In this document: positions 1 to 64,000 of the stretch, piece by piece
Layout of the letters: every line of letters starts with the position of its first letter
Position numbering within the stretch: position 1 is the stretch's first letter
Origin: Leptogorgia sarmentosa
Taxonomy: Eukaryota
DNA: 64,000 nucleotides
Direction of reading: 5' to 3'
NCBI GenBank assembly: GCA_964658305.1
Contig: OZ210885.1
Coordinates: 4,278,001 to 4,342,000 of the forward strand
Made by a program: the position numbers and the translations under genes
The notes under the pieces: generated by a model
Seen by the model: only the letters and a program-made list of their open reading frames with translations
What the model was told of the DNA's origin: nothing
Databases searched by the model: none

Positions 1-900
1 ACCAAATGTGAGAATTACCGTCCAATTTCTATTCTCCCTGTTGTAAGTAAATCTTTGAAAAGGAAATTTTTCAGCAATTATATAGTTATTTATCTGCAAA
101 CTCACTAATTTCAAAGTTTCAATCAGGATTTCGACCTAAACATTCACCTCTAACCTTACTTCTCCAGATGTGCGCTGAATGGTTAAAAAATATGGATGAG
201 GGCAAAATAACTGGTGTGGTTTCTCTGGATATCAAAAAGGATTTGATTCAATTTACCATCAAATTTTAATGTCAAAAATGAAAGACCAGTTTGGTATTTG
301 TGAAAATGAATTGAATTAGTTTACCTCTTACTTGACTGATTGTCAGCAAGTTTGTTGTGTAAATGACCATATGCCCTCTTGGAAATCCATAGAAAGCAGT
401 GTGCCGCAGGGGTCGATTTGATGTTTTTATTATATATTAATTAATGACTTGCCACAATATTTTACTACTCGGGGATTATATGCTGATGATACGCAGATAT
501 TTGCCTCGTCTGATGATTATGATGAACTGGTGGATCTATTAAATTTTGATTTGAAAAATATTAGTAAATGGCTTTCGGATAATAAACCGCAACACCATAA
601 TACTGAAACTAAGCTAATGTTGATAGGCTCTCGTTACAATATCAAAAATAAAATAGGAGATAAATTAGTGATCTTTCGAATAAACCATTAAAACGGTACA
701 GATCCTTTAAATGTTTAGGAATTGAGTTGGATGAACACCTTAGTTGGGAAGTTCACATTAATGCTATCTGTAAAAAGGTTGATGAAGGGATAGGAGTTTT
801 AAAACGGACAAAACCATTCGTCGCCGAAGAAACCCTGCACACCATCTATAAGGCGTTAATTTTGCCATACTTTTATTGTTCACCTTTGTGGGACAATTGC
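1..900 (+). pseudogene. Degenerate non-LTR retrotransposon (CR1/L2-group) reverse transcriptase fragment
   Basis: Frameshifted RT motifs NYRPISILPVVSK, QSGFRPKHS, SVPQGS and LYADDTQIF, followed by a LSWEVHINAICKK...ILPYF region typical of LINE ORF2 C-termini; several stops. Confidence 0.85.
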
Positions 901-960
901 GGAACTGCAGCTACATGTCCAAACCGGAAGAGGATCAAGACGGAAAAAGCAAACACCTAA

Positions 961-3600
961 AACATGAATTTTTTACATTCCAAGTTGCAAGAATGCACCA
1001 AGAGCGAACTTGATTTATTCTCGATACCGCAGACACAAACAAGTTTGGAAAAGGGGCAATGGATACATTCTCAACCTGTTTCCAGTGTATCCGCCAGCAA
1101 TCCTATTACCCTTCTCAGTGCAGGTACGAGAAGATTATGTGGACTTGTCAAAAACAATGTTGGTGTAAGGAGGAGCAAAAGTAAGGAGGACGATGCAGAT
1201 TACAAACTAAATTTGATCAAGGCTTATCTCCAGATAAGCAAAATAAAAGTGAGCCCCAGCATTTCCGTTGGTCATGAATTGGTGTTGAAATCGTTGCGTA
1301 GAATGCAAAAGATATATCATTCCTGCTGGAAATCCTTCCCTGAGAAAAGATAACATCTTTAGCGGGCTTGTACTGAAATCGTTTCTCTTTGGGCTGGTCG
1401 CAAGCAATGCGTATAACGGTTCCTACAAAAAGAATCCGTACAACTTTCAAAATTTCAGCATGTCGTTCGTGGGTATTACCGTAAATGGAAAGAAGATACC
1501 TTTTAAACCCATGCAGCTTTCCTATGCAACAGGAAGATACATCGAAGCATAGAACACATTTTCTGGTACAGGAAAATTGAATTACAACACTGGAAACAAT
1601 ATATCGCGAGAAGAGTTCCCCCATGGTTACGCCGGGTATGCCTCGCTTCACTTTAACGCTTCATTTTAACGTGGTACAACGCGGAAATTTGGCAGTTGAC
1701 ATCAAGTTCGCCGAACCGCTAGACGCTGCCGTGAGTCTCGTTTGTTACATGGAATTCGAAAATACCATTTTATTGATGCCGAGAGAAACGTCATTTATGA
1801 TTACTCTGGTTAAATGAACATGGCTCAGATTACCTATGCGCTCCAAAAAGATCCTGCGACGAGCACAAAATTTTGCAGAGTGTTTCCTAGCGACAAGTTA
1901 CTGTTACCTCAAACACTGGACAAATATCCCTGCGGATTTGTGGCCAACACAGATCTGAGCAATAAACCGGGAACACATTGGGTAGTCTTTAACTTTCCAT
2001 TCGAAGGAAAAGGAGAATTTTTTGACAGCCATGGAAAACCGCGGGATTTTTACGGGACCTCGTTTTTCACATTGTTCTTTTGCAATTCATCAAAAATTAA
2101 GTCCATCCTCTTCTCTCAGCAGCACGATAGCAAATAAGGAAAGCGACTACGACAATCTGTTTATGTAAGAACATTAATTAATATTCATAACAACGGCAGT
2201 AACGGCCATTTTCCGAAAATGGAAGTAACAAACAAACAAAAGTGCAAACTCAAAAGTGCATAAATCTCACAAACAACAACAACAACAAGTATATTTTTGA
2301 GAAAACGAAAATGGCAAAAGATAAAAAAAAGCCGAAAGGCAAAGAAAAATTTGTAAAGAGAAAAAGAAAAAATTGAGAAGGCTAACTGCCCATTGGGAGC
2401 ATGGCAAAATAGACGCCCCGGAGTCCCACTAAAGGTTTTTGAACAAGTACAGGGATGAAGACAGTGAGGGAGAAGCCAAAGCTGTGCCCGAAGTGAGGCA
2501 GGAAGCCGAAGCTGTGCCGCAAGAAGCCCCCGAACAGGGCGGCAGTCAGCAGGCGACCTCCCTACAGGAACTAGTGACCTCCCTGGGAGGGGAACATTTA
2601 AGTTTCCTAGACCAATTGGACTTTTTAAATGATGATCATGATTTAAATTTAACATTTGATGACATTTTAAGCCGATTTTAATAGCAATTCTTTGCATGTA
2701 ACAGTTCTAAAAATGTTCAAATAAAATGTTCAAATGTTCAAGCTATTAGCAAAATAGTTTATGAATTCGTCTGTCACGTAATGTTCCTCTAGCTTTTCGG
2801 TTGGTTTGTTTGAAACAGGTTTTACAAAACTGACATTTTGATACATTGTCACAAGTTTACTGTGTTCATCACATCGAGGATGTTGGTTGGTAGCTCTCCA
2901 CACAACTATGGCTTTTTCATATAAGTAACTTTCGTCTGCAGAACAGAGAAATTGACAGCTTGGATTTTGATTGCAAAACCAAAAGGCTCCGTTTTGTGTG
3001 GTGGATTGAGCAGCTGGTTCGCCATGTAACCACTTCATCTTGCAAAGATTAGGTATGAAATGAAAATGACCATGACTCCTCTATTTATATTCTCCATTCA
3101 ACACGGCTAACCAATCAGAAACAAATACGAATTATGACTTATAGTTCACAGGTCCCCTCTATCCATCAAAATAAACATGGTTATGACGTAATCATTCATC
3201 GGTGTACGTACACTGTGTGTGTACCCGGTGTACGTACATGGTGACTTACATGGTGTGCGTACACCTTGTATGTGTACGTACATCTCTATTATAAATACTC
3301 TTCCTCATCAACATCAGTCACACATCAAAATGGAGAAGATAGGAATTTTACCAGAACCAGAAGACGAGATGTACGCAACTATCATTCCTCTCTTTGGAAT
3401 TTTATCGGAAAATAAAGACGAGAAAGGGCAGTGCTACTTCTGCTATGAAGAGATCGATCAAAACGAGCTATTGGCCATGACCATGTGTTGCTGCCATCAG
3501 AAGGCCCATACAGAATGTTTCTAGCAGTGGGCCGCACGGAGTCAGACGACGCACGGAACGGTGAGATGGGGGAACAGTGAGATGGGGCCACTGTCAGACA
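961..3600. mobile_element. Decayed Polinton remnant (family B, left copy): major capsid and protease fragments, Bcl-2-like N-terminus, accessory ORFs
   Basis: 964-1817 matches the MCP at 41839-43227 (MNFLHSKLQECTKSELDLFSIPQTQTSLEKGQW vs MNYVHKNSKRCGKTEVELFNIPPTQASLEKGRW). 1814-2065 matches the protease (CGFVANTD..NKPGTHWVVF). There are many deletions and frameshifts. Cys-rich ORFs lie at 2730-3038 (GRF-like) and 3329-3524 (RING-like). Confidence 0.85.
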
Positions 3601-3720
3601 GCGTTTCCACATAAAGAACTATGCTGGTTGTGTTTAACGATTTTGTTTGTACGATTCATAGTTTTACATTTTGAAGACATTCTGATTTATTACAAAATTC
3701 TTAACTTGATAAATTTAATA

Positions 3721-4410
3721 CAGTGTGAACCACGATATTAGTTCAAATATCGAAATTTTCCAAAATTCTGACATGAAAGTATCCAAGTTGAAATAACTGA
3801 TCAAATATTTCTACTAAAAAGTTGAATTGAGCTTGAACAATTTCTATTAAATGAAAATATGCATCTCTTTTCATTTTCTGCACTTTCCCACTGAGCCACA
3901 ATATTAGTTTCATGTTGGAATTCTTATATTTGCTTACAATATTAGTCTATATTGAACGTTGATGCAGTGGCACACAAATTTTAGAAAAGCACATACTGAT
4001 ATACAAATGAAATATGTAGTGATCCCATTCATTCAATTGGTTTATTTATTGACATGAGCCCCGCTAAATCTGATCACATCAGAAAGTCTGTCGTTGACCG
4101 AATCTGTCAGTTTCTTAATGGTGGTCTTTGGGATGGAAGCCGCAGCTTCCTTTATTGCCGTCCACAAATCATTTTTTGGAGGAATACTGCCTTCCGTCAC
4201 CATAAACCTGGCGCTTAATAATCGATCACAAGTTTTCAATCGGATTTAAGTCAGGGGAGTTTGGAGGCAAGATCATAAGGGAAATGTAAACATTGGGACA
4301 ATGTTTCCACAATTTTCCCTTAAAACTTCCAAATTATTTTTGACCATGCGGTTTTTCTAAAATGAGTACTGGAAAAATTCATCACAAAACTAATATTGTG
4401 GTTCGCACTG
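3721..4410 (-). mobile_element. Internally deleted Tc1/mariner element
   Basis: TIRs CAGTGTGAACCACGATATTAGTT / AACTAATATTGTGGTTCGCACTG, each flanked by TA. The minus strand near 4230-4270 encodes PPNSPDLNPIENL, the Tc1 transposase C-terminal motif. Confidence 0.85.
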
Positions 4411-5070
4411 TATTACTATGAGCATAGATATAGGAAGCCTAGATTGCCGACTCCGTATGCGGCATGTTGGTAGAGAAACAGGAAGCGATTTGTTGTCCAG
4501 AATTCTCACTGTATATTTAGTCGTGGTTTCGGGACACCAATTTGTGTGTTTAACAATTACTTTGAGATTTGCATTAAGGGGAGTATAATAAGATTGATTG
4601 AGTTGATTAAATTATCGAGTCTATTTTAGTCAACTGACTAGAAACTTTAACACACACAATTATTAATTGTTAAACTCAATACGTCGTGCAGAATTGACCA
4701 CCAATATTTCGCCGGATAACATGGTGCTAGAATACTCATCCAGACCAAAATCAATCCAGTCAATGGATAAAATTGATGATTCATGCGATAATTAAGAAAT
4801 CATTTCAAATTGTCCAGATTTGTGATGTACTTCATGCTTGAGAGAATCTCGTCACATTTTCATAGCGGTATGATTTGAAAAATCCAGCCTCGTACCCAGG
4901 CGCTTCTTAGTGCTTTAGAGAGATTAGCAAGGTCCAGATAAATATATAGAGATCGGGCGCGAGCGCGCAAGGGTCTCGGGGTGAACCCTCCCCAACAACC
5001 CTTGCCTCACGCCCGATCTCTATAAAGCACTGAGAATTCGAAGCGTGTGTAAAAGGAAAAGACATCAGAC

Positions 5071-8000
5071 ATGGAAGTCTTGGAAGAATACGCCGAGATT
5101 AAAGTAAGGCCTGGTTTATACAGCGTGCTATGAGCGCACCGAACCAATTACTTCACTAATAAGTTCGCTCAAAGCACGCTGTCTAAATCAAATTGGTTCG
5201 CTCCTGACCGTGCCGTTCGCTCGTCGGAGGCGTGCCGAACGCTCGTAGCACGGTTAAGCACGCCTTTGATTTAAACCACCGTGCCATCAGCGAACATATC
5301 ATATGATAATTGCCTATAATTTATTATAATGTCAAAATATTTAAGTTTTCCCGAGATGCAACAGTGCATTTTAAATATGGCGGATAAAAAGACAAAACTG
5401 TGCTCAAATTGTGGCGAAAATACCAAGTATTCCTGCGTAAATTGTGAGAAACCAGTATGCAACAGAAGTTTAGAATGCAGCACACCGGCAGAGGAGCATT
5501 TGCAGACGGAATTCGAAAGCGTATCGTATTGTAGAAATTGCAAAATACCTGATGTAGTCGATCAAAATACTCGGGGAAAATTTAAAGAAACTGGGAGATG
5601 CAGCGTTTCACCTGTGAACTCTCCAGAACAGAACAGTTACGATAGCGACTGGAAGCCTGATTCTGATGGAGATGATAGTGATACTTATGTTGCGAGCAAA
5701 ATTATTAATTCTGCACCAACGCGAATGAAGAGGAAAAGAGGTAAAAAATGTCAATGGGAATCTGAAGATCTGGACGATTTTGTGGACATTATAATTAATG
5801 ACGAAAACCATCAACGGAAGCTGATTTTTCAAAATACTATGAGCAAAGCCAACAAGTCTAATTATGAAACCATCCAGAAAGAATTGAAGAGACGAGCTGA
5901 AAACAGAGGTTCTGTTTTTGAGAAATCAATCCCACAGATGCGAAATAAATTTAAGAAACTAGTGAGTGAATGCAAAAAGGCAAATATGGTTTTCAAGACA
6001 GCTACAGGAATCAGTAACTACAAAGATGAAAAAGATTATTCAAAATGGTTTGATATGTTATTCCCTTTGATAAAGTCACGTGAAAGTTGTCAGCCAGAAC
6101 AAGCTATGGAACCAAGTGTTGGTCCATCAACTTCAGATAAAGAGAGTGGTATAAATGTATTCGAATTCGATGATGATCTTGATGAAAGTGAAACATCAAT
6201 GAGATCAGACGAGAAATTATTTATTCCTAAACCAACCAAGAAAAGCAAGAGAGGTGAGAACAAGTTGGTAGAAAAGACAACTGAAGTTCTCGAAAGTGTT
6301 AAGTCTCTTGTAGAAAGTCAACAAACCTCTTCGTTTTTGGAATTCATGGAAAAGGAGAATGCACGGGCTCGAGCACATGAGTTAGAAATCTTAAAGTTGT
6401 TGATTCCATCATCCCAAGCCCAGGTACAAGGTAATTTTGATGCACCTGCACGTTCCCTTTCACAAGCCTGGCAACCATATGTTCCTGTAAGCACACCCCC
6501 TCCAGTTGCACTTCCAATTGGCCATTATACACCCAGTGGCCAACAACATTGTAATACATTTAATCCGGTTGGTGCTAACATTCCTTCCAACATTCCATTT
6601 GGATCACCATCAAATCCTCAAACTAAATATTCCCAGCAATCTGGTGGACTGGCACAGAATCACTCAACAGAGTATTTTGAACTATGATGTTGACAACACT
6701 TTGTGCAAGTACTGTTAAATAGGTTTTGTGTTATTGTTGTTGTGTTTGGCATGGTGTTTTTCAGATTAATTATGGTGAAGTTGAAATTATATGGGGCCCA
6801 TTTCTTAGAGACATGCATGGTAAATACTTCCTTGAGAGAACAATTCATTTACAAATAACTTCACAATTCAACTATTAAATATAAATAATATTTCTAGTCA
6901 CACAACTAAATAACAACACCAGTTTCATGTTCTCTCCAAAATTTTTCAGTTAAAGCATTTCTAATTTGTGTAGCTGATTTTGTTGTACTTCTTATTGGAC
7001 GTGACCTTGTCATATGTAATAGGTCCCTGATGGCATCTCTTGGTCTCTTTTGAGAAGGATTTTCTGGATTGACTGTCAAGTCTAAATTTGTTGAGATATT
7101 TTCGCCATAGTCGATGCATATATTGTGTAAAACAATACATGCCAGAGTTTTTACTTTCATTGTCTCATTGTTGCTGTCACATTTTCTGTGTAGCACTCGC
7201 CATCTTGACTTGAGCATCCCATACGCACTTTCTACGACCATCCTTGCCCGGCTTAGCCTATAATTAAAATAACGTTGTTTTTCCGATAAAACAGCATTTG
7301 TGTATGGCTTTTGAATCCAGGGAAAGTGTGGAAAGGCTGAATCAGCTAGAATCATGGAAGGAACTTTCACACCTTCAATAAGTTTTGTAAATGTTGGTAA
7401 AATATAGTTTTCCATCAATTTTGAATAAAGGCTAGTTGATCTGAATATGATAGAGTCGTGATTGCTTCCAGGGCAGCCAACGCTTGCCCAAACGAATTGC
7501 ATCTTGGCATTAACCATTCCCATCAGTACGATGGAATAAAAATTTTTGAAATTGTGGTATTCTTTAGCAGAATTTGCCCCACCTCTTGGCATTTTTATTG
7601 GGATATGGCAACCATCTAACGCAGAAAATGCCAATGGAAATTGCCACATTTCTTCCATATCCAGCGCACATTCCTTAAAATGTTCCAAAGTTGATGGGAA
7701 TTTATTAGAAACAGCTTCTTTCCAAAGGTTTTTGACAATCGCCTGTGAAACGTTATGTTATGTTACATACTGTCGCTACACCAAATCCAGTCATTTCAGA
7801 AATCGTGTAATAATAGTCTCCACGGCCAAGCCTGTATAATGCTATTCCCAATCTGCATGCAGGAGAAATTGGTTCCTCAACAAACCCCCATCGTCTAGGC
7901 TGTTTACGTTGAATATCCGCTTTTATTCTGTCCAGAATGTAACTAAAGGTCGCTTTGGATATCCTAAATGTTTTCCTAAAACGTTTATCTGAATATGTAT

Positions 8001-9714
8001 TCCAAACTCACTCCCACCAACCTATTCTCCTGAGCTTTCGTCTACAAGAACGTATCCTCGGCATCCTTGTAGCAATCTTCGTCGATGAATACAAAACCAG
8101 AGATATAAGCGCCAAAACTGTTATAAACGTTTGTTGCCGCATCAAAAGCATGGCTAGCATATTTTGCAATTTCTGTCTTCTTTTCCAGTTTGCTTTTAAT
8201 GTTTTAAAAATCAGAACATTTCTAAACTTTGATCTTGTATGAGACGCCATATTGTATTAATGTTACGCTCGCACCCAGGCTCTTTATCTCAACTTTAAAA
8301 ATTAGCTCGCTCAGATTAGTTACGTCATGGTTACGTATAAATCAGAATGCGTGCTATTAGCATGCTTGGCCGTGCTAATTTGAAAATTGGTTCGGTGCGC
8401 TCATGGCACGCTGTATAAACCAGGCCTAAGTGATTTATATTGATTGTGTGAATGAAATCGAGTGTTAATTAAAACTATTTTAGCGTTTTTTGTCGTTCAA
8501 AATCGTTCGAATGTGTGTGGTTTTCATTTTTCTATCAATAGGCCTACTCTGGGGTCTAAACTCGCCGCAAGTTTAGGCAGGTAAAAGCGAGTTAAGGGAA
8601 AATCATGCTATGTAGCTGGTGCGAGTTTGTGCGGGTTAAGGATAAAAGATCATTTCAGTATGCTGCGAGTTTGGGCGAGTTTAGACGGTTAGACCATAGA
8701 TATAGGAAGCCTAGATTGCTGACTCGATATAAAATGTGTGGCAACTTTTGAAAATCCAAGATGGCTGCTCAACCGGGCAAATTAATAGGAGCTAGTCTAG
8801 GAAAAACCATGTTTTTCGCATTTTACGACCGCATAACATTTCCGATCACGTTCTAGCACCATTTTTTGGAAATAAAACTACCTGTGCTGAAGGTTTTGGA
8901 TGAAAATTGTGCAATTTAAATGGAATTATCGAAATAATTGATCGTAAAGTGCTGCCAAAACAGTCACTTTAGTTCACCGGTTGATAGGCTCAAACGTCTT
9001 GAAGGAACAATTTGACTGCTTTTGTTAGCACTTTACGATCGATTATTTCGGGGTTAATTCCATTCAAATTGCACGATTTTCATCCAAAACCTTCAGCATG
9101 GGATCGTAAAATGCGAAAAACATGGTTTTTCCTATACTAGCTCCAATTAATTTGACCGGTTGAGCAGCCATCTTGGATTGCTCATGTTTGCCACATGCAT
9201 CAGCATATAATTATTCTGCAGTCAGCAATCTAGGCTTCCTATATCTATGGTCCAGACCCCAGAGTAGGCCTATCAATTAATATCTGTGTAGTTGTTTTCA
9301 AGAAAGCCCTACATGAAGTTCATATTGTAAATTTGTCCGTACAGTTTATGTGGTAAGGTAGTAAATTAACAGTCAATATTCAATGTTTAAATTTCAAATC
9401 AAGATCACAATAGTAACAATAGAAACACTTGATATAGCAAATGGTGAAGAAATTACGTGTGCCAGAACTGAAAGAGATCCTGCTGTTTGCAGATGTGTCG
9501 ATAGGCGGATTAAAAACTGACCTGATGTTGCGAGCCTTACGATTGATAAAAATCGATCGTTCACAGCGAATGTTGGCAAAAATTAAAGAATTATACGCAA
9601 AAAGGTTCACACGGTCACAGCGAATGTACTCCGCACCTTGTAACCTTGGAGGACCAAACTATTCAAGTATAGCAGAATCAAGCCGACCTCATTCTGATCA
9701 CTCCAGGGCACTGA
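5071..9714 (+). CDS. PIAS-like SUMO E3 ligase 5' exons (exon 1 5071-5103, exon 2 9438-~9714, SAP domain); no downstream exons recognised
   Basis: Splicing GT(5104)...AG(9437) gives MEVLEEYAEIK|QMVKKLRVPELKEILLFADVSIGGLKTDLMLRALRLIK...KIKELYAKRF, which aligns by eye with the PIAS1 N-terminus MADSAELKQMVMSLRVSELQVLL...KIKELYRRRF. There is a GTAAGT donor at 9715. Confidence 0.7.
5377..6687 (+). CDS. Harbinger Myb/SANT-like DNA-binding protein with N-terminal Cys-rich finger
   Basis: Open 436-aa frame from MADKK; trihelix-like segment WESEDLDDFV...QMRNKFKKLVSECKK...WFDMLF; lies within the Harbinger TIRs. Confidence 0.8.
   Translation: MADKKTKLCSNCGENTKYSCVNCEKPVCNRSLECSTPAEEHLQTEFESVSYCRNCKIPDVVDQNTRGKFKETGRCSVSPVNSPEQNSYDSDWKPDSDGDDSDTYVASKIINSAPTRMKRKRGKKCQWESEDLDDFVDIIINDENHQRKLIFQNTMSKANKSNYETIQKELKRRAENRGSVFEKSIPQMRNKFKKLVSECKKANMVFKTATGISNYKDEKDYSKWFDMLFPLIKSRESCQPEQAMEPSVGPSTSDKESGINVFEFDDDLDESETSMRSDEKLFIPKPTKKSKRGENKLVEKTTEVLESVKSLVESQQTSSFLEFMEKENARARAHELEILKLLIPSSQAQVQGNFDAPARSLSQAWQPYVPVSTPPPVALPIGHYTPSGQQHCNTFNPVGANIPSNIPFGSPSNPQTKYSQQSGGLAQNHSTEYFEL
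6906..8250 (-). pseudogene. Harbinger DDE transposase (HARBI1-like), frameshifted in its 5' half
   Basis: Motifs ALDGCHIPI, GSNHDS, ILADSAFP and FNYRLSRARMVVESAYGMLKSRW in ORF 6906-7688; the N-terminal part is broken between 7690 and 8010. Confidence 0.9.
8541..9270. mobile_element. MITE with GGCCTACTCTGGGGTCT TIRs, containing a nested MITE
   Basis: Inverted termini at 8541 and 9270; flanks TATCAATA / TATCAATT look like an 8-bp TSD with one mismatch. Confidence 0.65.
8695..9249. mobile_element. MITE with CATAGATATAGGAAGCCTAGATTGCTGACT TIRs (P-element-like CA...TG ends)
   Basis: Long, largely palindromic body. The same family recurs as a lone end at 4423 and as an inverted, interrupted copy at about 53440-55141. 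Confidence 0.8.
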
Positions 9715-10402
9715 GTAAGTTGAACATTTTAGCTTCTCTTCTTTCCCTCCCCAGTTGCTTTACTCCGTCAGGAACACGAAATGGACTGAGGAGCTCACGA
9801 ATCATCAATTATTATTAATTGGATGCAAGCCAATTTTAAATTATAAGCTATCAAGAAATAGTTCGTTTCACGTTTCGATTGATCACAACGACCAGCGGTA
9901 GTGTGCAAGTTGGCATACTTCATTTAGGACAAACATTGCATCAAGCGATGATAAACGATACGAACATTTTACCGAGATTTCCGGGCCCCAGGTATTTTGC
10001 CCCCCCCTCTAGCCGGCCTTGTCAAAATTACAAAAAAGGGTCAAATGTGTCACTATCTCAGCAACAATCAAACAAGGCTGAAAAAATAGCTAATAATTAA
10101 AATATGAAGGAGAACTGCCTAACAAATTCTCGAAACCACTTCTGTACCACCAAATGGTACTAGAACTCCACCAATTCGACAGGTCAAAAAATTGTAGAGT
10201 GCCTTTCTTACTTTTTAAATGCCAAAATGTCAAAGTTCCAACAGGTTATATTGCACTGAAATGTGTTCATAACCAGCACCTTCCATCTCCAGGGGATCAA
10301 TGAAGGAGAGACAAGTGTCACTTACAAAACCTCGCATGAAGATGAGGAAAAAGTAGAGGATATACCCGAAAAAAACCAATCTTCAGTAGTTAGTTTGCTT
10401 CA

Positions 10403-10684
10403 GTGGTAAGTGAATTGAAAGAGAAATATCTCAAAAATAACGACTCTGCAACAATGCTAGAAACAACTTTCTCCGGAGTTCCTAAGGGGCTCATGAAAAG
10501 GTTGGTGACCCAAAAGAAAAATCTTGGTGCATATCCACCGGAACTTCGATTGTTTGCCATGACCCTGAAGTTCTATTCGACCAAAGCATACAACTATGTG
10601 CGCAAGAGTTTTGATTTAGGGTTGTTACATGTGTCTGTGATTAGCTTGTGGTATCGATCTATGGATAGCAGCGACACAGGGTAA
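10403..10684 (+). pseudogene. P-element/THAP9-like transposase fragment
   Basis: YPPELRLFAMTLKFYSTKAYNYVRKSFDLGL is typical of the P-transposase region that follows the THAP domain. Confidence 0.75.
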
Positions 10685-13022
10685 GAATAACAGAGAGGAA
10701 ACTCTCAGCAAATTGTGTCAGTGTCTTTATGCGCATGTGTGACTTCCCCAGCCAGTGCCAAAAAAAATTTAATATGGAAATACACCGGGATTTTTCGGTA
10801 TAAATTTACGAAAATGCATTGGACTGAAGCTTTTGACAAACGAATGGGCTTATGAGGACTGTTTGGTCGCACGAAAAACAAAGAAACATAGTTAAAGGCA
10901 ACCTCTCCTCATAACCCCAAGGGGAGGAGAGACCCTGGTTGCGGCTGGTCACATGACTGGCGAATAATTAGCTGCTTTAGGGGGTGACGGAAGAGTGTCG
11001 TGTTACATGCTTCGAGTTGGCGTACTTTTCCTGTCGCGTTGCGCCATGCTGGACCACTCACCACACTGTGTTTTTGTCTCGCTTGGAGTTTGCCGTTTTA
11101 AATAGTTTCTATGAGACTGATTTTCTTAAAACCGAAGCAAGTTGTTTGCCTCGAGAGCATGTATTTGCAAAACGATGTGTGTTTGTGTGTGTTTTGCCAA
11201 CGGGCTAATGTTATTGTTTGTGAGAGGCAGAATTTGCACTGATTTGCTTGGTTGGAAGTCAAAAGATATTTCTACCACCGCAGTTTCCTCGATTGTTATG
11301 TTTGTATCTCCATTAAATTCGCTGATGACTGACCAAGTTTCCATGTTATATGCGAGTGGTATTCGGGCGTCGGTTATCCATGTTAGCAAACAGACGAGAC
11401 ACTCACTGCCGTAACCACTCTCGGCGTTGTGTAAAATTACTCGATTCAAATCCCCAAATAAATTTTTACAATGTTTCAGATCCCCAACAGAATAACAAAG
11501 TCTGCAACGCGAGATAACCGTCGATACAGATATACTTTTGTAGATTTTCTTCGGCGTGCCTCCGCAAGTAGCCATCCAGGAGAACTGAATGAATATCCTT
11601 TTGAAATTTGACCAAACCCCATGCTTAAAATGTAATTCGATGGTTCTTTTGTTTGAGGTCATGACGTTAATTATGTAATTGAATTGCAATGGTATTATAT
11701 TCGATTTCTTTGAAATATTTTATGAGCGCAACATACAATTTCATGATTTTCAACTCTGATTCATGAAGATTTTCAAACACAGTACATACACGCTCCTCTA
11801 CCACCCCTCCCTAAGTGTACAAATCAATTAAGCACCCAGAATCTGGGTGCCACATGACCAGCCGCAACCAGGATCTTTCCCACTAAGCTAACTTAATATA
11901 TCTGGAGATCAGGTCGTAATACCACGCCGTACAAAATAGTGTCGCCAAAAACATGGCGGATTTTAGCCAAATTTACATCATTATGACGTAGTAAGTACCC
12001 TATTTCAGGGGACTAACCACTGACCAAATAATATTGCCGAAAGTGAGCAGTTTTCTCACCCCCCCTGTCTGAAAATAAAATACTAAAATACCAGCTAACA
12101 TCACGTCAAAGTTTTTAATTCAAAACAATATTTCGTTGAATTTTGTTCATTATCAACATGCCACGTTTTTGCTATGTTTACGGATGTCACAACTCCTTTG
12201 ACAACAAAGAACTGTCGTCACACTGGTAAGGAAATTTTATTTTATGCTTATACATCGTTCGAGACGTTTTTGACAGGTTTTGTTAAAGGTCGTATGCATG
12301 CTTAAATTTATTTACAACAGTCTCTTAAGGCCAGTTTACAATATCAAAGTTTCTGCCATCACAGTAGGAATCTTGCATGGGTGAAACTTGAGGTTATTTT
12401 CACCAGATTTTTACAATTACACTGTTCGTGAAACATGTACAGTACATTTATTGTTGATTAATATTAAACAGGAATGCTATGCTGGTCATGTGGCAAGCAA
12501 GGCCATACAAGATTCGCATGCCCCCAAAAAGATGGGAGGAAGCAAGGTTCAGTGCACCACTGGCATAGGTGCCATGACATTGCTTTTAATAATAACTAAG
12601 TTTTAATAATGATTTCTTCAATAATATAATATTGTTTTAAATAACTAATTAATATAATTAATTCATTTGTTAATAGTTGTTGTACATAGTTTTTAATAAT
12701 TTGTTATCCAATGTTCAGTAGCTGAAATAATAAATAAGGAAATAATAAATAATATAAATAATAATTAATATGTTTATTTTGTCTCAATCAATTCTATGCA
12801 TATCTAAGGGGGTGATTACATGGACCGGGCTAGCCCGCCTGACCGGGCCAGCCTGGCTAAGCGGGACAACTTTTTTTAACGATTATATATATGTGCGCGT
12901 AACTAGCCCGGTTAGGCGGGGTAAAGATTGGCGGGTTTGCGGGAAAATTTTACGGGAAAGTTTGAAATTGTAAACAACAAAACTTTATTTCAGACAAGCC
13001 GCTTTTTTCGATATTCGGCGAA

Positions 13023-14426
13023 ATGCTCACTCGTTTGAGAGAAATTTGTTTACTTTTGGTGCAGTTTTATGGCACTATTTTTTTGTATATAATGCTTCGT
13101 AAGCGAAACAACAATATGATGTTGGCATACTTTATGGCAAGTACAACAACTTCCAGTAGGAGAGAAAAATATAACCGGCTTCGAAGGCTGTGCAGACAAA
13201 AGAGGTCAAAATGGGTCAAGAGTGGTAGAACCGAATCGTGGTGGATGAACATGATTACTGGCATCGCCCCAGTAGACGAATGGAAGCGAAATTTTCGAAT
13301 GACAAGAGAGGAATTTCGAAAACTTTGTGAAGAATTACGACCCCACATATCACCTGGAAAGACCCCTAATTATCTTGCATTATCAGTAGAAAAGAAGGTT
13401 AACTTTGTAAAGCTTTTAGTAATTTTATTACCGAATATGCAAACATATTTACACGTTTTCTTCTTGACTGTCTATATGTAAAACCACAAAAGCTGAATAC
13501 CATTGTAATCTTTATCCAAACAGGTGGCTGTAACACTGTACTATTTAAAAGACACTGGATCAATTTGGATGACTGCAAACACTTTTGGAATACATCAATG
13601 CACTGTCTCTAAAGTCCTGCTTCAAGTTTGCACTGCAATTTCGAGATATCTTGGTCCAAGGTACGTTTACCTCCCACAAACCCCAGATGAAATGAGGCAG
13701 AAAGTATCTGAATTTGAAACAAAATTTGGTATGGTTCAAGCGTTTGGATGCATCGATGGTACACATATACCGATGAAGAGGCCTATTGTTGACTCCCAAG
13801 ACTATTTCAACTATAAACAGTTCTTTTCATTAAATGTTCAAGCTGTCTGTGACTTTCGTGGTATTTTTATGGACGTTGATTGTCGTTGGCCTGGTTGTGT
13901 GCATGATGCTAAAGTGTTTGCTAATTCCAACATACACAATGAATTGAAAGCAGGAAATTTGCCCAAAACATTCAATAACTTACTTCCAGGATATGACAAA
14001 ATCCCAAACTACTTGATAGGTGACCCAGCATATCCTTTGACACCTAATTGTATTAAAGAGTATAAAAGCTGCAAGACAAATAGCCAAGTTATCTTCAACA
14101 ATTTACTGAGAGAGGCACGCAATCCTATTGAATGTGCATTTGGTCGCTTGAAAGCTCGTTGGTCTATCCTGACAAGAATGGATTTGAAGTTAGAGAATAT
14201 TCCAATTGTTGTGATGGCTTGTTTTGTTCTGCACAACTATTGTGAAATCCATAATGACAACATAGACAGGGATGTTGTTAAAGCACAAATGGAGTGGAAC
14301 AAATCTGAAGACATCCTACACAAAAATATCCCAGATCCTGTTTATTCTGGTACTACTGGTGAAGGAGAAGCAGTAAGAGAGACATTAACAAAATACATCC
14401 AAGTAAACATGCCTCATAACTATTAA
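13023..14426 (+). CDS. Harbinger DDE transposase, two exons (13023-13397, 13524-14426)
   Basis: Removing the GT-AG intron 13398-13523 gives LSVEKK|VAVTLYYL; motifs GCIDGTHIP, GCVHDAKVF, LIGDPAYP and IECAFGRLKARW. Confidence 0.9.
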
Positions 14427-15034
14427 GAAGTTTACCACTGCATAATTTGCTACAACATGTTGTGTTTTTAACTGTTTAAGATGGATAATAAAACAAAGTT
14501 TGAACATTTAAACTATAATATGGACCAGTATGTGGTCAAGTAAAGTTCTACTACCATTGGAGGAATAATACTCTAGTTTGTAATAATGGTAATTGCATAC
14601 TTTTTGTGTTTCAGTAAACTATTGAAGATTTGAGAATACATACACATGTAAATGTGCAGCTGCTGGATACAAAAATTGACCAACAAACATGTTAACTTGG
14701 TTCAACTAACTAGTCCCCAAAGTTCAAGTATGCAACTACAAGAAAAGTGGGAGATTTTTGCCCCAAGGTAGTTGATATTATATATGTAAATATTACCCTC
14801 CCAAAAATATAAATCATGGTAATGAGAAAGTTGTGTCAGTCTTTAAAAAGTGCACATTGTTTGCCATTGTTCAAACAGGCATTGTTAAAACAACTATCTA
14901 CACAACAATTAAAGTGTTTCTTCACTTAAAATTGATAGAATGTTTGACGATCATCATCAACAATATCAGGCATCATAAATGCATGATTTGCCTGTATAGT
15001 GTTATGCTCAATGTAATTTCCATGTTGCATCACA

Positions 15035-16054
15035 TTAGAAATCATTGCTGGTTGTGACACTGGAATGGGTTCTTTGTCTAGACTGATTGACAGACATATC
15101 AACTGACCTTTGCATTGAAGATGCCAATGCAGTCATAGATGAACTGATGGCTTTTATAGATTCTGCAAAAATGGAATTTGATTCCTTGAAAGCTTTAGCC
15201 ATTTCACATCGAAATTCTTTTTCTTCTTTGCTTTCTTGAAGAAAGAGTTTGTCTCTCTGTGCAGCTGAAAGCTGCCTTTCCATCTTTTTTCTTTTATCAT
15301 CAATTAAATTAGGAACTTGGCTTTGACAACTTCGACGCTTTCTTTTGGAGACATTTGGCTTTTCAATTGTTTCACCCACAGGTCCACCTCCCAACAAATC
15401 AACATCATCCTCATCTTGGTCATCTTGCTCCTTACATTGTTCCTGGTCTAGTCTAGCCAACGTTTCTTCTGATTCTCTGTCTGATGATGATAAATCATGC
15501 AGTACTTCACTGTCAACAACAATGGAAGAAATAGATGCTGCTTGTGATGATTGAATTCCAAATGGAAGTGGCTCAGTGGAAGGTGCACCTCCCCATATCT
15601 GAACCATCAAATCATAAAATTCTAACACTAGTTTCCCCGATCCGCTTCTTGAACCAGCTGTTACTGCATTGCTAAAACCCTGACGTAGCTCTTTTACTTT
15701 TTCCATCACACGGTTGTAGCCAACACGTATTTGTTTCTTTTGCACATCATTTTTTTCAAGAAAAGCTCCTCGGTCCTCTCCATCATCCTGATCAAGCTTA
15801 ATGGGCCCAAAGAACAACATATCAACATTTTCGTATTCAGTGGCTAGTGATATCCTCAAAGCTTCATATTGCTTGGACTTATCAGCGTTGAAATCACAAT
15901 TTCTGTACTCTAAAATGGATTTATATTCAAATAGCGTATCCAGCATAAGCTTGACCATGTTCATGTCCCATTTGAATTTTTTTTTCTCCGTAACTGAAGG
16001 GTTTTTTTTCGCATTTGTATTGGATTTACGTGTTGACAAATTTTTGTCCGCCAT
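15035..16054 (-). CDS. Harbinger Myb/SANT-like partner protein
   Basis: Open frame convergent with the transposase inside the TIRs; FKWDMNMV...KVKELRQ...SRSGSGKLV...IWGG pattern. Confidence 0.8.
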   Translation of the reverse strand: MADKNLSTRKSNTNAKKNPSVTEKKKFKWDMNMVKLMLDTLFEYKSILEYRNCDFNADKSKQYEALRISLATEYENVDMLFFGPIKLDQDDGEDRGAFLEKNDVQKKQIRVGYNRVMEKVKELRQGFSNAVTAGSRSGSGKLVLEFYDLMVQIWGGAPSTEPLPFGIQSSQAASISSIVVDSEVLHDLSSSDRESEETLARLDQEQCKEQDDQDEDDVDLLGGGPVGETIEKPNVSKRKRRSCQSQVPNLIDDKRKKMERQLSAAQRDKLFLQESKEEKEFRCEMAKAFKESNSIFAESIKAISSSMTALASSMQRSVDMSVNQSRQRTHSSVTTSNDF

Positions 16055-17249
16055 ATTCATTTGTTATGTACCAAAACACGCATGCGTTGCACGTGTTCTA
16101 GCCCGTTTCAGCGGGACGAAAGCGATTACATGAAGAATCCTAGCCCGGTAGAAAAAAACGAGATCTCGGCAAAGCGGGCTGGCCCGGCTAGCCGGGCTGA
16201 CTCATGTAATCGTAAAGTTGAAAATACATATAATTTATAGAGCAAGCAGGCTAAGCCGAGGTAGCCCGGTTAGCCGGGCTAGCACTTCCATGTAATCACC
16301 CCCTAATTCTCTTGAATGCAAATTGATGAGTGCAATCACATTTGCCACATAACTGGACCATTTCACATTGATTTTGAAGTTGAAAGCATCAAATTAAACT
16401 AGAAAGTGAACACAATTCCATAAGTATTTATTTCTTAGTTGTGCTGGCTAATCAAAGTCAATATGCCAGCAAAATTAGGTGCTGAGCAAATGGGGATTGA
16501 CGTCCATAGAATTGGTTGAGCAACTTGTTTACTCATACTTGTGTTGTACGTGTTTTAAAATAAAAAATAATTTCGTTGTGATTTGAATGTGAATATATTA
16601 TTGTATATCCTGAAATATTATATCATTATCTTGGAAATTTTTTGATAAAATATTATTCTTCAATGCAAATAAAAATGACATATGAATTGCATAAAATGCA
16701 GATATCAAACATTCTAGATCAAGCATCTAAAAGGCAATTGTTCCAAATAGTGGCATTACCTTTTTCAAGTAAGACCATTATAAATATATACATTTCACGT
16801 CATATTGACATGCTGCACTTATTTTTCAATAATTTCATCGATAGAATATACATAAAATTGCAATACATAAAGATGCAATACATAAAGATACAAAACTTAG
16901 TGGTGATATCAGTGGTTATTACAATGAAACAACAACTTCGTCTTGAAACAACGTCTTCTTATAGCTCAGTGGTGGCCGTCAGAATCGCGTTCGGTATTTA
17001 TAGGCGCATACATCAACAAGTACAACAATATATTTTTGAGATGTAAGAGAATTTTAATACTTTATCTCAATTCTTTGAAAAAATATGAAAAAAACACTGC
17101 AGTATATATATTTATATAGTAACAAACAGTAAAATCCAGGGGGGTTGGAAACGGCGCCTGCACACACTTCAACTGTGGTCAGTAATTACCATCATGAGAA
17201 TAGGGGACGTGTGATGTAAAATCCGCCATGTTTTTGGCAACACCTTTCA

Positions 17250-17701
17250 GACCCCGTTTACACCAGAGGAAAAGATTCGGGATTCATCACGAAACCGAAA
17301 CGTTTTGGTATCGGATTCATGTATGCGTTTACACATACAGCGACGAATCCGATTGAAAATCATCTCGGTTTTAGGCCGTATCCAGAAACTTTGAATCCGG
17401 AAAAGTTAGTAGAAACTTTGTATCCAGAAACATTGAATAAAAAAAAATCGCGTGTAAACACATTTGTTCAACGAATCCGAATACCAAACATTTAAGATGG
17501 CGGACAACACAGAAGACATTATCGTTTTGTAAAATATGTTACAAAAATACTCAATCTTTTTATGTTAATTTCCCATACGTACAGCAGGAAGAACCCCGAG
17601 TATAAATGACCTAATCCGAAACAATTCAATAAAACATCGTGAACAACAAATCCGAATACTTTTATGAATCCGAAATCTTTTCCTCTAGTGTAAACAGGGT
17701 C
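17250..17701. mobile_element. Harbinger/Tourist-type MITE
   Basis: TIRs GACCCYGTTTACACYAGAGGAAAAGATT; TCA TSD at 17247-17249 and 17702-17704; internal GAATCCG repeats. Confidence 0.85.
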
Positions 17702-18579
17702 TCAGTGGAGTGCCTGATCTCCAGATTAATAATATAGCTCAGTGGTCTTTCCTCAGTGCGGAGCGAGAGGATCAAGACCCTGGGAACGAGGTTGAGTTAA
17801 AGGAGCGATGTTCATATAAAGTTCTATATAAAATTCTCAAACTTTATCACTTACGAACTGAAGGTTGTGGAAAATCGTGTCATTTCTTTTACGAACATTT
17901 TTGCAATCTTAGTATATTTATGTTTAGTATATTTATGTTTAGTATATTTGCTCATAAATCTGACGTGACAAGACCAGGCAAGACAGTATCTGTCCCAGTG
18001 TTGACAATATTGCTACCACAGTCTATTTTGTATCACTCCTGTGTTACCAGTATTGGACCCTCTTTGTCTCGGTTTGAATTAAAAAATTAACCTATTTACA
18101 GTCATGTTTAAAATCCACACATTCAATTTAGTAGCTACATCATTTACTAGAATGTTCTCAAAACTAATTAAATCTGGAATTTTTTTTATGAAGGTCAAAC
18201 CAAATTAGGTTAAAGGTACCATGGAATGGATATATCAAAACTTGAAAGAATTACCAAAGATTGGCCAATCAAAATCCAAAATCTTCTTTTGGACACAGCT
18301 TTCGAACAATGTGAAGAGCAAATAGTAGAACTCAAAAGGAAAAAGGCGGAGATAAGGAGAAATCATGATGGCAAAACATTTTTAAACTTGTCTTATGTCA
18401 AGCAGTGATAGCATAGTAAAAAAGTATCTCATAGCAATTGGTTATCCTTGCTATTAGTTGTCACCTCTTGATCTAAAACAATTGCAAGCTCTATGCCTTT
18501 CAAATGAGTTTCAGGTATTTCTGATTCAGACTGCTTTCGTTAAATCCTATAACCTTGCAATGTTGGTCTACTGCCTTAA

Positions 18580-21300
18580 CCCTTTCGCTACCGATGGGGG
18601 CTGTTTCAGCCCCCTTAAGATCAAGCGAGCCATGTATATCACATGTCAGCAGTATTTGAATAAAATCATGCGCAGAAAACACTATTATGAATATTCATTT
18701 ATTTCTGAACGTTTCAGCGAATTTGGCCACAAAATTGTTTAGTTATATGTTATTTTTATTCGGACATTTTAAATAAATAGTTTTAAATTGCAACATGGCA
18801 TCAGCAAAGTGTTCTTACACTTTGGAGCAAGTTATTTCGCTGATAGACTCCGAAAATAATGATGAATCAAGAGATAGTGAATTCGACAGTGATGGATCAG
18901 AAGAAAATCTCGATCATATAAGTAAGATTATCGAACAAAGTGAAAAAGAACCATTCTTCAGCACTTCAGTACTATCAGACAGTGATCATGCCCTGAGTTC
19001 GGTGAGTTATTTTGCTATAATATAGATATATTTGTTTTCCAAACTTTTGTTTAACATGAAGGATGTTTTGATAAATATATTTGATATTTGAATAAATTTT
19101 ATTTTTCATTTGCAGCCAGATGAAAAGGATTCTGATTCAACATTACACCAAACAACAACAAATAATATTGAAGAAGATCTGGATGCACACAATCATGATA
19201 TTTTATCAGAAAGAGTGAATGATGCTGCTACAGATACTTCCGATGCTATATTCACAGCTGAAGATACAAATGGAGTGCCTGAGAGTTCTGATCAACCTGT
19301 CGCAGAGAAACAAAGTAGAACATCTGCAATAAAGAGGCGAAAAAAACGAAAGAAAGGACCAAGCGGCCAAATTGAAGCGGTAACAAAAGAGAGGAAAAGG
19401 CAACCAGGGAGTAAAAAACAAGAAGGGAAGGCGTCAAAAAAAAAGGCAACATCTAAGGAAAAGAAAATAAAGGCAAGCAAGTGGAAAAAGTTTGGTAAGA
19501 AGGTAGAACAGAATCCTAATGAGGATGTACCTTACAAATGAAGTACTGAGGCCTCAGGGAAGAAATCTGTTTCATTTACAACAGCCAATCGATTTTTTTA
19601 TGTTGTTTTTCTCAAATGAAATAGTAAAAATGCTCCAACAACAAACAAACTTCAACAAACGAACTAAGCAAAACCCTCCATTCTGCCATGGAATGAAGTA
19701 TCGTATGAGGAAATTTTAGGATTCCTTGGCACCATTATTGCTATGGGACTTGCCCCATTGCCTGAAATATCTGATTACTGGGCAAAAGGTGGGATTATTC
19801 ATATGCCTTGGTTTAGAACAGCCTTTGCAAGAAATCGATTTCAACAAATATTGCGATTTATCCATGTTGCTGACAACACTACACAACCAGAAAGGAAGCA
19901 CCCCAATTACAAATTGCATAAAGTGCAACCAATCATTGATCATCTTGGTACAGTGTTTCCAAAATTATATATTCCTGATCAGAATTTATCAATAGATGAA
20001 CAAATGATTGGCACAAAATGCAGAGTTTCTTTCATAAAATATGACAAAAAGGGCTATATGTGAGGTTATGCTCTGGTTATGTATTAGGATTTCAAATATA
20101 TACTGGAAAGACTAATGGACAAGGTGAGACCAGGCTATCATTTCGAGTTGTGTGTGAGTTAACAGAAAGATATTTGAACAAGGGGCACAGGTTATACTTC
20201 GATAACTTTTACACGTCAGTTGATTTATTACAATATTTGGCAACCAAACAAACATATGCATGCGGAACTGTCAAGGCAAACAGGAAGTTGTTAGCACCAG
20301 AAATACTGGATGAGAAGATGCAGAAAGGTGAAGCTCAGTTTTGGAAGTGGAATACCCTGACTGCAGTTAGATGGAAAGATAAGAGAGATGTATTGCTCCT
20401 GTCAACTATCCATGGTGGAAATACCAAAGCGTCCTGATGAGCAAGAATCTGTCTGTAAACCAAAGCTCATTTGTGATTACAATATGCACATGAATGGAGT
20501 AGACAAATGTGACCGGTATCTAAGCTATTATTCACTATCAAGAAAATCAAGGTAGTGGTGGAAAAAAATCTTCTTCAGATTGGTTGAAATTTCAGTTATA
20601 AATGCAATGGTGTTGTATCTCAAAATTCACCCGGCTTTAGCACAACATCGTAGAGTCCACAAAGCTTTTCGCCAGACCTTAGCACACCAACTTGTTCAGC
20701 CTCTATTGGATGCCTATGCTTCTCCAGAAGTCATGTCTCCTCCTGGCCCAGGAAGAAGACACATCTCAAATGAAATGCAACTGAAAGGAAAACACTTTCC
20801 TGAAACTTCTTGTAATAGACGACGATGTGTTGTTTGTGCATAAAAGAAATCGGCAAGTGGTGAAATAAAGGGACTAAGACACAGACATATTGTAATAAGT
20901 GTGACAAGCACATGTGCAAAAACTATTGTTTTAAAAAAGTACACTTTTGGATGAAATGCACACAGAATTACCACAAGTGGTAAGTCGCCAGCTGTTCTTT
21001 GATGGTTCATGCACCTACCATATTTCTGTAATGAGCCAAAATAATATTTTTTTTATGAAAGTAATTACTTGTTGATATTTTTCTTACATTTTTAGCAGCA
21101 GAATAATTATTGTCCAGAAGCATGTATGTGAAATTCAATATTTTTGTAATTTTTGACAAAGCAATTGTGACATTTGGTCAGAAGTTCCCGCACCCCCCTT
21201 GCTAGTGATAATATTTAATAGTCCTTCGTGATCAAGACAAAATGATGAAGCATGGTCATAGCAAACTGGCAAAGTGGAACTTGCAGCTAGTAGTGAAAGA
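18580..21300 (+). mobile_element. Decayed piggyBac element with PGBD4-like transposase pseudogene (18795-~20950)
   Basis: Left end TTAA|CCCTTTCGCTAC; motifs LSIDEQMI, LYFDNFYTS, CGTVKANR, WKDKRDV, YNMHMNGVDKCD and a C-terminal Cys finger; many frameshifts; right end degenerate. Confidence 0.85.
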
Positions 21301-21735
21301 AAATGTTAACCATTGCAGCAGAATGGGTGGCTCTTGAAAGGGTATCAGGAGAGATATTTTCTTTGCTAGGACTAACCAAGACCTCGGCTAACCAAATGTG
21401 ATTCACATCCATCTCACCAAAATTATATCAAAGAGTAATATAAAAACAAAATTGACACATTCGCACAATACGGGCACCATGACACAAGAATTTATTTGAC
21501 TTGATAGTAAACAAATATATAATATTCTTGATAGTAAACAAATGGAATGTTAGGTATAATGGCTCATAAGCATATATAGTTAAGGCAGCTATCCATCAAT
21601 TAGCAACCTCATTTATTATATCATTATTTTCAGTATCATTTTTATTTGGATTGTACAGTTTATTATACAGTTTGTTTGTTTAAACAGGATATAATTTTAA
21701 AATTGATTGAACATTTTTAATTATTCATAATGTAG

Positions 21736-23109
21736 TTGAAAGAATCAAAAGATCAAAATGATGTTGATGCAGTTTTTGCAGAAAGTGAGTGGAGGTTTGA
21801 TATTGATGGTCTACCTCAAACTCTAAGAATACAGGATAAAGATACTTTCATTGATGAAGTGACCAAATACTTTTTGGTCATAAAATGCCAACCAATGCTC
21901 AACCAGCTTATTGATGGCCTTAAATATTATGATGTAAGTGTCTTCAAAATTTTCTGACAATTTTTTCTGACATTAGTTGATGCTGATTTCACTACTGAAA
22001 ATGTTGTTTAACTCTTTAAGCAGTAATGAAGCTAATGAGTCCTATTTTAATATGTTTTCTGTCTGATGGTACTACTGGTTTGGTTTAGAGAAATCTGTTG
22101 CCGTAAAACTATATATTGCACATACTGTAGCCACTTTGCACAATATATATTACTTTGTGCAATATATTAATTTAAAAACATTGCTTTCATTTGGCAGGTG
22201 CTGGAACTGATTCGTAGCAATAAAGGAATGGCTCAGCATTTATTTAAGTACAATTCAAATGAGAAAATTGAAAGTGAACAACTGGTGAGAATAATTAAAC
22301 CAAACTTTTCACCAATTGGACACCATCGCAGACAATCACAAGAGATTGTGATGGCAAAGTTCATTGCATTTCGTAAATCTATGGAAGGTGTGTTATATGT
22401 CAAATCATTGTAAGACAAGATGCAAGAAGGGTGTTACACCCTAGGTAGCCCAACTGCCCAAGAGATGTTGGTATTCCTTTGTATAAATAAAAACATCCAT
22501 CCAGTTTCCTATACACTGTTCACGCACGCATGTGACATGCGTAGCGTATGTACAATAACATGCGTATGTGAACTGTATATAGGATTGCATTGTAGCAATG
22601 ATGCTGCAAAAAGCACAATCATATAAAACTATATGTCTACCTTGGAAAATGATTTTTGCAGCAAAAATCTATAGATAAAAGCATTTATATTGTTTATGGA
22701 TTTTTCCTCTAAAATTTAATCTTTAAATTTTTTAGCATAGATAACATCAATTTATGTCTGTTATTTCACTAATCAATTTTGTCATTGGGTGTTATTTGTA
22801 GATGGAACACTATTGCAAGATTTGAGAGATAAAGGAATTGAACTAACTGATATGGAAACAAGCTTTGACCCACAAGCAACTCCGAGTCATCTTCTCATGT
22901 TTGTAACTGGTGCAACAAACATACCCACTGTTGGTTTCGACCCCAAACCATGCCTTTCCTTTGTACATGATGATACTAAGAAAATACCATCAGCTCAGAC
23001 TTGTTCAAACATGTTGTACTTGTATGTAAACAAGAGCACATTAGAAGGCAGCCTTGCTCATCACTTGCTCACAGCTCTGATGAATGGAGGAATATTCAGC
23101 AAATTATAA
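21736..23109 (+). CDS. 3' exons of a G2E3-like HECT E3 ligase domain (about 21736-21933, 22198-22387, 22802-23109)
   Basis: AG/GT-bounded exons. LNQLIDGL and LMFVTGATNIPTVGFDPKPCLSF...PSAQTCSNMLYL correspond to the HECT C-lobe with its catalytic Cys. Confidence 0.75.
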
Positions 23110-23433
23110 TTTTATTCACATTTTGATGTGTGAACTGGTCAGAACAAGATCTATGCTTAACATATGACAACTATACTATTTATATTATTTGTAACACCAG
23201 ACAATGTGCAATGTTAGGAGGCAAGTGGTATTACGGGTTAATGGGAAAGTATATGCCAAATGAATAGGGCACATTGTGTGAATGTGGCTAACATGATATC
23301 TGTTTGTAAATCCTTTCCTAAGCTTTGTTTGTTGGTACCAACAATTTGTTAAGAGTTTTTATTTCATGCAAATTGTATTCATTACAGTTCCTTGAGTTAG
23401 AAATATATAAACATATATAACTTCAATTAATAG

Positions 23434-24035
23434 TCAGTCTTGTGCTATTTCACATAAGTTGCAGTATAATGCTTGTCTCCAATGAGTAGGTTGTAATAAA
23501 CGAAGTTCGTCTCCAACAGCGTGGAAGTACTCTTGAATCACATTTTCCTCTTCATAACCATGACAGTATTGAGACATATCCTGAAATTTAGCTTCTGTTA
23601 CATCTTCTGCATAATCCTGTGTACCAGTGCACTCTGGAAGAAAGTAGAGTTCATTGGGCCTTCCTGCAACGGTGTCAAACCTTGATTTTCTAATGTAATG
23701 GGAATTCCAGTGCTGTTTAACCGCTGTTAAATCTTGTTGCAATAGATTTGCAAAGCAATACCATAAACACTCCTTTTCCACATCACTTGATGTATTGAAA
23801 TGCCCATCTTTAAAAAATTTATCCACCAGTTGGATCGATTTCTTCGCAGGAATGACCACCAGCATTCTATCCTTTGATTTGCTGGCGATGAACCGTACCT
23901 GTGGGCGTTAATCCCAGCCAGCTCATCATCTCCATCACTTCTAAAATAGGCCTGCATAGCAGCCATGATGACATTTTCAGTGCCATTGTCTGTTCTTAAT
24001 AATTTTGGACAGCCATTATTTATACTTTCAGCCAT
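23434..24035 (-). pseudogene. Integrase-core DDE transposase fragment (IS3EU-like)
   Basis: LRTDNGTEN, YGSSPANQRIECWWSFLRR and WNSHYIR; one frameshift; putative element end ...GGCCACCGTA at 24665. Confidence 0.7.
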
Positions 24036-24349
24036 AAAACTTTTCTGCTGTAACCATCAATACCCCCTATCGAAATATCGTGTTATCAAGTCGTCACAGC
24101 TCTCACCTTCTGCAAATTGCACTTCGCTCTTGGTAAAATCTGGTAGCTGATGTCCACAAAATGGGCAATATTTGAATAAGATCTGAATGTTTTCGCCACA
24201 AAATGGACAAAACATGCACAAAATTTATGTGGATTTCTTTATTGAATTAACCCTTTTACCATCAAGACCATACGAATTTTACCGAGGTTAATTTAATTCT
24301 GATGCAAAGTTGCCGCCCGCGATACTTCATGATTTTGGTTTGCGGTCTG

Positions 24350-24590
24350 TTTTTGTTTTGCATTGCGAACAAATGTATTTTGCATTGCGAACAAATCTAT
24401 TTTGCATTGCGAACAAATTTATTTTGCATTACGGACAAATTTATTTTGCATTGAGACAAATTTATTTTGCATTCAAATTAATTTTGCATTGAGACAAATT
24501 TATTTTGCATTGCGAACAAATTTATTTTGCATTGCGAACAAATTTATTTTGCATTACGAACAAATCTATTTTGCAGTGAGACAAAATTTG
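24350..24590. repeat. Subterminal tandem repeat, about 10 x 22 bp (TTTTGCATTGCGAACAAATTTA)
   Basis: Read directly from the sequence; lies just inside the putative terminus at 24665. Confidence 0.9.
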
Positions 24591-27500
24591 ATATTAAATA
24601 GCGTTCAATGTAATTGTTTTTGCACTGAACAAAAGCTTTGTGAATTGCACGTATGGGCCACCGTACATGCGTATGATACATTCATATGTCTGCATGTTGG
24701 GTATTTCTTGAAGGTGAACTTGCAATGGATCAATTGTACCATATAGTTATACTGACTACAATATTCGAAAAAATCGTAGACATCGTCGTAGTTGCATTTC
24801 AGATATTTTCCAGAGTGAAGGAAATACTTTATTTCAGCGAAGAAAAGTTTTCAAAACAGGAGTTCTCATATTCAAATTAGCCATAACATATTGTATAAAT
24901 TGACAGATAGAATTGATTAATGCATAAAAAAACACAATGACAATATCATCAAGCATGGGAAAGTAATTGACCCCTTTAATTGGTCAATTGAATCTTTGTG
25001 TTTGTATGCGTACACAATTAATTCAAAGCACTTAGGCTTCAAATATTTAGATTGAGTTATAGCTGAGAAATTCTTGTAGTGATCATGGAGAACAAAATTG
25101 TTAATCTGAATGTTGCATTTGTTAATTTAAACAATATCTTCCAAATCCTGTTTACAATCTACATACCCGCCATTAATGCTGCGTTTGACGAATCAATACA
25201 TCACATGGATGATTCGAAGCAGTTAAACATGCTCGTTTCTAATTTGGGAAACCTTTTGAAAGCATTCTATCAAGTCATTGCCTTAGTCGCAACATGCACC
25301 CACAGCTCACTCCCAAGGCCACATATTCAAAATATAATTTTTCCCGAGTTCATATCTTTTGAATTCCCAGCAAGAGATGAGTTCAGCGATTTGGAAAAAT
25401 GCAAACATCTGTTCTGGAATCCTTTTAGACAAATTGTCCAGGATGTTGGGCCTGTGTCCTTCTACACTAGGCAAAGGCATCCCAGAGTCCGGAATAGTAC
25501 ATTCAAATCTGAACGAGATAGGGGTGAAACGTTTCGCTCAAAATCTCAAAAGAGCATACTTTTCAGCCTCTCCTAGGAGCTCCGAAGAGCGACACAGAAA
25601 ATTCTCTAAGTACCACCACCCAAGAAGACCCATATGGCAGATTGGCGACCAAGCTCACCCACCCAACAACTCATTTCCCCCCTTCCACCAAATCTCTATT
25701 CCTGACCAATTCAACCAAAGACATCCCTATATGACCCCCCATTCCAAGAAACCCTACAATCCTTATGCCCACAATCACCATAACAATACACCCTCCTACC
25801 CACGGTCAAGTTATCCAGATCAAAGAATGAAGCAGACAAGCCAACAAGGAGAAGGAAGAATACCGACTGATATGGTTTAGGCATATATCTAATAATCAAT
25901 TCTATTAGATTAAATTATCATTAGTTACATAATTCAACTACAGCAAAAATATATTCCAACTCATATCCACCCACCCATTTGAAATCAAACTTAAAAGCAC
26001 ACTGCCATAATAAAAGACTGGCAGCCTATTTTCAATGAAATTGTAAGTCTTTCTCTATCCAGAGCATGCTAACATCTCCCATAAATCTCTACAAAAATGC
26101 CCAATAACCTAGTAATCAGCACGTGGAACATCCATGGTCTCTCTAATAAAGTGCTTGGTGATAAAACTAAAATCAAGGACTTTATTGAAAATATTATGAA
26201 AACTGATCTCATATTTCTAACTGAAACATGGTGTAATAAAGAAATTGATATTCCAGACTTCAAGGCATTTGTCTCTGATCCTAGTATTCCACCCAGTAAT
26301 AAAGCATGTCGAATATCTGGTGGAATTACTCTATTAATTAAAGTGAAATTGAGAAATTTATTTCAATCGAAAAAAGATCTAAAAATTATATATGGTGCAA
26401 AGTTTCAAAAGAGATTCTTAAAAACGAAGAACATCTATACCTATGTGGTACATACATACATACCACCAGAAAAATCACATTATTTTGACAATGAAATCTT
26501 TGATGAATTACAAACTGACATAATTAATTTTGGCTCAAAAGGTAATACAATACTACTTGGAGATTTTAATGGAAGAACTGGCACACTAGTAGACTCTGTG
26601 TCCAAAGATGGAAATAATTTGATTAACGACCTAAGCGATAACAGCTTTCAACCAAAAAACAGACAGAACTTTGACAATAATATAAATAAACATGGTATAC
26701 AATTGATAAATCTATGTAAAAACACTGACTTGAGAATCCTAAATGGGAGAACTCAAGGGGAGAACAACCTTCCATGGTAGAAACGGTACTAGCACTGTAG
26801 ACTACATAATATGCAACCAAGACTCTTTTCGGAATGTTAACCGCCTTGTTGTAATGCCACCAACTTATAATAATTAATTGCATGGTTTGATATACATAAA
26901 ATAGCAACTGACAACTCAAATGACACAGCCGAACAAACTCCTCTACATAAATTACAATCACATTTTGAATGGACAGAAAATTAAAAAACTCAATTTCTCA
27001 ACTTCTCAACCCAACAGAAGTTAAATCACTTCACTCAATCCACATTCAGTAATGACCAAAATGGAATAAATGAATGTGTGACTAAATTCCAAAATATTCT
27101 AATCGATGCATGCAAAAAAACTCTAAGAATTAAGAAAAAGAAATCTAGAAGAAAAGTGACTAATTCATTAAACAAAAAATGGTTTGACAAAGAATGTCGT
27201 TTCAAAAGACACGAACTCCGTAAACTCGCTAACAAAAAACACAGAGACCCAACAAACCTAATTATTAGAAATGATTACCATACCGCACTTAAAATTTACA
27301 AAGATACTTTAGAAATGAAAAGAAACAAATTCCAAAATGACAAATTAATTAAATTAGAAAAAGCCGCTGAAAACAACACTAAATCTTTCTGGAAATCTCT
27401 ACAAAACAGCTCGGAAGAATTAGACAGTAATACTGCAAACTCAAACAACACCCCTAAAGGTGATGACTGGTTAAATCATTTCTCACAACTTCATGATGAA

Positions 27501-28395
27501 CACACACTAGCCCAAGAACATGAAGAAATTATTAAAAACCTCAAAAATGCAGAAAAGTCCAAAGATCAACACAACATGCTCGACACAGAAATAACTGAAC
27601 ATGAAATACGCGCCACAGCACTGAGATTAAAATTAAATAAAGCTGCATATTCAGACAGAATAAAAAATGAAATGATAAAATTTAGCTCAGACATTTTAAT
27701 CCAGGCATATACTAAGATGTTTAACATGATTATGAACTCTGGAACTTTCCCAACATTATGGAGCGAAGGACTCATCACCCCTAATTTTAAGTCAGGCAGT
27801 AAACAAGATCCCAATAACTACAGAGGAATTTGTGTATCAAGCTGCCTAGGAAAATTTTTCTGTTCAATTCTCCATAATAGGCTAATGCTTTTTACAAAGC
27901 AAGAAAATAGCATCCACCCCTCACAAATAGGCTTCATGCCAGGTAACAGAACAGCTGATCACATATTAACCTTAAAAACACTGCATGACAAATATGTTAA
28001 ACAACAAAACAATGAAAAAATATATGCTTGTTTTGTAGACTTCAGGAAAGCTCTTGACTCTATATGGCATAATGGACTATTCTTAAAATTATTAGAAAAC
28101 AAAATAGGTGGAAGGTTCTACGACTTGATTAAAAACTTGTACACAAATACGAAATGTGCAGTTAAAATCACAGATCATAGAACCTCCTTCTTCTCATACA
28201 GTAAAGGAGTTCGTCAGGGTTGTGTATTACGCCCAATACTATTTAATCTATATATTAATGAACTGCCAAAATTATTTGAAAAAACTATTTCTGATCCCTT
28301 CGTACTACCAAATAGCACCACAATAAGCAGTCTTCTATACGCCGATGATTTGGTTATAATATCAAGATCAAAAAATGGTCTACAAAATTGTTTAA

Positions 28396-29863
28396 AGTGC
28401 TACTGTGGTGAAAACTCGTGATCATGCAAAAAAGACCACCATTCATGAACAAATAGCCTTAGTATTGTGCTACAAGCGCTTCTGCAAAATTACAAGCGAA
28501 TGTAATGAACAACCGCAGATTTATGAGCATTTGAAATGTCTAAAATCGCTGTCCGCCATTAAAATGCGCCATCTTGAAAATATTGCGCCGCGAAGGTTTG
28601 TGACGTCATAGTCTTAACGCACAACATGAGCGCAAGTTGAATACCATACAAAATGTACAGTGCGCTTTTATATGGTATCGATTTTCTAACGTTTTATTAG
28701 CCTGTCACCTCATCTATGATCGCACTGCAAACTCAGCTTAATCAATAATACTGATGGTTTCTTACTAGCACGAATTTATGTCCCTTCAGACTTTGGCAGT
28801 CAGCTAGTCACACTTGAAGATCCTTCCTTTCAGCTATAGAAGATTGCATGCCATTGATGTTATATGTTAGCCGTGATTTGAACAATGAAAAAATCCTATA
28901 TTATTGCTGCAATGAGCCACAGAATCATACGTGCACTGATTTCTTGAGCAGTTATAGTAACGATACACAATATATCAGGATGACGATGGCTGAAAAAGGA
29001 CCTTTTTTCCCTAAAATGTTTGCTGTGTCTTAAATGGACATTGGTAATTTGAGGAGGCCAAAACACCTCAGAGACATTTGTCTATTGCTTCCATTGTCCT
29101 TAGTATTTAATATTAAAGTATAGGCTGGCATTAAAATATCCCCATACAGTTTTGAATTAAGAATCGAATACAGACAATAGTGAAGTCTCACGGTAAATTG
29201 AGTCTGTTAGATGGTATTGCGCGAAATATGGCTGCTGTTTAATAATTGAGTAATATAACCATATGCTATAATTTCAATCAATAAATTGTAAACCAAGCTA
29301 CTTTTTTTCAAATAGCATAGCGCAGAAAGAGGCGTCTTGTCACACATACCATTTTAACTGTCCAATCGGCTAAGAAATAGTGCGAACAAATCGTACAGTG
29401 TAAACAGTGCAATGAGCAAAATTTCCGCAAATGTAAAATTGACGCGGTTTCTTTGCGCAAACTTCGCCCATATTTCCCTCTAAGATTGCGGCTCGTATGC
29501 AATTATATGTACCAGTAGATTTTGTGGCATTATGGCCAAATTCCTCTAGAACAAAATGCGTTGAATGAACGTTCGAAAAAGGTGAATTTTGGCAGTATTA
29601 CGGACCTTGATATACTGTATTATACTACCGATTTTAACACAGACAAAGGTTGAGTTAAGACTATGACGTCAAAGACCTCCGAAGTGGTTGACCTTTCAAT
29701 ATGGCGGATTTTAATGGCGGATGTAAAAATTCGAAATTTATCTTCGTGTAACTGCGTGATTATTTGAGATATTGCGCTAAAATTTTGCGAAACAACTTCT
29801 CTATACGTGATCTTTACATTAATGCGAAAAATAGAAAAATGAAAATTTCACCACAGTAGCACT
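28396..29863. mobile_element. Non-autonomous TTAA-targeting DNA transposon (Kolobok-like)
   Basis: TIRs AGTGCTACTGTGGTGAAA, TTAA TSD at 28392-28395 and 29864-29867. Excision restores the LINE RT frame GLQNCL|NTLNTWSKKWLLEINLKKTKVM. AG...CT ends fit Kolobok better than piggyBac. Confidence 0.85.
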
Positions 29864-30858
29864 TTAAATACGCTTAACACATGGAGCAAAAAATGGTTAT
29901 TAGAAATAAATTTAAAAAAAACTAAAGTCATGATTCTACAAAAACACAAATCTAAACCACAAAACATTCAATTCAATATTGGAAATAAACTAGTTGATAT
30001 CACAGATGAATATACATATCTAGGAATGAAATTAACACCCAATACAAAATTTGAAATAGCTAACCAACAACTAAGCGAAAAAGCAACACATGCACTATAC
30101 ACAATTTGCAAACGGATCGGTTTCCATCATCTACCACCCAAGTAAGGATGTAGAATCTTTGACAACGTAATCTCCCCGATATTGCTTTATAACTCAGAGG
30201 TATGGGGAGCATATTATGCTGACAATGACTTTCAAAAATGGGATAAAACTTGGACTGAAAAGACCCACCTTTATTACTGAGACATCAATAAATAGCATCA
30301 TCGAAAAGCTGAAAGACAACTACATCTCCGAATGGAAACAACAACTAAAAACTCACATTTTATAACAAATTCAAAAAACAGTATAAGTTAGAAGAATACT
30401 TAACCAGTATTAAAAACACCAACCAAAGAACGATGTACACAAAATTTAGAATAAGTAACCACAAATTATTAATTGAATGTGGCCGATATCAACAAATACC
30501 ACAAGAAAGAATATGTAAAAACTGCAACAGTGGCTCAGTTGAAAACGAATTTCACTTTGCCTTCGAATGTCAAAAATACCAAAACCTAAGAGAGAATTCA
30601 AACAACATTCTAAAAAATATTTTCCAGATGGAACTAACAGCGAATTCTGAACAAGATTTGCTAACTCACGTAATGGTCAATAATGACCAAGTGTTAGCAA
30701 ATCATTTTTCGAACTTCATATCGAAGTGCTTCACAGTCAGAGACATATCGCCTTGAAATGCCTTAATATTTACCACTTTTCTAAATTTAATATATTCACT
30801 AACAAACTAATCCACTTAGCTATAGACTATAAGAAAAAAAACAATTTATGAACTACTC

Positions 30859-31019
30859 AGTAGTACTATCCCGGCACTATAGCGCCTTCCCCCAGGCCCC
30901 CACGCGTGGACCGCTGCGCGGTCACGCGGGGGAAGGCGCTATATTCCCGATAGATATTCTCGCGTGTAGATATTCACGCGTGGATATTTCTCGAGAGTTT
31001 TGTTTGCGCGTGTTTTGCG
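30859..31019 (+). repeat. Polinton left TIR
   Basis: Exact reverse complement of 50830-50990; continues into degenerate TTTTGCGCG/TGTTTGCG repeats. Confidence 0.97.
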
Positions 31020-31202
31020 TGTTTGCGCGTTTTGTGTGTTTGCGCGTTTTGCGTTTTGCGCAGAAAGGAGAGTTTTTGGGATAGGATGTGTTTAGAATTG
31101 TAATTCTAAATTCTAAACATTTTTTGGTATTTATTAAAAATAATATTTTTAAAAATATACAAAGTGATCTTATAACAGTTTTAAAATAAAGAGTGTTTCA
31201 AC

Positions 31203-31970
31203 TTAAAGTGTTTTCAACAACATAGTTTCAATAAAATCCATTGTGATGTCTTGTGTAGAAAATAAATGGGCTGTCAAACGGGATTTCTTCTTTCTCTTTT
31301 TCCTCTTTTTCTTGTTTTTCTTGTTCTTCTTCTTCACTATCGCTGCTTAAAATCTTCTGTTTTTTCCGCTGCGGAGTCATCCAATTTGAAATACGGGGTT
31401 GACTGTCGGGTATGATATCATCATCATCGTTTTTTTCTTCCTGAGGTGGTGCTTTTTTACGCTTCGGGATTCGGTATTGACTGGAGGGTATCTTTGGGAA
31501 GGTGAATCAGCTCAATATATCATCCAAGTCATCTTTTTTGTCTTCTTTAGGTGGCGTTTTAGGGATTGGAATTTCATCTTCCCATTGAAAGAAGGCACAT
31601 TGAGCCACATCATCGCGTTGCCGAGGGCAGGAGAAGAAGAGCCGTCCTTTATTGGGTCCCGGTTTTCTGACGCGACGTTTCTTTGATGTTTCGTTGTGGT
31701 AGCATCGCGGTCTTTGAACTATAGCTTTATCTCCCCACTCAAAATATTCACATCTATCTGTATGTTTTGAACACACAAAAAACGGCCGCCCGTAGTTGTC
31801 TTTTTTTCGTCGAGAACTACACGGAATTTTGCCACGTTATTATCGCAACACATGGGTGGTGCTTGGTTTGCTTTGTTAAAAGCTGTAAATGCTTTTTCGT
31901 AAAGCTCTCGATCAATATTTTTGTCTTCATTTTTGTCTTTGTTTGCGACCGACTTGTGTGGGCAATCCAT
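31203..31970 (-). pseudogene. Double GRF-type zinc-finger protein with acidic tail, disrupted
   Basis: PRCYHNETSKKRRVRKPGPNKGRLFFSCPRQRDDVAQCAFFQWED is a canonical zf-GRF. A first finger (PMCCD...DNYGRPFFVCSKHTDRCEYFEW) is split by a frameshift in the A7 run at 31801-31807. After an in-frame TGA at 31507 the frame stays open to 31203. Confidence 0.8.
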
Positions 31971-32339
31971 AATGACGATGTGATTTTGTTTTTACACGTT
32001 TCCCTTTTATAGAGCGCTTACTTGTTTGTTTTTGTACGTGCGGTTTACAAACTTACAGTTTTAAAACCTGCAAATATTTAAACCGCCGGTTTATTTACGT
32101 ACGGTTTATTTACGTGCGGTTTTGAATAATTATCTATTAATTAGTAATTTTAATTAGTAATGGGAAATTTTGAATAATTATCTATTAAGCCGTGCGGTAT
32201 TTTCCCATACACTTTTGAAAGTGTTCCAAATAAGAAACGTGCGGTTTTTAGCCAATAGAAAGCTATCGAACGTTTTATCGAACGCCTTAAAAGTGAAAAA
32301 CAATACTTGTTTTTATAGTTTTCGAGTGAACAGATCAAA

Positions 32340-33133
32340 ATGTTGTACGCAAGCGCTTACAGTAAAGCGAAGAAATTAGAGTATGAGCGAATCCGACGTG
32401 CAAAAAATCGTGTAGAGAAAAAAGAAGCACAGGTGCTAAAGCCGTGGCTTAAAAAGAAGTACACAGCAGTATATCAAGAGTTTATGAATTATTACACTAG
32501 ACTGCAAAAAGCTTACCCGACGGTGAAGAATTTGTCTGTAACACGGGAGTTTAAGAAGTTTATGGGTGTGTATTATAAAAAGACTTATATTTTTGTGTTT
32601 TAATTATGTTTTTTGTGTTTTAACAGAGGGAGACACGCTTCCAACACCACAAAACACAGGATATACGCCCGTACAGCTCTTTATACCAAGTTTGCCGATA
32701 TTGTCAGAAATGCCGAGTGTTACGGATGTGCTTCCCCTGTCGTCAAAAGACACCGCAGCAATAGTCGCCGCAGTTCCTTCTTTACCTGAAACGTCTAAAA
32801 CTGTATCTGAAACACCTATACTAGAGAGGCTACTTTCTCCGGACTACCAACCTTCACCACAGCCTGAAAGACAGCCTCCATCACCGACGACACCAGTTTA
32901 TGATCCATTATGGTCACCGTCTCCACCGCCACCATCCCCGGAGTCCAATTTACGCGAAGAAGTGGCTGAAATACTCACCGATTTATCGCAATCCTCGGTT
33001 CAGTCCGGAATGGATACCCCGCCATTTTATCCCGAGACGCTATGAAAGCTTTGACGTTACTCGGGACATAAGTGATTGGGATGATTTGTCCGATGTTATG
33101 AGTGAGGTATTGGACAGCTCAGACGATTTTTAA
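32340..33133 (+). CDS. Polinton accessory protein (basic helical N-terminus, Pro/Ser-rich and acidic tail), spliced
   Basis: A 61-bp GT-AG intron 32566-32626 joins ORFs 32340 and 32566 in frame (KKFM|EGDTLP); a possible frameshift near 33040 precedes the acidic tail. Confidence 0.65.
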
Positions 33134-33297
33134 AATTAGTGAATTTTTGTAGTAAATTTTTATACAGTTTTATTGTATTTTTAAAATAGAGTTTTTAAAA
33201 TAGAGTAGTAAATTTTTATACAGTTTGCTGTATTTTAAAGTAGAATTTTACAAAGTAATAAATTGTTTTTATAATAATTTTGTTTGTGAGTTATTTT

Positions 33298-33560
33298 AAA
33301 AAAGGGGGCGGGAACCAGTTATTAAAAAGGGGGTGGGAACTAGTTATTAAAAAAGGGGGTGGGAACCAGTTATTAAAAAGGGGGTGGGAACTAGTTATTA
33401 AAAAAGGGGGTGGGAACTAGTTATTTAAAAAAGGGGGTGGGAACTAGTTATTAAAAAGGGGGTGGGAACTAGTTATTAAAAAGGGGGCGGGAACCAGTTA
33501 TTAAAAAGGGGGTGGGAACTAGTTATTAAAAAGGGGGTGGGAATCAATTATTAAAAAGGG
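33298..33560. repeat. G-rich tandem array, about 10 x 25-26 bp (AAAAAGGGGGTGGGAACTAGTTATT)
   Basis: Read directly from the sequence, upstream of pPolB. Confidence 0.95.
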
Positions 33561-33742
33561 AATAAATTAAAATAACCTATGGTTATTTTACTGAAAGAAT
33601 ATTGAAGTGTGGTTATTTTACCGAAAGAATATTGAACCCATGGTTATTGAACCTATGGTTATCAAAGTGTGGTTATTTTACCGCACGTTTGTAAGTATAT
33701 AAGTGTTTGAGTTTTTTGCTGAAATTATTTTTATGAGCGAGT

Positions 33743-36700
33743 ATGGAGTGGCAGTGGGAAGACACAAATGATGTGTGGGTTTACGAAGTACCCGATCCAC
33801 AAACGGAGATGCAATATAGCGAGTGGGATTGGGGAGATACGAACGACTCATGGATTTGGGAAGTACCCGACCCAAGAACCATTTTAACAGATGAGAGTGT
33901 TCAGTATGGTGGAAAAAAGAGAAAGGCTAATGATGATGAAGTCAGCACCGGAGGAGTTTTATACAATTAAAGAGGTGCGACAGGTAAAGGCCAAAAAGTA
34001 TCGAACGACAGCTGTGGATTACACCGTACACTTTAATGATTTGGAGGATCTTGATCTTGTTCGCGAGTATGAACGTACTCAAGAAATTTTTGAGCACTTA
34101 CTAATTGATGTTACGGGCGGAATGGAAGAAACCGATATGATTCGATTTGTTTTACGTACAGATCAATTAGACAAACCCATATCCTTACCGTTTATGCCCG
34201 TTTCTCGGTTAACCCCAGAACGTGTTTTTTCACAAATCGAACGCATTGTACAATCCAAACAAGAGCTACGATTAAACGAGTCAGCTATTATTGATATTAT
34301 TCATGTTGAAATGCCGAATGGTAGCGGACGGAAAAAGCGAAATGCTCTTGATTTACAGAGTTATTTGCACAACAAGAGGTCAATGGTTGTTATTAAGAAC
34401 AAAGACAATCTGTGTTTAGCGCGTGCATTGGTTGTTGCTATAGCGAAAGTCGATAAAGATAGCAGGTACAAGTACTTGGTGGACTCGCGTAAATCAGCGC
34501 AGACAAAAGCGGCAAAGGAGTTACACGAAAAAGCGGGGGTTCCATTGGGATCATGTGGAATAGCCGAGGTGAAGCAGTTTCAAAAGTACCTTAATGAGTA
34601 TGAGATAAACATTGTTTCAATGGATGCAGGAAATACAATCATTTATCCTTCACAACCTATCGAAAGGGAGGTAAAACGTGTTTACCTATACCTACATAAT
34701 AACCACTACGATGTTATTACGTCAATGCCTGGATTTTTAAAACGAAGCTATTTTTGTCATATGTGTCGGAAGTCGTATGATCATACTGTGGATCATTTAT
34801 GCGATAGCCAATGCAAAATGTGTCGTGGGTTGAATTGTTTGTGGGGTGATTCAAGAGATTGTTTGGATTGCAATAGAATGTTTAAGAGCCAGACGTGCTA
34901 TGACCGTCATAAGGAACCTATTGGTGGTGGTCAGTCTGTGTGTCAACAAGTAAAGGGATGTCCAAGATGCGGAAAATCTCTAAGAGTTCATCACTTACAA
35001 AATCACTTATGTTTGCAAACAAAATGTAAAACGTGCGAGAAGATCATTGACGATAAAGATACACATTATTGCTACATGACAAAACCTGAAAAGAAAAAGG
35101 GAAGTGAGAAGGAAAGTTACGATCAACTGTTTTTCTTTGACTACGAGTGTCGCCAAGAGAATGGTGTTCATGAACCAAACCTATGTATAGTCCATAACGA
35201 GCAGGGAGACGAGTGGTGTTTTTCCGGAGAGAGTACAAACGAGGATTTTTGTGAGTGGTTATTTACAAAGGAGCATAGAAATTGTGTGTTTCTAGCCCAC
35301 AACTTTCAGGGGTATGACCGTTACTTTATTCAAAACTTTCTAAGTAAAAATGGAGTGAAATATGATGTTATTATGAGCGGAGCTAAAATTATAACCCTGA
35401 AAGTTCCGATGTTTAACATACGATTTATTGACTCGTTAAATTTTATTCCAATGGGTCTTGCTAAATTTCCAAAGACATTCGGGTTGGATGAGTTACATAA
35501 AGGATACTTTCCTCATTTGTTTAACAAGAGGGAGAATGAAAGCTACGTTGGTCCTATTCCGTGTGAACCATATTATAATCCGAATGAGATGAGTCCTGGA
35601 AATCGTAAAGCGTTTCAAAAATGGCATAAAGAGCAAAGAGACAATAATGTTGTGTTTGATTTTGAGAAAGAGATTATCAAGTATTGTAGATCTGATGTGG
35701 ATATTTTAAGACGAAGTTGTATGGAGTTTCGTGAACTGTTTAGAGATAGCACAGACATTGATCCGTTTGAAAAGTGTTTGACAATTGCTAGTGCTTGTCA
35801 ACTGGTTTACCGCACTAACTTTTTAAAGGAAAACACAATTGCTATTTTTGATTCCAAACGGGATTTGAAAGTAAAGCAATCCAACACAGCAATAAAGTGG
35901 TTATCGTACGTATCCGAAAAAGAGGGTATATGTATTGAACATGTGAGAAATGGAGGGGAGAGGCGTGATGGCAAGTACTCCTTTGATGGGTATCACGAGG
36001 AGTCAAACACAGTGTATGAGTTTCAAGGGTGTTTTTGGCATGGTGAGTAAAACTTTTTTTGTATACATAGAGGGGTTTGTATACTTAAATATCTTTTTGT
36101 TTTAGGGTGTTTAACATGTTACACACGCAATACCGTAAACCATATAAACGGGAAAACTATGGAAGATCTTTATGTTGAAACAAAAAAGAAAGTTCAATAC
36201 TTGAAGGAGGCAGGTTATAATATTGTGGAGAAGTGGGAGTGCGATCTAAAAAAGGAGCTGAATGAAAACAAGGAAATGCGACGTCATTTTGAAGAGCACA
36301 GTTTAGTGGATCCTCTACAACCTCGCGAAGCATTTTTTGGTGGGCGTACAAATGCGGTAAAGTTGTTTCACCGGTGTGAGAACGGAGAAAGAATAAAGTA
36401 CGTGGATTTTACGAGTTTGTATCCGTGGTGTAACAAGTCAACACGAATGGTTGTGGGACACCCTGAAATCATTACCGAAAACTTTGAGGACATTTCAACA
36501 TACTTTGGTCTTATAAAGTGTACAGTGTTACCACCTCGTGGGTTGTTCCACCCTGTTTTACCCTATCGCACCCCGGGTAAATTAACCTTCCCGTTATGTA
36601 AAGCGTGTGTTGATTCCACTAACCAAAACACTTGCACCCACACGGATTTGGAGAGAGCTATTCTCGGTACCTGGTGTCATATTGAGTTGTTAAAAGCGTT

Positions 36701-37719
36701 AGAAAAGGGATATCAAATTTTACAACTACACGAAGTATGGCATTTTCCAAAACAGTCCGAAGGGCTGTTTAAGGGGTATGTGGATACCTTCCTAAAAATA
36801 AAACAAGAGGCCAGTGGTTATCCAAAAGACTGTACAACACCGGAACAGAAGCGAGCATATATTGATGAATACTTGGAACACGAGGGGATTGCCTTGGATC
36901 CTGAGAAGATTGCACACAATCCTGGTTTAAGGGCCTTATCTAAACTTATGTTAAATTCATTTTGGGGTAAGTGCACCGCCCACCGCAGAACCCCCACTCT
37001 CTATACTATATTCACTATGATTTTCTATTTTAGGTAAATTTGGTCAGAGGGGAAATTTGGGTAAGACCGAAATGATAACAGAACCACAGAAGTACTTCGA
37101 TCTTTTGACCTCTGATGAGTTTGAAGTGACAAATACCCGTATAGTTAGTGATAACATGGTTGAAGTGCAATACAAAAGCGCTACCGATTTTGAAGAACCA
37201 AACAGCAAGGCAAATGTGGTTGTGGCAGCTTTTACTACAGCGTATGCCCGTTTGAAACTGTACGATTTATTGGACATGCTACAGGAACGTGTGCTTTATT
37301 ACGATACAGACTCGGTTATATACGTGTCAAAGCCTGATGAACCAGATCCCCCCTTGGGAAATTATCTTGGTGATTTGACTGATGAGTTGGATGGCGACCA
37401 TATCACTACGTTTATATCCGGGGGACCTAAGAACTATGCTTACCATACAGCCAATGGGAAGTCGGAGACAAAAGTGAGGGGAATTACCTTAAACCACACC
37501 ACACTGCAAAAGATAAATCCTGATGTTATCCGTTCACTTGTATACTTACATACAGAGTGTAACTCTCAAGCAAAAGTGACAATCGATATTCCGTTTAAAA
37601 TCACAAGGAACAGAAAAGAGAAAAACATAGTAACAAAGAGAATGAAAAAAGACTATCGAATTGTATATGATAAACGTGTTATTATTGACAATTATAGGAC
37701 GCTACCATACGGTTTTTAA
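33743..37719 (+). CDS. polB: Protein-primed family B DNA polymerase with Vsr-like insert; introns 36043-36105 and 36967-37033; probable N-terminal frameshift near 33948
   Basis: Exonuclease motifs FFDYEC, AHNFQGYD and YCRSDV; polymerase motifs YVDFTSLYP, KLMLNSFW|GKFGQ and YYDTDS; FQGCFWHG|CLTC is restored by splicing. Confidence 0.95.
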
Positions 37720-37763
37720 TGTAAATATATACAACATTTTTATTAAACATTGTTAAACAGTAT

Positions 37764-38126
37764 TTATTGTCTCTCTTTTGGTAACATATGACGATACTTA
37801 TCCGGACACTTTCCCCAAAAACCACCATCCTTTAGACTTGAATCCCCATACTTTGCGATTGTTCGTCTTAATTGTTCGCATTCAGGATGAGAGTTGACAC
37901 CCAGAGTGTAATAGTTTTCTTCCCAATGAATTTGCTCTCTCTTTATCATACGATGAAATAGTTGTGGTATGGAGTAAAAACCTTCAAAGAATCTATGTAT
38001 GTCATCATCTCCATTTACATAGTGCGTGTCTCCAGTTGTTTTGTTTGTGATAATAAAGTACATTCCATCACAGAAACACATCTTGTAAATGAGGTGAGTA
38101 AGGCAGCTCTCTCTCTTTATATACAC
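37764..38126 (-). CDS. Polinton hypothetical protein
   Basis: Open frame of about 105-120 aa, convergent with pPolB; no motif recognised. Confidence 0.5.
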   Translation of the reverse strand: MYIKRESCLTHLIYKMCFCDGMYFIITNKTTGDTHYVNGDDDIHRFFEGFYSIPQLFHRMIKREQIHWEENYYTLGVNSHPECEQLRRTIAKYGDSSLKDGGFWGKCPDKYRHMLPKERQ

Positions 38127-38251
38127 AATTTACATGCAGTTATTTTATGTGTGGTTATTTAACCTACACACAATTTACACACGGTTATTTTATGTGTGGT
38201 TAATCTTATATAAGGGTGTGATATTGATTACTTTTTCAGTATGTTTACAGT

Positions 38252-38800
38252 ATGGATGTAATAGTTGACGAGCTACGTAAGAGTGGTGTTGACATTGATA
38301 AAACAACACTATCTTATTTTATCAATAGGGCATATAATGATTATCAAACCGTGTATGAAAAGTTTTTAGATACGGTGTCCTATGAAGATTTATTTGTGGT
38401 ATGGAATCAACTACAACCCCGTTCCTTTGGTCATGTGATGGTTTTTTTGACAGTGGTACATTTACAAAATTTTACGGATCAGCAAAAGCGTGATGTGGTA
38501 CAACTTACAATCCCTGTATTGAAAAACATTGACATATCAAAGTACAAGAGAGAGAGGTCCGTTTTGGATAATTACACAGTGGCACGAAATATTATACACC
38601 GATTTTTACATCGTTATGTGTGTCGTCGCTTGGACCCTGTTTTTTGTCAGTGTTATGTTATTGCTAATGTTATTGGAGGATTAGCAAGACAATGGAGAGT
38701 GTGGGAGATAGCGCAGGGTGCTGTACGTTATTTGTACTATAAAATCCGGGTGCGTTATTTGTTCTATAAAATTCTACACTTTACCGGATTTGAAGTATAA
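38252..38800 (+). CDS. Putative viral Bcl-2-like protein
   Basis: Helical protein with BH1-like SFGHVMVFL. Its syntenic homologue at 58105-58478 reads INFGRAMAYL (compare NWGRIVAF). Confidence 0.5.
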   Translation: MDVIVDELRKSGVDIDKTTLSYFINRAYNDYQTVYEKFLDTVSYEDLFVVWNQLQPRSFGHVMVFLTVVHLQNFTDQQKRDVVQLTIPVLKNIDISKYKRERSVLDNYTVARNIIHRFLHRYVCRRLDPVFCQCYVIANVIGGLARQWRVWEIAQGAVRYLYYKIRVRYLFYKILHFTGFEV

Positions 38801-38814
38801 GACACTATACCGTG

Positions 38815-39435
38815 ATGGACGTAAGGTTTAAGTTACCTGCTAATTTTTACGTCTCGGGACAGAGTCAAAGTGGAAAATCGTTTTTTGTTCGTAAATTACT
38901 ACAACATTTAACATTGTTTAATCCTGTTCCTACAAAGATTATTTATTGCTATGGGGAGTATCAGAAAGAGTTTGCAGAATTGCAAAATGTGGAGTTGATC
39001 GAGGGATTTCCGTCAAATCTGAATGAGTTAACTCAAGGACATGACAATTCTCTTGTGGTATTGGATGATCTTATGGGGGAGTGTTCAAAAGATCATGTTT
39101 CCGACCTATTTACACGTGGATCTCATCATAAAGGCATTTCTGTACTATACCTTACACAGAACCTATTTCCTCTAGGAAAATTATCAAGAACCATTAGCTT
39201 AAATTGTCACTACATTATTGTCTTTAAAAATGCACGCGACTCTTTAGGGATTGCAACATTAGCTAAACAAATGTACCCGAGGCAAACTAACTACTTATTG
39301 GATTCCTTTCATGATGCCACAAAACAACCACATAGTTATTTACTTATTGATTGTCACCCTCAAACTCCTGAGAATTTACGATTACGTACCAACATTCTAC
39401 CTGGAGAAAGACAAATTGTGTATATAAAGAAGTGA
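38815..39435 (+). CDS. A32/FtsK-like genome packaging ATPase
   Basis: Walker A GQSQSGKS, Walker B VVLDD, FTRGSHH, LTQNLF and RTISLN. Confidence 0.93.
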   Translation: MDVRFKLPANFYVSGQSQSGKSFFVRKLLQHLTLFNPVPTKIIYCYGEYQKEFAELQNVELIEGFPSNLNELTQGHDNSLVVLDDLMGECSKDHVSDLFTRGSHHKGISVLYLTQNLFPLGKLSRTISLNCHYIIVFKNARDSLGIATLAKQMYPRQTNYLLDSFHDATKQPHSYLLIDCHPQTPENLRLRTNILPGERQIVYIKK

Positions 39436-39478
39436 AAACAAAGCTTGTATTCATTTGTGTAATGTGTTACGTACAATA

Positions 39479-40156
39479 ATGATATCAAGAAACATCACTG
39501 TATTTGTTACCGGTGGTACAAAAAAATTGACATTAAATGAACCTTTTTTAACACGAAATGATACAACAATACAGTTAAAACAGGCTACTGTTTTTTGGAA
39601 ATTCAAAAATGTTACATCTGCAAATAACAAATTTACAATTGATGGTGTGGAAAAAGAGATCGGTGTGGGATATTGGGATTTTGAACTTATTAAGGAGCGA
39701 TTAAAAGAGAGTAAAATTAATCTTACTGCTGTCATACCCAATAACACGTGCGACATTGAAAATAAAAACGGTAAAACCCTAAACTTAAAAAATCTTGGTC
39801 AACTAATTGGGTTTCCTGCTAACGAGAACATACCCCATGACACAGTCTTAAGATCACCAAATGCTGTTGACGTCAATCGTGGATTAAAATACCTAACAGT
39901 TACATGTGATCTTGCAAACCCGGAACGAAATGTTGACACGAATGGAAACACAAGTACAAACATTGCTTATCTACCCATCCCACCTGGTACACGTCTAAAT
40001 TCCTCTGTTTCCAGTTTTAACGAAAACCATCCAGTAGTTTCGCTTAAGGAAGACATTGTTACCGAAATGACATTTACCGTAACTCCAAACATTTCAAATG
40101 TTTCTGTGGATGTTGATGTGCTTCTTAATCTTGTTGTGAGTGGTATACATATGTAG
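39479..40156 (+). CDS. Putative minor capsid (penton-like) protein
   Basis: 225 aa, beta-rich; LGQLIGF...VDVNRGLKYLTVTCDL...IAYLPI resembles the LGF...D...l.v.cDiv pattern of Polinton pentons. Confidence 0.55.
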   Translation: MISRNITVFVTGGTKKLTLNEPFLTRNDTTIQLKQATVFWKFKNVTSANNKFTIDGVEKEIGVGYWDFELIKERLKESKINLTAVIPNNTCDIENKNGKTLNLKNLGQLIGFPANENIPHDTVLRSPNAVDVNRGLKYLTVTCDLANPERNVDTNGNTSTNIAYLPIPPGTRLNSSVSSFNENHPVVSLKEDIVTEMTFTVTPNISNVSVDVDVLLNLVVSGIHM

Positions 40157-40186
40157 TGCACGTAGCATATGTTACTCATTTATAGG

Positions 40187-40522
40187 ATGTCTTCGTATGT
40201 GAAAAGAACCCTACCGCTCCTTCAGACATTAGCAACATCAAAACCTGCACTGCGTAACGCCATCCTCCAGCACGCACCAAAGGATTTGATTAAAGCTATT
40301 TCTGAAATTATTTTAAACGTGCTTAAAGGGGCTATAAAAATATCCCCAAAACAAAAAAAGCGTCTAGCTCGTTACAAAAATCAACTACGCAGCCTTGCAA
40401 GTAACAGAGTAGCAGAGAAAGCAAAGAGAAGGTTTCTCACTCAAAAAGGTAGTGGGGGAGGTGCTGTCTTAGCGTCAGTACTTGTACCTTTAGCTATTGC
40501 AGCAATTACTGGTCGGGGATGA
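40187..40522 (+). CDS. Conserved small basic Polinton core protein (PW-like)
   Basis: AISEIILNVLKGAIKISPKQKKRLARYK...QKGSGG followed by a hydrophobic tail; a homologue lies at about 57070-57387. Confidence 0.8.
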   Translation: MSSYVKRTLPLLQTLATSKPALRNAILQHAPKDLIKAISEIILNVLKGAIKISPKQKKRLARYKNQLRSLASNRVAEKAKRRFLTQKGSGGGAVLASVLVPLAIAAITGRG

Positions 40523-41268
40523 AGCGTATGGTTTTGATTCCTGAAGAGAAACTTATTCAATATGAGCAACAAAAAGGGGGTGGAACACACCCGTATATAG
40601 ATATTACACCCTACACACCCTACACACCCTACACACCCAATACTGGACAGTATGGTTATGGGAAAAAAGAGGAGGAAAGGGAGTTATCAAATGATATTAT
40701 TGTTCGTGGAATTCCAAAGACTATGAAAAACAGAGCTACCGCCCTCTTAGAGCACCTAAAAACAAAACCTGATGCTATGGGACAAGTTACTATAAATGGA
40801 ACCCTCATACAAAAATCAAACATTTCGGATTTAGTTTCCAATGCTATGAGATCACGTAAAAACTTTAACCCTACAGGTTCAGAAGAGTTTTTTAGTGTGT
40901 TAAGTGACTTAAACGTGCCAAGAGATCTTGTAAGAAACGAGGGAAGCATGAATAATCGTAAACCAAAGCGAAAAGTCAACCAAAAGGGAGGAATTATAAG
41001 ATGGATGGATGATATGGCTGCAGGGATTGCCAAACTAGGGAAACCGGTTGTATACAAAGCAGCAGATTGGATGACAAAAAAGGAACTGGGTGAAGAAGGG
41101 TACAAAAAGTATAAAGCAAAAAGAGCGAAAAGAGAGAGAGCGAAAAGAGAGAAAGCAAGAAAAGCGAGAATAGCAAGAAGAGCAAGAATAGCGAGAGCAA
41201 AAAAACAAAAGGGTCGGGGAAAACAACAAGGGGAAAAAACACCTAAATGGGAGTGTTATAAAGGATAA
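40519..41268 (+). CDS. Conserved Polinton protein with Arg/Lys-rich C-terminus
   Basis: MKRMVLIP start (ATGA overlap), GQVTINGTLIQKSNISDLVS motif, homologue at 56631-57049, several QKGG motifs. Confidence 0.75.
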   Translation: MKRMVLIPEEKLIQYEQQKGGGTHPYIDITPYTPYTPYTPNTGQYGYGKKEEERELSNDIIVRGIPKTMKNRATALLEHLKTKPDAMGQVTINGTLIQKSNISDLVSNAMRSRKNFNPTGSEEFFSVLSDLNVPRDLVRNEGSMNNRKPKRKVNQKGGIIRWMDDMAAGIAKLGKPVVYKAADWMTKKELGEEGYKKYKAKRAKRERAKREKARKARIARRARIARAKKQKGRGKQQGEKTPKWECYKG

Positions 41269-41344
41269 CTTTTTTTTGTAAATAATTATTGTTGTTGTTG
41301 AAAAATGAATAAAACATTATTTGGAAAGTTGAATTTTTTATTTA

Positions 41345-41842
41345 AAGTAATCTTTTACAACATTGACTAAGTCCACAAATGGATTTGCTAGTAATATCAA
41401 AGTGTTTTTTAACATAACATTACGATCGTTAAACAAGGCATTATTTCCAAACATATTTACAATCTCACTCATATTACGTCCACAAGCTCTCTGATATAAG
41501 TAAAAAACACAATAGTGACCGCACACTTCAGTCCATGAACTTTGTAATTTTTTTTCGTGTATTATATTTCCATTCAACAGAATTAAAATAAGTTTTAAAA
41601 GATTTGTTATAATGTTCCGGGGGTTGTCCATAACTATCAAAAAATTCTCCAGTGTTGCGTGTGGGAAAGTAAAACACCACCCAATGTGTTCCAGGTTTTG
41701 TAGAGGGATCTGTATTAGCTACAAACCCACAAGGGAATGTGCTTAAGGATTTTGGTAACTGGTCGGCGGGAAACACACCACAAAATGTCTTTGATGTTTT
41801 TGAATTATGTTCCAAGGCACGTTCTATTTGTCGAGTATTCAT
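41345..41842 (-). pseudogene. Adenain-like cysteine protease, frameshifted
   Basis: NTDPSTKPGTHWVV, FFDSYG, then LQSSWTEVCGHYC in another frame. The shift falls in the A8 run at 41548-41555; a second probable shift lies near 41415. Confidence 0.9.
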
Positions 41843-43227
41843 GACGACATGTCATACATTACATTTCTGTCACCATCAATCTGTATAATATTTTCAAAAT
41901 CTCCGTAACACACAAGAGCAAGAGCTTCTGTTGGTGCTGTGGCAAATGTTATGTCAACTGTCAATGCACCGTGCTGTACAGCATTAAAATAGGGAGAAGA
42001 ACCACACATGTCGGGAGTTAAGTCAAAAGCATAGATGGTGTAACCTCTAGGATAATCTTCACGGGAAATATCAAGTCCTGTATTGTAATTCATTTTCCCT
42101 GTACCAGAGAACAAAGTACCATATGCCTGCATAAAATGCTCTTTATTATTTGTGTAATTCAAATTGAATTGTTTGAAAGGTAACTCCTCCCCATTTACTG
42201 TAAGTGTCACAGATGTTACACCATAATTTTTGAAATTAAATGGATTTGTTCCATAAGTTCCATTGAAAGCTGTGGCATCCACAAGACCAAAAACAAATGT
42301 TTTTGGTATTGTTCCTGTAAAAATGTTATCCTTCCTTATAGATGGAACATTTCCAGGTACAACAAATGATTTACACTCAACACGGCGTGTGGGGTAGATA
42401 GCAGGCATTCTTTTTAGTGCGGTTGTATGGGCTGCCTGAACAGCTTGACTCACACGAACTTTACGAACTTTAAGAATAACATCGGTCAACTTCACTTTGG
42501 CATTAATGGGGGTTGTGTTTTTATCTGTAAGACAAAATTGATCAGGGCTTCGGTTGAGAATCAATTTAACATTCACCCGATCCAACAAGAGACGATCGCT
42601 CATAAACGCATCAACAAAAACGGGTCCCTCCATTGTGAGAAGCTTTCCGTCACGTACAAGCTGATGTCTTTTAGCAAAACCTTGATTTCCGCTTCCTGGT
42701 GTCATAACTTTATGATCAGTACCCGATATGGTTAATGTTTTTTCTCCCGGAAGGCTTCCTGTATCATCCATTTTTCCCGGTGTGTCTTTGTAGTATAATG
42801 CAGACGTAAGCTGTGATTGTTTGGCGGTAACATCATAATTCAACAATGTTTCCAAATAGGCACGGTAAGGGTATGTTCCTATGGCAGGTGTTACTTGCTT
42901 TCCATTCATGTACACATCAACTTGTTTAAACATTGTGTGTAAAAAGTTGTTGACTGGGGCAATGTTTGATTGTGCTGCTCCATCCAAATCCGAGCCGTCA
43001 GCCTTTACCACTTTTCCCTCAACAACCAAAATTGTTTTAGATAAGTCAATATAGTCATCATCGCCCGTAACCAGAAATGTAATAGGACCGTCATCATTCT
43101 CAACACTTGAAAGGGGGTGGTACTCAATCCAACGACCTTTCTCCAAACTTGCTTGTGTAGGTGGAATGTTAAATAATTCAACCTCTGTTTTACCACAGCG
43201 TTTTGAGTTTTTGTGTACGTAATTCAT
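41839..43227 (-). CDS. Major capsid protein (double jelly-roll, PY)
   Basis: 462-aa intact frame: ELFNIPPTQ, NNFLHTMFKQVDVYMN, YPYRAYLETLLNY, NPFNF and YAFDLTPD. Confidence 0.95.
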   Translation of the reverse strand: MNYVHKNSKRCGKTEVELFNIPPTQASLEKGRWIEYHPLSSVENDDGPITFLVTGDDDYIDLSKTILVVEGKVVKADGSDLDGAAQSNIAPVNNFLHTMFKQVDVYMNGKQVTPAIGTYPYRAYLETLLNYDVTAKQSQLTSALYYKDTPGKMDDTGSLPGEKTLTISGTDHKVMTPGSGNQGFAKRHQLVRDGKLLTMEGPVFVDAFMSDRLLLDRVNVKLILNRSPDQFCLTDKNTTPINAKVKLTDVILKVRKVRVSQAVQAAHTTALKRMPAIYPTRRVECKSFVVPGNVPSIRKDNIFTGTIPKTFVFGLVDATAFNGTYGTNPFNFKNYGVTSVTLTVNGEELPFKQFNLNYTNNKEHFMQAYGTLFSGTGKMNYNTGLDISREDYPRGYTIYAFDLTPDMCGSSPYFNAVQHGALTVDITFATAPTEALALVCYGDFENIIQIDGDRNVMYDMSS

Positions 43228-43285
43228 TTTTGAGGACCTCCTCACTGATTCAATGTTAAACTAAATGTGAATACTCTTTCTTTAT

Positions 43286-43786
43286 TTAACCAAATATATC
43301 CTTTGCGGGTAAAGACTTTCTCTGTTTTGATCTCGGAAACACACCTTTACCATTTCTACGAACACCTTTTCTCTTTTTCCCACCCATTTGAAACATGGGG
43401 TCCAAATCACTCCAACTAGGTTCCCTCGCCTTACGTCCTTCGATAAAAAACCCACCCCCTTTTTGAGACTTTTTTGTTTTCTTTTTTGGTTTTTTCTTCT
43501 CTACCTTTGCACGTTTTGCTGGTTTGTCTTTCTCTTTTATAGCCTTTATAGTTCTTTTTCCCGCAAGATCTACTGATTGTATTGCAGCCTGTTTCCCACT
43601 TTCACGCGCTGCATTCTTCACGGATTTACCGTCAATTACACCAGCAACCATATTTTTTAACAACTCTCCACCCACTTCAACTCCAATCTTTCCTATTTCC
43701 CCCAAAACAGGTTTAAGTACATTTCCCACAGCTGAGACATTTTTACCACGAAATATACCCCCAACACCATATCCTGTTTGTGTCAT
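43286..43786 (-). CDS. Basic core/membrane-active Polinton protein
   Basis: QTGYGVGGIF, an amphipathic helix, a Lys-rich tail and a DIFG C-terminus; usual position upstream of MCP. Confidence 0.75.
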   Translation of the reverse strand: MTQTGYGVGGIFRGKNVSAVGNVLKPVLGEIGKIGVEVGGELLKNMVAGVIDGKSVKNAARESGKQAAIQSVDLAGKRTIKAIKEKDKPAKRAKVEKKKPKKKTKKSQKGGGFFIEGRKAREPSWSDLDPMFQMGGKKRKGVRRNGKGVFPRSKQRKSLPAKDIFG

Positions 43787-43788
43787 TT

Positions 43789-43911
43789 TTAAAAGTAACT
43801 TTTTTGTCGAAAGTGTAGTGTTATCGATGTATGTCCGTGCTCAAATGAAATACGTTCGTTTGTGCTACTCCTTAAAAGAACCTTCACCTCTTCAATAACA
43901 TAACATGACAT
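43789..43911 (-). pseudogene. Collapsed canonical minor capsid (penton, PX) gene, 40 codons
   Basis: MSCYV fused to IEEVKVLLRSSTNERISFEHGHTSITLHFRQKSYF*. These resemble the first and last motifs of a Polinton penton, located directly after the integrase. Confidence 0.65.
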
Positions 43912-43933
43912 AAATACACACACAATTTGCTTT

Positions 43934-45010
43934 TTAAATATTTTTTAATTGAGATGCAGGTATCCATGAATTAAATTTCGCTGGATATCCCAACCATTTT
44001 ACAAAGTATTGCTCATTTTTACCTCTACCTTTCTTTTCTAAAATCTCCTCTACCTCATACACATCATCCTCCTTAATAACTTTTTGTAACTCCTCATTGT
44101 AAAATGTACCATCAAGCTCTTCATGATCATAGTCTTTTAGTTTATACACAGGTGGATGTCGAGGTATTTGTTTACTCACAGTAAAAATTTCTTTTGAAAA
44201 GTTGGGGAGGTATCCCTTTTCAAATTTACGCTTCATTTTACTTATACGTACTTGATCACCTATAGAGAACTTATACTTTACCCTTTTCTTACGTGCTGGG
44301 TGATCACCGTATAGAGTGTGCCACACCTCCTGTTCATTTTGTACTGTAACATTCACAGGTTTTTTCTTAATACTACGATGTTTACTATGATTATAGGAGT
44401 ATGCTAATTTTTCCAACATATCAATATATCTACGTGTTTTCTTAGCTGTAAAAAAGCGCCACATTTTTGTTTTTAATGTACGAATAAGGCGCTCAACAAC
44501 CGATGCTTTTGTTTCATTATAAGTGTTATAAAGTTGAATGTCCTCCTTTTTCATTAGTGCTTTAAAGGGTTTATTGAAAAACTCTGTTCCCTGATCTGTT
44601 TGAATTTTTTGTGGTTTTCGTCCTGACTCCAAAATCACTTTAAAAGCCTCTACCAATGCAGCTCCTGTTTTAGTTTTTAGGGGTATAATCCACGCATATT
44701 TTGAAAACACATCAATGCATACAAGTAAATATCGGTATCCGTCATTTTCACCAGACAAAGGCTGCATATCGGCTAAATCCATTTGCCATAACTCGTCAAT
44801 ACCACCAACAATAACACGATTTCGTTTAAATCTACGACGTGCTGGTTTATGTAGTGTATAAGTATCTTGACTCATTAACCACTTTTTAATTTTACCGCGC
44901 GATATATCAAACTTCCCATCTTTCTTTACGTCATTGTATAAACGTTCCACCCCACCAAATCCCCCTGATCGTTTTGGGTTATAGTAAACACTAGATAAGT
45001 ATTCTTCCAT
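43934..45010 (-). CDS. int: Retroviral-like DDE integrase with C-terminal chromodomain
   Basis: WQMDLAD, QTDQGTEF and VVERLIRT; chromodomain YEVEEIL...YFVKWLGYPAKFNSWIP; intact. Confidence 0.97.
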   Translation of the reverse strand: MEEYLSSVYYNPKRSGGFGGVERLYNDVKKDGKFDISRGKIKKWLMSQDTYTLHKPARRRFKRNRVIVGGIDELWQMDLADMQPLSGENDGYRYLLVCIDVFSKYAWIIPLKTKTGAALVEAFKVILESGRKPQKIQTDQGTEFFNKPFKALMKKEDIQLYNTYNETKASVVERLIRTLKTKMWRFFTAKKTRRYIDMLEKLAYSYNHSKHRSIKKKPVNVTVQNEQEVWHTLYGDHPARKKRVKYKFSIGDQVRISKMKRKFEKGYLPNFSKEIFTVSKQIPRHPPVYKLKDYDHEELDGTFYNEELQKVIKEDDVYEVEEILEKKGRGKNEQYFVKWLGYPAKFNSWIPASQLKNI

Positions 45011-45041
45011 CCCCTTTTTAAAAGTGAGGGGGTATAGAATG

Positions 45042-45260
45042 TTAGTCCTCTTTTATGGTAAAGGGCTCCCCCTCCTCCTCAATTGTTGGTAACTTGGCAA
45101 CAGGTAAATACTTTTTTCTTGTTTTCCCATGATACTCAGTCTTAAGACAACCCTCAATATTTGTATCCCCACGACGCATAGTCACACCCAATTTACACAT
45201 TTGTTTTTTATCAATATCTTTATTTATACGCTTTTTTCTTTTACTATTAGCGCTACCCAT
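45042..45260 (-). CDS. Small basic protein with N-myristoylation-like start
   Basis: Begins MGSANSKRKKR (MGxxxS plus a basic patch). Confidence 0.5.
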   Translation of the reverse strand: MGSANSKRKKRINKDIDKKQMCKLGVTMRRGDTNIEGCLKTEYHGKTRKKYLPVAKLPTIEEEGEPFTIKED

Positions 45261-45310
45261 GTTTACGCTGTAAATAATTGTTATCATCTAAATGTAACTT
45301 TACATGCTTT

Positions 45311-46366
45311 TCACTTAAGTATTATCGTTCCAACGTAAGAACCAAGAAAATCTTGAAAGTCCATAATGTATCCATTTGTGTGTAATGCATTCCATATCTT
45401 CTCAACAATGGGTCTCTCTGTAATTATACCATATTTCTCAATCTCCTTTTTCATTACACTCATCTCAAACTCTGATAACTGTGCGCATAGTTTTGTGTAA
45501 AAATCCGAAGTTAAAAGATTAATGCGTCTTAAAGTGCGACCATAAAAAATATCGCGAAAGTCTAACTCAGTGTACAACATGTTTACCATATGAATATCGA
45601 GAAACAACTAAGATAGTTTATTCAGCTTTTACGGTTTTATTTGGAGGTCCAGAACCGCGCGGTCGTCCGCCTTTCACAACTTTATCACACCATGTGTCAT
45701 AATATTGATTGGTAAATCCATGTTTAAAGCAGGCATACCATATCCTCTCAATAATTCTTTTGTCTACGAACTCCATATAAATACCCCAGGCATTATCGGC
45801 CTCAAACTCACACAACTCTCTATTGGTTATGATGTCATTTTTACACAAATACTCAATAGGAATGCTTCCAAAAACTTTCTTAATATAGTCTGCCTGAGGT
45901 ATCTCAACGCGCATCACAATCTCTTCGTTCACGTAAAAATCCAGAATCGTCATTGTTGCTGCAATAAGGTAGAAATGATTTTTGTAATAAAGTTGCTTTG
46001 CTTTATATCAAAATTATTGTGGTTATTATATATGCAGTTTTAAAACTGGTAGTTAATTTACATGTTGTTATTTTATATGAGGTTTTAATACCTACGGTTA
46101 TACAGTTAATAGTGAACCACAAGTGTGTCAGGCCAAACACTAAAGGGTTGTCGAATGTATCCACATCTAAAACAACTATCCCAAATTCTTTTAACCATTA
46201 TTTTGTCCACATATATCGCATCCTCTGTCTCCTCATCGTAAATACAGTTCTCATCTAGCTCCTCATTTGGAATATTTTCACAAACTACGTTAGCAAAATT
46301 CACTCCACACATGTTGATACTTAATAAAATCTCCCCCTCTAGATAGAAGTCCAAATCAATTGTCAT
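45311..46366 (-). CDS. Three tandem small paralogous ORFs (45311-45607, 45618-45953, 46106-46366)
   Basis: Shared N-terminal LD[FI] and C-terminal VDKRIIERIWYACFKHGF / VDKIMVKRIWDSCFRCGY / TERPIVEKIWNALHTNGY. Confidence 0.7.
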
Positions 46367-46470
46367 CTTGACAGCTTATAGTAAAATGAATAGCTGTGCT
46401 AAATACAGACCCATATATATCATAAAACCCCTGTTTTTGTAACACTCTCTTTATTTACATTCCATACGTA

Positions 46471-48660
46471 ATGAAGAGAGGATATCCATATACAAGTGGT
46501 AACCTCAATTTTGGTTACGAATATGATTACAAACCAAAAACCTCTAAAAGTGGTGACGGTGGTGGTGGTGGGGGTGGTGATGGCACCCCGGGTCCGCGCG
46601 GGCCTACAGGACCTCAAGGACCTACAGGACCTAAAGGAGATAAGGGCGAAACGGGACACACCGGAAACGTAGGACCTCGTGGACCGCCTGGATCTAAAGG
46701 ACCTGTCGGGCCTAAAGGAGAAAAAGGAGATAAAGGGAATGATGGTATTCAGGGCCCTCCAGGCCCTACAGGACAGCAAGGACCTCGAGGAATACAGGGG
46801 CTAAGCGGAAACGACGGAGCCCGCGGGCGTGAGGGGCCTCAAGGACCTCGAGGGATTCCTGGTACGGCTGCCAACAAAGGAGATAAGGGAGACACCGGTG
46901 ATCAAGGACCCCCCGGATTGCAAGGAGCACAAGGACAGCGAGGACCCCCTGGACCTAATGGTGCTACGGGTTCACAAGGTCCTACAGGACCTAAAGGGAG
47001 TACGGGACAAACAGGTCCCCAAGGAAACCCAGGCCCCAAAGGAGCTAAAGGTGATCCTGGTCATACAGGAAACACAGGCCCTCGTGGTTTAACAGGTCCT
47101 GCTGGAAATACAGGCCCACAAGGTCCAATAGGTCCAAAAGGACCAAAAGGAGATAGAGGGGATAGAGGTCCCCCAGGAAGTGATGGTAATAACGGAGCTC
47201 AAGGCCCTCAGGGGCCTGCTGGACCTACAGGGCCTACAGGAAATCAGGGTCCTCAGGGATTACGTGGACATAAAGGTCCAAAAGGAGATCCGGGAAATCA
47301 AGGGCCTAAAGGAAATATAGGTCCTACAGGAAACACTGGAAACACAGGAGCTGAAGGTCCATCGGGACCTATGGGTCCAACAGGACCCACGGGAGCTCAA
47401 GGACCGCGTGGGATAAAAGGAACTAAAGGGGATAAAGGAGACAAAGGAGATAAAGGGGATACAGGTGTTTTTGACCCCACCACAAAAAAGCAGCTTATTT
47501 TAGTGAATAAAAACTTTCAAAACGTGACGTACCCCCCAGGCACTTTTCAATCCTTTGAGTTTGAAGATTCGGGTACAGAAGCACCCTGGAATAGTGGTTA
47601 TGGAACTAATCTCCAAGTATCAAAAAGTGCTACAACTGAAACTGTTCCAATTTTGGGTCCACGTGCTCCTATTGAAATAACCCAAGAGGTTAATACAAAG
47701 TATACGACAACAGAAATCTGGTTTTGTAATCTGTACAGTAATGCACAACCATTCGGAATGATATTTGCTACTGAGGATCCTAACAATAGTGCACTGAAAT
47801 CCATATCGACAAACATTGAAGATAGTGGAGGTCTGGCACAAAGCGCTCCCATGAAACATTTAGGAGCTGTGGTGGGGTACAATAATAAAACGTACAATTA
47901 CTATCTAGTATGGGTTTCAGCTAGTGTGAGTTTTAACAAAATTGAAGTTGGACTCGAATACTATAGTAACAAGTTAGCGGAGGGAAAAATGAGCCTAAAT
48001 GTTTACGGTGGATATACATTTGACAAAATATCCTTCAATCAGTACAACGAAGCAAATCTCACAAACAAACTCCACTTTCCCTATCACAAAGACTTTGAAA
48101 GACAAAAGGTTAGAGGTGTTATGGAGGGAAACACTCTTCTTACAGGATTCGAGCAGTCTGATGGAACTATTCTTGCAAATAACAATTTAAGAATATCTGA
48201 AGTAAACATACTACCTTATGCTCAATTACATATGGCAAAACTTACACTAAAATATGTCGAAAATACATTCGGTACTACTATAATGACCACCTCATATTAT
48301 ACATCACCCTCTCAATCAACTGGTGGGTGGTGTCACGCAAAAGAACCTGTCTCCGGATACCCCATGCCTACATATCCAATAGTGAGTGGGGACCCTTTAC
48401 GTATAACACTATTGACCCACACATTTGACACTGACAACACTATCAGTGCCGATTTTGAAGTAGAATTTCGTTTGACTCTACACTCAAACGCTACAACAAC
48501 AACATCCACACACTCCTTGGGTACAATAAAATACAAAGACAAGAAACAAACATCTGGTACTGCTGCCTACCCGTTAGTAGCGCCTGGAAAAAAATATCTC
48601 CTCAATCACATGTTTCTTTACACATACCATCAGGAGATCCTCCTATTGTTTACTCTTTAG
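46471..48660 (+). CDS. Collagen-like fibre/spike protein, 729 aa
   Basis: Short N-terminal tail, Gly linker, 98 in-register X-Y triplets at 46582-47463 (all Gly-X-Y except one Ala), then a Thr/Tyr-rich C-terminal region of about 400 aa; single intronless frame. Confidence 0.9.
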   Translation: MKRGYPYTSGNLNFGYEYDYKPKTSKSGDGGGGGGGDGTPGPRGPTGPQGPTGPKGDKGETGHTGNVGPRGPPGSKGPVGPKGEKGDKGNDGIQGPPGPTGQQGPRGIQGLSGNDGARGREGPQGPRGIPGTAANKGDKGDTGDQGPPGLQGAQGQRGPPGPNGATGSQGPTGPKGSTGQTGPQGNPGPKGAKGDPGHTGNTGPRGLTGPAGNTGPQGPIGPKGPKGDRGDRGPPGSDGNNGAQGPQGPAGPTGPTGNQGPQGLRGHKGPKGDPGNQGPKGNIGPTGNTGNTGAEGPSGPMGPTGPTGAQGPRGIKGTKGDKGDKGDKGDTGVFDPTTKKQLILVNKNFQNVTYPPGTFQSFEFEDSGTEAPWNSGYGTNLQVSKSATTETVPILGPRAPIEITQEVNTKYTTTEIWFCNLYSNAQPFGMIFATEDPNNSALKSISTNIEDSGGLAQSAPMKHLGAVVGYNNKTYNYYLVWVSASVSFNKIEVGLEYYSNKLAEGKMSLNVYGGYTFDKISFNQYNEANLTNKLHFPYHKDFERQKVRGVMEGNTLLTGFEQSDGTILANNNLRISEVNILPYAQLHMAKLTLKYVENTFGTTIMTTSYYTSPSQSTGGWCHAKEPVSGYPMPTYPIVSGDPLRITLLTHTFDTDNTISADFEVEFRLTLHSNATTTTSTHSLGTIKYKDKKQTSGTAAYPLVAPGKKYLLNHMFLYTYHQEILLLFTL

Positions 48661-48950
48661 AATTTAAGCAAGTAAAACCCACAACAAAAATTGGTAATGA
48701 ATCTGTTCTAACATTCAATGCTGTACAAATACCAGATTTATCAGGAATTTAATAAAAATGTTTAAAAAACTTTAATGTGTGTTTACAATATTTTACAAAT
48801 GTTTAAAAAAGTGTACATCCGGGTCCAAGAATAAATTCAGGTCCAGAAACATATGTAGAAAAAAACGGTGGTGTTCTCCATACTTCACCAATTTTCAAAG
48901 GCTTAACAAAAAGCTTTTCAGGTATCACTACACAAATTGTAAAAAACGCT

Positions 48951-49724
48951 TTAAAATAGTGTCTTCCCATCCCTTGGTAAGGCTAGAGGGTTGCTATAAA
49001 TCTCCAAAATTGAATCCAGTTTGGTATTAGCTGCCGCAACATCTTGAGCTAAACTGTGTATATCTTCGGACATATCTTTCACTTTGTGGCAAACACGTCC
49101 CATTAACTTCAAAATTCGTATACCTATAGTTGAAGCTTCCCTTTCGCTACCACCTCTTGTTGTAGAAGTTTCCCCTGACGTCTGCGATGTGGTTGATTCA
49201 TCTGGTAACCCCTTTTTGGTCGCCTCAACTTTTTGTGTGATTGCACTTAATTGCTGTGTGATTGTGGCAATGCATGGTGGTGTATAGTGCATGTTATGCA
49301 TTAGACTTGTTAGGTAGGTTTTCAGCTCTGCTGGAACATTACTATAGCCCATGCTATGTTTCGCTATGGATGCAACCAGATCGCTGAGAATATGCTTTGT
49401 TTGACGGCTCCGTGAAAGTTTGAATGCTAACGTGCACTCCTTAACATCTTCAGGTATTTTGTCATCTTTAATCACCTTCTGTTTCACTCTTTTAATTCGG
49501 GAACGTAGTGGTGTTGCGGAGAAATTCTTACCATCGTCCCACCAGATATGTAAAGTAACATGTTTATGTATAATGTCACTATTTGGTTTGTAGGGTTCGT
49601 TCTTCATGGTTGCAACCCACCAATATTTATCACTCTTTTTTATCATGTAGGGTAGTATGCGTTCCCACATATATTCGCTCACGTTTACGACAACACATCG
49701 TGAAAAACTCATCGCGAGATACAT
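48951..49724 (-). CDS. Polinton hypothetical protein with C-terminal coiled coil
   Basis: 257-aa open frame; the ATG directly follows an acceptor-like TTTCATTTTACAG. Confidence 0.6.
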   Translation of the reverse strand: MYLAMSFSRCVVVNVSEYMWERILPYMIKKSDKYWWVATMKNEPYKPNSDIIHKHVTLHIWWDDGKNFSATPLRSRIKRVKQKVIKDDKIPEDVKECTLAFKLSRSRQTKHILSDLVASIAKHSMGYSNVPAELKTYLTSLMHNMHYTPPCIATITQQLSAITQKVEATKKGLPDESTTSQTSGETSTTRGGSEREASTIGIRILKLMGRVCHKVKDMSEDIHSLAQDVAAANTKLDSILEIYSNPLALPRDGKTLF

Positions 49725-49782
49725 CTGTAAAATGAAACAAAACAACAATTTAGTAAAGCTTAAATACTTAAAACCCGTAGGT

Positions 49783-49915
49783 TAAATAACCGCAAGAAGA
49801 CTAACCGCACGCAAAATAACCGCAAAAACACTAACCGCACGCAAAATAACCGCAAGAACGCTAACCACACGCAAAATAACCGTAAGAACGCTAACCGCAC
49901 GCAAAATAACCGCAC
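49783..49915. repeat. Tandem repeat, about 4.5 x 30 bp, of TAACCGC motifs in a divergent promoter region
   Basis: AAATAACCGCAAGAACGCTAACCGCACGCA units followed by a TATA-like TATTTAA at about 49926. Confidence 0.85.
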
Positions 49916-49950
49916 GTACAAAGACTATTTAAGAGCGTGTATGCGAGTTG

Positions 49951-50490
49951 ATGCACAAAATGAATATTATCGGGATAATCGATTTAGATGGCTTTTGTAT
50001 ACAACAAACATTTTTCTGTCGCGAACTTGGACTCATAACCTATGGTGACACATATGGAACATCGTTTCACTTTAACACACCGTTAGAATATGGAAAATTA
50101 AGCGAAAAAGATAAAACACAAGTAAACTACGTGCAAGAATACATCCACGGTTTGTCGTTGGGGGATAATAAAGCTATGAATCAAAACATGGTAAACGTTA
50201 TTGTACAAAGATTTTACGATGCCTATCGTATGGATAGCAACAGTGCCATCGCCTACAAGGGGGGATCATTTGAAAAAACACTACTCGAAAAACTGAACAT
50301 ACCGTCATTCAACTTAGAGCTTATTGGCTGTCCAAAAGCTGAAAATATTTATCATGAAATGGCTTGGTTAGAGTGTTGTGGACAACACACACTCCTTAAA
50401 AACAAAAATGAAACTTACAAACACTGCCCTCGTGTTGAGGTAGAGGCATATCTGCACTGGTTCGAACAATATTGGATGTGGAAGTATTGA
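49951..50490 (+). CDS. DEDD-family 3'-5' exonuclease-like protein
   Basis: IIDLDGF...RELG, IHGL, YKGG..EK, NLE..GCP and C..H...HC pattern. Confidence 0.7.
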   Translation: MHKMNIIGIIDLDGFCIQQTFFCRELGLITYGDTYGTSFHFNTPLEYGKLSEKDKTQVNYVQEYIHGLSLGDNKAMNQNMVNVIVQRFYDAYRMDSNSAIAYKGGSFEKTLLEKLNIPSFNLELIGCPKAENIYHEMAWLECCGQHTLLKNKNETYKHCPRVEVEAYLHWFEQYWMWKY

Positions 50491-50608
50491 TAAAAATCGT
50501 CTGCAAACCAGAAAATTGCCTAAAAATACGGAAAAATGAAGACAAAAACATGTAAATAATCTTAAAAATCGCTATTAAAACACATTTTACTACTAATATT
50601 ATTGTGTA

Positions 50609-50681
50609 CCCTGGTTAGCTCAATTGGTAGAGCCTCGGATTGTAGCTCCGAAGGTTGTTGGTTCGAGTCCAGCCCTGGGGA
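50609..50681 (+). tRNA. tRNA-Tyr(GTA)-like gene, intronless, inside the Polinton
   Basis: 73-nt cloverleaf: acceptor CCCTGGT/CCTGGGG+A, D arm GCTC-AATTGGTA-GAGC, anticodon arm TCGGA-TTGTAGC-TCCGA, T arm GTTGG-TTCGAGT-CCAGC; intact A and B boxes. Confidence 0.88.
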
Positions 50682-50829
50682 TTACTTATTACTGTTACTT
50701 ATTATAACACCCACAAATGCGCATGCGCAGTAAACTTACAAACACACAAAACACGTAAAACGCAAAACACACAAACACACAAAACACGTAAAACGCGCAA
50801 ACACGTAAAACGCGCAAACACGCAAAACG

Positions 50830-50990
50830 CGCAAAACACGCGCAAACAAAACTCTCGAGAAATATCCACGCGTGAATATCTACACGCGAGAATATCTATC
50901 GGGAATATAGCGCCTTCCCCCGCGTGACCGCGCAGCGGTCCACGCGTGGGGGCCTGGGGGAAGGCGCTATAGTGCCGGGATAGTACTACT
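50830..50990 (-). repeat. Polinton right TIR
   Basis: Reverse complement of 30859-31019. Confidence 0.97.
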
Positions 50991-51179
50991 CTACTCAGTA
51001 GTCATAATATAACTAATCACATTAATATCTTTTATTTTCTTCTTTGTTCTGTTACTATACTATCTTACTTATCTATATAGATAGTGCCACTACTTTGGCA
51101 ATACCTGTAAATTTAGGTCATGCTAATAAAGTATTTTGAAAAAAAAAACCCCAAAAAAACCCGGTACTTTTGGTTATCA

Positions 51180-51858
51180 TCTGGCTACAAATGTATCCTG
51201 AAGTGCATTGTTCATGATAAGTCCAACCACGATAGAGAGAGAAATCCGTTTTGTTCTACCAATGCTGTGGACTTACTTTAGAAACTTAGTTCAATGGCCT
51301 ACCCCTGAACAATGGATGGACATGGCTAATAATTGAGAATACTTCCCTGGCGGAGTAGCGGCAATTGATGGGACCAGACACGAGATACAACAACCTCAAA
51401 CAGAACCACAGCAGCAGTTCTATAGTGGACACTGCAGATATCACAATTTTTCCACACAAATTGTTATGGACAATAATGGCAGAATCGTATTTATTCAGTC
51501 TGCATTCCTCGGACACAATAACGATAGTGCTCAGCTGCAAATGATGCCCAGAGTTGGAGAGGAACTTCACTTGCCAGATGGCTTGTACATTTTAGCTGAC
51601 AAACGATACCCCTGCGAATACCCCATACTGACACCTTGGAGAGAACGACACATGGCTGGAAATAAACGTAGGGAACTATTTAATCTTGAACTAAAGAGAG
51701 TGAGAGTAAGGATAGAACATTGCATCAGACGTATAAAAGAATATGGAGCTGTGAACCGACTATGGCGGCATGATGTTGATATGCATGGTGGATGTTCCAT
51801 GCGGTATGCACAGTGGATGTTCCCTGTAGTTAATGAACTTTGCACATTCCTTGCTTAA
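51180..51858 (+). pseudogene. Harbinger-type DDE nuclease fragment
   Basis: AIDGT, GHNNDS, ILADKRYP and RVRIEHCI; in-frame stop. Confidence 0.8.
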
Positions 51859-53149
51859 AGACATTAATCTCTCTGGTGTGCTCTAAGTTCAGTATTAGCC
51901 TCCGGCCGTATATGCTGCTAATGTATAAAGACAGCGTTTTTATTTTCATGTGCTGCCTTTACTATACAAATATTTATTTTTCACCAATGCTTTTTGGTTT
52001 GGTGAATGTTACAATGTTCTCCTATTTTAGGATCAGTTTGACTGAGATACACGCTTTACATTACAAAATCGTGAATTTGGAAAACCATTTCATAGCTAGC
52101 ATTACCACATCTAGAAAGGGCATCCTAAATTTAGTGAAATTGTTTAGTAAAGTTTGGTTACAAAATATTGTAAACTTACAAAACACAATCATGTGAAGTT
52201 TGTGGGAATTTTGTATACTTGTCTTTAAGCGCAGCTAAGCGCTTAAATCAATTTCACAGCAAATTGAAAAGTTTGTCTAATTGGGGAATGGTCCATTACA
52301 GATAAACTAATAAATTACATGTGTTAATAATAATGAGTTTGTTGTGTGTTGGATATATTAATTAAGCTATGATACTCTATGATTGACTTGTCACACAATG
52401 AACATTTACAAAAAAATCCAAGTGAAATAGATGGATTATCCGTAACGTTAATGTAATGTTTTGATGTTCATATAATTATAAACTAAATATAAATGTTCTA
52501 ATTAATTATCTAATTGTCGTCTCAACACTTCGTTCATCAGGTCCATGGTCTGCTGCAGTTGATGGGTTTGCATAGGAATCTCCAACATCCTGTTGATCTT
52601 CATGCTGACATGGTTGTTGTTGTTGCAAAAGTTGCTGCAACAGTAGCTGCTGTTGTAGTGGTTGTTGCTGCTGTTGTTGCAGTTCCTCTCTTTCATCGTC
52701 ATCCAGCAGCAAATCATCAACCGGAGGATCTAGGTTGTTAACCTGGACGTTAGCCTGGGCGGCATGCTCGTTATTCAGCTCCTGTTGCTCGTCTCCTTCA
52801 TTGCCCATACCAGCATATATGTGCTGTCAAATTGCTTCTCGTGCAGCTTCGCGTTCCAGTGGACCAATTTGGTTGGCATAGCGCATTTCATTCGCTATTT
52901 GGAGCAAGCCCCTACATTAAGAAACAGAAATCGAATATGGATTTTGTCACACTATAAGGCACATACATAGCTATTACATTCAGGTGCCATGTCATCATGA
53001 CATGTATATGTATAAATATAAATCATTGGTTGAATTCTTAAATTCTAATTGTGGTGATTTTGATTAGGAGAACAAGAAGTAAATGATGACACCCCTGATA
53101 CACTGTTAAATGATTCCTGTGGACTAACCAATTGGTTGAACAAACAAAC

Positions 53150-53437
53150 TAGTAAAGCGTCCAGATATCTGGTTTGAGCATCCTGACAACCAAGGAAGAA
53201 ATTGAACAGCTGATTGGTATTCAAATGAGAATGGGTATTGTGACAATGCAGAGATACCAAAGCTTCTGGGCAACAGAAACAAGATATGGACCAGTTGCTG
53301 ATGTGATGAGTTTGAAATGGTATGAGAAATTAAGCCAATATTCGCATGCCAATGACAACGCCTTGATCAACACTCCAGAAAACAAGGGGAACAGGTTATA
53401 TAAAGCTGAACCAATACTGGTTCACAACACAAGCTGA
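53150..53437 (+). pseudogene. piggyBac transposase fragment
   Basis: EEIEQLIGIQMRMGIV...FWATETRYGPVADVMS...HANDN...RLYK. Confidence 0.7.
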
Positions 53438-53439
53438 CG

Positions 53440-55141
53440 CATGTGGCAAACATGAGCAATCCAAGATGGCTGCTCAACCGGCCAAACTAATAGGAGCTAG
53501 TATAGGAAAAACCATGTTTTTCGCATTTTACGATCCCATGCTGAAGGTTTTGGATGAAAATCGTGCAATTGGAATGGAATTAACCCCGAAATAAAGAAAT
53601 TTTATTAAGCAATTAATAAAATAAAGTTAATGAGGAAATGTTCTGCAAGATGTTTTTAGGTTTCGGCATAACAGGTGAGAAGCGGCAGGTTTGCATAATC
53701 CTATAATTAAGCTATCACTGTGTCAGATATACGCCAGGTCGGTTCCAAAGTGCAATCCCTCCACCATATTGCCAGTGCACTGAATAAGTTGTGACTTCAG
53801 CTCTCACCCAATCAAATTCCGAGTTTCCTTGGCGCGAAAAGCAACCAATCGCAGATCAAGCTAAATCACTTGTCCAAGCCAAAAGGCGCACACAAGCTGT
53901 TCGCCTTTCATATTGTATCCGAGTTTACTCAAGCCAACTCGTAACTCGGTGATCCAAAAAATTTTCTTCCCACCCACCCACCGCTTCCATGCACGTCAAC
54001 CCTAAAGCATTTTTCGTGCTTTCCATGACCATGGCGTATACCTGTCCCAAACAAACACGAACAGCTACTGTCTACATCTATACGGTTCCACCGGTCGCCT
54101 ATATTTCTATCGTGCAGGATTATGCACATACGAGATGTATACCATATGGATACACCTCTACATAACATATGGATTTTTAGTTTACAGCTATGGTAGGAAC
54201 ACTCGCACTTCACCAAGCACAGACTCGTGCAACGTGTCACTCATAGCCACACATACTGTATATCACGGACGTGAGGTATCACGCATCGCTTGTCTGTCAA
54301 TTATGATTATTGTTAGTTTCATATAGTCTAAAGGAAATATATCATTGGGTTCGGGGATGAAGCGCTACTTATTGTCACGTTCAAGCCCATAGACTCATGC
54401 TTAATTTATTGTAATTATACATCAGTTGAATCTCTAGGATTGTACAACTGTGTGTACAGTTGTTCAGATATAGGTGTTGTGAATCTAGCTATCTCCTGGG
54501 TATGCGCATGTGCGCATATCAAACGTTCTGTCGCGTGTGCGCTGAATGTATAGGACTGTGTGTACAGTGCATAGCTAGCTCGTTTGCAACATATTACATA
54601 TAAGCAATATATTACAATTTAATTGGTGTAATAGCGAGTCTTTGGGATGACGCTTGGCCTTATCTTTTACAATAAAACTTTACAGTGCTTCACCCCGAAA
54701 CCCCTTATCCCACAAAACTTGTGTGTGTGTGTTTTTCTTCTTGCGCATTGCGGAATTTCGCATGATTTCAATACAGAACAGCTTCAATCATTAATCGATT
54801 GTAAAGTGCTAACAAAAGCAGTCAAATTGTTCCTTCAAGACGTTTGAGCCTATCAACCGGTGAACTAAGTGACTGTTTTGGCAGCACTTTACGATCAATT
54901 ATTTCGATAATTCCATTTAAATTGCACAATTTTCATCCAAAACCTTCAGCACAGGTAGTTTTATTTCCAAAAAATGGTGCTAGAACGTGATCGGAAATGT
55001 TATGCGGTCGTAAAATGGGAAAAACATAGTTTTCCGTATACTAGCTCCTATTAATTTGACCGGTTGAGCAGCCATCTTGGATTTTAAAAAGTTGCCACAC
55101 ATTTTATATGGAGTCAGCAATCTAGGCTTCCTATATCTATG
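53440..55141. mobile_element. Inverted copy of the 8695-9249 MITE interrupted by about 1.2 kb of unrelated DNA
   Basis: 53440-53592 and 54790-55141 are reverse complements of the right and left parts of 8695-9249. Confidence 0.75.
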
Positions 55142-55593
55142 GGCATCACCTGGTGCAGCGTATCCACTTTTATTCCATGCTGTTCCAGTTGTGGAAAATT
55201 CTCCCAAACAGCCACAAACGGCATCTCTTCAAACGATTCTATGGCAAGGTAAAGTAATGCATCAGTTTTTCACATTGGGTTAAACAATGTATATGCTATT
55301 TTGATATTATCGGTCGTTTGTTTGCAGAACTTCCTCTCTTCCACAACCCATACAGTTCCTAATGCTGCTGACAACAGTTCTACATTTTTCAAATTAATTT
55401 GATAATTATTATACTATAAGACATATATTTGGAACTTTCGTTGGATTTCCTTTGCCAGTTTCCTCTGATAACAAGAAATTAATGAGTTATTATTGACAGC
55501 AAAAAGATCAAGAGGCTGAGAGCAAGATAATCTCTGGATTGTTATCAAATTAAATATAAATATATTGGTAATAAATATATAAATGCTTACAAC

Positions 55594-56269
55594 ATGCATG
55601 GCGACATGCATGGCTTCCTGTCGGATTGCAAAAAGCATGAAAAGGCGAAGTCACATATGGGTGCTTTCAAGACTTGGAAGACCTATGGAGCCAGTGGGCG
55701 AGTAGATTCCCTCATCTCTCAAGCAAGACGAGATGAAATTCAATGCCACAACGAAGAGGTAAGACAAAACAGGGAAATTCTGAAAACCATCACTGAAGCT
55801 GTATTATACCTATCTAAACAAGAGTTGGTGTTCAGAGGGCACAATGAATCAGAAGACAGCTTGAGTAAAGGTAACTATAGAGAGTTACTTGAGTCCTTTG
55901 CTAAATTTGATTCAGTATTTGAACGGCGCTTGCATGACCGATTAGCTGAATCTGAAAGGGGTGGCCCCCGTGTTGGTGGACAATGTACTGGGGGTTTCTC
56001 CCGAAATCCAAAATGATTTTATATGTTGTCTTGATTCAATTATTGAGGATGAAATTTTGAAAGAGATTGACGAGTGTACTTTTATAAGAGTGCAGGTTGA
56101 TGAGACATTGGACGTCTCAACCAAAGAACAGGTAAGTATGATTGTCCGTTTAGATAAGGGTGATCAGATTGTTGAAAGGCAACTGGGATTTGTTGATGTC
56201 AGCTCAAATAGAGATGCTGCTGTTGCATCCCAGGTAATTAAAGATCAACTCAATCAGGACCTTGTTTGA
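55594..56269 (+). pseudogene. hAT transposase fragment (ZMYM1/DUF4371-like)
   Basis: KHEKAKSH, YLSKQELVFRGHNE, GNYRELL, SPEIQND and VDETLDVSTKEQ. Confidence 0.85.
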
Positions 56270-56579
56270 AGATTTTTTAAATCAACATTGTGAAGAATGG
56301 AATTACAATAATCAAATCAATCAATTACAATAAACTTCAAAGCAATTGGTCCGACATTTGCGGACACTATTGTATCTTTTACCTTAGTCGCAGGGCACAA
56401 GGACATAGCATGAACAAGATTGTACAGTTGTAATGATACCATGTTAAACGACATCAATTTATATTCAGTTAATCAATGTCGAGTCTTTTGATCGTTGCAG
56501 CGCATGCACACACAAAGAACCAAACAAGTGTCCAATATATATAAAAAATATTTATTCAACATGTAACATCATCAATACA

Positions 56580-58940
56580 CATGCCAATTAGGTGAGAGTA
56601 CTATTCGGGGTTTCTTTGACTCACGGCATGTTACCGCTCGTCTACTGGGACGGCCATGTCATTCCCTGATAAAATGCTTTCTTGTTTCCATTTTTCATCA
56701 TTTCGAACCAGATCTTTAGGCATGTTCATCTTGGTTAAGACATGAAAAAACTTTTTCGAACCTGTTGGCATAAAATTCTTACGTGCTCTTACGGCATCCG
56801 AAATCAAATCCGATATGTTGGATTGTGGAATGCTTTCGCCTTCGATCTTAACTTCGCCTGTATTATCACATGTGATGATATCAGGACACATCTTCAGACC
56901 GTCGCTCTCTCTCACATTCTCTTGGGACCGTCTCTACAATAACTGCGTCAGATAGTTCGTGCATGGCACACTCTCTTCGTTTCCCGAATTTTCGATTTTA
57001 TGTCTTTGCTCGTATCTGTTCATCATATCTTCAGGGACCAAAACCATGCGTTTGACGTGTTTCATGACATCAAATTTCCGAGGATCCCTAAGGGAGGAAG
57101 AAGTAAGGCCGCAAGCAAACTTCCTCCTTCAGATTAAGGTATTGTTTTTTCGTTTTCTGGACACCTTCTTATCTGCCAGCGCAGGGAGATGTGTCTTGTA
57201 TTGTGCTAAACACTGCTTCTGACGCGATGTCAATGGGATGACGCCTTTAAGCACATTCAGCGAACACTCACAAATAGCGGCGATGATATCGGGCAGAACG
57301 TGATCGACAAAGAAGTTTTCGTAATTTTGGCTTGGATTTTGCCAGCACTTGTAAATAGGGAAGACTTCCCTTCATGCGCTTCGACATGGTGAAAATGAAC
57401 GTTTTGAACAGTTGACACGGTTTAAGTACGCTTCGCGTAAACAATTTGTCTCTCTCCAGGTAAGATGTTTGTTCTGAGACGTAGGTTTTCAGGTGTTAAC
57501 TGGTGACAGTCAATAAATTACCGTAAGGTTTGCTGCTAGCATCACAAAACGCTTCAAAAGATAGTTAGTGTGTTTTGGAAACATCTGTTTCGCCAGAGTT
57601 ATGTCCAACGAATCGCGTGGATTTCAAAATATCAGCATGTAATGGGCATTCACAAACTGATGGTACGGGATAATTTACCCGGTGGAAATACATTTTGTGT
57701 TAAGTACAACACAGATATTTCACGATGACGAGAACCGCGCATAAAGAGGTCTGCAACACATGGATCATTGGAACATTGAGTCATCAGATCGTCTAGCACA
57801 ATCAGACAATTGTCATGTCCCTTGGTTAGTTTATTTACGTCGTTTGGAAACCCTTCTATCAGTTCAACATTTGGAGGGAACTCATCGAATTCTTTTTGAA
57901 ATTCTCCATAACAATAAACTGTTTTGGTAGAAACAGGAGAAAACATTTCCTCTAAATGATTTAGCATACGACGAACCATATACGATTTACCGCATTGCGT
58001 TTGTCCACAAATATAGAAATTCGCAGGGGTTTTAAATCTTACATCCATCGCGACAAAACGTAAAATGAGTTTCACACTAAACGTTCACAGCTTTTATTTA
58101 AACTTTACAAATAATAGTTATTGATAATGTGTTTAATACAAGATCTTAACCTATGGAAGAAACTCTCTTCGATCTTGAACGCTGCAAAGTCAATGTCTTT
58201 CAAAGGCGTGGCCACTAAGCGAACAGCCTCAGGTGTCACATCCTCGGATTCCTTCAGCAAATAAACTATTGACAAGTAAGCCATAGCACGACCAAAATTA
58301 ATAACATGTATTTCAGTAAAAACCCTGGATATGTTGTCACGATTTACATATGCTAGCATAGGTTCATACTCCCATTTATATCATTTATATCATTCTATCA
58401 TACAATTCATGTGATGCGACAGGGTTTTCATGTTAATCTTCACATTGTTCTTTTGCTATTCATCTTAAATTAAGTCCATCCTCTTCTCTCAGCAGCACGA
58501 TAGCAAATAAGTAAAGCGAGTACAACAATCTGTTTATATAAGAACATTAATTAATATTCATAATAGCAGCCATTTTCCGAAACAAACAAACAAAAGTGGA
58601 AACACAAAAGTGCACAAACAACAACAACAACAACAAGTTATTTTTGAGAAAACGAAAATGCCAAAAGATAACAAAAAGAGGCCGAAAGGCATAGAAAACT
58701 TCGGAAAGAGAAAAAAAAAGGAAAACATTGAGAAGGCTAACTGCCTATTGAGAGCATGGAAAAATAGACACCCCGAAGTCGCATCAAAGGTTTTTAGACA
58801 ACTACAGGGACAAAGACAGTGCCCCAAGCTGTGCCGCAAGCTGTGTCCCAAGCTGTGCCCGAAGCTGTGCCGCAATAAGCCCCGACGGCAGTGAGCAGGC
58901 GACCTCCCTACAGGAGCTGGTGACCTCCCTGGGAGGGGAG
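56580..58940 (-). mobile_element. Decayed Polinton remnant (family B, right copy): Bcl-2-like, ATPase, PW-like and next core gene
   Basis: ATPase MDVRFKTPANFYICGQTQCGKS at 57650-58048; homologues of the 38252, 40187 and 40519 ORFs in the same order. 58439-58939 closely matches 2066-2593. Confidence 0.88.
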
Positions 58941-59387
58941 CCCCCAGCCAACATTTTCCCTCCTCAGTATCCTGCCAATTTTTTTCCTCAAGCACAAACT
59001 CAGCAAGCTACTCAAAATTGGGTGGCAAATTAGTATGGGCAAGCACCTGCTCAGGGACCTCAGCAAGCTCCTCGACCCAACAGAAATCCATTTGCAGACA
59101 ATGCAGTTGATGAGACACCTCAATCATGATATGCTGCAGTGAAGACTAGAGTGCAAGTCAAGTTTATTATTTCTACATCGACTATATCAAGACATATTGC
59201 TGTCTATATCAATTAAATGTTTGTTGATATTAATTTTTATCAATGTAAGTGTATGCACTTTTTTCAAGAACTTGTTAGACTATTAATCAACTGTTGTTTT
59301 TTCAAGAACTTGTTAGACTATTAATCAATTGTTAGAACTTTTGTTTTAAACATGTTAGAGACACCTGTTTTCATATTACATTTATTG

Positions 59388-59391
<4 letters not shown>

Positions 59392-59420
<29 letters not shown>
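59392..59420. repeat. (TA)n microsatellite
   Basis: Read directly from the sequence. Confidence 0.95.
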
Positions 59421-59425
<5 letters not shown>

Positions 59426-60647
59426 TATAATAATTATAATTACACCTAAAATGCTTTATGAATTAAATATTGTTGGGAATGCATTTCTAATTAGGGGGCT
59501 AAATAGAGGGTGGGGACTTAATGAGTTTTATCCAAAATTTTCAAGGTCCATATATTACACATGATAGCATATAATATATTACAAAATATATTCCTTTTTA
59601 TCAATTTTAATTGGCAAAATGACTAATCCCAGGGGCTAAGTGAGTTGGGGCTTAATAGAATGTGGACATTAAAAAGAGGATGGGGGCTTATTTAATTTTA
59701 CTAGATTCTTGGCAGGGCTCCAAATGAGCCTTGTTAAGGCTGGAAACCCAACTTTGAGGAAATTGCAAAAGTAGGCTGTTTTTTAAATAAATTCTAAAAG
59801 TAGGCAAACAGCCATGTATGAACTAGGCTCATAAATTAGATTGGATTTAACTTCCTTGGTCCCCGCCAGACAGCAGTAAATAGGTTTGACCTCAAAAGGT
59901 AAAAACACTATATATCATATTTCTTTGTTAATACTCTGCAATGCTATCGTCTTTCAATCCATTGGCCTACTATGCCTACAATGACATCATAGCCTACTTT
60001 CTTTCGGCTAAGAAAGCTGGGAACTACCTACTTTTTGTAAAGTAGGTAGTTCCCAGGCACCTGCGCACTATAAAGTAGGTAGTTTTTAGGCTTCTGCGCC
60101 ACAAAAAGTAGGTAGTTATCAGTCTCCTTTTAATCTTTAACTTTTCAGCCATCGTAACGCATATGCGTGCCTTACATTCCAAATATCATATCTAACAATG
60201 AAAACTAAGCATAATAATACAATATAACCATGTTTCTTGCAGCTGTGAAACGCCACAAAGATAATTATAAACAGTTAGCTAACAAGAAGCGTTACAATCA
60301 AAAGGCAACCCATAAGTTTTGAAGCTTTTTCTCATTTCTTTGCGCAGCTGTAGCATGAAGCGATCACGCGTAAAATGTAAATATCTGCGGTGTAAATGTA
60401 TAGCACACTCAAAATTATGCCGTACTTATATGATAAACATTAGCCAGTAAGAACTCGTGTGTAGACTGTAGTACTGTAAATGCAGGTTTTACTGTCGCAG
60501 AAAATAAGAATAAATTACTTTTAATTATAATTTTGTCTTATTCGAGCGTTGCTCGTGTATCACGCATGTATTCATATAAAGTTATAAACCTATCACGCAC
60601 ATCGGTTATTTAATTACTAGTAAAGTGCGTCATACTGGGCGTATTGC

Positions 60648-61051
60648 CACAGATTAAGAGCACCAGATATGTAACTTCGGCCAAAAAAGCGTAAGGGCTC
60701 CGTCACTGCGCATCACTTGCTGCGCATAGCTTAGCAAGTGCCACGATCGAAAGACAAAAATTGTAAAATATCGCAAATTAAGTGTCACCAACTCACTTTT
60801 CTCACACGCTTAGTGACATTGAAAGTTTTAAAGGCAAATTTAACAACCCAATCCTGTTTTAAGCAAACAAAAAGAGTTTATTTTCATGTTTGTTGTCTTT
60901 CAACTGCTGATTATTCGCCGCCATTTTGAAATTTTTCCGGGGGGTGAATGCCTCAAGTCACTTGCTAAGCTATGCGCAGCAAGTGATGCGCAGTGACGGA
61001 GCCCTTACGCTTTTTTGGCCGGAGTTACATATCTGGTGCTCTTAATCTGTG
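60648..61051. mobile_element. MITE with 93-bp TIRs and 7-bp TSD (P-element-like)
   Basis: CACAGATTAAGAGCACC...TTAGCAAGTG is mirrored at 60959-61051 with 1 mismatch; GTATTGC on both flanks. Confidence 0.9.
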
Positions 61052-61241
61052 GTATTGCTGAGTAACTACAAATGGTAACATCATTTTCTATAAAGGAATA
61101 GATGACGACTTGAAGCACCTTTAAACATGATGTCATCGTAGTAAAGCGCGGCTATAAAAACAATAACAATTACAAACTTACTCAGTCTTATGTGTGCAAG
61201 TGAAAGAAAAACAAAAAAAGTATAAAAGGTTTTAAAAAGCC

Positions 61242-64000
61242 ATGCTTAGAGCGAGGAACTACCGGTCTATCATCAGAAGATGTCCTCTAATAAATTGTTC
61301 GTATCGTAATTTCCGCCTCGACGATTTGAAGAAGCACCTCAGATTGAATCGTCATAAAATTAACAATGAGGACGTTGTGAATAGAATTTTGGAAATGGTA
61401 GGGAGCAATTCACTCCCGGAAGAAACTCTTCTACGTGTTCAAAATGACAATATTGTTCAAGTTATAGTGGGTTCACAGCTTGAAAAAACGGCATCTACGA
61501 TTCAAACAGCATCTACTATTCAAACAGCAATGCAATCGGAACAAGAGCAGAATGCCAGTGGTTCAGAAGTTCTTTCAACAGCAACACAGAACTTGCATAA
61601 TGATGGTGATGACGGTGATTTATCGTGTGACCAAAGACAACCCAGTGAGTCACTGCCGCCTAGACTACCACATGAAAGAGTGAGAACACCGCCCGGAGAC
61701 GCTAATTCATTGCCAGAAGCAGTTGCATCTTTACACGCTGCTATCCAGTAAATCAAAATTAATGAAAGAGACATGAAAACGGTACTTGAACAAACTAAAT
61801 CAGTTCTTCTTCTAAATCAGAGAGTAAAATTTCTGAAATAGATCAGCGTTTGCAAAAGACTGATACGATTACCACTAACGTTGACAACACTACACGGTCA
61901 TTGGCTCAGTTGCAAGCAACGTATTCCTGGCTTCAAGTAAAGTTACGGACGCCACCAAGTGTCCCGTTAGGCGCATGTAGTTTGTGTCAGCGTCATTCCT
62001 TGCAAATACGCCAACATCGTGGTTATTCTAGCATACAAAATTGGCTCAATTGTTCTGTTGCACTCGACTGCGATCATCGCGCACAAAAAGTTAAGCTACA
62101 CGAACAGTCTGAATGCCATAAGATATGTATGTCAACGGAAGAACAGAGGAAAAAGAATGCAATTTTTTCCTCCTCTCAAATTAACAAAAAAAAAGAAGAG
62201 GAGATTACTGAGCGATTCCTTCTGCGATGTTATGGATTGATACAGTGGCACGTACCATATAATCGATATCCATTTATTACATATCTGCACCACCTACAGG
62301 GAGTCGAAGTGGGAAACCGCCACCTAACCGATATGGCGATGGCTAGCGCTACTGACTGCATTTATGATGTGCAGTTACGTTCCTTGGTGAAGTTTATTAA
62401 CTCTTCCAATCCCTCTACTGGTCGTCTTCGACATTGCCATTTATCGTTCGATAAAGTTACGGTCGAGCACGTTACACGTCAAGTAGTAAACCTCAGACTT
62501 CTTGATCTCAATGGTGAACCTGTCTGCATCAATGGCAATCAGAGCGTCATTTCCCGCCACGAAGATCCTGTGCCCGACTATACCATTAGCCTCGGAGATA
62601 TCCTGTGGGAGACCATTCGAGTGATGCAAGAGGTGTGTTCTGCCACATCCACGACTTTCTACGCAAGCAACTAACAATGTCGAATGAAACCATTGGAAAG
62701 GTAGTCACTTCATCGTCTTCAGACTGCGAGGCTGTTTACATTGGTGAACTTCAAGGCCTCCAACGCCTTTGGAAAGAGAAATTTAATAAAGCCCATATTC
62801 ATTTTGGTGACAGAGCACACAAGATCGAATCAATGATAGGGAGCATACGCAAAGATACAGAAATGAAATGGCTGGACGATACTTTGTCTAAATTGGACAA
62901 TATCATTTCAAAAGTTTGTCAGTCACCAAAACAACACAGAGAACTGAGACATACGGCAACTCTTAGTCATTCACTGGTTAAAAGCATGAAAAGACTAGTC
63001 GAAACAAGGTTTATCCGTTATTTGGTTGGTTCGATTGATGCCGTCTTAACCAACGCCTATGTCCTGGAGTTGCTGTGGCAACAACAAGCTGCGGACGGAG
63101 ATAACGAAATTCGCGGTCATTTGAAGAATCTAGTAGATCCGCTTTTTCTTCCAACTTTGGTCATACTAGCTGACGTGTTTAGCCAGTCGGCATTCGCTAG
63201 TGAGATAAAGCCAATGTTGAGAAGTTTCTTCAAAAAGTGAAAAAAATTAACGAAGTGCCTGTTTTGGAAAATCCCTTAAACAAACGCCTACGACTCCACC
63301 ACCCAAGCATAAAGAATGGTATATTTACCCCGAATGCTGCTAAACCTGAGCAACATGGAAATATATTGCAACGTGACGTCGAATTTCAACCTCGACTAAG
63401 AGGCCACATCTTGACGCCAGATTTGATAACTCGGGCTGTTGGAGATAGGCTCAAGCAGTTAACCACTGCCGTCTTAGAAAAAGCACCAAGATTCCTATCT
63501 TTGACTGAACAAGAGCAGCACATCGTGAATATGTTTAATATCAGATCCTTCAATTTCCATAACCCTGTAAGTTTACGTGAACAGTTTAATAGCGATTTCC
63601 TTGCATTCGCCAGTCATCTCAACAACAGTAAACTTCCATTTCCTCGAGAACGTTGTGGTGAAGCATGCACTGGAATAAAATGTTCCTGCCTGTTAGACCA
63701 GTACATAACTTTCAAAGAAAGAGTTCGGGACAGACAACAAGGATCGATTTGAGGACGCCTGGTTTACGGAAAACGAGGCAGGCCAAGTAAGATGGAATAT
63801 AACAAGCGTTTTGAGCTATTTCCAGAAAACTGAATTCGGCTTGCATGAACAGATTCCAGATGTAGTCGAAATCATAGAAATATGTCTCATGTCCAGGTCA
63901 CAATCTGATACAGAAAGATTTGGTAAGTTAATGAAAGACGTCTCAGAGAAACGATTCGGCGGGAAGTTCAATGAAACGCACCATGATAAAGATAAAAGTG
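61242..64000 (+). pseudogene. Divergent hAT-like (ZNF862/C17orf113-type) transposase, frameshifted, running off the window; possible left end CAGGGCTC at 59713
   Basis: N-terminal C2H2 finger, HEQSECH, SFDKVT, SSDCEAV, DRAHKIE, ETRF and SQSDTERFG. Confidence 0.6.

Follow-up and report, generated by a model that had tools for sequence, protein, structure and literature searches.

The Polinton/Maverick element described here lies in a window of 64,000 nucleotides, which is the whole stretch of Leptogorgia sarmentosa DNA that was analysed, and very probably represents a lineage that inherits two pentons together, one of which this copy has lost by a private deletion. The intact gene, ORF 39479, encodes a protein predicted to have a penton fold, while the ordinary penton, PX, survives as a short remnant. 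As a whole, the reading that this copy lost PX privately and that its lineage carries two pentons with divided labour at the vertices is a probable one. The sequence-only reading had seen in the same arrangement a replacement of the canonical penton.

The element (Table 1) carries the hallmarks of Polintons/Mavericks, namely terminal inverted repeats, AGTAGT...ACTACT ends and a 6-bp target-site duplication, CTACTC, which is perfect at 30853-30858 and 50991-50996. Within its 20,132 bp, Pfam recognises both a protein-primed PolB and an rve integrase with a chromodomain. PolB is made of three ORFs with two short GT...AG stretches between them, which are likely introns. The Polinton gene order, according to Barreat and Katzourakis, is atp, pm, pz; int, mcp, pw, Mcp, pro. 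By position, the gene after ORF 39479 is PM rather than PW, as it had first been labelled, and PW is the gene at 43286-43786. The likeness of PM to GasderminX, a name that comes from Buck et al. (PMC11071296), was judged by eye. Such elements also encode a packaging ATPase, a protease and a double-jelly-roll major capsid protein, and the candidates for the latter two were named here by position and likeness by eye. The major capsid ORF (41839..43227) had no match in Pfam, and searches returned no usable match for the C-terminal ~395 aa of the collagen-repeat protein. The protease is likewise broken in this copy, into two overlapping frames (41528-41842 and 41338-41631).

Table 1. Features of the element and of a neighbouring remnant, in positions of the window
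Feature	Position	Strand	Basis or remark
Whole Polinton/Maverick element (adintovirus-like)	30859..50990	.	20,132 bp; ends AGTAGT...ACTACT
Left terminal inverted repeat	30859..31041	+	183 nt; 95% complementary to 50808-50990
Right terminal inverted repeat	50808..50990	-	pairs with left repeat
Protein-primed PolB	33891..37719	+	Pfam DNA_pol_B_2 E 3.8e-25 and 3.1e-20
A32/FtsK-like packaging ATPase	38815..39435	+	position; weak Pox_A32 and AAA matches under the curated Pfam cut-off
Second penton-fold gene, ORF 39479	39479..40156	+	225 aa, intact; predicted single jelly roll with insertion domain
PM by position (GasderminX-like by eye)	40169..40522	+	gene after ORF 39479
PZ by position	40519..41268	+	gene order
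Adenain-like protease	41338..41842	-	position and by-eye likeness to Adenain; no Pfam match
Putative major capsid protein, 462 aa, open frame	41839..43227	-	position; by-eye likeness to Hexon entries
PW by position (Cupiennin-like by eye)	43286..43786	-	gene order
Remnant of ordinary PX penton	43789..43911	-	last 34 codons about 43789-43893
rve integrase with C-terminal chromodomain	43934..45010	-	Pfam rve E 1.4e-13, Chromo 5.1e-10
Collagen-repeat protein, 729 aa	46471..48660	+	Pfam Collagen E 3.6e-46; candidate fibre
Family-B Polinton remnant	56631..58359	-	ATPase, then PM-like gene after 34 bp

The sequence-only reading had described ORF 39479 as an intact, penton-like frame of 225 aa between the ATPase and the next gene, and had proposed comparing its fold with virophage pentons; both the frame and the likeness stand. 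The AlphaFold2 model (pLDDT 86, pTM 0.70) shows one jelly roll, with an insertion domain (about residues 42-134) between strands D and E, and all seven Foldseek matches in the PDB at E<=0.001 were virophage pentons (mavirus 9.5e-8, Sputnik 2.8e-4). The best match in the VIA fold search was PBCV-1 6ncl_a6 (Z 10.9, rmsd 3.0, 128 aligned), with the mavirus penton at Z 10.5 (6.2, 220) and Sputnik 3j26_N at Z 10.4 (6.0, 219), while the top non-viral row reached only Z 6.8.

When four copies of the protein were modelled together, they associated head to tail through a contact between two different faces, ring-like, with a score of 0.61 against 0.00 for the best of three controls, a result that concerns four copies and not five, lies outside the calibration of the tool and may reflect likeness to solved pentons. 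The runs agreed in at least 77% of contacts, with a partner pLDDT of at least 80. In the calibration, 21 of 30 solved homo-pairs but none of 23 monomers attained the mark, and further sets gave 17/29 for eukaryotic pairs, 7/16 for animal pairs and 0/30 for monomers. Interface residues showed no enrichment in conservation (12/51 conserved vs 59/225 overall, by hand count). The protein is predicted to associate with itself like the subunits of a penton ring, and it would probably be a vertex pentamer of the virion.

ORF 39479 belongs to a sizeable family, with 189 homologues at E<=0.001 and 314 clusters at 50% identity. Pairwise comparisons indicate constraint on the protein, pN (0.13-0.33) being lower than pS (0.53-0.78) in 6/6 cases. 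The order ATPase, second penton, PM, PZ is kept in relatives at 50% identity (synteny in L001-L003), and PM also follows the second penton in L001 and L002. A 422-aa protein of Paramuricea clavata, P0617, was checked as a possible fusion with the ATPase and is not one. Neither the sequence nor the alignment of ORF 39479 gave a usable sequence match in Pfam, PHROGs or PDB, and scans of viral contigs detected no relative, whether the query was ORF 39479, the PX alignment, the capsid protein or the ATPase. Leads from the Atlas, with a recognition value under the mark, were DUF5901 (17% of cluster members) and Sputnik V18/19 (44%).

The remnant of PX is the 40-codon ORF at 43789-43911 on the minus strand, which, as had been noted, directly follows the integrase. 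It had been taken to join a penton-like start to a penton-like end, of which only the end holds. In residues 7-40 it carries the C-terminus of a PX penton of ~250 aa (84-100% identical over the matched part in 17/17 matches), and by comparison with 88 close full-length PX relatives a median of 216 residues is absent ahead of the remnant. By contrast, MSCYV is not a PX start: the local alignment begins at residue 7 in 84/88 relatives and SCYV occurs in 0/88, whereas the N-terminal F-Y-[IV]-T-L-P-S motif, present in 86/88 close PX, is absent from the 40-codon ORF. The ATG of this ORF was probably contributed by the flanking DNA towards the integrase, and the deletion thus likely took the true 5′ end of PX too. 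In this copy, where no more than the remnant is left, PX is separated from the major capsid gene by one gene.

The junction of the deletion is at about 43896-43904. Other copies carry different DNA there in 3/4 runs, with loose ends behind 43895 in 3/4 runs and before 43905 in 2/4, and no contig bridging the junction was found among the 32 pieces listed. Full-length PX genes exist at 88-100% identity over the surviving 34-residue tail, and a full-length PX relative, P0125, has a predicted penton fold (pLDDT 87; mavirus penton E 2.8e-10). With full-length relatives on record and different DNA at this junction in other copies, the loss was likely confined to this copy. About 215 PX codons likely went missing in a deletion restricted to a decaying copy, and this is likely the ordinary decay of one copy. 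The fallback of the sequence-only reading, that this copy simply lost its main penton, is therefore the one that stands, while a replacement, which full pentons in sister copies were to speak against, does not.

A replacement would mean that the lineage gave up PX and retained ORF 39479 as its sole vertex protein. In this copy, ORF 39479 is indeed the only intact gene of the two and has a predicted penton fold, but full-length PX persists in close relatives, the copy is damaged elsewhere too, in its split protease, and the two families occur and diverge together, which makes a replacement very improbable. Coexistence was scored by contigs of identical length, a proxy, as long contigs can hold several elements: among the matches listed on contigs of at least 10 kb, 56 lengths are common to the second penton (166) and PX (187), far above chance by a shift control (mean 0.054, maximum 2). 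Among the matches listed, the 25 closest homologues of the second penton on contigs of at least 10 kb include 15 with a PX at the same length and 10 with none, some of which may truly be without PX. Across 30 one-to-one pairs of second penton and PX (identities 42-100%), distances are correlated with a Mantel r of 0.904, a value attained in 0/5000 permutations, although a correlation of the trees would also arise from shared host genomes. The trees have 13/27 splits in common (shuffled mean 0.15), and of 11 PX splits with strong support, only 4 are found again for the second penton. In the matched pairs, conservation of PX equals or exceeds that of the second penton (mean identity 0.74 vs 0.67), which also argues against its having been given up.

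Profile comparison shows the two pentons to be remote homologues. With a deep alignment, HHalign related the ORF 39479 family to PX with a probability of 97.3 (E 1.7e-11, 193 columns, 16% identity), whereas a shallow profile comparison was weak (probability 55.9). ORF 39479 lies outside the canonical PX subfamily: it lacks the N-terminal F-Y-[IV]-T-L-P-S motif/TLPS loop and is placed after the ATPase, not beside the integrase and PW. In a quick tree, which is unrooted and hence gives no order of events, the two sets are split by a long branch (SH-aLRT 99), partly by construction because the sets were gathered by similarity. A recent duplication of the element's own PX was considered as the source of ORF 39479 and is ruled out by the 16% identity and the long branch.

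One fold and remote homology would also suit two structural proteins that share mixed pentamers, or that are alternative versions of the penton in a tropism switch. In both families, the jelly rolls are less variable (0.72 and 0.77) than the insertion domains (0.61 and 0.71), which fits this possibility and is as expected of outward-facing parts. On the other hand, ORF 39479 is predicted to associate with itself without PX, and its 16% identity and missing N-terminal loop would make mixed rings less likely; we consider such arrangements improbable.

The family-B remnant in the same window offers a second arrangement. Its ATPase, 57% identical to that of the element (tblastn 58048-57428), was said to be about 35 bp from the next gene, and this is so: the stop (57424-57422) is followed by 34 bp and an ATG at 57387. 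No tblastn match to ORF 39479 was found there between the ATPase and the PM-like gene. This remnant manages without a second penton at that position. Of the earlier claim that the lineage acquired a second vertex protein, what remains is a second penton-fold protein of the lineage, absent at that position in the family-B remnant; the replacement of PX falls away.

The absence of the gene at that position in the close family B would also be compatible with a protein that has left the virion, as a free oligomer, a decoy or an assembly factor for the neighbouring packaging ATPase. So would its location in the PolB-ATPase module, on the strand opposite to the capsid module, and the lack of a loop nearly invariant in PX. 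Against such a role, the family keeps jelly roll and insertion domain at a steady length of about 215-240 aa down to 21-35% identity, and all of the closest structures are vertex proteins, so that we judge it still less probable than mixed or alternative pentons.

In the two-penton reading that we prefer, the lineage carries PX beside the integrase and a distant second penton right after the packaging ATPase, and both would be vertex proteins of the virion with divided labour. Separate homopentamers on different vertices would be the most likely form, as for P1 and P1v1 of PBCV-1, with the second penton at a vertex specialised for fibre attachment or genome passage. The sequence-only reading had suggested that a second vertex protein may be paired with the candidate collagen fibre. 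By this analogy, the second protein could mark a single unique vertex, although we hold this to be doubtful. Equally tentative is the broader proposal of a widespread, probably cnidarian, Polinton lineage in which an ATPase-linked second penton, co-inherited with PX across deep divergence, would build such a vertex as fibre anchor or genome gate. Little is known of Polinton particles, which are commonly depicted with a single penton. If true, the proposal would bring the capsid asymmetry of giant viruses to a 20-kb animal Polintovirus and provide a handle on particle attachment and DNA packaging. That well over a hundred clusters retain this second penton family next to the packaging ATPase points to specialised vertices, and the protein is small and testable in structural studies. 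Annotation with PX profiles alone can miss such pentons, hence elements called “penton-less” may not be so.

Among known systems, the virophage pentons (mavirus 6G41/6G42, Sputnik 3J26_N) have a jelly roll into which a domain is inserted between strands D and E, and that of mavirus is pentameric (PMC6048507). They share this architecture with ORF 39479 and are its top Foldseek matches; the differences are 7-9% identity, a smaller insertion domain and a different virus class. PBCV-1 likewise has two divergent pentons of one fold in one virus: P1 and P1v1, with ~10% identity, occupy 11 vertices and the unique spike-bearing vertex, respectively (PMC9617893). Two PBCV-1 capsid chains, which from their lengths we infer to be P1 and P1v1, rank 1 and 4 in the VIA fold search with ORF 39479. 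PBCV-1 is a giant virus in which P1v1 is much larger than P1, whereas here the second penton is the smaller one and the genome has 20 kb.

PX of Polintons/Mavericks is the penton (minor capsid protein), a single jelly roll encoded with one gene between it and the major capsid gene (Krupovic et al. 2014, PMC4028283), and the 40-codon remnant is PX itself. ORF 39479 shares with it the predicted single jelly roll penton fold and remote homology, but differs in its 16% identity, its lack of the TLPS motif and its place after the ATPase on the other strand, in addition to PX. Finally, Buck et al. 2024 (PMC11071296) describe duplicate pentons for a few adintoviruses, such as Adinto23690 (from a Porites coral) and Adinto18043, which likewise have two penton genes in one animal Polinton-like genome; five motifs of ORF 39479 had no penton match in a portion of the supplement text. 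As far as that portion goes, Penton1 and Penton2 of Adinto23690 stand in tandem between integrase and hexon, both with a PX-type start by eye, whereas the second penton described here represents another subfamily, in the ATPase module.

Among the genes of the Polinton/Maverick element are those for a protein-primed PolB and for an integrase that combines rve with a chromodomain. Its gene order is that of vertebrate Mavericks, in which two modules face each other (atp, pm, pz and int, mcp, pw, Mcp, pro), with the difference that one additional ORF, ORF 39479, is located between atp and pm (PMC8097293, available parts). The PolB gene is broken by two short GT...AG stretches in good splice-site context, which are likely to be spliceosomal introns; intact vertebrate Mavericks were reported to be intronless (PMC8097293).

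Features of the Polinton element and of neighbouring remnants in the window
Feature	Positions	Strand	Remarks
Third Polinton remnant	964-2137	+	Fragments of capsid (42%) and protease (58%)
Region adjoining third remnant	2066-2593		Recurs at 58439-58939 beside family-B remnant
Polinton/Maverick element	30859-50990		183-nt inverted repeats at both ends; AGTAGT...ACTACT termini; perfect 6-bp target duplication
25-bp G-rich repeat	33296-33560		Ten copies, upstream of PolB gene
15/30-bp repeats	33574-33683; 49784-49916
GT...AG stretches in PolB gene	36040-36110; 36960-37040		63 and 67 nt
Helical-looking ORF	38252-38800	+	Just upstream of ATPase
ORF 39479 (predicted second penton)	39479-40156	+	225 aa, after packaging ATPase
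40-codon ORF	43789-43911	-	After integrase
Three small tandem ORFs	45311-46366	-	92, 111, 86 aa; mutually similar, two 33% identical (E 3e-13)
Collagen protein N-terminus	46471-46540	+	Basic start and YPY motif
Family-B remnant	56631-58359	-	Second Polinton remnant
Helical-looking ORF	58105-58359	-	Just upstream of family-B ATPase

Of 353 candidates, 189 are homologous to ORF 39479 at E<=0.001 (44-99% identity among the 120 matches listed), and a profile search with its family retrieved 314 clusters at 50% identity. Full-length members keep a size of about 215-240 residues and, between ORF 39479 and relatives on three metagenome contigs (L001-L003), 0.13-0.33 of non-synonymous sites differ versus 0.53-0.78 of synonymous sites in all six pairs. 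The AlphaFold2 model (107 sequences, pLDDT 86) matched only virophage pentons in the PDB at E<=0.001 (7/7), followed by adenovirus penton bases. A wide VIA structure search ranked PBCV-1 6ncl_a6 (Z 10.9, rmsd 3.0, 128 aligned), the mavirus penton (Z 10.5, rmsd 6.2, 220 aligned) and Sputnik 3j26_N (Z 10.4, rmsd 6.0, 219 aligned) first, tied within 1. Further matches, from BFVD, include adomavirus LO5, the penton of a MELD virus and minor capsid proteins of giant viruses. Prediction with four copies gave a head-to-tail association via two different faces, scoring 0.61 against 0.00 for the best of 3 controls, with at least 77% of contacts shared between runs and partner pLDDT of at least 80; the mark for self-association is reached by 21/30 solved homo-pairs and 0/23 monomers (animals 7/16), a two-copy calibration outside which the four-copy prediction falls, and the pass may reflect resemblance to solved pentons. 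ORF 39479 is thus predicted to have a penton fold and to self-associate in a ring-like manner. In the annotation of Paramuricea clavata, a distant homologue (P0617) is fused to a C-terminal part of unrelated sequence; the gene model may have joined it to a neighbouring fibre-like gene. This homologue and the Atlas label of the ORF 39479 cluster, in which the phylum is known for 3 members, suggest an animal host, probably a cnidarian.

The ordinary Polinton penton is PX, identified as such by Krupovic et al. (PMC4028283). The model of P0125, a natural full-length relative of the 40-codon ORF (pLDDT 87), finds its best matches in the pentons of mavirus (E 2.8e-10) and Sputnik, and its family is recognizable from this model as PX. 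Profile comparison of the ORF 39479 family with PX gave a probability of 97.3 at 16% identity (only 55.9 with a shallow alignment), and the two lie on opposite sides of a long branch; judged by sequence, they are remote homologues. The low identity and the long branch exclude that ORF 39479 is a recent copy of the element's own PX.

The sequence-only reading proposed that the canonical penton gene had collapsed into the 40-codon ORF, joining a penton-like start (MSCYV) to a penton-like end, and had apparently been replaced by ORF 39479, or else that this copy had simply lost its main penton. The ORF is present as described, and its longer relatives (17 proteins among 19 candidates) share 84-100% identity across 28-34 residues. 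In 84 of 88 close full-length relatives, residue 7 of the ORF is the first to align, and the relatives have a median of 216 residues ahead of the match; SCYV, from the proposed penton start, occurs in none, and the N-terminal F-Y-[IV]-T-L-P-S motif of 86/88 is missing from the ORF. Hence, the ORF is the tail of an ordinary ~250-aa penton, preceded by a few codons probably derived from flanking DNA.

When contigs from four public runs of two studies were aligned to 38200-45100, loose ends were found behind 43895 in 3/4 runs and before 43905 in 2/4, among the matches listed. Other copies thus match the window on either side of the junction, with different DNA between. Given these loose ends and the splitting of this copy's protease gene across two frames, the loss of PX most plausibly reflects decay of this single copy. 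In another copy (protein P0132, from a metagenome contig), a separate deletion has joined the PX tail to the PW-like gene, which shows that the PX-tail region breaks repeatedly.

Co-occurrence was scored on contigs of at least 10 kb with identical nucleotide length, a proxy, as one contig need not mean one element. Among the matches listed, the second penton was found on 166 distinct sizes and PX on 187, with 56 identical (20 in a smaller preceding count), against a mean of 0.054 and a maximum of 2 in a shifted-length control; at least 15/25 of the closest second-penton homologues on such contigs have PX at the identical size. For the 30 of 56 sizes with exactly one near-full-length member per family, identities (42-99% and 43-100%) co-varied with a Mantel r of 0.904 (0/5000 permutations as high), a correlation that shared host genomes could inflate. 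The trees have 13/27 splits in common, and strong splits recur in the other tree for 10/17 in the second penton and only 4/11 in PX. The metagenome contigs L001-L003 keep the local order at about 50% identity: in L003 the end of the ATPase gene precedes the second penton, and in L001 and L002 a PM-like and a PZ-like gene follow it. Replacement is therefore not borne out; the PX deletion is likely private to this copy, in a lineage that likely has two pentons. Since the family-B remnant (ATPase 57% identical) has no gene at that position, the second penton was gained or lost between the two lineages. The helical-looking ORFs upstream of both ATPases are homologous (29% identity) and may carry a Bcl-2-like motif.

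Duplicate pentons were reported in a few adintoviruses by Buck et al. (PMC11071296), whose coral adintovirus, compared by eye, has two PX-type pentons in tandem after the integrase; motifs of the ORF 39479 family had no penton match in the searched text of the supplements. The available text of a stony-coral polintovirus survey (PMC11131425) reports collagen-like proteins and mentions no second minor capsid gene. An ATPase-linked second penton is not described in the available text of 10.1101/697771, PMC8502044, PMC9952930, 10.64898/2026.10.13.758929, PMC6048507, 10.1101/2022.07.28.501842 or PMC8547959, nor was one found for Polintons in the open full-text literature; a description may exist in subscription journals, in Repbase or in supplements on bioRxiv.

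Two penton-related genes are maintained in one lineage, and both proteins would enter the virion as separate pentamers; mixed rings, alternative vertices using either penton, or a non-virion role of the second are also possible. Because the element encodes a collagen-repeat protein and the second penton adjoins the packaging ATPase, fibre anchoring or genome passage are natural candidate roles. The start of the collagen protein presumably resembles the adenovirus fibre tails that dock on penton. Collagen-repeat proteins of this kind were proposed as the fibre in Polinton-like viruses (PMC12220804, available parts). The closest solved precedent, as far as described in the available text of PMC9617893, is PBCV-1, in which two pentons of about 10% identity occupy the 11 common vertices and the single spike-bearing vertex, respectively.

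Follow-up and report, generated by a model that had tools for sequence, protein, structure and literature searches.

The combination of an N-terminal anchor, a collagen shaft and a head is already known among related viruses, and the protein described here shares features with several of the described systems. The Zamilon proteins Zav_1 and Zav_20 have an N-terminal anchor, a collagen shaft of variable length and a predicted beta-sandwich head, and have been proposed to form trimeric capsid fibres (10.1101/2023.01.23.525297). P5 of the tectiviruses PRD1 and PR772 is a trimer at the vertex with a collagen-like stalk and a jelly-roll knob (PMC6750898). Protist PLVs are described as having long fibre proteins built of modules, among them collagen, lectin-like domains and phage tail repeats, and in some cases avian adenovirus fibre N-domains (PMC12220804), and Ltf has been found in Gezel-14T particles (10.1101/2022.07.28.501842). 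Among animal Polintons, the stony-coral polintoviruses are reported to carry a collagen-like accessory gene (PMC11131425). Adenovirus fibres bind the penton through the N-terminal motif FNPVYPY, and how they deal with the 3:5 mismatch has been described (PMC8156859).

When vertebrate Mavericks were surveyed, their particles had yet to be observed (PMC8097293), and the adintovirus survey mentions no fibre of animal elements in its main text (PMC8502044). The word “collagen” is absent from the main texts of PMC8502044, PMC8097293, PMC11161782, 10.1101/2024.03.25.586562 and 10.64898/2026.10.13.758929. No description of the tail or head family reported below was found in main texts, while supplements, for example the coral Fig. 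S10, the PLV Fig. S6 and the adintovirus maps, may show one.

The gene described here is, with good probability, a frameshifted copy encoding a trimeric, capsid-anchored attachment fibre. Its protein has the layout of collagen-shafted viral fibres, namely an anchor, a collagen shaft and a C-terminal beta-sandwich (modelled), and is encoded in an element with likely capsid genes.

The element carrying the putative fibre gene

ORF, Pfam and repeat analysis of the whole 64,000-nt stretch of DNA (the window) places the fibre gene in a 20,132-bp Polinton with TIRs, a 6-bp TSD, a pPolB and an integrase (Table 1). Maverick marks include TIRs ending in (AGT)2/(ACT)2 and a 6-bp TSD (PMC8097293), and the element carries the marks of a Polinton/Maverick (adintovirus) in its TIR ends, 6-bp TSD, protein-primed PolB (in pieces) and rve integrase. 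The two gaps in pPolB (36043-36105 and 36967-37033) start with GTGAG and GTAAG and end with a pyrimidine tract plus AG, after which the frame resumes; on these signals they resemble spliceosomal introns. For intact vertebrate Mavericks a lack of introns is reported (PMC8097293), and introner-filled elements are known in dinoflagellates (10.1101/2025.03.18.643946).

The likely penton, ORF 39479, has a feature match in the atlas to the Sputnik V18/19 minor capsid cluster (0.96, with a recognition value under the tool's mark and the family on 44% of cluster members). Its nearest atlas cluster is 67% eukaryotic, the commonest group being Cnidaria with three records, and sequence and profile searches gave it no PDB or Pfam match. 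ORF 41839-43227, which from its general likeness is the likely major capsid protein, has no Pfam, PHROG, NCBIfam or PDB match, and none was found against phages either. Basic ORFs at 40169-41268 and 43286-43786 carry QxGG/QKGxG-like motifs, which we assume to be possible protease cleavage sites of core proteins.

Tandem arrays lie within the element at 33245-33588 and 49775-49924, with units of 25-27 and 15 bases, and the 15-base unit resembles, inverted, the repeats at 38120-38202; such arrays may be promoter elements. The flanks are ordinary repeat-rich eukaryotic DNA, with DDE_Tnp_4 transposases (6906-7658, 13569-14426 and 51466-51858), a LINE-like endonuclease and reverse transcriptase (26097-28421) and related inverted-repeat elements (8692-9252 and 53433-55142).

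Table 1. Features of the element and of the fibre gene, in window positions.
Feature	Position	Strand	Basis or remark
Left TSD, CTACTC	30853..30858		same hexamer at 50991-50996
Left TIR, starts AGTAGT	30859..31041	+	183 bp; 174/183 identical to right arm
pPolB, three ORFs split by two short GT..AG gaps	33891..37719	+	PF03175 E 3.8e-25, 3.1e-20
Likely packaging ATPase	38815..39435	+	Pox_A32 E 0.0057, weak, below cut-off
Likely penton (minor capsid protein)	39479..40156	+	189 homologues/353 candidates
Likely maturation protease, split across two frames	41338..41842	-	weak match to ASFV pS273R, E 0.045
Likely major capsid protein, 462 aa	41839..43227	-	position, size
rve integrase with chromodomain	43934..45010	-	PF00665 E 1.4e-13; PF00385 E 5.1e-10
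Tyr-rich tail at fibre N-terminus (aa 1-22), predicted to anchor it to the capsid	46471..46536	+	conservation in homologues
Predicted hinge: Lys/Ser/Gly linker containing Gly7 (aa 23-37)	46537..46581	+	Gly/Ser-rich, length variable in homologues
Collagen shaft, 99 triplets, kink at aa 130-137	46582..47472	+	Pfam; kink kept in homologues
Neck and proximal beta-sandwich, ~aa 335-515, CBM-like jelly roll predicted	47473..48015	+	model of P0002
Conserved linker, ~aa 516-580, repeatable unit	48016..48210	+	37-83% identical in homologues
In-frame part of the tip (distal) domain, a predicted jelly roll	48211..48621	+	model of P0050
Out-of-frame rest of tip domain, last two predicted strands	48624..48752	+	homologue ends match frame 3
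tRNA-Tyr(GTA) gene inside element	50609..50681	+	126 bases from right TIR
Right TIR, ends ACTACT	50808..50990	-	183 bp, inverted repeat
Right TSD, CTACTC	50991..50996		hexamer match to left TSD

Anatomy of the putative fibre gene

The sequence-only reading had described an intact, intronless gene for a protein with a Gly7 hinge, a 294-aa collagen shaft with one interruption, a C-terminal region of about 400 aa and no signal peptide. Most of this description stands. ORF 46471-48660 (plus strand) encodes 729 aa with neither an internal stop nor an intron, its N-terminal tail reads as had been quoted, and the Gly7 run lies at aa 30-36. The collagen covers aa 38-334 as 99 Gly-X-Y triplets (98, or 294 aa, without the last one, GVF), the sole Gly-to-Ala being at triplet 33 (aa 134), and is followed by 395 aa. 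The protein has no hydrophobic segment that could serve as a signal peptide, its best 19-aa Kyte-Doolittle mean being 0.86, and it contains only two Cys.

Collagen (PF01391, E 3.6e-46) is the only Pfam match of the ORF. The head has no sequence match in Pfam, PHROG, NCBIfam or the PDB, an atlas search with it gave no usable match, and its two domains show no internal sequence similarity to each other. Pro occupies the X position in 41/99 triplets and the Y position in 10/99, where Thr, Lys, Gln and Arg are abundant. Viral collagens are reported to favour Pro at X, whereas Pro is found at about 35% of Y positions in human collagens (PMC3368898). The lack of a signal peptide and the placement of Pro mostly at X thus fit an unsecreted viral collagen that is independent of hydroxyproline.

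A frameshift in the tip

What fails in the sequence-only reading is the intactness of the ORF, as a frameshift near 48620 moves the tip's two final predicted strands into another frame. The C-terminal 120 aa of all five homologues tested follow frame 1 to about 48621-48633 and then frame 3 to 48737-48749, and 48624-48749, read alone, is an open frame that resembles the homologue ends. When the ORF is aligned with seven homologues, its final ~12 aa fall out of alignment and it lacks some 40 conserved residues. A strict pattern for the GNES-type C-terminal motif is found in 31/39 records holding the distal domain; the remaining eight are the ORF itself, two records that are cut short and five with variants. 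In the P0002 model the two final strands come from this displaced part, and a damaged tip without these strands would be likely to misfold.

One 152-base contig of run X2, possibly the source sample, spans the break unchanged, which weakens assembly error as the cause, and contigs of X1, X2, X3 and X4 diverge from the window sequence at 48621. Because of this bridging contig and the divergence in four runs, the frameshift is likely to be real in the DNA and specific to one or a few copies, as far as can be judged from contigs. The likely protease (at ~41530) and the polymerase start (at ~33960) each continue in another frame as well, giving at least three apparent frameshifts in this copy despite TIRs that are 95% alike. 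Intact versions of the fibre exist in related elements. Given the damage to the fibre, apparently to the protease, and near the polymerase start, the infectious virion stage that the sequence-only reading had proposed is argued here for the family and not for this copy.

A modular family of homologues

Searching with the head recovered 7 clusters among 7,226 candidates (41-72% identity), a profile recovered 44 representatives, and the tail recovered 5/32 candidates. None of the homologues carries a name beyond “hypothetical”, and some records are incomplete, including P0011, P0015, P0027, P0201 and P0202. Locus searches with the fibre, penton and capsid gave no relative in viral_contigs, and none was found in metagenome_contigs.

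Conservation is highest in the 22-aa tail, which is 73-100% identical in 11 homologues, with 17/24 columns invariant across the 12 proteins. With the closest relative, P0002, set aside, identity is 30-50% in the proximal domain and 26-39% in complete type-A tips. The kink in the collagen is kept in 12/12 proteins while the lengths around it vary, from 86 to 120 aa before it and from 123 to 207 aa after it. Collagen length ranges from 69 to 100 triplets in the eight tail-bearing proteins that were counted.

Other parts of the protein are gained, repeated or exchanged. Ahead of the head and outside the collagen, a repeat in P0025, P0030 and P0032 has matches to phage tail-fibre families (PHROG 2710, E 2e-8 to 3e-9; PF03906, E 3.6e-6). 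We dropped the idea that this repeat replaces the collagen, as the cluster mates P0190, P0191 and P0195 have both. P0036 has three tandem copies of the conserved linker. Five homologues (P0031, P0032, P0041, P0043 and P0198) keep the proximal domain and/or the linker and carry a different distal domain of ~220 aa. These five alternative (type-B) distal domains are related to one another and unrelated to type A (hhalign probability 0.1%), and P0031, which bears one, also has the same tail and kink. In a tree of the shared module, built from 19 rows chosen because they contain it whole, a clade of 7 rows includes type A as well as type B, the latter on two branches; a fork in this clade is open, which bears on the number and direction of tip swaps.

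The distal domain of type A also occurs alone, as a 168-169-aa family (P0061, P0199 and P0200), of which P0061 starts with an NFGF motif like the core of the tail; from their sequences these proteins are possibly shaftless knobs. The first 190 aa of P0062 (816 aa, with a sub-threshold VRP1 match) weakly match the proximal profile (E 6.8e-5), possibly by chance.

Eleven of the 44 distinct record lengths of fibre homologues equal those of the 120 listed penton homologues, where 0.01 would be expected, and this coincidence is indirect evidence that the fibre and penton genes travel together. Over 46300-48900, contigs of runs X1-X5 are present in all identity bands (for X1, 56, 81, 118 and 79 contigs at 99+, 95-99, 90-95 and <90 identity), and their joints skip parts of the collagen. 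At the level of sequence, the fibre is a diverse multi-copy family with shaft-length variants.

Predicted folds

The model of P0002 (72% identical; pLDDT 62.5) contains two beta-sandwiches joined by a linker that is poorly predicted, with low pLDDT, as a monomer. Best matches of the proximal domain are carbohydrate-binding modules (TmCBM27, Z 9.5, rmsd 3.7, 155 aligned). The distal domain, modelled from P0050 (pLDDT 75; ~31% identical to the fibre segment), is a jelly roll with several matches that tie, namely CBM22 (Z 8.2), the projection domain of birnavirus VP2 (8.2-8.6), the STIV turret (7.3), PRD1 P5 (1yq8, Z 6.7, rmsd 3.6, 111 aligned, in the generic band) and TNF, C1q and BclA domains (6.0-6.5). 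Foldseek also lists C1q proteins of giant viruses. On the two-domain model, Foldseek matches have rmsd ~20 A and TM < 0.3 and serve as a pointer only.

Taken together, the matches fall among CBMs, CBM-bearing phage tail fibres, and spike or projection domains of viruses. These scores lie at or just above the generic beta-sandwich level (Z 7-8) with low TM-scores, and the models are of homologues rather than of the window protein; such middling values on predicted structures indicate no function. Adenovirus, reovirus and Zamilon knob structures are absent from the best 50 fold matches listed, which does not exclude them.

Proposed function and alternatives

The sequence-only reading had proposed a trimeric fibre with an anchor, a shaft and a head, and this part of it has gained from the Polinton context, the conserved tail, the variable shaft, the phage repeats, the exchange of tips and the predicted jelly rolls. 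Neither outcome that the sequence-only reading had named as refuting was seen, as Pfam gives no COLFI or C1q match and the gene occurs in many other copies. The 99 Gly-X-Y triplets would form a triple helix, making the protein a trimer. The conserved 22-residue tail is predicted to anchor this trimer to the capsid, the glycine run would act as a hinge, and the kinked collagen stalk would be ~85 nm long if triple-helical, at the reported 2.88 A per residue (PMC3368898). The two predicted jelly-roll domains would bind the surface of the host cell. It is the conserved short tail, the hinge, the stalk of free length and the exchangeable binding domains that argue for an attachment fibre. A location on the virion is probable; that the swappable tip chooses the receptor is a suggestion with about even chances, and sugar binding by the proximal domain is more tentative.

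Where on the virion the fibre sits is less certain, and we put anchoring on the penton rather than on the hexons at roughly one chance in two. It is rather unlikely, yet a serious alternative, that the fibre docks on capsomers of the major capsid protein or on another minor protein, a reading that differs from ours only in the docking site. The Zamilon collagen fibres have been proposed to sit on major capsid protein capsomers (10.1101/2023.01.23.525297), the tail here does not have the adenovirus motif, and the N-termini of P0030 and P0061 are shorter and of another kind. On the other hand, an extended Tyr-rich tail with a glycine hinge would seem to fit the adenovirus solution of the 3:5 problem better than the beta-prism anchor of Zamilon does. 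A complex prediction with four copies of ORF 39479 and fibre aa 1-30 scored 0.00, a value that is uninformative either way as it was obtained without alignments and with a peptide outside the calibration.

It is improbable that the protein is instead a non-structural accessory whose site of action is a helper giant virus or the interior of the infected cell, as a scaffold, a decoy or a means of adhesion to a helper particle. The collagen-like genes of coral Polintons are described as patchy (PMC11131425), and neither the adintovirus survey nor that of vertebrate Mavericks mentions collagen genes in its text (PMC8502044, PMC8097293), so that such a gene is not a core gene; phage tail-fibre repeats, a repeatable linker and tip exchange, however, typify attachment fibres. 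Capture of a host collagen (fibrillar, C1q-type or minicollagen) as cargo is very improbable and largely refuted, for although Mavericks are reported to carry host cargo genes (PMC11131425), the Gly-X-Y run in this eukaryotic genome is long and the distal fold is weakly C1q/TNF-like, the protein lacks a signal peptide and contains just two Cys, its gene is intronless, Pro at Y is at 10%, Pfam gives no COLFI or C1q match, and none of the 44 profile matches is named as a host collagen, those examined resembling element genes.

For the attachment fibre, the preferred reading, the conserved protein with its variable shaft and exchanged tips would be a trace of selection on cell attachment, which argues for an extracellular stage of the lineage, at present or in the recent past. 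Particles should then bear thin, kinked fibres of ~85 nm. The 22-aa tail offers a sensitive marker as well as a defined candidate for binding, and the two tip types can be compared for their ligands. We consider it conceivable, at somewhat less than even chances, that there is an animal Polinton lineage whose particles carry penton-anchored collagen fibres of 60-90 nm with their own Tyr-rich docking tail and exchangeable tips. If true, this would be a third way, beside adenovirus fibres and tectivirus P5, of seating a trimer where the capsid has five-fold symmetry, and would directly mark an infectious stage of animal Polintons that is autonomous and receptor-mediated.

Comparison with known systems

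The likeness to adenovirus that had been seen in the tail is not borne out. The best score of FNPVYPY in aa 1-28 is 16, which is reached by 9.2% of 20,000 shuffles (p 0.09) and also by 3.5% of 3,709 natural windows, and a search of aa 1-28 against the PDB gave no fibre match. Since this match is not significant, “adenovirus-like” is at most an analogy, and the protein is not a member of the adenovirus fibre family. The adenovirus fibre starts with MKR and shares this start with the protein here, along with spaced tyrosines, a short N-terminal tail, a long shaft and a C-terminal beta-sandwich. It differs in that the tail here contains no FNPVYPY, the shaft is Gly-X-Y with only Collagen detected by Pfam and no triple beta-spiral repeats, and the head consists of two domains. 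Their models are jelly rolls of middling Z, with no adenovirus knob among the fold matches listed. The predicted stalk of 85 nm compares with 33 nm for the HAdV-C5 fibre (PMC8156859).

No sequence homology of the anchor or head to a described collagen-shafted fibre was found in Pfam, PHROG, NCBIfam or the PDB. Zamilon Zav_1 and Zav_20 are described with a folded beta-prism anchor, 14-38 triplets and one head domain (10.1101/2023.01.23.525297), whereas the protein here has a 22-aa tail, 99 triplets and two head domains, and no sequence link between them was found. In tectivirus P5 the N-domain is folded and part of the penton base, and the collagen is ~17 residues long (PMC6750898). PLV fibres, including Ltf, frequently terminate in a Peptidase_S74 chaperone or contain domains of the laminin G3 or avian adenovirus fibre type (PMC12220804; 10.1101/2022.07.28.501842); none of these domains was detected by Pfam in the fibre here, whose host is likely an animal. 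The coral collagen-like genes are a low-frequency annotation, given in the main text without architecture or function (PMC11131425), and are set beside the fibre by description only. What is new here, in a copy that is itself damaged, is a family of fibres from Polintons of likely animal hosts, in which the anchor motif is distinct, the kinked stalk of collagen is very long and the tips have been exchanged.

Follow-up and report, generated by a model that had tools for sequence, protein, structure and literature searches.

An intron-free tyrosine tRNA gene near the end of a Leptogorgia sarmentosa Polinton, likely carried by the element under selection

A Polinton in the genome of Leptogorgia sarmentosa carries, close to its right end, an intronless tRNA-Tyr(GUA) gene that is likely borne by the element and maintained by selection rather than a SINE or a capture that happened once. 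The window that we analyzed is a stretch of 64,000 nucleotides (GenBank assembly GCA_964658305.1, contig OZ210885.1, positions 4,278,001 to 4,342,000 of the forward strand), and all positions are given within it. An initial annotation of this DNA had already proposed that the tRNA gene belongs to the element and is selected for its structure. The proposal gained from three sides, as the gene is a member of a multicopy family, one of its stem pairs has changed on both sides in that family, and tRNA genes recur in distant Polintons.

RESULTS

The element and its genes

Long TIRs, AGT termini, and a 6-bp TSD are features of Polinton/Maverick elements, and the element in the window has all of them, together with a protein-primed DNA polymerase B (pPolB; Pfam E values of 3.8e-25 and 3.1e-20 for PF03175) and a retroviral-type integrase (Table 1). 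The 20.1-kb insertion is probably young, because the first 161 nt of both TIRs are identical. Polintons also carry a packaging ATPase, a maturation protease, and a double jelly-roll major capsid protein; the ATPase and protease candidates had weak matches, and the 462-aa ORF is the probable capsid gene. The 179-aa ORF is presumably a DEDDh exonuclease, which it resembles in its motifs. This exonuclease-like ORF was used as the marker for finding relatives of the element.

Several other features of the locus were observed. The pPolB pieces (33891-37719) are split by short GT-AG intron-like stretches, and 8 of 11 relatives have a continuous frame of 1210-1333 aa. Another Polinton ORF, at 31507-31836 on the minus strand, has two GRF zinc fingers. 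The target site (30847-30858 and 50991-51006) is a near-palindrome centered on ACTACT/AGTAGT that resembles a Polinton terminus, and the insertion possibly went into the end or junction of another element. Between the tRNA gene and the TIR lies a perfect 12-bp palindrome (50718-50729), which fits the NRF1 site; it has one match in the window, versus 6 of 100 shuffles with at most one mismatch. The flanking DNA is typical of an animal genome, with DDE_Tnp_4 transposases (6906-7658, 13569-14426, and 51466-51858) and an endonuclease/reverse-transcriptase LINE (26097-28421).

Table 1. Features of the element and of its tRNA gene, by position in the window
Feature	Position	Strand	Basis or remark
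Left target-site duplication CTACTC	30853..30858	+
Polinton/Maverick element, 20,132 bp	30859..50990		TIR arms, AGTAGT termini, 6-bp TSD, pPolB and rve integrase
Left TIR, about 200 nt	30859..31057	+	161 outermost nt equal to right arm; without tRNA
Protein-primed DNA polymerase B (pPolB), 3 ORF pieces	33891..37719	+	PF03175
Probable packaging ATPase	38815..39435	+	Pox_A32, E 0.0057, weaker than cut-off
Probable cysteine protease, 2 overlapping frames	41338..41851	-	Weak match to protease S273R, E 0.047, weaker than cut-off
462-aa ORF, probable major capsid protein	41839..43227	-	No Pfam or PDB match
rve integrase with chromodomain	43934..45010	-	rve, E 1.4e-13
Collagen-repeat protein, possibly a fiber	46471..48660	+
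179-aa ORF, stop 118 nt 5' of tRNA	49951..50490	+	No Pfam or PDB match
Intronless tRNA-Tyr(GUA) gene, 73 nt	50609..50681	+	C1-G72, A73, U32/G37/C38 loop, 7-66 unpaired
A box (tRNA positions 8-19)	50616..50627	+	Sequence
GTA anticodon	50642..50644	+
B box (T arm)	50660..50670	+
AT-rich trailer without T4	50682..50704	+	Overlaps 10-nt local repeat
Right TIR with GC-rich terminal hairpin	50783..50990	-
Right target-site duplication CTACTC	50991..50996	+	Perfect match to left
First T4 3' of tRNA	51030..51033	+	In host DNA outside element

Anatomy of the tRNA-Tyr gene

The gene is the single tRNA that ARAGORN called in the 64-kb window (tRNA-Tyr(gta), 50609-50681, plus strand), and the program gave no match in 10 block shuffles of 230 kb of DNA (the window plus 40 loci). 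Rfam model RF00005 matched it over the full model with a modest 54.8 bits (E value, 4.7e-9). The full cloverleaf of the initial annotation stands with respect to the GTA anticodon, the A and B boxes, and the anticodon stem, which is paired at 5/5 positions, but the acceptor stem is imperfect: 20 of the 21 cloverleaf pairs are formed, with 7-66 unpaired and 4-69 and 5-68 being G-U. The variable loop is short, and position 26 is a C. The A box (50616..50627) was assigned by the box consensus. The minimum-energy fold computed without constraints is not a cloverleaf (z score, -0.5), and the cloverleaf lies within 1.8 kcal/mol of it.

According to the table in PMC9976931, the eukaryotic tyrosine identity set consists of A73, C1-G72, G34, and U35. 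The window gene holds this set completely, and the naming of C1-G72 and A73 as tyrosine identity elements agrees with that table. The Tyr-GUA intron is described as widely conserved across Metazoa (PMC12530127). The intron expected after position 37 is absent from the gene, which ARAGORN likewise called as intronless, confirming the first description; in this the Polinton tRNA-Tyr departs from a typical nuclear gene of the host.

The gene had been placed inside the right TIR. It is indeed near the right end, but it is not part of the TIR, as 309 nt separate its 3' end from the element terminus and the right TIR, about 200 nt long, begins about 100 nt beyond the gene. ARAGORN found no counterpart at the left element end in the window. 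Since the gene is in neither TIR arm, we regard it as single-copy cargo that the repeat does not include. As was also noted initially, no direct repeat brackets the gene at this locus, its sequence has no SINE-like body or poly-A tail, and there is no close terminator, the nearest T4 on the tRNA strand being 348 nt downstream, beyond the element. The trailer of 352 nt folds strongly (z score, -6.5), largely from a TIR hairpin that is present at both ends. MIR949 matches on this hairpin (E, 0.39) were taken as chance.

A diverged tRNA-Tyr family in public sequencing runs

The tRNA region was present whole or in part in 13 of the 18 runs listed (four studies), and 6 of the 18 were examined (X1, X4, X7, X8, X12, and X13). 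Positions 50575-50715 were covered by 42 contigs, 20 from X1, 14 from X4, and 8 from X8. Run X13 (share, 0.08) gave none, and X7 and X12, where coverage stops 5' of the tRNA at 50582 and 50542, respectively, were excluded as evidence. X4 and X8, which have different species labels, both contain many diverged copies of the exonuclease-like gene and of tRNA-Tyr.

No variant is listed in the anticodon arm (positions 27-43) across the 42 contigs. The D arm, the acceptor 5' strand, and the variable loop do vary, and the variable positions are 4, 5, 7, 17, 26, 44, and 45. Pair 11-24 is changed on both sides, from C-G to U-A, in X1, X4, and X8. For all of these counts, the contigs are unphased, variants near their ends are hidden, and placement favors similar contigs; we infer that both changes of pair 11-24 sit on the same contigs because the depth values at 11 and 24 match (1548.8 in X1, 22.3 in X4, and 15.9 for the contig concerned in X8). 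The gene is thus neither confined to this copy nor lacking in covariation, the two outcomes that the initial annotation had seen as fatal to its reading. Loose contig ends carry other acceptor 3' strands, whose pairing with the 5' strands cannot be phased. Among the matches listed, 7 of 8 divergent 3' ends have a T4 within about 10 nt of the tRNA, and the discriminator region is kept in every divergent 3' end that reaches it. The suggested read-through into the TIR may therefore hold for the window subfamily but is not a general trait.

The contigs nearest the window, as assigned by depth match, differ from it at position 69 and have a trailer 15 bases shorter. They also have 7-66 unpaired, and the sequence listed for them contains no T4; the imperfections are thus mostly subfamily traits. 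With these two features the window subfamily looks relaxed, and little mature tRNA may come from it. A single X1 contig carries a tandem pair of Tyr-like copies with 84 letters between them, and the second copy matches the window exactly over 50603-50671.

Contig depth does not equal copy number, and overlapping contigs raise it. Depth over the tRNA was about equal to that over the exonuclease-like gene in X8 and about twice as high in X4, and it exceeded that of the 5' flank 1.8-fold in X4 and X8 and about 7.5 times in X1 (summed, tRNA core). The excess in X1 leaves room for copies outside Polintons. The depth data argue against thousands of SINE copies, without assigning every copy to a Polinton. 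They bear on whether the gene is a mere passenger, namely, a stretch copied from a host tRNA array, or the front part of a small SINE derived from a tRNA, that this Polinton subfamily captured and that is now decaying. The imperfections of the window copy (7-66 unpaired, C26, no T4 inside the element), the tandem pair on one contig, and the depth above the flank would fit such an origin. However, the hallmarks of insertion (flanking direct repeat, body, and poly-A) are all absent, the depth relative to the exonuclease-like gene is not orders of magnitude higher, and the diverged copies retain a Polinton-type 5' flank (contigs from 50575). A direct copy of a host gene would moreover be expected to carry the Tyr intron, given its wide conservation in Metazoa (PMC12530127). 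We consider a passenger quite unlikely.

tRNA genes in distant Polintons

Relatives of the exonuclease-like gene were sought without conditioning on a tRNA, and 40 metagenome loci with 24-53% identity were obtained. They sit on tree branches distant from the window element (the tree leaves out 9 of the 40 loci, which had stops or short matches). Rfam tRNAs were present at 14 of the 40 loci, with 24 genes for Met, Ala, Trp, His, Leu, and Val and one unclear; none of the 40 loci had a tRNA-Tyr. Of the loci that extend 600 nt or more downstream (25 in all), 12 are tRNA bearing. The same locus also holds a pPolB or integrase in 11 of the 14 cases. A single metagenome assembly supplied 11 of the 14 tRNA loci, so they do not represent independent hosts. 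Among relatives with long downstream DNA, the nearest one, L001, has no tRNA, and none was found in three pPolB-bearing viral contigs. ARAGORN calls with long introns, obtained at a relaxed threshold, were implausible and were ignored.

A T4 follows within 12 nt in 23 of the 24 tRNA genes of the relatives, versus a background of 12%. When compared with the fourfold sites of the neighboring exonuclease-like gene, in sequence pairs that are not independent, tRNA identity was 0.97 versus 0.53 for Met (45 pairs; 60-nt flanks, 0.56/0.60), 0.87 versus 0.32 for Trp (3 pairs; 60-nt flanks, 0.40/0.45), 0.86 versus 0.30 for His (1 pair), and 0.94 versus 0.74 for Ala (10 pairs). The three Trp genes have four two-sided pair changes, a number reached in 9 of 500 shuffles. 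High tRNA identity could also come from exchange of only the tRNA among elements or from repeated capture from the host. It is likely that these small DNA viruses, the window element and the related Polintons with conserved tRNA genes, make tRNAs that support their own protein synthesis.

In the Met(CAT) genes of L010, L013, L014, L015, L020, L022, L024, L028, L029, and L035, U1 faces U72 in 10 of 10 aligned (mean identity, 97%), and their T loop is initiator-like. A Val(UAC) gene at L008:5921-5993 has a body like that of Ala(UGC) of L014 and L022, apparently after an anticodon shift, and its T4 is 22 nt away.

Other Pol III-type units in related Polintons

A conserved Pol III-type gene of about 100 nt (A box, B box, and T-run) adjoins the presumed TIR at 13 of 55 loci by pattern (L012:6770-6885, L013, L014:4411-4520, L015, L018, L019, L020, L022, L023, L024, L028, L032, and L035:5928-6035), and L010 is similar. 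Its middle is like a spliceosomal intron of 39-48 nt, with a 5' splice site, a CTAAT-type branch point, a pyrimidine tract, and a CAG abutting the B box, and in L019, L023, and L035 the ends of the unit pair as in the acceptor stem of a tRNA. The unit, which is absent from the window element, may serve as a splice-signal decoy or give a Pol III RNA that is itself spliced. In the same slot, L025:2043-2126 and L037:601-684 have a tRNA-like gene of 84 nt whose anticodon arm is aberrant; it is called by ARAGORN and not by Rfam and shares a 5'-splice-site-like motif with the 100-nt unit.

Histone 3' stem-loops above the Rfam gathering score were found in 11 of the 40 related loci (L007, L008, L018, L019, L024, L028, L029, L030, L032, L035, and L039), many of them directly 3' of the exonuclease-like gene, and there were more below the threshold. 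Polintons with such stem-loops may end their mRNAs in the way that replication-dependent histone genes do. Rfam gave none in the window element (30500-51500). The terminal repeats of related Polintons (L014:4600-4900 and the ends of L020, L028, and L035) contain abundant TTAGGG and an abundant motif that resembles the YY1 site.

Either a tRNA or a Pol III-type unit is present at 19 of the 25 related loci with at least 600 nt downstream. This frequency would suit a role at the DNA level, in which a TFIIIC/Pol III barrier or a nucleosome-free site protects the integrated element, or the origin at its terminus, against silencing and the RNA is a by-product. The subterminal position of tRNA-Tyr and the different isotypes in different elements are also in line with a barrier, and it is reported for yeast that an intronless tRNA gene insulates and an intron-containing one does not (PMC4090602). 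Yet A and B boxes suffice for this function, and the unvarying anticodon arm, the paired stem changes, and the terminators are left unexplained; besides, the tRNA is at one element end only. A pure TFIIIC insulator, as proposed at first, likewise fails to explain why anticodon arm and identity elements are kept, and we regard a DNA-level role as improbable.

Intronless tRNA-Tyr genes in viral contigs

With a degenerate anticodon-arm pattern, 11 intronless tRNA-Tyr genes were found in viral contigs; the pattern had no match in prokaryote genomes. All of the viral genes have C1-G72 and A73, and their stems covary freely (nine aligned, near-duplicates dropped). The U32/C38 loop of the window gene is present in 3 of the 11 and C32/A38 in the other 8, with no mixed form. 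The U32/C38 contigs are giant-virus-like, one being a GVMAG record and one having Rpb1 genes beside the tRNA. As other viral tRNA-Tyr genes have this loop, its odd form in the window need not be decay. The giant-virus genes (L043, L044, and L048-L050) are like the window gene in being intronless, in C1-G72 and A73, in 47-54 identical positions out of 73, and, for three of them, in U32/C38. They differ in that they reside in much larger genomes, often in tRNA clusters, and the likeness need not reflect a common origin. No match to the exonuclease-like ORF, the capsid-like ORF, or the tRNA's own 30-mer was found in the viral contigs.

DISCUSSION

We think, with a little more confidence than doubt, that the gene is the Polinton's own intron-free tRNA-Tyr(GUA), which would be transcribed by Pol III, matured and charged by the host, and would add splicing-independent tyrosine tRNA during replication. 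Host RNA polymerase III would read the gene from its internal A and B boxes, the transcript would be trimmed by RNases P and Z and given its CCA end, host TyrRS would charge it, and ribosomes would use the product. In this way, tyrosine tRNA would be supplied without the splicing endonuclease while the element replicates. Yeast with only intronless tRNA-Tyr is reported to be viable and to charge the tRNA, at 67% of the normal level (PMC6582322). If the genome were free and linear, transcription of the window copy by Pol III would proceed for 309 nt until it reached the end. The Polinton gene is like host nuclear tRNA-Tyr(GUA) in its identity elements and promoter type and unlike it in having no intron, and for this reason pseudouridine-35 is predicted to be absent from the Polinton tRNA.

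Why tyrosine should be supplied is less evident. The Polinton ORFs have a Tyr content of 4.6%, versus 2.8% in ten other ORFs of the window (P = 1.5e-4). Over the same pPolB segments, Tyr content is about 4-5.6% in relatives whose available DNA has no tRNA-Tyr versus 4.4-5.1%. Relatives without tRNA-Tyr are thus equally Tyr rich, so codon demand does not single out tyrosine, and we rejected a tyrosine-specific codon shortage. The turnover of isotypes suggests a more general gain, such as resisting tRNA depletion, as has been offered for protist elements. The tRNA supply would be upheld when infection hits host tRNA synthesis, splicing, or stability.

tRNA genes had been thought undescribed in this virus group, which does not hold, as they are reported in protist Polinton-like viruses (PMC12220804) and in virophages (PMC6905037). 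For the former, the tRNA section of PMC12220804 gives 558 Rfam tRNA matches in 8300 genomes and proposes codon compensation or the countering of tRNA depletion. Like the window element, these are Polinton-type genomes with tRNA genes (15-40 kb), but the rows consulted are protist hosts, one part all from one dinoflagellate, and the section holds no selection test; the tables of that paper do not contain the strings 'tRNA-Tyr', 'Cnidaria', or 'Maverick'. Virophages are small double-stranded DNA viruses of the same broad group, with tRNAs unlike those of the host and with Met(CAT) common, as in the relatives studied here; they differ in depending on giant viruses in protists, and the anticodons listed in PMC6905037 do not include Tyr. 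A figure legend in PMC8502044 also flags tRNAs in MELD viruses with other replicases. The main text of the coral polintovirus paper (PMC11131425) has no occurrence of 'tRNA'. No description of tRNA genes under selection in animal Polintons turned up in our literature search, although one may exist in sources beyond its reach (subscription journals, Repbase entries, and the supplements of bioRxiv papers).

VA RNAs are adenovirus Pol III RNAs with internal A and B boxes and are not cloverleaves. Together with the TMERs of gammaherpesviruses, they are the model for another explanation, in which the gene makes a tRNA-shaped Pol III RNA that does not decode and acts as a decoy or regulator, possibly binding TyrRS or antiviral sensors, or is the leader of a read-through RNA. 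The TMERs of MHV68 resemble the window gene in being Pol III genes with internal A and B boxes, clustered at a genome end, in a nuclear DNA virus of animals, and they are tRNA-like yet uncharged (PMC4337559). Also in favor of such an RNA, the window copy has no terminator and a strongly folded trailer, relatives carry a clearly non-decoding tRNA-derived Pol III unit beside the TIR, and the first pair of their Met tRNAs is non-standard. Against it, TMERs lead into miRNA hairpins (PMC4337559), whereas the window gene keeps its full decoding anatomy, including the complete tyrosine identity set. The structured trailer that could make a TMER-like leader belongs to the window copy, its fold is largely the TIR hairpin found at both ends, and 7 of the 8 divergent copies listed terminate at once after the tRNA. 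The VA-like RNA of the initial annotation found no backing in Rfam, which gave no VA RNA match at E<=1 over 30500-51500. An RNA of this kind seems unlikely to us, and an own, charged tRNA-Tyr is the reading that we prefer.

Virus-encoded tRNA is already known; what is new is an intronless and apparently selected tRNA-Tyr in an animal Polinton, amid subterminal Pol III genes in its relatives. What viruses gain from tRNA genes is a question pursued so far chiefly in phages and giant viruses. In an animal virus that is small, nuclear, and integrating and whose tRNA genes appear to be kept by purifying selection, many natural variants are at hand in host genomes, and these genomes are amenable to routine tRNA-seq and Pol III ChIP. 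A tyrosine tRNA made without an intron would have no need of the host's tRNA splicing. On the practical side, counts of host tRNA genes will be contaminated by those that Polintons carry. As Polintons are related to adenoviruses, their Pol III genes bear on how VA RNAs arose. More tentatively, and with doubt outweighing confidence, animal Polintons may keep a selected near-end Pol III cassette that combines their own charged tRNAs (intronless Tyr here; Met, Ala, Trp, His, and Leu in relatives) with tRNA-derived RNAs that mimic splice signals, and this cassette may be the living link, missing so far, that connects tRNA genes with the VA RNAs of adenoviruses. If this is true, a 20-kb nuclear animal virus would rewire host translation with its own tRNAs.
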